Shown here: positions 1 to 26,653 of the stretch, piece by piece
How the letters are laid out: each line of letters opens with the position of its first letter
Position numbering within the stretch: the stretch's first letter is position 1
NCBI GenBank assembly: GCA_034440375.1
Contig: JAWXBZ010000150.1
Span: 1 to 26,653, forward strand
Direction of reading: 5' to 3'
Source of the DNA: Candidatus Eiseniibacteriota bacterium
GTDB taxonomy: Bacteria > Eisenbacteria > RBG-16-71-46 > JABDJR01 > JAWXBZ01
Length of the DNA: 26,653 bases
Translations under genes and position numbers: made by a program
The notes under the pieces: model-generated
Told to the model about the DNA's origin: nothing
Seen by the model: the letters and a program-made list of their open reading frames with translations, nothing else
Database searches by the model: none

Positions 1-2235
1 GGCATCCCGCGGGATGCCCCGTATGTCACTCCGCCATGATTCCTCGAAGCTCGAGGATTCATCGTGATAACTCCAGGCGCGGAGATCACCGTAGAAAGCG
101 CCGGTTCGCTGCCGCGACTCGCCGATCAGGTCATGGTGGCCATCACCATCCAGGTCGAGCAGGACAGGCAGGTAGGTCGCTGCATCCGGCGCGCCACGTC
201 GAACCGGATGTTGGGGTGAGACACCCTGGATGGTGATGAACGACGTGGAATCGGTGACCAGCCCGGCGTCGTTCTGGTAAGACGCCACCCACCGGTACGC
301 CCCGTGGGGAAGCGGTTGGTCGATACCAATCTTCGGATTCCGGCTCGACACCTGGCGCTGGAAGGCCGCGGAAAAAGCGGCGACCGGCTGATTCGACTGG
401 ACAAACATCAACTGTCCAAACACCGGCTCATCCGCATCGGCGAGCACACGCACCCCGAAGCCAGCCCCTCCGGTTACCGGATCGACGGACAGGACCGGAA
501 AGCTCTCCAATCCCGTGATGACCGGTGGCGAGTGATCGATACGCACGCGCCGTTCGCGGAACGCCAGCACCCGGTCCAGGCCGAGCGCCTCGACCCGCAC
601 CACCCAGGTCGTTTCCGGCTGATCGCCGACGTACAGCCGGGCCAGGGTTTCGCCCTGTGCCGAGCGACGCGTTTCCAGGTGAATTGTCCGCCAGGCTTCC
701 AGGTCTTGATCCTGCGAAGGACCCGAACCGACCGGGCGCGCCAGGACACGCCAGCCGCGTACGCCGCCGCCGAAGACGCTGCCGTGGACCACGAGTGAGT
801 CGTCCACGCTTATGCCGTCGTCGAGTCCGTCGAGTCGGATCACCGCGTCACCCGACACGCCGAGCGCCGCATCCACTCGAAGCAGCCGCCCTCCCCTGGC
901 CGACTCCATTGGCGGCAAGGGGCTCGCCGATGACTGGTACAGCGCCTCGATCAGGCGGGCGGCCGACCAGGCCGGATGTTTGTCCATGAGAAGAGCCAGT
1001 GCTCCGGCGGCCACCGGGGCGGCCAGGGAGGTGCCCGACTTGGGGGCGGTCCCGCCGCCGAGTTCCGTCGTCAGGATGCCGGCTCCTGGTGCCAGGAGTT
1101 GAACGGCCGGCCCGAACGTGGAGAAGGAGGCGCGCATTCCTTCGCGATTGGAGGCGCCGATCGACAGGACACCGGCCAGGCTGGCCGGATGAAAGGGGAG
1201 GTTGTCACCCGCGTTTCCCGCGGCTGCCACGACGACCACGCCGCGGTCGATGGCGTAGTGCACCGCTTCCTCCAGGATCAGCGAGCGAACGACATCGCCA
1301 AATGACAGGTTCAGGATGTCGGCCCCGTTGTCGACGGCGTAGACAATGGCGGCCGCGGCGTCATCCTCGGCCAGGTAGCCGAGCGAAAAGCCGGTACCGG
1401 GCTGGAAACCGGCGCGCAGCGGCATGATTCGACTCTTCCAGGCCACACCTGACCCGCCGACACCATTGTTTCCCACCGCGGCCGCGGCGCCGGCCACCCA
1501 GGTGCCGTGCCCGACATCGTCCGATGGATCGGCGTCCCGATCGCGATAGTCCCCGGCCCCGATGATCTCGGGCACATCGGTGAAATCGTATCCGTTCACG
1601 TCATCGACGTAGCCATTCCCGTCGTCGTCGACGCCCGGCGCTCCGTCCGACTCCGCCTGGTTCAACCAGAGATTGGCCGCCAGGTCTTCGTGATCGAGAT
1701 CGATGCCGGTGTCGATGATGGCGATGATGACGCCCTCGCCGGTTGCCTCATTCCAGGCTGCCGGTGCACCGATGGCCTCGTGTTGCCACTGGGTGGCCAG
1801 CTCCGGATCGGTCGGCTGGGCGTTTGTGGAAAGCAGCTGCAGCAGGTGGATCGGCGTGGCCATCTCCACGTCCGGGTCGGCCGCCGCCTCACGCGCCGCC
1901 AGAACGGGATCGATACCGGCCGGCAGCTGAACGCGAACGAATCGTCGAATGTCATCGGTCGGCGTCCTGGAAGCATCCGGCCGGCGAGGCGCTCGTGCCG
2001 GCGCCGTTCCCTCGATCAGTGGCGTCAGCCGAACCCGCTGGCCGGATGGGGTCAACCACTCGCGGCGTGGGGCGCCATCCGTATCGGCGCGAAAGCGGAC
2101 GACAATTTGCCCCGGGACGACCGCCGAGGAAGCGGCGGCGTGCGAGGAGGTCACCGACGGGCTAGTCGGCAATACAGTCAGCACCGATGCAGACAGGACC
2201 GACCAGACAAGCCGCGCGGTGGTGGCCCGGTTCAT
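1..2235 (-). CDS. Secreted S8 (subtilisin-family) serine peptidase with C-terminal extension including an FG-GAP-like motif; 3' end truncated by the window edge
   Basis: Not in the ORF track because there is no stop in the window. Hand translation from ATG 2235 (MNRATTARLVWSVLSASVLTVLP..., signal-peptide-like) stays open to base 1. Catalytic triad motifs IAIIDTG, GHGTWVAG and SGTSLAAP; oxyanion AAAGN; Ca-loop DDDGNGYVDD; DLDGDGHHDLI near the edge. Confidence 0.93.
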   Translation of the reverse strand, partial: MNRATTARLVWSVLSASVLTVLPTSPSVTSSHAAASSAVVPGQIVVRFRADTDGAPRREWLTPSGQRVRLTPLIEGTAPARAPRRPDASRTPTDDIRRFVRVQLPAGIDPVLAAREAAADPDVEMATPIHLLQLLSTNAQPTDPELATQWQHEAIGAPAAWNEATGEGVIIAIIDTGIDLDHEDLAANLWLNQAESDGAPGVDDDGNGYVDDVNGYDFTDVPEIIGAGDYRDRDADPSDDVGHGTWVAGAAAAVGNNGVGGSGVAWKSRIMPLRAGFQPGTGFSLGYLAEDDAAAAIVYAVDNGADILNLSFGDVVRSLILEEAVHYAIDRGVVVVAAAGNAGDNLPFHPASLAGVLSIGASNREGMRASFSTFGPAVQLLAPGAGILTTELGGGTAPKSGTSLAAPVAAGALALLMDKHPAWSAARLIEALYQSSASPLPPMESARGGRLLRVDAALGVSGDAVIRLDGLDDGISVDDSLVVHGSVFGGGVRGWRVLARPVGSGPSQDQDLEAWRTIHLETRRSAQGETLARLYVGDQPETTWVVRVEALGLDRVLAFRERRVRIDHSPPVITGLESFPVLSVDPVTGGAGFGVRVLADADEPVFGQLMFVQSNQPVAAFSAAFQRQVSSRNPKIGIDQPLPHGAYRWVASYQNDAGLVTDSTSFITIQGVSPQHPVRRGAPDAATYLPVLLDLDGDGHHDLIGESRQRTGAFYGDLRAWSYHDESSSFEESWRSDIRGIPRDA

Positions 2236-2253
2236 CAAGTCGTCCGCGTTCGC

Positions 2254-3258
2254 CTACCAGCCCTTGCCGATGGAAATGCGATGCGTCGTGCCGAGGTCCG
2301 ATTTGAACGGGACATACGCATATTCGAAACGGAAGCTGCCATCGTACGCCGCGCCGAACGAGAAGTCCTGGCTCTGGTCAAGCTGCTCGTTGTCCGCGGC
2401 GTTGGCGACATTGGGAAGGAAGTCGGCACGGTAGCCCGCCAGGAGTGAGAGTCCCTCGCGATAACGATACTGGGCACCAAATCGGAGGGAGGGATCGCTG
2501 TTCTTCTCGGAAATGAAATCGCCGGCAAAAAGGAGGCTGCCGGACAGGGACGAAACCGGCTTGGTCCAGGCCAGCCCAACCTGCACGGTCTGGGGCAGAT
2601 CAAACTCGCCCGCATCCGCCAGGTCGAACTGAATCTTGCCACCCAGGTTCCGGAGCGAGGCCCCGGCCTCGAGGCCGTTGATGGGCGTCGCCCAGGTGGC
2701 GCCGATGTCGGCCGCGAAGGCATCGGCCGACACGTCGTCGATCGATTCACGCAGATACTTGCCGGTAAGGCCCAGCGAAAATTTCTCGGAGAAGGCCCTG
2801 GCGTAGGAGACGCCAAGCGACAGGTCGGAAAATCCAAACGATACTTCCTGGTTGCCGACCTCGTCGCGGGCATCGAAGTCACTGGCATAGGCCGTTCCGA
2901 AAGACAGTCCGAAACCGTTCTGGCCGACGTTGCGGGCCAGGCTGACCTGCTCGTACCGAATGTCCGAAAGCCACTCGGTGTGCGTTCCGGCAATGTCCCA
3001 GCCTTCCAGGCGGGAAAGTGCGGCGGGATTCCAGTAGGCGCTGGTGGCATCGCCGATCCAGCCACTCACGGCACCGGACAGCGCGGCGGCACGGGCGCCG
3101 GCGCCAAGTCCGAGAAACGGCAGGGCACTGTTGCCGGCCTGTGCCATTACCGGCCGGACTTCGAGTAACAGGCAACCGAATGCCGACAGGAGAAAGCAGG
3201 CAGGGGTGGCAATCCGGCGAACAACGGTCATGGATCCCGGGACTGGCATCATCATCAT
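2254..3258 (-). CDS. PorV/PorQ-family outer-membrane beta-barrel protein (T9SS-associated type)
   Basis: Signal peptide, then the family-typical FLGLGAGARAAALSGA...DATSAYWNPAAL; amphipathic beta strands; C-terminal THRISIGKGW. RBS AAAGGAG upstream of several tandem ATGs, so the exact start is uncertain. Confidence 0.85.
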   Translation of the reverse strand: MMMMPVPGSMTVVRRIATPACFLLSAFGCLLLEVRPVMAQAGNSALPFLGLGAGARAAALSGAVSGWIGDATSAYWNPAALSRLEGWDIAGTHTEWLSDIRYEQVSLARNVGQNGFGLSFGTAYASDFDARDEVGNQEVSFGFSDLSLGVSYARAFSEKFSLGLTGKYLRESIDDVSADAFAADIGATWATPINGLEAGASLRNLGGKIQFDLADAGEFDLPQTVQVGLAWTKPVSSLSGSLLFAGDFISEKNSDPSLRFGAQYRYREGLSLLAGYRADFLPNVANAADNEQLDQSQDFSFGAAYDGSFRFEYAYVPFKSDLGTTHRISIGKGW

Positions 3259-3322
3259 TGGACTCCTTTTCGAACGACCCGGACATTATAAGCCCGAAAT
3301 CGGTTCCGCATCTCCATATTGA

Positions 3323-6300
3323 TCATCGCAGGACAGCCAGCTTGAGCGTCGATTCCGTCGGGCCGGATGGCCCCCGGACGGTCAGCCGGGCCAGGTAGAC
3401 ACCCGGGGCGACGGCCGCGCCATCAACTCCCTTGAGATCCCACTCGACAATATTGTCTGTGCCGGCAAAAGTCGATCCGGATAGCGCACGGAGGGGACGG
3501 CCGAGAAGGTCAAAAATCTGGATTTCCACGCTTTCGATCCCCGCGCCGACGCGGTAGTGAAATCTCGTCAATTCGTGGGCCGGATTCGGCATGGCAAAAG
3601 CATCGGCCAGGTCCGGCCCGTTGACCACCGGCTCGTTGGCGCCGGGGAGCAGCAATCCCATCCGGGCACTTCCGCCACGGTGCGCCCCCCAGACCGGGGG
3701 GCCGGCCGCGCGGCCGATCGTTCGAACCTCGACACGGGCCCGATCGAGATAGGGCGCCACGGTGACCAACTCCATATATCCGTCGCCATCGAGATCTTCC
3801 ACGGCCGGGGAGGCGCCGAGGCGCCCGCTGCCGAAGTAGTTCCAATCGCCGAGCCGCCGGCCGGTGGCATCAACGCCGATGACCTGTCCGTCGTCGAGCG
3901 GAAGGATGAATTCCGGATCGCCGTCGGCCGTCAGGTCGGCCACCAGCGGCGCCAGCTGCGGCTCGATGAAGTAGCGCAGTTCGGATGGCACCGTCACCGG
4001 CGAACTTACCAACGACACGCCGTGATAGTTGATGACATGGAAGACGCCGCCGGTTTCGATGGCCAGGACTTCCAGGTAACCATTCCCGTCGACATCCGCC
4101 AGACTGACCTGGTCGTTGCCGGAAGTGAACAGATAGCGCGGCCAGCCCGCGCGTGGGCGGAATACCGGTTGACCATTCTCGACATCCATCTCCAGCGCGT
4201 AGATGTTGCCGTTGGAGGAGGTGACGACCACATCCATCAGGCCGTTTCGATCCAGATCGCCGACCACCGGCGCCGAGTAGTAGGCCGTGTCGGGCAGTGG
4301 CGCCAGGACGAACTCCCGGCTGGTGCCCGGCAGTGGATCGAACAGGTGAAGCTGGACCGTCCCTGTCGTGTCGGAGGAATCGGCGCGGACCGACGCCACG
4401 ATCTCCAGGTGCCCGTCGCCGTCGACATCCACCACCACCGCCGGCAGCTGGCCGTTGCCTGATCGAAGAGATCCGACGCCCCGCGGGATGGGGCGGCCAT
4501 CCTGGCTTACCCCGTAGATTTCAAATCGGGAAAGTCCCGATTCATCGCGCGCGCCGCCGAAGCCGAACTCGACGCCGGGGGTGGTCGGATTCAGGTCGGC
4601 CCCGAACAGCTCCATGGACGGTATCGGATTGGACGAACGAACCAGGACGCCGTCGCCCATCGCGCCAAGCGGCCGGCCATCCGGTCCGCCGTAACCGAAG
4701 ATTTCGCCATCCTCGCCCGGCACCACGATCTCCGCGACATCATCCCCGTTCAGGTCCGCCACGAGCGGCGAGCCGAGCGGCACGCCCAACTCGACAAACG
4801 GCTGCCCCCCGGGCCCCTCCCAGGCGTTCGTGCCATCATCGTTCAAAACGTAGATATTGCCGGCGCGGTCGGCAATGACGATCTCCCGGGCGGGATCCAG
4901 GTCGAGTTGGCCGATCGCCACGTGGTTGCCGCCAACACGGGTTCGGAGTTCACGACTCCAGTCGGCGGCGGCGGCGCCGAAGCGAACACGAAAAGTCATC
5001 ACGGGCCCGGCGGCTGAAATCTGATCGAAGGTGATCCCGGATTGAATGCCGTAGTAGCCGTCGGTATCCGGCGTCGTGTCCGGCCCGAATCGATCCACCC
5101 ATCCGTCGCGGAACGAATCGTACGGACTGCCGAAGGCATCGCGGTCGAGGCCAAGATAATCCAGGTCCTGGATGCCGTCGGCCTCCTCCAGGTCAACCCC
5201 CTTGTGATCGGCCACGGCATTAACCGTGTTGAATGGCAGGTTGTCGGCAATCACCGAGTCGTCGATATGCCAGATCAGGAGGCCCGAGCCGGTGCCCTCC
5301 CCCGGCAGCCACCAATCCCATTCGGCGTCGGCGTAGCTGTCAACGTAGAAGTCAAAATCACAGACCAGCATCGAATCGTTCCCGGTGCGCTCGATTCGGC
5401 ACCTGGAACTGTCGTTCTCGGTAAAGTTGAATCGGCCGTCCCCGTTGGCATCCTGCAGACGGTTCTCGATCAGGAAGTACTCGTCGCCGCCGATTGGAAC
5501 CTTGATGACGCCGCGAAATCGATCCATGACTATCGCGGGGAGCGACACATCCTGGTCAGCGGTCACGACAATCGGATTGATCCAGCCGACAGCTACCTTC
5601 GACCAGGCCGAAAATTCGGCGGGGACGAATCCGTTGGCATTCCAGGTCCCGGCAGCCATCAGATCCCACGAACCGATCCCCTGGCTCTCGGCAAATACCT
5701 TGTTTTCCGGCGCCACCGTGTCATACAGGTCGGGAAGGCCGAGCGCGTGGCCAAGCTCGTGGCAGATGACGCCCACCGGTGAGAATATAAAGCCGTCCTG
5801 GCTTTCCAATTCGGGATACATGGCCATGTCGGCCACGAAGATCGTGTCCCCTTCCGCGTTGCGGTCGTCGGTGGGGATTCCCCGCTCGGCACCCTCTCCC
5901 GGGAGATAAAAAGCGAAGTCCTCCATTCGGAAGAAGACCGACCAGATCTGTTCCACGCTGTTGTTCAGCACATCGGATTCCTGGCCCGGTCCAGCGTGGA
6001 ACAGAACCACCTGGTCGTACTCCTCGAAATCAACGAAGGGATCGGCAGCCCGCACCGCATCCCGGGCCAGCACCGCCTGCCGAACGCCAATGGAATCGTC
6101 CAGTCCGTAGTAGGCCATCGACTCGGGCATGCGGTACACCGAGGGCGCCAGCGTGGAGTGCAGGGTCAATTGTCCGGCGGAGCTGTCGGTGTAATGCTGA
6201 TTTTGAAAGAGGAGAAGGCGCTCGAAGTAGAGTTGGGTCGAGTCGATCGGCTGGTCGCTGAAATCGACCCGAATGGCCAGGATCCGCAGGGTGCCGAGGG

Positions 6301-6556
6301 TGATCGGATCGCCGGCCGCCGGCTCTGTGGCACTTAGCGCCTGTACGCCGGTTGCGCGGTGCCGGTACCCCTTGAAAACGCGCTCCGGGTCGGCCGCCCC
6401 GCCAAGCGGTGGCGGCAGGCTCTTCTTCTGGGGCACGGGAGGCACGAGGCACGGCCGCGGGGTTGGGGCCAACGGATTGCCCACGGCCTCGAGTGAGGTG
6501 CCGAGGATCAAGGAAAAAAACAGGAACAGGATCAGGTGTAGGACGCGGACGATCAA
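3323..6556 (-). CDS. M6 (immune inhibitor A-like) metalloprotease with FG-GAP repeats and C-terminal FlgD-Ig/T9SS-type sorting domain
   Basis: Signal peptide; ILAIRVDFSD, FHAGPGQE, CHELGHALGLPDLY, GSWDLMAAG, EYFLIENR and GLLIWHID are M6 hallmarks. Repeated DLDGDG/DLNGD motifs; tail PNPA...IFDLLGR...WDLKGVDGAAVAPGVYLARL. TTG start with GAGGAG RBS. Confidence 0.92.
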   Translation of the reverse strand: MIVRVLHLILFLFFSLILGTSLEAVGNPLAPTPRPCLVPPVPQKKSLPPPLGGAADPERVFKGYRHRATGVQALSATEPAAGDPITLGTLRILAIRVDFSDQPIDSTQLYFERLLLFQNQHYTDSSAGQLTLHSTLAPSVYRMPESMAYYGLDDSIGVRQAVLARDAVRAADPFVDFEEYDQVVLFHAGPGQESDVLNNSVEQIWSVFFRMEDFAFYLPGEGAERGIPTDDRNAEGDTIFVADMAMYPELESQDGFIFSPVGVICHELGHALGLPDLYDTVAPENKVFAESQGIGSWDLMAAGTWNANGFVPAEFSAWSKVAVGWINPIVVTADQDVSLPAIVMDRFRGVIKVPIGGDEYFLIENRLQDANGDGRFNFTENDSSRCRIERTGNDSMLVCDFDFYVDSYADAEWDWWLPGEGTGSGLLIWHIDDSVIADNLPFNTVNAVADHKGVDLEEADGIQDLDYLGLDRDAFGSPYDSFRDGWVDRFGPDTTPDTDGYYGIQSGITFDQISAAGPVMTFRVRFGAAAADWSRELRTRVGGNHVAIGQLDLDPAREIVIADRAGNIYVLNDDGTNAWEGPGGQPFVELGVPLGSPLVADLNGDDVAEIVVPGEDGEIFGYGGPDGRPLGAMGDGVLVRSSNPIPSMELFGADLNPTTPGVEFGFGGARDESGLSRFEIYGVSQDGRPIPRGVGSLRSGNGQLPAVVVDVDGDGHLEIVASVRADSSDTTGTVQLHLFDPLPGTSREFVLAPLPDTAYYSAPVVGDLDRNGLMDVVVTSSNGNIYALEMDVENGQPVFRPRAGWPRYLFTSGNDQVSLADVDGNGYLEVLAIETGGVFHVINYHGVSLVSSPVTVPSELRYFIEPQLAPLVADLTADGDPEFILPLDDGQVIGVDATGRRLGDWNYFGSGRLGASPAVEDLDGDGYMELVTVAPYLDRARVEVRTIGRAAGPPVWGAHRGGSARMGLLLPGANEPVVNGPDLADAFAMPNPAHELTRFHYRVGAGIESVEIQIFDLLGRPLRALSGSTFAGTDNIVEWDLKGVDGAAVAPGVYLARLTVRGPSGPTESTLKLAVLR

Positions 6557-6616
6557 GAACTCTCCTCACGAGGGCCCGCGGACGGACCGGAAGTGCGCAA
6601 GATTTGCAGGGACAAG

Positions 6617-6646
6617 AGTCTATCGGACTGCGCGCGCTACCGTCAA
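6617..6646 (-). promoter_or_regulatory. sigma70-type promoter for the M6-PorV-S8 operon
   Basis: Minus strand TTGACG-N18-TAGACT, about 60 bp upstream of the M6 start. Confidence 0.55.
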
Positions 6647-6648
6647 CG

Positions 6649-6688
6649 AAGGGCGCCGCCCGGGTCCTACCCGGGCAGCGCCCCTTTT
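6649..6688 (-). terminator. GC-rich hairpin downstream of the DUF4384 gene, probable terminator (possibly bidirectional)
   Basis: AAGGGCGC-C-GCCCGGG-TCCTA-CCCGGGC-A-GCGCCCCTTTT inverted repeat; the T-run is on the + strand and only TTCGTT follows on the - strand. Confidence 0.55.
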
Positions 6689-6741
6689 CTCCCGTCGCGG
6701 CAACATTGGCCGCACCGGTCATCTATGGGTAATACCGGGGT

Positions 6742-7497
6742 TTACTGGCCCCGCAAATGCCGCCGCTTCTCATGTCCCTGCCCCCGCCCCTGGCGGCCCG
6801 AACGTCCCGGACGACAGGTCGGGTCCCCCACGAAAAAGGAGGTGTAACCCCGGGCTGTACCCCGCTCCCATCGCTCGACCGGTACCTCGATCAGACGCGA
6901 AGCCACCCGATCCATCGCCACGAAACGGTCCCCGCGAACGAACCCGGTCCGGGCCGAGGTGCCGCCCAGCTGGTCGTACTCGTGGCGGCCGGCCAGGCCA
7001 TCCCAGCACTCGACCCACCGATCCGCGATCGGCTCGTCGCTGGCCACCACCACGACGAACTCCTCCCCGGGAGGTCCATCGGCCACCAGCCGGTAATTGG
7101 CATCGCGGCCAGGCAGGTGATGGAGCACGCCGCCGCGGACATATTCCGGATCCCACGCGCTGCGCGGGTAGAGAAGATGCGTGTGGCCCTCGGTATCGAT
7201 GTCATAGATCACGACGTAGGCATCCCGGTTGACCCGAAAGCTGAATCCGACCGGCTGACCGGGGTAAACCAGCCGCCCATCTCCACCGAGAAGCTCGATC
7301 TGGACATCCAGCGCACGCCGGTCACGGTGCGGTACGGGCACCTCCACAATTCGCTGCGGTGATGGTGGCGCTCCGATGATGCGGCGGTTCGCCGGGGGAG
7401 GCGCCGGGGGCGCCGCCGACGCGGGAACCAGGTTGACGGTGAGGCTCACCAGCGCCACGATGAGAGTGGCCACGCGCATTCCACGAAAGGTCTTCAT
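6742..7497 (-). CDS. Secreted DUF4384-domain protein
   Basis: Signal peptide ending ASA; YPGQPVGFSFRVNRDAYVVIYDIDTEG..LLYP...GPPGEEFVVVVAS matches the DUF4384 pattern; AAGGAG RBS; 2 bp after the upstream stop. Confidence 0.8.
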   Translation of the reverse strand: MKTFRGMRVATLIVALVSLTVNLVPASAAPPAPPPANRRIIGAPPSPQRIVEVPVPHRDRRALDVQIELLGGDGRLVYPGQPVGFSFRVNRDAYVVIYDIDTEGHTHLLYPRSAWDPEYVRGGVLHHLPGRDANYRLVADGPPGEEFVVVVASDEPIADRWVECWDGLAGRHEYDQLGGTSARTGFVRGDRFVAMDRVASRLIEVPVERWERGTARGYTSFFVGDPTCRPGRSGRQGRGQGHEKRRHLRGQ

Positions 7498-7499
7498 GC

Positions 7500-8360
7500 T
7501 TACTTCTCCTTACGATCCGCCGGCACGATATCCTCGGTCGGCGGGGTCGTTGACAATTCCCTGTTCCCGCGGTCCAGTTGCACGGCCCAATCGACCACAA
7601 CCCGTCCGCTCGACACATTCACGACATGGAAGCGGGCGAAATAGCCGTCGCCCGTACGGATTACGTAGTTGTGGCCCTCGATCAGTTCGACCCGCCCGCG
7701 GGGCGACCACCCCTCGATTGGCGCCCAGTCCACCATCGTTGGTGGCCCGAACCCCGAATCCTGAATGTCCGCCTCGGCAGCGGCCACCAGCTCCAGCCGG
7801 CCGCCAACAACCTCGACCCAGACATCGGTGCCGGGTGCGTTGGCCGGCTGCCTCCGCCGATTCACGGTGTCCCACCCGGAAAGCTCGGGACGGCTGCCGA
7901 ACCGATTCCAGAGTTCCAGGTCGTGCCCTTCCGGCCGCGGGGTGTCGAAGACCTCGTCGCCCGAAAGCGGACTCTCCTCGCCACACTCGTCGACCGCTGA
8001 TACCGCGTACCACTCGGTCTCCCCATTCCGGGCGTCGCGGTCCGCGAACCAGGTGGCCGACGTCTCGCCAATCGATTCGAACGGCCCATCCGAGTCGGAG
8101 CTGATGTACACCCGGTAGTGATGCAGGTCCTCCTCGGGCGATGGATTCCAGTACAGATCCACCCGCCCATCCCCGGTGACCGAATAGACACCGTTCGGCG
8201 CAAACGGCGCGCGATCATTCAGGTCGTAACAGTCACAGTCGTCGGTCCAGCACTCGTCGCACTGCGAGCCGGTCAACGCCAGGACCACCAGGCCCGCCCC
8301 AAGAATTCCGGTCGCCGGATTCCTCCGGATCCCTTTCCACCAACCCTCACCAGGTTTCAT
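7500..8360 (-). CDS. Putative lipoprotein with fibronectin type III-like domain
   Basis: Hydrophobic N-region ending LTGSQC; Cys/Asp-rich linker; PFAPNGV..GDGRVDLYWNP..DLHHYRVY...YAVSAVDECGEES is Fn3-like; GGGAGG RBS. Confidence 0.7.
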   Translation of the reverse strand: MKPGEGWWKGIRRNPATGILGAGLVVLALTGSQCDECWTDDCDCYDLNDRAPFAPNGVYSVTGDGRVDLYWNPSPEEDLHHYRVYISSDSDGPFESIGETSATWFADRDARNGETEWYAVSAVDECGEESPLSGDEVFDTPRPEGHDLELWNRFGSRPELSGWDTVNRRRQPANAPGTDVWVEVVGGRLELVAAAEADIQDSGFGPPTMVDWAPIEGWSPRGRVELIEGHNYVIRTGDGYFARFHVVNVSSGRVVVDWAVQLDRGNRELSTTPPTEDIVPADRKEK

Positions 8361-8397
8361 CGAACAGTCCTCCCAAACAGGTCTGAAAGGGGGCTAT

Positions 8398-8414
8398 TGC
8401 AACCTGGATGCCAG
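8398..8414 (-). promoter_or_regulatory. sigma54 (-24/-12) promoter for the Fn3 lipoprotein-DUF4384 pair
   Basis: Minus strand CTGGCATCCAGGTTGCA = GG-N10-GC, matching TGGCAC-N5-TTGCW, about 40 bp upstream of the ATG. Confidence 0.8.
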
Positions 8415-8453
8415 AATCATGAGTGGTGTGCGACATCACCATATCTTGATGTC

Positions 8454-8466
8454 AATCAATGGATTG
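8454..8466 (+). promoter_or_regulatory. IHF-consensus site upstream of the sigma54 promoter
   Basis: AATCAATGGATTG is an exact WATCAANNNNTTR match, 40 bp upstream of the -24 box. Confidence 0.6.
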
Positions 8467-8582
8467 CAGCCTGGCGGCGGAATCAGCGTAAGCGGCCGGA
8501 AGTCGGTTGGGGCCGCTCTGGGGAGGGCTGGTGATGCGGTGACGCGACAGCGACGTGTCATGAAACGTCGGTTCAGACGAGG

Positions 8583-8614
8583 AAAACCCGGCGCCTCTTG
8601 CGAAGCGCCGGGTT
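8583..8614 (-). terminator. Rho-independent terminator downstream of the AAA+ ATPase
   Basis: Minus strand AACCCGGCGCTTC-GCAA-GAGGCGCCGGGTT-TT: 13-bp stem (one G-U pair), GNRA loop, ending in a U4 run. Confidence 0.75.
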
Positions 8615-8772
8615 CAGATCCGCGGATGCCGGTTAACTCCTGGAACCAGCCTGGACATCCCCCATCTCATGGTCTGAGAGCCGGGAGCCGGCATCCTTGG
8701 TCGTATGGGCACCGATCCGGTGCGTTGGATCGGGCGTGTTTCCGTTTACTACTTTCGGGACCGTGGTCCCGC

Positions 8773-10221
8773 TTACGAGTACGAGACCCGCTCCTTCAGT
8801 CGAAAGCCGATCGGTCTCGTGGTCTTCAGGAAAACGCTCTTCTCGGCCTCGGCGGCCTTGATGAAATCAACCTGCCGGACCTGCGAATGGGCGCCGCCCC
8901 GCCGAGCTGCGCCGCGCAAAGCGGTAACGACGGCGTTCTTGATGTTGCCGCCGCACAGAGCAAAGTTGGCGGCCAGTTCGGCAAAATCGACATCGCTGGC
9001 CAGAGGAACGCGCTTCGAGATGAGGCCGGTCCAGATCTGTTCGCGCTCGGCCGGGCCCGGTACGCCGAATTGGATCGTGGCGCCAAGGCGACGGGCCAGC
9101 CCCTCGTCCAGCGAGGTTTCGCGATTTGTGGTCAGGATGCAGAGGCCTTCGAACTGCTCGAGTTCCTGCAGCAACAGGCTGACCTGGCGGTTGTAGGCCC
9201 GATCGTTATAGTGACCGCCCTCCAGGCGTCCGGCCAGGATGGCATCAGCTTCGTCGAGCAGCAGCACGGACCCGGAGTCGCGGGCAGCGCGGAAGACGGC
9301 CACGATGTTCTTTTCAGTCTCACCGATCCACTTGCTCTCGAGCTGCGAGTAGTCGGCGACCAGTAGCTTGCAACCCAGACTGCCGGCCAGCGCCTCGGCC
9401 GACATGGTCTTGCCGGTTCCGGGAAGGCCGGAGAGCAGGACCACGACGCCGCGCCCTTTTTCGAGCAGGCGGCCGAGTTCCCAATCGTCAAACAGGACGC
9501 GCCCGTCGTTCATCTGCCACAGGACGTCCTCGAGTTGCTGACGAACGGCCGTTTCGAGGACCACCCGTTCCAGATGGAAACGTGGGGTGATGAAGCGGTA
9601 CGGCCCCTCGGGCAGGACGTCCGTCATGGCCTGCGCGGATTCGCCGCCATCCGGCCGGGCACGAACGCCCAGGATTTCGCGGAGGGTCTTTTCGGTCACC
9701 TCGTAGCTGGACCGAAGAAAATTGCATCCTTCCTCTTCCGGAAGAGCCCGGACCAGTCCGTGATTCAGCAGTGTCGAGGATGAGCTGAGGTAACGGGAGG
9801 CACGCAGGGCCTCGACGTGGCTGGTGAACAGGAGATTCAGGATGTCGTTGCCCGAGGTAATCCGACCCTGGCCGCGCCCGGCCGATTCGTTGAACAGAAG
9901 AACCAGCAGGATGTCGTATTCCGCGCGGGTGAGCTGGTGGGTTTCAGCGAACTGATCGATGGCGAATCGATTGCCGGGAGCCTCGCTCTCGCGAAGGCGG
10001 CGGGCAATGGCCTCTTCACGGCGCAAAATCGTGCGATCGAGGTCGTCGATGGAGCCAAGGAGGTGGCTCTTGCCGTGACGCTCATTCCAGCGGGCGCTTC
10101 GCTCGAAGTCACCGGCTTCGGTTCGGAGGGCGTAGGCGTCGCACTTGAGGCGGATGAGTTCGAAGCGATCGGCCAGGTATTCGAACTGATCGCTGTACGT
10201 TGTTGCTGACTCGCGCCGCAT
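8773..10221 (-). CDS. AAA+ ATPase with N-terminal winged-helix-like region (Afp15/Pvc15-like type)
   Basis: Walker A GLPGTGKT, pore loop SKWIGETEKNI, Walker B LLLDEAD, sensor TTN, Arg finger LARRL, GGNIKN; C-terminal RPIGF. Confidence 0.9.
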   Translation of the reverse strand: MRRESATTYSDQFEYLADRFELIRLKCDAYALRTEAGDFERSARWNERHGKSHLLGSIDDLDRTILRREEAIARRLRESEAPGNRFAIDQFAETHQLTRAEYDILLVLLFNESAGRGQGRITSGNDILNLLFTSHVEALRASRYLSSSSTLLNHGLVRALPEEEGCNFLRSSYEVTEKTLREILGVRARPDGGESAQAMTDVLPEGPYRFITPRFHLERVVLETAVRQQLEDVLWQMNDGRVLFDDWELGRLLEKGRGVVVLLSGLPGTGKTMSAEALAGSLGCKLLVADYSQLESKWIGETEKNIVAVFRAARDSGSVLLLDEADAILAGRLEGGHYNDRAYNRQVSLLLQELEQFEGLCILTTNRETSLDEGLARRLGATIQFGVPGPAEREQIWTGLISKRVPLASDVDFAELAANFALCGGNIKNAVVTALRGAARRGGAHSQVRQVDFIKAAEAEKSVFLKTTRPIGFRLKERVSYS

Positions 10222-10386
10222 GGTCTTAAGCCCCCTCGCGGATCCCTGCGACAGTTGTCGCGGGATGAAACACCCGCCGATGGACTCTGAAGACCAGTGT
10301 TCTTGGGGCGATCAGAGGCGATACCACAGGTCTTCAGGCCATCGGCCGACGGTGTTTTGGAGGTCCCCCCTCCGACCTCTTTGACA

Positions 10387-10403
10387 AGCATTGGTTGTGC
10401 CAA
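10387..10403 (-). promoter_or_regulatory. sigma54 (-24/-12) promoter for the AAA+ ATPase
   Basis: Minus strand TTGGCACAACCAATGCT = GG-N10-GC, downstream of an AT-rich intergenic region. Confidence 0.75.
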
Positions 10404-10572
10404 CTACCAATACTTCCTGAAGGAGGCATCGCATGTCGATCTAACCTATTGCCGTGTTTGACTTTAATGAACCATGTGGATATCTGCTCAATCGGGGCTG
10501 CTGGCTGGAATACCCTCATCAACTATTAATTGATTTTCCAGTCCTGGGGAGCGATCACCATAAGTTAGATAA

Positions 10573-10585
10573 TATCAATCGGTTG
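10573..10585 (+). promoter_or_regulatory. IHF-consensus site in the AT-rich intergenic region
   Basis: TATCAATCGGTTG matches WATCAANNNNTTR; it lies about 170 bp from the -24 box, which is farther than usual. Confidence 0.45.
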
Positions 10586-10626
10586 GCATTGTAAAGATAA
10601 TTTATATGCAAATGGGATAACTCTTG

Positions 10627-13600
10627 TCAGTGCGTGGAGCGACGCTCGAGACCATGCTCCTTGATCTTCTTCAGAAGGCACGGGTAGCTGATCTTCAATT
10701 CCCGCGAAGCCTGGGACTTGTTCCACTGAGAGCGATCGAGAGCGTCATTGATGACGCGCCGCTCGGTGCGGGCCACTTCATCACGCAGGCTGGCAGCCCC
10801 ATTGGCCGGAGCCGCCACGGACACCGCGGGCCGGTCGAATGGGAGTGCGCTCAATCCGATCGGCTCGTTCTCGTCTGACAGTACCACCAGCCGCCGAATC
10901 GTCTTTTCCAGCTCGCGGACATTTCCGCGCCAATCGTACTCGTTCAGCGCCCGATGCACTTCCGGCAGAAGTACCAGGTCCCCCTTGCCGTACTGGGTTG
11001 AGAAGCGGGCCAGGAAGTGCTCGACCAGCAGTGCGATGTCGTCCGGCCGCTCGCGGAGCGGTGGCACCCGGATGATGAAGTCATTCATCCTGTAGTAGAG
11101 ATCCTCGAGGAAGCGGCCGCTGCGGATCCTCTCCTTCAGTTCGACGTTGGTGGCACAAATCACGCGCGTATCAACCGTGGTCCAGCGTGTCGAGCCGACC
11201 GGCCGGATTTCCTTCTTGTCAAGGACATGAAGCAGCTTGGCTTGAAGCGTCTCCGTCGTCTTGTCGACCTCATCCAGGAAGAGCGTTCCCCCCTCGGCTT
11301 CCTTGAACAAGCCGGTCTTTTCGCGGACAGCGCCTGTGAAGGCACCCTGCGTGTGACCGAAAAGCTCACTCTCGAGAAGTTGCTCGGGAAGGGCGGCGCA
11401 GTTGATCTGGATGAATGGCTTGCCGCGTCGGCGGCTCTGGTCGTGAATCGACTGGGCAATGAGCCCCTTGCCGGTGCCGGTTTCGCCCTCGATCAGGATG
11501 CTCGCGCCCGAGTCACCCACCTTCTCCGCCATGCGAAGAATTTCGATCATCCGCGCGTTCTGCGTCACGATTTCGGTGTAGGGCTGGTGCCAGAGCTGGT
11601 TCTTCAGGCTCTGGTTCTCCTTGAGCAACTCTTTCCGCTGATGCTCCAGCACGGAGAGCGAGGCCAGGTTGGTCAGGAGCGTCAGGAGATTGAGGTCGCC
11701 CTGATTGAAGGCACCGATCTCATTGTCGTGAAGTCTGTCGGCGTAGAAGAGGCCGGGGGTACCGCTTGGCAGCGCCAGCGGCAGGAGCGCCAGGCTCCGG
11801 ATCCCGGGCATGCCTGCCCGCTCCTCGAGCGAGAACCTGGGATCACCGGAGAGCTGACTGACAATGACGGGGCGCGGGTCAGCGCTCAGGTCCTTGATCG
11901 GCCGGGCCAGCTTGGCGATCAGCGATTCAGCTTCGACCAGGGTCAAACCCTGGAGGGCCACGACTTTCATGGCGCTGCCGCCATCGCCGAGCGCCACGAA
12001 GCCGCGATCGCTCTGACTGCGGGAGATGCCGAGGCGCAGCACTTCGCCCAGCGCCGTATTGACATCGCTTGATCCGCGGAAGAGGCGGGTCAGTTCCTGG
12101 AAGGACTCGAGGCCACCACCGGCGCGCACCCAGTGATCGGCGTATTCGTTTTCGACTTCACGCCGCAGGCGGACCACGCGGCTCCACAATTCCGGCTCCT
12201 CGTCCTCGGTGGTCAGCGTCATGGCCCGATCGAGATACACCGAGCCCTCATCCAGCCGGCCACGGCGCACGAACCACTCCGCCGCAGCCCAGGCGGCGCG
12301 GGCAGCGTAGCCGCGCGACTCGAGCGAGAGGAAAATCCCGAAGGCGCGCTTGATCCACTCGGCCGGCTCGGTTTCACTGCCGTCCCCGACTTCGCCGGCC
12401 ATGAGAAAAGTCCGGGCCAGTTCGAATGATTCGCCAACGCGGGTGAGTGAATCGATGGCCTCACCGATGAACTGGCGCGCCTCCACTTCCCGGCCAAGCC
12501 GCGCGTAGGCCAGCCCCACGAGTCGACAGGCAATGGCACGCTCGTACTGATCGTTGATCTTCGAGGACGACGAGAGTGCCTTCTGCCCCAGTGCCAGGGC
12601 TTCTTCGTACATTTCCTGGCCGAGGCGGGCTTCGCCAAGGCGCCGGCATATTTCGTTGACCAGATCACCCAGCGGCGCAATTTGTTCGGCCCTGGCCAGC
12701 GCGCGGACAAGCAGGGCGGCGGCGGCTTCATATTCCTCGCGATCCAGGTGCAGCTCGCCGGTGAACTCCAGCGCCAGGATCGTTTCCCGCGAGTAGGCGT
12801 TGGCCTCGGCCCGCTCCAGCGCCCCACGATACAGCTCGGCCGCCACGCTCCAACGCCGACGGCGGCGCTCGATGTTGCCCAGCGCCAGGTCGATCGGCAC
12901 CAGTTGGGCCACGAATGAATTTTCCGTGGCGATCTGGCGTGCCCGCTTGAGCGATTCCTCGGCCAGGTTCCAATCGCCGAGCTTGAAGTGAACGATGCCG
13001 AGATTGAGGCGAACGGCCACGCCGAATCGGATCAGCGCCTGCTTCTCAGCCAGTTCGAGAGCGCCGGCAAAGCAGCGGATGGACTCACGCCACTCGCAGG
13101 CGTTCTTGTGCAGAATGCCGAGGTTGTTGAGCGCCTTTGCGGTGCCGACCTTGTCGTCGATTCGACGGAAGGTGGAGAGAGCGCTGGTATAAAACTGGCC
13201 CGACTGCACCGGGTCGCCAAGGCGGATCCAGAGCGAACCAAGTGTCAATTCAAGCTGTGCGATGGCCGAATTATCGCCGGTTCCGCGCAGGAGCTTGTAG
13301 GCCAGATCAGCGTAGCGAAGGGAGCGGGTGTAGCGTCCGAGTTCGTACAGAAGCGTGGCACGCAGGGCATAAAGCTTGCCAAGCTGCACACCGTCGCGGC
13401 TGCTTCGGAGATCGACCTTGGCCTCATCGAGGCACTCAATCGCTTGCTGCATATCGCCGCGGGCCTGGTGGCACCGGGCCACCTTGAGGAGGAGGACCCC
13501 GCGTGCTTCGTGGTCGCCGCGCCCGTCGAGCCGGCCCAGGGCCTGGGCATAGCTCTCCAGCGCCGAGGAGTAACTCTCGGTTCGGAAGAAGAAATCGCCC

Positions 13601-13704
13601 CGGTCTACAAGCCGGGCACTCTCGTCCCCATCAGCCATGACGGCTGGGGACGGTCGCGGCTTTGACCTCATGCGACCTCGTTCCTGCTGCTGGAAATCTT
13701 CCAT
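10627..13704 (-). CDS. sigma54-dependent enhancer-binding protein with long N-terminal TPR array, GAF domain, AAA+ domain and Fis-type HTH
   Basis: About 500 aa of TPR-like repeats (ALNNLGILHK, LNLGIVHFKLG, LALGNIERR); GAF-like RSLALLPL..GLFYAD..FNQGDLNLL; GETGTGKG, ESELFGH, GAFTGA, FLDEVD, RFLEDLYYR, WRGNVRELE; HTH WNKSQASRELKIS. Start set at ATG 13704 rather than the ORF-track 13749; no receiver domain. Confidence 0.92.
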   Translation of the reverse strand: MEDFQQQERGRMRSKPRPSPAVMADGDESARLVDRGDFFFRTESYSSALESYAQALGRLDGRGDHEARGVLLLKVARCHQARGDMQQAIECLDEAKVDLRSSRDGVQLGKLYALRATLLYELGRYTRSLRYADLAYKLLRGTGDNSAIAQLELTLGSLWIRLGDPVQSGQFYTSALSTFRRIDDKVGTAKALNNLGILHKNACEWRESIRCFAGALELAEKQALIRFGVAVRLNLGIVHFKLGDWNLAEESLKRARQIATENSFVAQLVPIDLALGNIERRRRRWSVAAELYRGALERAEANAYSRETILALEFTGELHLDREEYEAAAALLVRALARAEQIAPLGDLVNEICRRLGEARLGQEMYEEALALGQKALSSSSKINDQYERAIACRLVGLAYARLGREVEARQFIGEAIDSLTRVGESFELARTFLMAGEVGDGSETEPAEWIKRAFGIFLSLESRGYAARAAWAAAEWFVRRGRLDEGSVYLDRAMTLTTEDEEPELWSRVVRLRREVENEYADHWVRAGGGLESFQELTRLFRGSSDVNTALGEVLRLGISRSQSDRGFVALGDGGSAMKVVALQGLTLVEAESLIAKLARPIKDLSADPRPVIVSQLSGDPRFSLEERAGMPGIRSLALLPLALPSGTPGLFYADRLHDNEIGAFNQGDLNLLTLLTNLASLSVLEHQRKELLKENQSLKNQLWHQPYTEIVTQNARMIEILRMAEKVGDSGASILIEGETGTGKGLIAQSIHDQSRRRGKPFIQINCAALPEQLLESELFGHTQGAFTGAVREKTGLFKEAEGGTLFLDEVDKTTETLQAKLLHVLDKKEIRPVGSTRWTTVDTRVICATNVELKERIRSGRFLEDLYYRMNDFIIRVPPLRERPDDIALLVEHFLARFSTQYGKGDLVLLPEVHRALNEYDWRGNVRELEKTIRRLVVLSDENEPIGLSALPFDRPAVSVAAPANGAASLRDEVARTERRVINDALDRSQWNKSQASRELKISYPCLLKKIKEHGLERRSTH

Positions 13705-13788
13705 GGCCTGACGCCCCCGACGACCATAGAGCACGTGTCGCCAACACAAACGGTCGGCGAATTCTGGCTTACAACATCTGGCTAAAGG

Positions 13789-14130
13789 TCAGCGGACAGA
13801 AAACCCCCGGATCGATCCGAACAATCCGCCAAAAACGCGAAACAGCGTACCCAGCAGGCTGCGACCGAGAGACGGCGGACCGTTCCCGGGCAGTGGCTGG
13901 CTATCGCCGGTCTGCGTCGTCTGGTCGGGATCGCCCCTCAGGTCCGTCCTACCCGTTGTCATGCGGGAAGACGATCCGAGAGCGCCCCGGGACGAATCAG
14001 CGACCTGCTCGACCACGGGCCCCGGCTTCTTGCTGGCTGCCAGAACCTCGCGATCCGGAAGGAGTGCTGTCAGCGCCCACAGCGAGATACTGAACACCAG
14101 GGTGAATTTGAGGACTCGCTTTGGATGCAT
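13789..14130 (-). CDS. Small secreted 113-aa protein (signal peptide, low-complexity linker with GDPD motif, cationic amphipathic C-terminal helix); candidate signalling pro-peptide
   Basis: ATG 14130 with a strong GAAGGAG RBS; MHPKRVLKFTLVFSISLWALTALL (n- and h-regions); TDLRGDPDQTTQTGD; tail SLGRSLLGTLFRVFGGLFGSIRGFSVR. It has its own promoter upstream. Confidence 0.75.
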   Translation of the reverse strand: MHPKRVLKFTLVFSISLWALTALLPDREVLAASKKPGPVVEQVADSSRGALGSSSRMTTGRTDLRGDPDQTTQTGDSQPLPGNGPPSLGRSLLGTLFRVFGGLFGSIRGFSVR

Positions 14131-14315
14131 GAAGACTGCTCCTTCACTCCGATTGGCACCGGGATGCTTTCGACGGGAGCCCGATGCCAGGACCTGGGTG
14201 AAACTGCCAACTGGGTGGTTGAGAAGTGGGGACCTCGAAAACCCGTGGCAGGAAGGCGGGAACACGGCGCGACGGTCACGCTGATCCGACGCGGCATGTG
14301 ACGCTCCCCGAAGGA

Positions 14316-14345
14316 AGTATAGGAACGTGACTCCGGTACTGTCAA
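14316..14345 (-). promoter_or_regulatory. sigma70 promoter for the peptide + TPR-bEBP unit
   Basis: Minus strand TTGACA-N18-TATACT, near consensus. Confidence 0.75.
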
Positions 14346-14366
14346 AGCATTTGAGTCCGGTGGAGC

Positions 14367-14384
14367 TTGTGATTTTTTTCACAA
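14367..14384. promoter_or_regulatory. CRP/Rex-type operator palindrome
   Basis: TTGTGA-TTTTTT-TCACAA contains the exact TGTGA-N6-TCACA core; it is 21 bp upstream of the -35 box and overlaps the ppx stop codon. Confidence 0.65.
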
Positions 14385-15332
14385 AGTTTCGCCCCAGGCC
14401 AGAAGTGCCCGACCGTGACGCAGTCCAAAGACCGAAGTTTCGAACTCTGTTCGATTCATCACCTGCAGTGCGGACCCAAGGAGCGCCGCACCGCCAGGCA
14501 GGAGACGGGCGCGGCCCCTTCCGAGCCCCCCTCGATCCATCCGCTGCTGGACGGTCAAACCGGCCAGTTCACCGACGGCAGCCAGCAGGTTCTTTCGAGA
14601 TACCCGGAGCCCATGGACCCGACCGGCTTCAAATGGTTGGATGTCATGGACCCAGGCGGCGGCGGCACAGGCTGACCCCCCGACGGCCATCAGCCGCTCG
14701 TTGCCAACGAGTCCGGACTTGTCGGGCGCAAGCGGTGCCAGTTCCGCTGCCAGTATTGTGCTGGCCGAATGGACGGCCATGCTCCCGGGCGGGTCGGCGT
14801 CAAACCAGCGGTCCGTGACCAGTAGAGCGCCGATCGGCAGGCTGCACGAGGCCTGTCGACTGAGGCCCTCACCGCGGATCAACTCGGTACTGCCTCCCCC
14901 CACATCCAGAACAGCGATCGCACCGCCAGCCGGCGGGAGCGACCAGGCCACGGCACCGAGATAGGAGGCATCGGCCTCCTCTTCGCCCGACAGAACACGA
15001 ATTGGATGGCCGATTCGGCTGGACAACGCATCCGCTGCCTCGGCGCCATTGGTCGCGCGACGGAATACTTCCGTTCCGACGATATCCAATACCCGGACGC
15101 CTGTGTCACGGGCCCGCTGCATGGCCTCGATCAGGCAGGCCTCGGTGCGCAGAAGATCGTTGGGTTCGATCCGACCGGTTCGGATGAGACTGCCGCCGAG
15201 GCAGGTGACGTCACCGAATTCGTCCAGAACGACCCGTCCGCCGGGAGTGTCCTCGGCCACAAGGAGTCGCACGGTATTCGTCCCGATATCAATCACGGCC
15301 ACCTGGCCTCTGTGACCCGGGGTCAAGCTCAA
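14379..15332 (-). CDS. ppx: Ppx/GppA-family exopolyphosphatase (short form, no C-terminal HD domain)
   Basis: IDIGTNTVRL, GTEVFRRATNG, VLSGEEEA, LDVGGGSTE, SLPIG and GLRHG motifs; TTG start overlaps the ArsR stop. Confidence 0.88.
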   Translation of the reverse strand: MSLTPGHRGQVAVIDIGTNTVRLLVAEDTPGGRVVLDEFGDVTCLGGSLIRTGRIEPNDLLRTEACLIEAMQRARDTGVRVLDIVGTEVFRRATNGAEAADALSSRIGHPIRVLSGEEEADASYLGAVAWSLPPAGGAIAVLDVGGGSTELIRGEGLSRQASCSLPIGALLVTDRWFDADPPGSMAVHSASTILAAELAPLAPDKSGLVGNERLMAVGGSACAAAAWVHDIQPFEAGRVHGLRVSRKNLLAAVGELAGLTVQQRMDRGGLGRGRARLLPGGAALLGSALQVMNRTEFETSVFGLRHGRALLAWGETL

Positions 15333-15763
15333 AGGAGAAAGTCCTCAAGTACGCCCCGCGGGGGATCCTCGGTGACCCCGATCGGTTCATTGGACAGAAT
15401 CGGCGGCGGGGTTGTCCCAGCCGGCCTGTTCGTCCGCTGGACACTTACCCTGGATGCCGGCGCCTCCCCCCCGCGGCCCGAATTGGAAGCGAGGATGCCG
15501 AGGGCAGCCAGAAGCACGCCCCCGGCGGCCCGCTCCCGGGTGACGACATAGCGCACGAATCGTCCGTCCCGCCGGGCCGTTATGAGGCCGGCGTCCACCA
15601 GTATTTTCAAGTGTCGGGCGATGCGAGGCTGGCTCATGCCGAGGGCCGTGTGGAGATCACTGGCGCAGCATTCGCCAGGCGCAATCCGCTGAAGGAGCTC
15701 GAGGCGTGTCGGGTCGGCCAGCGCTTGAAATAGTGACGCGGCTTGCTGATACAGTTCCATCAT
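15329..15763 (-). CDS. ArsR/SmtB-family transcriptional regulator
   Basis: FQALADPTRLELL...ECCASDL..ALGMSQPRIARHLKILVDAGLI..RRDGRFVRY winged HTH, plus a Pro-rich tail. Confidence 0.9.
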   Translation of the reverse strand: MMELYQQAASLFQALADPTRLELLQRIAPGECCASDLHTALGMSQPRIARHLKILVDAGLITARRDGRFVRYVVTRERAAGGVLLAALGILASNSGRGGEAPASRVSVQRTNRPAGTTPPPILSNEPIGVTEDPPRGVLEDFLL

Positions 15764-15769
15764 TAAATA

Positions 15770-15797
15770 ATGATATCTATATTTTGTTCTTTGTCAA
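15770..15797 (-). promoter_or_regulatory. sigma70 promoter of arsR-ppx, probably leaderless
   Basis: TTGACA-N16-TATCAT followed by 6 nt and then the ATG; no Shine-Dalgarno sequence. Confidence 0.65.
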
Positions 15798-15887
15798 GTG
15801 GAGGCCCGCGTTGACTGGTGACGGCAAGTTGGATCAAAGCCATCCACCTCGAACTCGGGGTGGGCAGCCGTGTTACCATGCCTACCC

Positions 15888-16937
15888 ATGACAATGCCAA
15901 CCCCCCTCCGCCCGCTTCTCGATCGGACCCTGCCGGAACTCCGGACGGAAATGTCCGAACTGGGCCTCGAAAGCTGGCGGGCTGACCAGATCTTCAGCTG
16001 GCTGTACAAGAAAGGGGTTCTCGACTTCGCCGGGATGACCGATATTGGCCGCCCCACCCGCGAGGCCCTCACGGCTGTCTACCAGATCAATGCCATGGCG
16101 CCGAAGGAAGAGAAAACGGCGGGGGACCGCTCGGCGACCAAGTGCCTGTTCGCTCTTGCGGACGGCCGCGAAATCGAAGGTGTGTTCCTTCGACTTCCCA
16201 ACAAGGAAACCATCTGTTTTTCGACCCAGGTTGGCTGCGCCATTGGCTGCGGCTTCTGTGTCACGGCACTGATGGGTCGCCTCCGTAACCTGGAAGCCGG
16301 CGAGATCGTGGGCCAAATTCTGTACCTCTCCAGGAAGTTCGTGGAGCGGGAACAGGGGTTCAACCTCGTGGCGATGGGGATGGGCGAGCCGTTCGACAAC
16401 TACGAAAATCTTCTCAAGGCCATTCGGATCATGAAGGAGGTTCGGGGTCTCAACATCGGGCCCCGTCGAATCACCATCTCGACCAGCGGCATCGTGCCGA
16501 TGATCGACCGGCTGGCCACGGAAGGGATCCCGCTGGGGCTGGCGGTGTCGTTGAACGCCACGACGAATGAGCAGCGTTCCGAACTCATGCCGATCAACAA
16601 GAAGTATCCGATCGAGGAGTTGCTGGAGGCCGCGGGGCGTTACGCCCGGGCCACGAACCGTCGCGTCACGCTGGAATACGTGATGCTGCGCGGCGTCAAT
16701 GATTCCGAGGCGGATGCCCGACGATTGATCAACCTGGCGTCCCGCCTCCCCTCGAAGATCAACCTGATTCCATTCAACCCCTCTCCCTACCACAGCTTCT
16801 CCCCACCCACGCCGGCCGAGACGGAACGATTCCAGGACCAGCTCCTCGCCGCCGACAAGACGGTGACGATCCGACGTCGACGCGGCGGTGACATCTACGC
16901 CGCCTGCGGTCAGCTCGGCGTGACCCAGGCCCGCTAG
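15888..16937 (+). CDS. rlmN: 23S rRNA (adenine2503-C2)-methyltransferase RlmN (radical SAM)
   Basis: RADQIFSWLY, CFSTQVGCAIGCGFC (CxxxCxxC), MGMGEP, RRITISTSG, NLIPFNP, DIYAACGQL. Start could be 15888 or 15894; the ORF track gives 15870. Confidence 0.95.
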   Translation: MTMPTPLRPLLDRTLPELRTEMSELGLESWRADQIFSWLYKKGVLDFAGMTDIGRPTREALTAVYQINAMAPKEEKTAGDRSATKCLFALADGREIEGVFLRLPNKETICFSTQVGCAIGCGFCVTALMGRLRNLEAGEIVGQILYLSRKFVEREQGFNLVAMGMGEPFDNYENLLKAIRIMKEVRGLNIGPRRITISTSGIVPMIDRLATEGIPLGLAVSLNATTNEQRSELMPINKKYPIEELLEAAGRYARATNRRVTLEYVMLRGVNDSEADARRLINLASRLPSKINLIPFNPSPYHSFSPPTPAETERFQDQLLAADKTVTIRRRRGGDIYAACGQLGVTQAR

Positions 16938-16953
16938 GCCCACCTTTCTGCTG

Positions 16954-18512
16954 ATGGCCGGCGAACGGCGCGGCACTCTCCGATTTCAGCTTCAAGTGGC
17001 CTTTCTCCTCCTGTCGCTGCTTCCGGCCGTGATTCTTACGCTGATCCTCCTGCAGTCGTTGCCGTGGGCACTCGACCGGTGGGCCAGCCCCGCCGTGCGC
17101 CAGACGTTCGAGAACGCCCTTTCCATCACCAACGATACGTTGACCCGAATCCAGAACGACCTGCGGCAGCGCTGGTCACTGTCCATCGAAGTGGCGAAGC
17201 CGGCTCTCTGGGGCGAACTGAAACAGCACGCCCCGGAAATCGGCGAGCGTCTCAATGTCGACTTCATGGTGCTATATCCGGCGTCACCGGATTCGCTCTG
17301 GACGCCGGTGCGTATCCTCACCCGTGATCCCCTCGTCGAAGCACCGGTGGGCCTCGTGCAATGGGGAAAGGGCAATCTCGAGTCGGGACTTTTCCTGCGG
17401 GGCAGCCGGGGCGAACTGGCATTCGCCCAGAGGATGCCGCGCCCCAAGGGTCCGCCCGGACCGGTGCTCGCCGTCGGGATCTATCTCGATCCGGCCCTCT
17501 ATGAGAGACTCGCCGATCTGAACAGTGCCGTGTCGCGACATGAGCAGTTGCGCGCCGATGCCAACCTGAACAAGGCGGCAGTGCAAATCGGAGCCATGCT
17601 GCTGCTTCTGGTACTCGGTGTCACCAGCGTCTGGGTCGCCGGGCGGTTGTCCGAAAACCTGTCGAGTCCGGTCGAGGAGTTGGCGCTGGCCATGGACCGG
17701 GTGGCCCAGGGTGACCTCGAAACGCGCGTCACACCGAGCGGTACCCGCGAAATCAGGAGCCTCGTGTCCGCCTTCAATCAAATGACCGCCGAGCTGACGG
17801 AGACACGCGATCGCCTGGCGCGCGCGGAACGGGCCCAGGCCTGGCGCGACGCGGCCCTGCGCGTCGCTCATGAAATTCGTAACCCGCTCCAGCCGATCAC
17901 CCTGGCCCTCCATCGCATTGACAGGCTCCTGGCGCACGACCCGGCACTGCGGGCCGAAGTTCAGCCGGCCGTCCGTTCGATCCTGGACGAGGTCGAGGCG
18001 CTGAAGCGGCTCGCCGCGAACTTCGCGGAGCTGGCGCGCATGCCGGAACCCGATCCCGAAATCACCAATCTCGCGACGTTTGTCGCCGGAAGCGCTCCCC
18101 TGCTCGAGTTTCCGGGCGTTGTGCTTGCGATCGAAGTCGCCGTACCGTCGCCGGCCGCGCTGGTGGATCGTGGCCTCCTCCGGGAGGTCCTGACCAACCT
18201 GGTCAAGAATGCCGCGGAGGCCATGCCCGAAGGTGGTCGTGTCATTCTTCGCGTGGCGGCCAACCGTGCGGGCGGTCACGACTGGGCCACGATCGAAATC
18301 GAGGACACCGGGCCGGGGGTGCCCCCGGCCGAACGGGTGCGGATTTTCGAACCTCATGTCACCTCCAAGGCGGAAGGTTCGGGGCTTGGCCTGGCCATCG
18401 TGGAAAGGATCGTGGGCGCCCACCACGGTCGGGTGGAAGTGGTTGATGGCGCGTCGGGCGGAGCCCTCTTCCGCGTCTGGCTGCCGACCGTGGCATCCCC
18501 GGAATCGCTGTC

Positions 18513-18516
<4 letters not shown>
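16954..18516 (+). CDS. NtrY-like membrane sensor histidine kinase (2 TM, HAMP, HisKA, HATPase)
   Basis: Two TM segments; HAMP SPVEELA..VAQGDL..EIRSLVSAFNQM; AWRDAALRVAHEIRNPL; NLVKNAAEAM, DTGPG, GSGLGL. Confidence 0.92.
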
Positions 18517-19906
<1,390 letters not shown>

Positions 19907-19910
<4 letters not shown>

Positions 19911-21091
19911 GGCGAATCGGGTGGTGGGCGGCCATGCTGCTGGCCGTGACGGCGGGTGCAGCCCGCGGGGATGCTTTCGACAACGAGCTGGGGCCGGGGG
20001 CGGCGCTTCCGGTGGTGCGTTGGGGGGATATCGATCGGGACGAGCCGAGTCAAATCACGGTGCGCCTCGCCTACCGCGCGGTGGACGGCGCGGCCTTCTA
20101 TGGCGGGTATCGCCATCACGATCCGACGCGACGCCGGCCGCGACTTTTCGTGGAGGCGGGCTTTGCCCCCGCCCGCGATCGGGGGCTCTGGTCCGTGGAA
20201 CTCTCCCAGCCGATCCTCTCCGGGGATCGACTGGTGCTCGGTGCCGCGGGCTGGCACGCGACACGCCACTTTGCCTATGACGGTGAGATCGTCGGCTCGA
20301 GCGAGAACACGCTGGCCGCTCTTTTCTTTCAGCAGGATTACCGCGAGTACGCCGATGCCGAGGGCGCGCGGCTCTTCGGCAGCTGGCACTGGTCGCGTCA
20401 CTGGTCCATCGACGGTCAGCTCATGGCACAGGACGAGCGGCCGCTGGTCAACGCCACCGACTGGGCCGTCTTCCGGGACGATGGCTTCCGCGAGAACAGG
20501 GCCGCCATTCCCGGCACCCGTCGCTCCGTGAGAGTTGGCTTCACGCATGACACGCGACCGCACGACCGGCGCGAAGGAATCCCCTTCATCGGCGATGTTC
20601 AACGCGGCAACGAGGACCTGGTGCGCCTGACCTGGGAAGGGGTCGGTGGCCCGCTGGGCGGTAACTTCGATTACGGGATCCTCCGCCTGGATGCCCGCGG
20701 CTTTCTCAAACTGACTTCCCACCAGTTCCTGGCCGCGCGGGTCCTGGCCGGGGCCGCAACCGGCGGCACCCTGCCGCCGCAATCGGAACTTTACGCGGGT
20801 GGCATCAGCACGCTGCGGGCGCATCGATACAAAACGTTTCGGGGTGATCGGCTGGCGCTCTTGAATGTGGAATACTCGATCGATGTCTGGAAGATCGTCC
20901 AAGCGCTGGTCTTTGTCGACATTGGCCGCGCCTGGGTGGCGGACGACCATCCAAACGTCCCGCGGCTGGCCACGGACGGCGGCATCGGCCTGCAGACCCG
21001 GGACGAACACCTGCGCGTCCACCTGGCGCGCGATTTTCAGCGCGGCGACGGAGGCCTGTTGTTGAGCGTCCGAACGAACGCCACCTTTTAG
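19907..21091 (+). CDS. Omp85 (BamA/TamA)-like outer-membrane barrel without POTRA domains
   Basis: Signal peptide ending ARG; LYAGGISTLRAH (variant of GG..xRGY), LLNVEY, FVDIGRAW, GGIGL; terminal F; GTGA overlap with the regulator. Confidence 0.75.
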
Positions 21092-22131
21092 CGCACGAGA
21101 ACGAGGCGCGTTGACGCGCTGGCCGCGCCGCGAACGACCCGGGCGTAATAAACGCCGGAAGCCGCAGGGCGGCCGGAAGCATCGCGGCCGTTCCACCCCA
21201 CCTTGTCGCTTCCCTCCTCCATCGGGCTGAGATGACAGACCAGTCGACCGGCGGCGTCGAGAATGTCGACCAGCACAGGCCCCCCACCATCGATCAATCG
21301 TTCGACATGAATGGTCGTGGATCCGTGGAACGGATTGGGTGCGGCGGCCAGATCGATTACCGGAGGCGTTCCCTGGGCCACGGCGGCGGAGCCGGCCAGG
21401 CCGGCCATGAATTCGTAGAGGCCGGGAACGAGGCGCGGGGCGGGGAGTTCGGTGTTCTCGATGCTGTCGCTGTAGTTGGCCCGCGCGCCGCCGAACAGTG
21501 CCCGGAAGTCCTCGGCAAAGATCTCGTGGGGGCGATTCTTGTGAATGGCGCTCGCCTTGTACTTGTTCGTATCGGTCAACCCGCGCAGCTCGCGGTACCG
21601 GCGCCACCCTTCGGTGTCGGTATCCGGCAGAAACTGCTGGTGAATCAGGTGGCCGAGCTCGTGGACGGTGAGCGAGTGCAGCGGCCCCTCGGAAAATGGG
21701 TGCACACCCGGGCTGAGATAGATGGCGCCGGCTTCAGCCGATGAGGCGAGCAGTTCGCGCCGTGGATAGGGAAGCAGGAAGATATCGGCGACGAAGTGGC
21801 TCATCCCCGGCCACTTCACTTCGGACAGGGCGCTTCGGACGACGTCCGGCGAGGCGGGATGAAAGCTGCCACTTCCCGCGTAGCCGATGGCCGGATCGCT
21901 GGTGCTGGTGACCAGGGCCCAATCCTTGCCGACGACGTCTGTGAATTCGAGGCGGCTTCCGACGCCGGTGACCCACGAGGCCATCACGTCCGGAGCGGCG
22001 TGAACCCGGCAGCCGTGACTGGCTCCTGCGGTTGGTACCGCCACGCAAGACGCCACCAGGGCGACCAAGACGCACGCGAAGATGGTGGTGGCGACATGTT
22101 TCCGGGTGGCGGAAATGCGACGAATGGTCAT
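21088..22131 (-). CDS. Secreted zinc-metallopeptidase-like protein (HExxH) with C-terminal FlgD-Ig/T9SS-type sorting domain
   Basis: ATG 22131 with GGAGG RBS; signal peptide; VHELGHLIH plus downstream HEIFAEDF; tail APNPF..ILDAAGRLV..WNGRDASGRPAASGVYYARV. Confidence 0.8.
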   Translation of the reverse strand: MTIRRISATRKHVATTIFACVLVALVASCVAVPTAGASHGCRVHAAPDVMASWVTGVGSRLEFTDVVGKDWALVTSTSDPAIGYAGSGSFHPASPDVVRSALSEVKWPGMSHFVADIFLLPYPRRELLASSAEAGAIYLSPGVHPFSEGPLHSLTVHELGHLIHQQFLPDTDTEGWRRYRELRGLTDTNKYKASAIHKNRPHEIFAEDFRALFGGARANYSDSIENTELPAPRLVPGLYEFMAGLAGSAAVAQGTPPVIDLAAAPNPFHGSTTIHVERLIDGGGPVLVDILDAAGRLVCHLSPMEEGSDKVGWNGRDASGRPAASGVYYARVVRGAASASTRLVLVR

Positions 22132-22159
22132 GAGGCGGTCCTCCGATGCCATCTCGATC

Positions 22160-22175
22160 CGCAATTGGCGTGCCA
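22160..22175 (-). promoter_or_regulatory. sigma54 (-24/-12) promoter for the secreted zincin
   Basis: Minus strand TGGCACGCCAATTGCG is an exact TGGCAC-N5-TTGC match, about 30 bp upstream of ATG 22131. Confidence 0.82.
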
Positions 22176-22305
22176 TCCAGGTTGCACGGTGTCCACCCTA
22201 AAGTGGCCGTGGGGAGCCCGGATCAACGCCATTTGGGGCGGCTCACCCGGAGGTTCATCGACTTCCCTGCCGGAGATTGAACTAGCGGTGGGCTGACAAC
22301 CAGTT

Positions 22306-22339
22306 ACCCCGATTCCCGAAGCGAATCGGGAATCGGGGT
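22306..22339 (-). terminator. Perfect 14-bp hairpin after the ECF operon; probable terminator without a U-tract
   Basis: ACCCCGATTCCCGA-AGCGAA-TCGGGAATCGGGGT, 11 bp downstream of the stop at 22351. Confidence 0.6.
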
Positions 22340-22350
22340 GAATGACCCGG

Positions 22351-23511
22351 TCAGTCGATCGGTGGCCAGGGCGTCGGCAGGGGTGCCGGCATCGAAATCG
22401 GTTCGGCCGCCGCGGGTGCCACTGGAATCATGGGCGCCCGGCGGAAACGCGTGCCGAGGATGGCGCCGAGGCCGGCAAAAGCCCCAAGGCTCGAGATCGT
22501 AAGGCCGGTGAAGATGACGATGAAGCGGAGGAACCCGCCCACGCCGGCCATCTTGAGGAAGGAATTCAGCAGCATGAGCCCGGACAGGATCATGAGGCCG
22601 GTGAACACGGTCCGGAGCGGCGTCTCGCCAGCCTGGATGGAGCGGCCGATCCGATGACCGGCCACAACCCAACCGACGAAAACGAACACCGGGTAGAGGA
22701 CCAGGAGGGCCAGCGCCACCGGGATGCCGATCAGCGTGATGCAGAGCAGGATGGAGGCGAGAAACAGCAGCACCGGCGACACGAGGCCGAGGAGCAATGA
22801 GGGAATCGGCTCGCGGGCCAGGTAGTCGCTGGCGTATTCGATCCGCTGGCGGGCCAGGAACAGGACCAGTGCGGCAAAGGCGAAGAGAACCAGAAGGAAG
22901 ATGATCATCTGGATGAAGCCGGTGACGCGGGAGCCAAAGTTGTCTTCGCTCGGCGGTTTTTTCCAGGGTGCCATCAAGCCTCCCAACCCCGGACCATCCA
23001 CCTCGACGACCTTTCCGACCACGATGGCGGATTCGGAGCGGTCGACGCTGCCACCCACGGAGACGGCGTCCCCCCCGACGAAGGAACTGTCTCCGAGAGT
23101 CACATCGCCGCCGACCGAGACAACATCCCCCGTCACCTTTCCAAGTACCGTGATATCGCCGCCGATCGAGACGGCATCACCGCCCACGACCTCGCCGACG
23201 GCCACGGTCAGGTCATCACCCATCAGGACCTTGTCCCCGTGACTTCCCTCGGTGTCAATGTCGATTATGCCTCGCTTGCCGAGATCAACCTTGACGGACT
23301 TGCCCGGCTTCCGGGTGGCCACGATGATGGTTTCGGGGTCGGCCTCGGCCATCCGCTCGGCGTCGATCAGGGCCCGCTGGGCACGGTCCGCGGCCTTTCG
23401 CAGGGAATCGATTTGAGTCCGGCTCCGCGGCGCCTCGGCGGCCTGGGTTGTGGATACGAAGAATCCCAGTCCGGAAAGAACCAGAACCGACAGGAACGAA
23501 TTTCTAGACAT
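22351..23511 (-). CDS. Membrane protein with bactofilin-like (polymer-forming beta-helix) domain and C-terminal multi-TM region
   Basis: True start is probably ATG 23511 (MSRNSFLSVLVL.., signal peptide), overlapping the anti-sigma stop; repeats GDAVSIGGDI / GDVVSVGGDV / GDAVSVGGSV; about 5-6 TM helices (LLCITLIGIPVA). Confidence 0.8.
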   Translation of the reverse strand: MSRNSFLSVLVLSGLGFFVSTTQAAEAPRSRTQIDSLRKAADRAQRALIDAERMAEADPETIIVATRKPGKSVKVDLGKRGIIDIDTEGSHGDKVLMGDDLTVAVGEVVGGDAVSIGGDITVLGKVTGDVVSVGGDVTLGDSSFVGGDAVSVGGSVDRSESAIVVGKVVEVDGPGLGGLMAPWKKPPSEDNFGSRVTGFIQMIIFLLVLFAFAALVLFLARQRIEYASDYLAREPIPSLLLGLVSPVLLFLASILLCITLIGIPVALALLVLYPVFVFVGWVVAGHRIGRSIQAGETPLRTVFTGLMILSGLMLLNSFLKMAGVGGFLRFIVIFTGLTISSLGAFAGLGAILGTRFRRAPMIPVAPAAAEPISMPAPLPTPWPPID

Positions 23512-24160
23512 GGAGAACCAGGCAGACACGGCGCACCCCCCTTTCCACCGCGGACGTTCCGTCGGCAAGACGGATCGCACCCACCAGAGCCACGAGTGAC
23601 AACAGCAGGCTGACGAGCAGGAATTCGGCCTGGAACGCCCGGGCCACGACGACCATCGAGCGAACGACCGGTTCCAGTGAACGGACCAGGTCGATGACAA
23701 CCTGGGAGAAATTGACCGCGCTGATGAGCTGAATGACGGCGTCGGCCGTGGCCCGCGCGCCAAGGTGGACCACGGGCTGGGCGGCGCGTTGGACCACCGC
23801 CTGCTCATCCACGAGAAGCATGGCGCCAAGGACAAGGACAACGATGGAAGCGGCCGCCAGCAAGGCGCCGCGCAGCCAGCCGGTGCCGGGATCCAGGGCG
23901 AACCGCGCCGGGATGGGCCGGAAGGCCCCTTCCAGAATGGCGTCGTCGAAGGAATGAGCCACCGAGGGCGCCCCCAGCGAATCGAGCCGTGAGAAAAGCC
24001 TTTCGTAGGACACCCGTTCCCGGGCACAGACCGCGCAATCGGCCAGGTGGCTTTCGAACCGGATGCGCTCGGCGCGGGGCAGGTCATCGTCGAACCAGAG
24101 GAACAACTGTTCCTCGGTCCATCCACATGTCCGGTCGGCCTTCGAATTGCGCGTCGTCAT
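23504..24160 (-). CDS. Zinc-finger (ZAS, zf-HC2) membrane anti-sigma factor
   Basis: N-terminal C...FESHLADCAVC (HxxxCxxC), TM segments, immediately downstream of the ECF sigma factor; start 24160 (ATG) or 24166 (TTG). Confidence 0.88.
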   Translation of the reverse strand: MTTRNSKADRTCGWTEEQLFLWFDDDLPRAERIRFESHLADCAVCARERVSYERLFSRLDSLGAPSVAHSFDDAILEGAFRPIPARFALDPGTGWLRGALLAAASIVVLVLGAMLLVDEQAVVQRAAQPVVHLGARATADAVIQLISAVNFSQVVIDLVRSLEPVVRSMVVVARAFQAEFLLVSLLLSLVALVGAIRLADGTSAVERGVRRVCLVLHV

Positions 24161-24162
24161 AT

Positions 24163-24759
24163 TCAACCCCAGCGTTCGATCTTTTCCTTGAGCATCTTGT
24201 GGGCCCGGTGGATCCGGGCCTTGATCGTTCCGAGCGGAAGGTTCAACGCCTCCGCAATTTCATCGTAGGACATATCGCTCTGGTGACGGAGCAGTATCAC
24301 GATCCGGTAGGCGGCGGGGAGGGATCGAATCATCCGCTCCAGCCCCTCCGATTCCGACTTCTCTTCATAAGCCTCGTCCGGGGACAGCTCGGGACTTTCA
24401 AACTCGCGTGTCCTTTCCTCGCCATCGCTCTCAATCGTCAGCGACACGGTGTCGAGCTTCTTCCGGCGGTAGTGATCCACGCAGAGATTCGTCGTGATCC
24501 GGAAGAGCCAGGCCGGAAAACTCCGGCTCGTGTCGAAGGTGTGGAGGCTTCGGAAGGCCCGAATGAATGCTTCCTGGGCCAGGTCCTGCGCCTCCTCCTT
24601 GTTGCTCACCATCCGCCAGACCAGGGAGAGCACCTGCCGGCGATACTTTTCCAGGATCTGTCGATAGGCCTCCTGGTCGCCGGCCAGGGCCCGTTGGATC
24701 AGCTCGGCATCGCCTTCTCGCTTCACCGATCCCACGGCCTTCCTGACCTCCTGGGTCAA
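24163..24759 (-). CDS. ECF RNA polymerase sigma factor (SigW/RpoE-like)
   Basis: GDQEAY, AQDLAQEAFIRAF, FPAWLFRITTN, LPAAYR, SYDEIAEALNLPLGTIKARIHRA. Start uncertain; a downstream GTG is possible. Confidence 0.93.
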   Translation of the reverse strand: MTQEVRKAVGSVKREGDAELIQRALAGDQEAYRQILEKYRRQVLSLVWRMVSNKEEAQDLAQEAFIRAFRSLHTFDTSRSFPAWLFRITTNLCVDHYRRKKLDTVSLTIESDGEERTREFESPELSPDEAYEEKSESEGLERMIRSLPAAYRIVILLRHQSDMSYDEIAEALNLPLGTIKARIHRAHKMLKEKIERWG

Positions 24760-24802
24760 CTACGGGGCGCCTTGAATCCGGGTTTCAGTATCTGTGGCGT
24801 GA

Positions 24803-26652
<1,850 letters not shown>

Positions 26653-26653
26653 C

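Follow-up and report, generated by a model that had tools for sequence, protein, structure and literature searches.

Does the locus at positions 10,627 to 14,345 encode a secreted peptide signal together with its own cytoplasmic receptor? The stretch of DNA analysed here (the window, 26,653 nucleotides) belongs to the 3.96-Mb genome of an uncultured Candidatus Eiseniibacteriota bacterium (Eisenbacteria), a two-membrane host. To our knowledge, cytoplasmic TPR receptors for exported peptides are considered a speciality of Bacillota and their phages, and the known inputs of sigma-54 activators are phosphorylation, small molecules and partner proteins, not secreted peptides. The locus is best explained as a signalling cassette that is conserved among Candidatus Eisenbacteria. 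If its small protein is a ligand, the cassette would extend peptide signalling to diderm bacteria, here an uncultured phylum of the FCB group, add a new input class for enhancer-binding proteins, and join RRNPP logic and LuxO/Qrr logic in one undescribed system. Even if it is not, the cassette is unusually complete and testable, from its promoter to a protease/PorV operon, and no family has been described for any of its parts. Literature searches found no paper on a small-protein/TPR-GAF-sigma-54 cassette.

Layout of the locus

The small ORF, the activator gene, and the probable target genes with their promoters P1 and P2 all lie on the minus strand. A sigma-70-like promoter (TTGACA-N18-TATACT, 14316..14345, 11 of 12 matches) is located about 185 nt 5' of the small ORF and is the only such site within 10100-14500 (mean in shuffles, 0.6). 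Sites of the form TTGAC[ATG]-17/18-TATxxT with at least 10 of 12 matches occur at -141 to -220 in 18 other module-A loci, or 19 of 37 with the window, and one more locus has such a site at -44. The Shine-Dalgarno sequence AAGGAG (14144-14139) is 8 nt ahead of the ATG at 14130 of the small exported protein gene (13789..14130, 113 aa). A gap of 84 nt separates its stop codon from the ATG (13704) of the sigma-54 activator (bEBP) gene (10627..13704). An earlier note on this DNA had described a sigma-70 promoter, a 113-aa secreted ORF, an 84-bp gap and a bEBP of about 1025 aa, and each lies where that note had placed it.

Pairing of the small gene with the activator gene

By the earlier note's own criterion, homologous regulators without a small secreted ORF beside them would have refuted its hypothesis; the hypothesis passes this check. 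When only loci with at least 800 nt of upstream DNA are counted, every one of the 38 distinct orthologous loci carries the small ORF. It is also found upstream in 17 of 17 more distant activator orthologues, and at all seven paralogous TPR activators examined (L059, L060, L062-L065 and contig C11 of the window's genome). Its position, strand, size, Shine-Dalgarno sequence and motif are kept across comparable loci. At one of the 38 loci the small ORF is shortened to 60 aa, on a contig rich in frame breaks.

The reverse search gives the same picture. A profile of the small proteins matches about one place per genome. Among the 32 matches listed, 30 were fetched as loci and 29 of these directly precede a TPR activator; the sole exception is a match at a contig end. 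Among 1.84 billion proteins the profile found only 36, of which 34 are 88-165 aa long. A six-frame scan of the window's genome, using criteria taken from the small-protein family itself, returned 168 signal-like ORFs of 80-135 aa. Only two of them add the motif and a hydrophobic C-terminus, and both precede the genome's only two TPR activators. Since the small ORF is found in 38/38, 17/17 and 7/7 loci and the profile leads back to the activator in 29/30, the sequences indicate that the pairing is not due to chance.

The pair is kept across the class and has been duplicated as a unit, with contig C11 carrying a second small-protein/activator pair within the window's own genome. This paralogous pair has a sigma-54 promoter 68 nt ahead of its small ORF, and L062-L064 are similar, an arrangement that would amount to feedback wiring. 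The small gene and the activator gene are probably coupled in function. Co-inheritance within one phylum also fits a shared operon whose products make no direct contact.

The small exported protein

The small protein begins with a signal peptide (residues 1-33), in which a basic n-region precedes a hydrophobic core of 16 residues and the putative cleavage site LAA|S. In its relatives the n-region is likewise basic, the hydrophobic core spans 13-16 residues, and positions -3/-1 are occupied by small residues; all signal peptides were called by inspection and a hydrophobicity rule. A GDPD motif (residues 66-69, 13924-13935) lies in the disordered middle, and residues 88-113 (13792-13869) form a predicted cationic amphipathic helix. 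The AlphaFold model (mean pLDDT 63) has helices at residues 4-23 and 88-109 and is otherwise unstructured. The small proteins share the signal peptide, an acidic G-[DE]-P-D motif and the cationic C-terminal helix, and most of the 62 relatives are 85-126 aa long. Neither Pfam nor NCBIfam has a family that matches them.

The small protein appears to evolve fast. It is 25% identical to its nearest relative, compared to 60% for the TPR domain, and a tblastn search with the window's protein finds no homologue even there. The dN/dS of 0.15-0.52 in 17 of 17 pairs indicates purifying selection and therefore a real gene, which is called at about 100 aa in other assemblies.

Among 62 distinct small proteins, [GAN][DE]P[DNI] occurs in 40, GD[GN]DG in 20 and GDPT in two. 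Nine small proteins carry two copies of the motif, and the residues after it are alike within a protein and unlike between proteins (QY/QY in four, AF/AF, EII/EII). The window's own motif, GDPDQTTQT, is without an aromatic residue. Net charge is positive over the final 25 residues in 51 of 61 small proteins and negative over the middle in 47 of 61. Such a pattern fits a pheromone precursor no better than it fits a membrane-active peptide that carries an acidic pro-piece.

The activator and its TPR domain

The activator is 1025 aa long, or 1014 aa from the next Met, as in public gene calls, and each of 41 genomes of the class has an orthologue. Twelve TPRs are modelled at residues 20-500 (12205-13647; Pfam TPR_12, TPR_2 and TPR_1 at about 40-500), followed by a linker helix (504-543), a GAF domain (548-684, 11653-12063; Pfam GAF_2 at 548-683), the AAA+ domain (Sigma54_activat, PF00158, 712-878, 11071-11571, 217 bits), AAA_lid_14 and a Fis-type HTH_8 (978-1016, 10657-10773). 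Walker A (GETGTGKG, 740-747), GAFTGA (787-792) and Walker B (LFLDEV, 808-813) are present. The order TPR-GAF-AAA+(GAFTGA)-HTH given by the earlier note is thus borne out by Pfam and the motifs, as is the absence of a receiver domain. The activator has no membrane segment. It has the GAFTGA, Walker and Fis-type HTH features of a bEBP, a -24/-12 promoter and upstream sites at its locus, and rpoN in the same genome (contig C93). It scores below every NCBIfam equivalog cut-off, with best scores of 320 against 476 for NorR and 318 against 529 for NifA.

A histidine kinase (16954-18516) and an NtrC-type response regulator (18513-19910) are assigned by Pfam on the opposite strand, 3 kb off. These two genes are a separate pair of their own. 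To this extent the earlier note's statement that there is no partner kinase is qualified.

The asparagines that the earlier note picked out in LNNLG (192-196) and LNLG (233-236) are conserved, N193 and N234 being invariant across 52 TPR domains. The TPR superhelix is modelled with a pLDDT of 90 as 12 repeats over about 480 aa. The model matches peptide-bound TPR receptors, Rap and NprR among them, in a tie with LGN, TONSOKU, APC5 and MalT. These fold matches do not discriminate between kinds of receptor. The top Foldseek matches are of the LGN/Pins, TONSOKU and kinesin-light-chain type, all solved with extended peptides bound in the groove. By sequence profile the domain comes closest, among solved structures, to consensus TPRs and, at E 1e-27 to 1e-20, to Pins/LGN and kinesin light chains, with one weak match to Rap.

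Candidate enhancer sites, promoters and probable target genes

The candidate enhancer sites and P1 lie 3' of the activator's stop codon. The two sites (UAS, 10573-10588 and 10517-10535) are imperfect TAT[CA]AA-N5-TT[GT]ATA palindromes, and the window's copies have atypical spacers of 4 and 7. Allowing at most two mismatches, 20 of 23 loci contain the palindrome, positioned relative to the promoter at -180 to -207, at -114 to -133 or at both, compared to a mean of 0.85 and a maximum of 4 of 23 in shuffled loci. None was found upstream of the small ORF in 37 loci. P1 (TGGCAC-N5-ATGCT, 10387..10402) is a sequence match to a sigma-54 promoter, and a promoter of this type is found 3200-3350 nt past the activator start at nearly all orthologous loci.

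Downstream of P1, alignments reveal a conserved structured RNA (10263..10377). In the window this RNA is the 5' leader of the AAA-WHD gene and is without a T-run; most other families have it as a separate sRNA of about 135 nt that ends in a terminator. The structure has 38 pairs, 13 with compensatory changes, and 99.3% of the alignment cells are paired, compared to 28-48% when the alignment is slid. The RNA model R1 scores 18 bits in the window (E 0.035), its only match in the genome, and no Rfam family matches the RNA. The first gene behind P1 encodes an AAA+ ATPase with an N-terminal winged-helix domain (8773..10221; Pfam AAA and WHD). Walker A and B are present, and the gene has this position only in the window's gene order.

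A second sigma-54 promoter, P2 (TGGCATCCAGGTTGCA, 8398..8413), is 38 nt ahead of the next gene, which encodes a 286-aa exported protein (7500-8360). Most orthologous loci have a second sigma-54 promoter ahead of the homologue of this protein (h286). It is followed by a DUF4384 protein (6742-7497; Pfam/NCBIfam), an M6 metalloprotease with HELGH, FG-GAP repeats and a T9SS-like C-terminal domain (3323-6556), a PorV/PorQ-family outer-membrane protein (2254-3258), and an S8 subtilase that runs off the window (1-2238). These genes (1..8360) are likely the regulon of the activator, and are syntenic behind it across the class.

Proposed mechanism and alternatives

In the proposed mechanism, the sigma-70-type promoter would co-transcribe the small gene and then the activator gene. 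The first would yield a pro-protein of about 100 aa that is exported through Sec and acts as the activator's cognate signal. The second would yield a cytoplasmic sigma-54 activator that senses through a TPR superhelix of 12 repeats and a GAF domain, the latter serving as a second input. Because the motif would lie in the periplasm of a two-membrane cell, this reading needs both cleavage and import. The M6 and S8 proteases encoded in the regulated operon may cut the pro-protein. One fragment, with either the acidic motif (G-[DE]-P-D-x-aromatic/aliphatic) or the cationic helix of the C-terminus, would then re-enter the cytoplasm; the genome encodes Opp/Dpp-type binding proteins, a prerequisite for import that is necessary but not sufficient. 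There it would bind the asparagine-lined TPR groove and switch the AAA+ ring. The sequences show the two paired genes, their joint inheritance and duplication, the domains, and the arrangement of promoters, enhancer sites and RNA; we infer the export, cleavage, import and binding of the small protein as well as the sign of regulation. The active ring would bind the two palindromic sites just 3' of the activator's own stop codon and open P1, which gives the structured RNA, here fused to the AAA-WHD gene. It would probably open P2 too and so express the secreted-protease/PorV operon. The full peptide-ligand mechanism is the preferred explanation, although somewhat less likely than not. The wider proposal is doubtful: a phylum-wide pheromone family with orthogonal pairs of exported pro-peptide (G-D-P-D-x-aromatic) and TPR-GAF receptor in each genome, in which the receptor, through its sigma-54 output, switches on an adjacent sRNA and a secreted-protease operon that might process the signal.

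It is possible, although rather unlikely, that the small protein is a co-expressed envelope product instead of a ligand, either a membrane-active cationic peptide with an acidic pro-piece or a periplasmic/inner-membrane adaptor. The TPR-GAF region would then read another protein, or a small molecule through GAF, and membership in a single envelope/surface-protease programme would be all that links the two genes. The acidic middle and the basic, aromatic-rich C-terminal helix (predicted at residues 88-109) are consistent with this, as are the expected location of the mature protein outside the cytoplasm, the activator's lack of a membrane segment, and a likely regulon of secreted proteases and an outer-membrane protein. 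However, generic cargo is unlikely to be duplicated with each TPR activator paralogue, and the small gene occurs only beside TPR activators (2/2 in the genome, 29/30 among the profile matches listed). In the main module it is also part of the regulator's operon, not the regulated one, and the intragenic duplication points to the short acidic motif rather than the helix as the functional unit.

Secretion-coupled control is improbable. In this scheme the pre-protein, before its export, would dock on the TPR domain in the cytoplasm and serve either as an anti-activator or as a co-activator. Sec export would set the level of free pre-protein, so that the activator reports export capacity, a logic of the FlgM type. 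This would solve the topology without import, it suits co-transcribed genes in a fixed order, and it has precedents in PspF/PspA and NifA/NifL, activators under partner-protein control. Yet Sec substrates normally leave quickly and no sequence feature points to regulated export. What is conserved belongs to the mature region, and a duplicated motif is suggestive of an extracellular product.

Very improbable is a C-terminal sorting signal, formed by the motif and the hydrophobic helix, for an exosortase-like enzyme or another dedicated sorting enzyme that would attach a low-complexity protein to the surface. The motif abuts a C-terminal hydrophobic helix in L114, L117, L118 and L121, and the genome has one exosortase-family gene (contig C112). 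That gene is unlinked to the locus, however; none of 36 small proteins matches an NCBIfam sorting-signal model at E up to 1, the motif-helix spacing varies from 3 to about 40 residues, and the basic tail is absent in several small proteins. Finally, the notion that the small ORF is a chance reading frame in GC-rich DNA, which the lack of a family match and the empty tblastn search might suggest, is hardly credible, being contradicted by the purifying selection, the conserved position, length, strand, Shine-Dalgarno sequence and motifs, and the gene calls elsewhere.

Comparison with known systems

The small proteins differ from PEP-CTERM-type sorting proteins in matching no sorting model and in their variable motif-helix spacing. 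The activator resembles PspF/PspA, NifA/NifL, NorR and FhlA in its GAFTGA AAA+ domain, HTH_8 and a GAF domain before the motor, with its own enhancer sites and a -24/-12 promoter adjoining it. It differs from them in the 12-TPR array ahead of GAF and in a candidate partner that is an exported protein. LuxO/Qrr of Vibrio also places a sigma-54 activator beside a sigma-54-dependent small RNA gene, as do most Eisenbacteria families. LuxO is a phosphorylated response regulator, whereas the Eisenbacteria activator has no receiver; the Eisenbacteria RNA is outside the Rfam families and is an mRNA leader in the window.

With LGN/Pins, TONSOKU and kinesin light chains the TPR domain shares the conserved Asn of the NLG motifs. 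The acidic-aromatic peptide motifs to which kinesin light chains bind resemble the G-D-P-D-x-Y/F of the small proteins. These proteins are eukaryotic scaffolds with no transcription output, and by analogy the resemblance tells only which kind of ligand the TPR groove could take.

The closest parallel in gene logic is with the RRNPP systems (Rap-Phr, NprR-NprX, PlcR-PapR, PrgX, AimR-AimP). In both, the gene for a small Sec-type precursor adjoins the gene for a cytoplasmic TPR receptor, a genome has several orthogonal pairs, and the precursor evolves fast and shows intragenic motif duplication. The two genes here are on the same strand with an 84-nt gap, inside the -60 to 400 bp neighbour range for receptor and propeptide, and a Sec signal and TPRs are present. 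Secreted proteases in the regulon parallel Phr processing and the PlcR regulon. The receptor is about twice the RRNPP size (1025 aa compared to 250-500 aa), its TPRs are LGN/kinesin-light-chain-like by sequence, and it acts through a sigma-54 AAA+ motor and a Fis-type HTH, with GAF in addition. The precursor has a conserved cationic C-terminal helix, and the host is a two-membrane candidate phylum instead of Bacillota and phages. One source (PMC10075063) reports motif duplication within Phr propeptides, and gives 10-100 aa as the detection default and 21-50 aa for validated RRNPP propeptides. The precursor, at 113 aa in the window and 85-126 aa in relatives, is just above the default and far above the validated range. 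The RRNPP-like reading of the earlier note is partly supported: by the gene logic, the invariant asparagines, the motif duplication and a TPR fold that matches Rap and NprR. Against it stand the tie of that fold match with LGN, TONSOKU, APC5 and MalT, the LGN/kinesin-light-chain-like sequence, the sizes of precursor and receptor, the precursor's C-terminal helix and the different output. The cassette looks like an analogue of RRNPP systems at best, rather than a member of the family.

Small ORF and activator as a two-gene unit

On the minus strand of the window, a sigma-70-like promoter (TTGACA-18-TATACT, 14345-14316) precedes a small ORF of 113 aa (14130-13789), with AAGGAG ahead of its start, and an activator of 1025 aa (13704-10627), which starts 84 nt past the small ORF. 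In the activator, Pfam places TPR repeats at about 40-500, a GAF domain at 548-683, a sigma-54 interaction domain at 712-878, an AAA lid and HTH_8, and the GAFTGA, Walker A and Walker B motifs are intact. Sequence and Pfam thus confirm each particular that the earlier note had described: the promoter, the 113-aa ORF, the 84-nt gap and the TPR-GAF-AAA+-HTH activator. The note had also claimed that the activator has neither a receiver domain nor a partner kinase. The first part stands, as Pfam finds no receiver; the second needs a qualification, since the opposite strand encodes, at a distance of 3 kb, a HAMP histidine kinase together with an NtrC-type sigma-54 response regulator (16954-19910, plus), which look like a separate pair. 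In most loci this regulator lies ahead of the cassette in conserved synteny with RlmN. The activator falls below every NCBIfam equivalog cut-off, its relatives carry generic names in public databases, and those named come from Eisenbacteria. The protein is a genuine enhancer-binding protein whose kind of input has no earlier description.

With about 185 nt (14131-14315, minus), the small ORF has a long 5' UTR, the length of which is conserved as judged from the promoter position (19 loci have it at -141 to -220). Within its last codons the small ORF contains a weak hairpin that resembles a terminator and has a T-rich tail (13806-13828, minus); this could result in more small-gene than activator transcript, but such sites are no more numerous than in shuffles.

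A relative of the TPR region is present in all 41 genomes of the class. Upstream DNA of the orthologues was judged by a hydrophobicity-and-motif rule and by eye, and four loci were excluded because this DNA is too short. The check for a small signal-peptide ORF directly upstream of homologous activators was positive in 38/38 distinct orthologous loci that have 800 nt or more of upstream DNA: each has an ORF of about 100 aa on the strand of the activator, and the distance from its end to the activator is 45-200 nt. The exceptions among them are one ORF cut to 60 aa, on a contig full of frame breaks, and one with a deviant GDNDRP motif. The small ORF is also found in 17/17 more distant orthologues and beside six paralogous TPR activators of other genomes.

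The genome of the window (a 3.96-Mb assembly in 264 contigs, 94% complete) encodes sigma-54, and among its sigma-54 activators, about 19 in number, only two have a TPR N-terminus. The sequence is found in mat and sediment habitats. The second TPR activator, on contig C11, likewise has a small ORF (ORF 52236-52607, activator 52711-55803; the pair spans 52236-55803, plus, or 3237-6804 of comparison locus L126). Its small protein carries the motif GADPNDF, and its activator is TPR-AAA+-HTH with no Pfam match to GAF. The pair has a GGDEF gene on its upstream side; downstream it is followed by a 707-aa TPR protein and a gene resembling TonB. The wiring of this paralogous module is different: a sigma-54 promoter, TGGCACGGCGAATGCT, is located 68 nt ahead of the C11 small ORF, a feedback layout that suggests autoregulation; three other loci (L062-L064) also have a sigma-54 promoter ahead of the small ORF.

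The small gene evolves fast, with 25% identity to the nearest relative in the small protein vs 60% in the TPR domain. A tblastn search with the window small protein (E 1e-5) found no homologue, not even in the closest relative, so relatives had to be recovered by motif and hydrophobicity rules and then by a profile. Searching the window's own genome with this protein gave chance matches only. A profile of 36 small proteins has roughly one match per genome in 28 of 61 genomes. When 30 matches were fetched as loci, 29 directly preceded a TPR activator and the thirtieth was at a contig end; families without a match retain the small ORF, in a form that has diverged beyond the reach of the profile. 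Among 1.84 billion representative proteins, only 36 matched it, 34 of them 88-165 aa long. A six-frame scan of the genome gave 168 signal-peptide-like ORFs of 80-135 aa, and the two that add the motif and a hydrophobic C-terminus are those beside the TPR activators; the scan criteria derive from the family itself, so this result measures specificity and is not a discovery. The small protein, predicted to be exported, and the TPR-GAF activator are a cognate two-gene unit, inherited and duplicated as a pair.

Promoters, enhancer sites and structured RNA

A sigma-54 promoter, P1 (TGGCAC-N5-ATGCT at -24/-12, 10402-10387, minus), lies 225 nt past the activator stop codon, and nearly all orthologous loci share this arrangement, 3200-3350 nt past the activator start. 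Upstream of this promoter type, 20/23 loci contain a 17-bp palindrome (TAT[CA]AA-N5-TT[GT]ATA) at -180 to -207, and many have it a second time at -114 to -133; in shuffled sequence the figure is 0.85 of 23, and the palindrome is found upstream of the small ORF in 0/37 loci. The window has two imperfect palindromes as candidate enhancer sites (10573-10588 and 10517-10535, minus). This layout of enhancer and promoter shows the likely site of activator action.

The RNA from P1 opens with an invariant GGAGG-loop-CCUCC hairpin and has a conserved structure with a long covarying stem. The structure, derived from a 15-sequence subset, has 38 pairs, 13 with compensatory changes, and 99.3% of cells are paired vs 28-48% with partners slid. 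RNAalifold on a mixed 24-sequence alignment recovered the 5' hairpin alone. In one large group of families the RNA is free-standing, about 135 nt long and ends in a terminator (for example at 13313-13450 of locus L053 and 9141-9278 of L047). A covariance model places a homologous element at the same spot in distant families, and in the window at 10263-10377 (minus; 18 bits, E 0.035), the sole match in the whole genome. Here the element is without a terminator and continues as an mRNA leader into an AAA-WHD ATPase gene (8773-10221, minus), which is at this spot only in the order of the window. Rfam has no match for the window or the leader, and the RNA family is absent there. For pairing of the small RNA with the 5' UTR of the small ORF, 7 loci did not stand out from shuffles (z -0.1 to +2.2).

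The AAA-WHD ATPase separates the RNA element from the following operon; its variant winged-helix N-domain is weakly like anti-phage IteA and proteasomal ATPases. A second sigma-54 promoter, P2 (TGGCATCCAGGTTGCA, 8413-8398, minus), sits 38 nt ahead of a 286-aa gene, so the protease/PorV operon may have its own activator-dependent start. The conserved operon past P2 encodes the exported 286-aa protein, a DUF4384 protein, an M6 metalloprotease, a PorV/PorQ-family protein and an S8 subtilase. HELGH is intact in the metalloprotease, which also has FG-GAP repeats and, weakly, a T9SS type-A sorting tail. It and the adjoining PorV/PorQ-family protein (2254-6556, minus) are a putative T9SS-like cargo/shuttle pair of Eisenbacteria under sigma-54 control. 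A 230-aa ORF (6030-6722, minus) was dropped from the regulon; it is Arg/Pro/Gly-rich, has no homologue there in other loci and is probably not a gene. Another near-consensus -24/-12 site, TGGCACGCCAATTGCG (22160-22175, minus), occurs at the start of ORF 21088-22176.

Small protein, TPR groove and proposed mechanism

The small protein begins with a basic n-region, followed by 13-16 residues of hydrophobic core and an AxA-like site; this looks like a Sec signal that can be cleaved off and not like a membrane anchor. No Pfam or NCBIfam model matched among 36 members, and the ESM Atlas had nothing for the small protein. The model of the window protein predicts helices at 4-23 and 88-109. A conserved core, G-[DE]-P-D with an aromatic or aliphatic residue after it, is present in 40/62 distinct small proteins; 20/62, forming one family group, have GD[GN]DG-x-V-V-K in its place, and 2/62 carry GDPT. 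These classes track clades, with few independent changes. Nine small proteins have two motif copies, and the residues that follow are alike within a protein (QY/QY in four, AF/AF, EII/EII) and different between proteins. Such a pattern is consistent with a functional unit present in repeat. For the propeptides of the Phr type, duplication within the gene has been reported (PMC10075063).

The TPR region, modelled from a 52-sequence alignment (pLDDT 90, pTM 0.82), has 24 helices forming 12 repeats, then a long helix toward GAF. N193 (LNNLG) and N234 (NLG) are invariant in 52/52 sequences, paralogues among them. The best Foldseek matches are TPR domains solved with extended groove peptides: TONSOKU-histone H3, Pins/LGN with Insc, NuMA or Frmpd4, and APPBP2 with a degron. 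Among solved chains, a sequence profile ranks consensus TPRs, Pins/LGN and kinesin light chains nearest and gives a single weak match to Rap. Because of these matches and relatives, the modelled groove appears to be of the peptide-binding kind; the fold does not single out RRNPP.

A peptide-ligand model is proposed tentatively, since the pair is inherited and duplicated together, the motif is repeated, the groove is of a peptide-binding type, Opp/Dpp-type import machinery is present in the genome and proteases are adjacent. The small protein would be exported and cleaved, and a fragment would return, bind the Asn-lined TPR groove and release the AAA+ ring; the contact itself is a proposal. The adjacent secreted proteases could mature the signal. 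Subtilisin processes Phr, and the PlcR regulon is a parallel for such proteases.

The main rival, somewhat less probable, makes the small protein a product of the envelope, for example an amphipathic, cationic peptide that carries an acidic pro-piece, and gives the sensor some other input. The middle of the protein is disordered and mostly acidic (47/61 proteins are net negative), and the C-terminal helix is basic and aromatic-rich, with the last 25 residues net positive in 51/61. It is improbable that the small protein acts as a secretion-coupled anti-activator, and very improbable that it is a sorting-signal protein. A spurious ORF is scarcely credible; dN/dS is 0.15-0.52 in 17/17 close pairs.

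Comparison with known systems

Literature searches gave no paper that describes such a system for Eisenbacteria or that treats sigma-54 activators of the TPR-GAF type together with peptides. The peptide-ligand model resembles the RRNPP quorum-sensing systems of Bacillota and phages, whose logic the earlier note had likened to this cassette. The likeness holds for the gene logic, a TPR receptor beside a small precursor; however, the cassette differs in the size of receptor and of precursor, in its output domain and in its host. In LuxO/Qrr, a sigma-54 activator adjoins an sRNA, and the cassette has a similar layout of activator next to sRNA.
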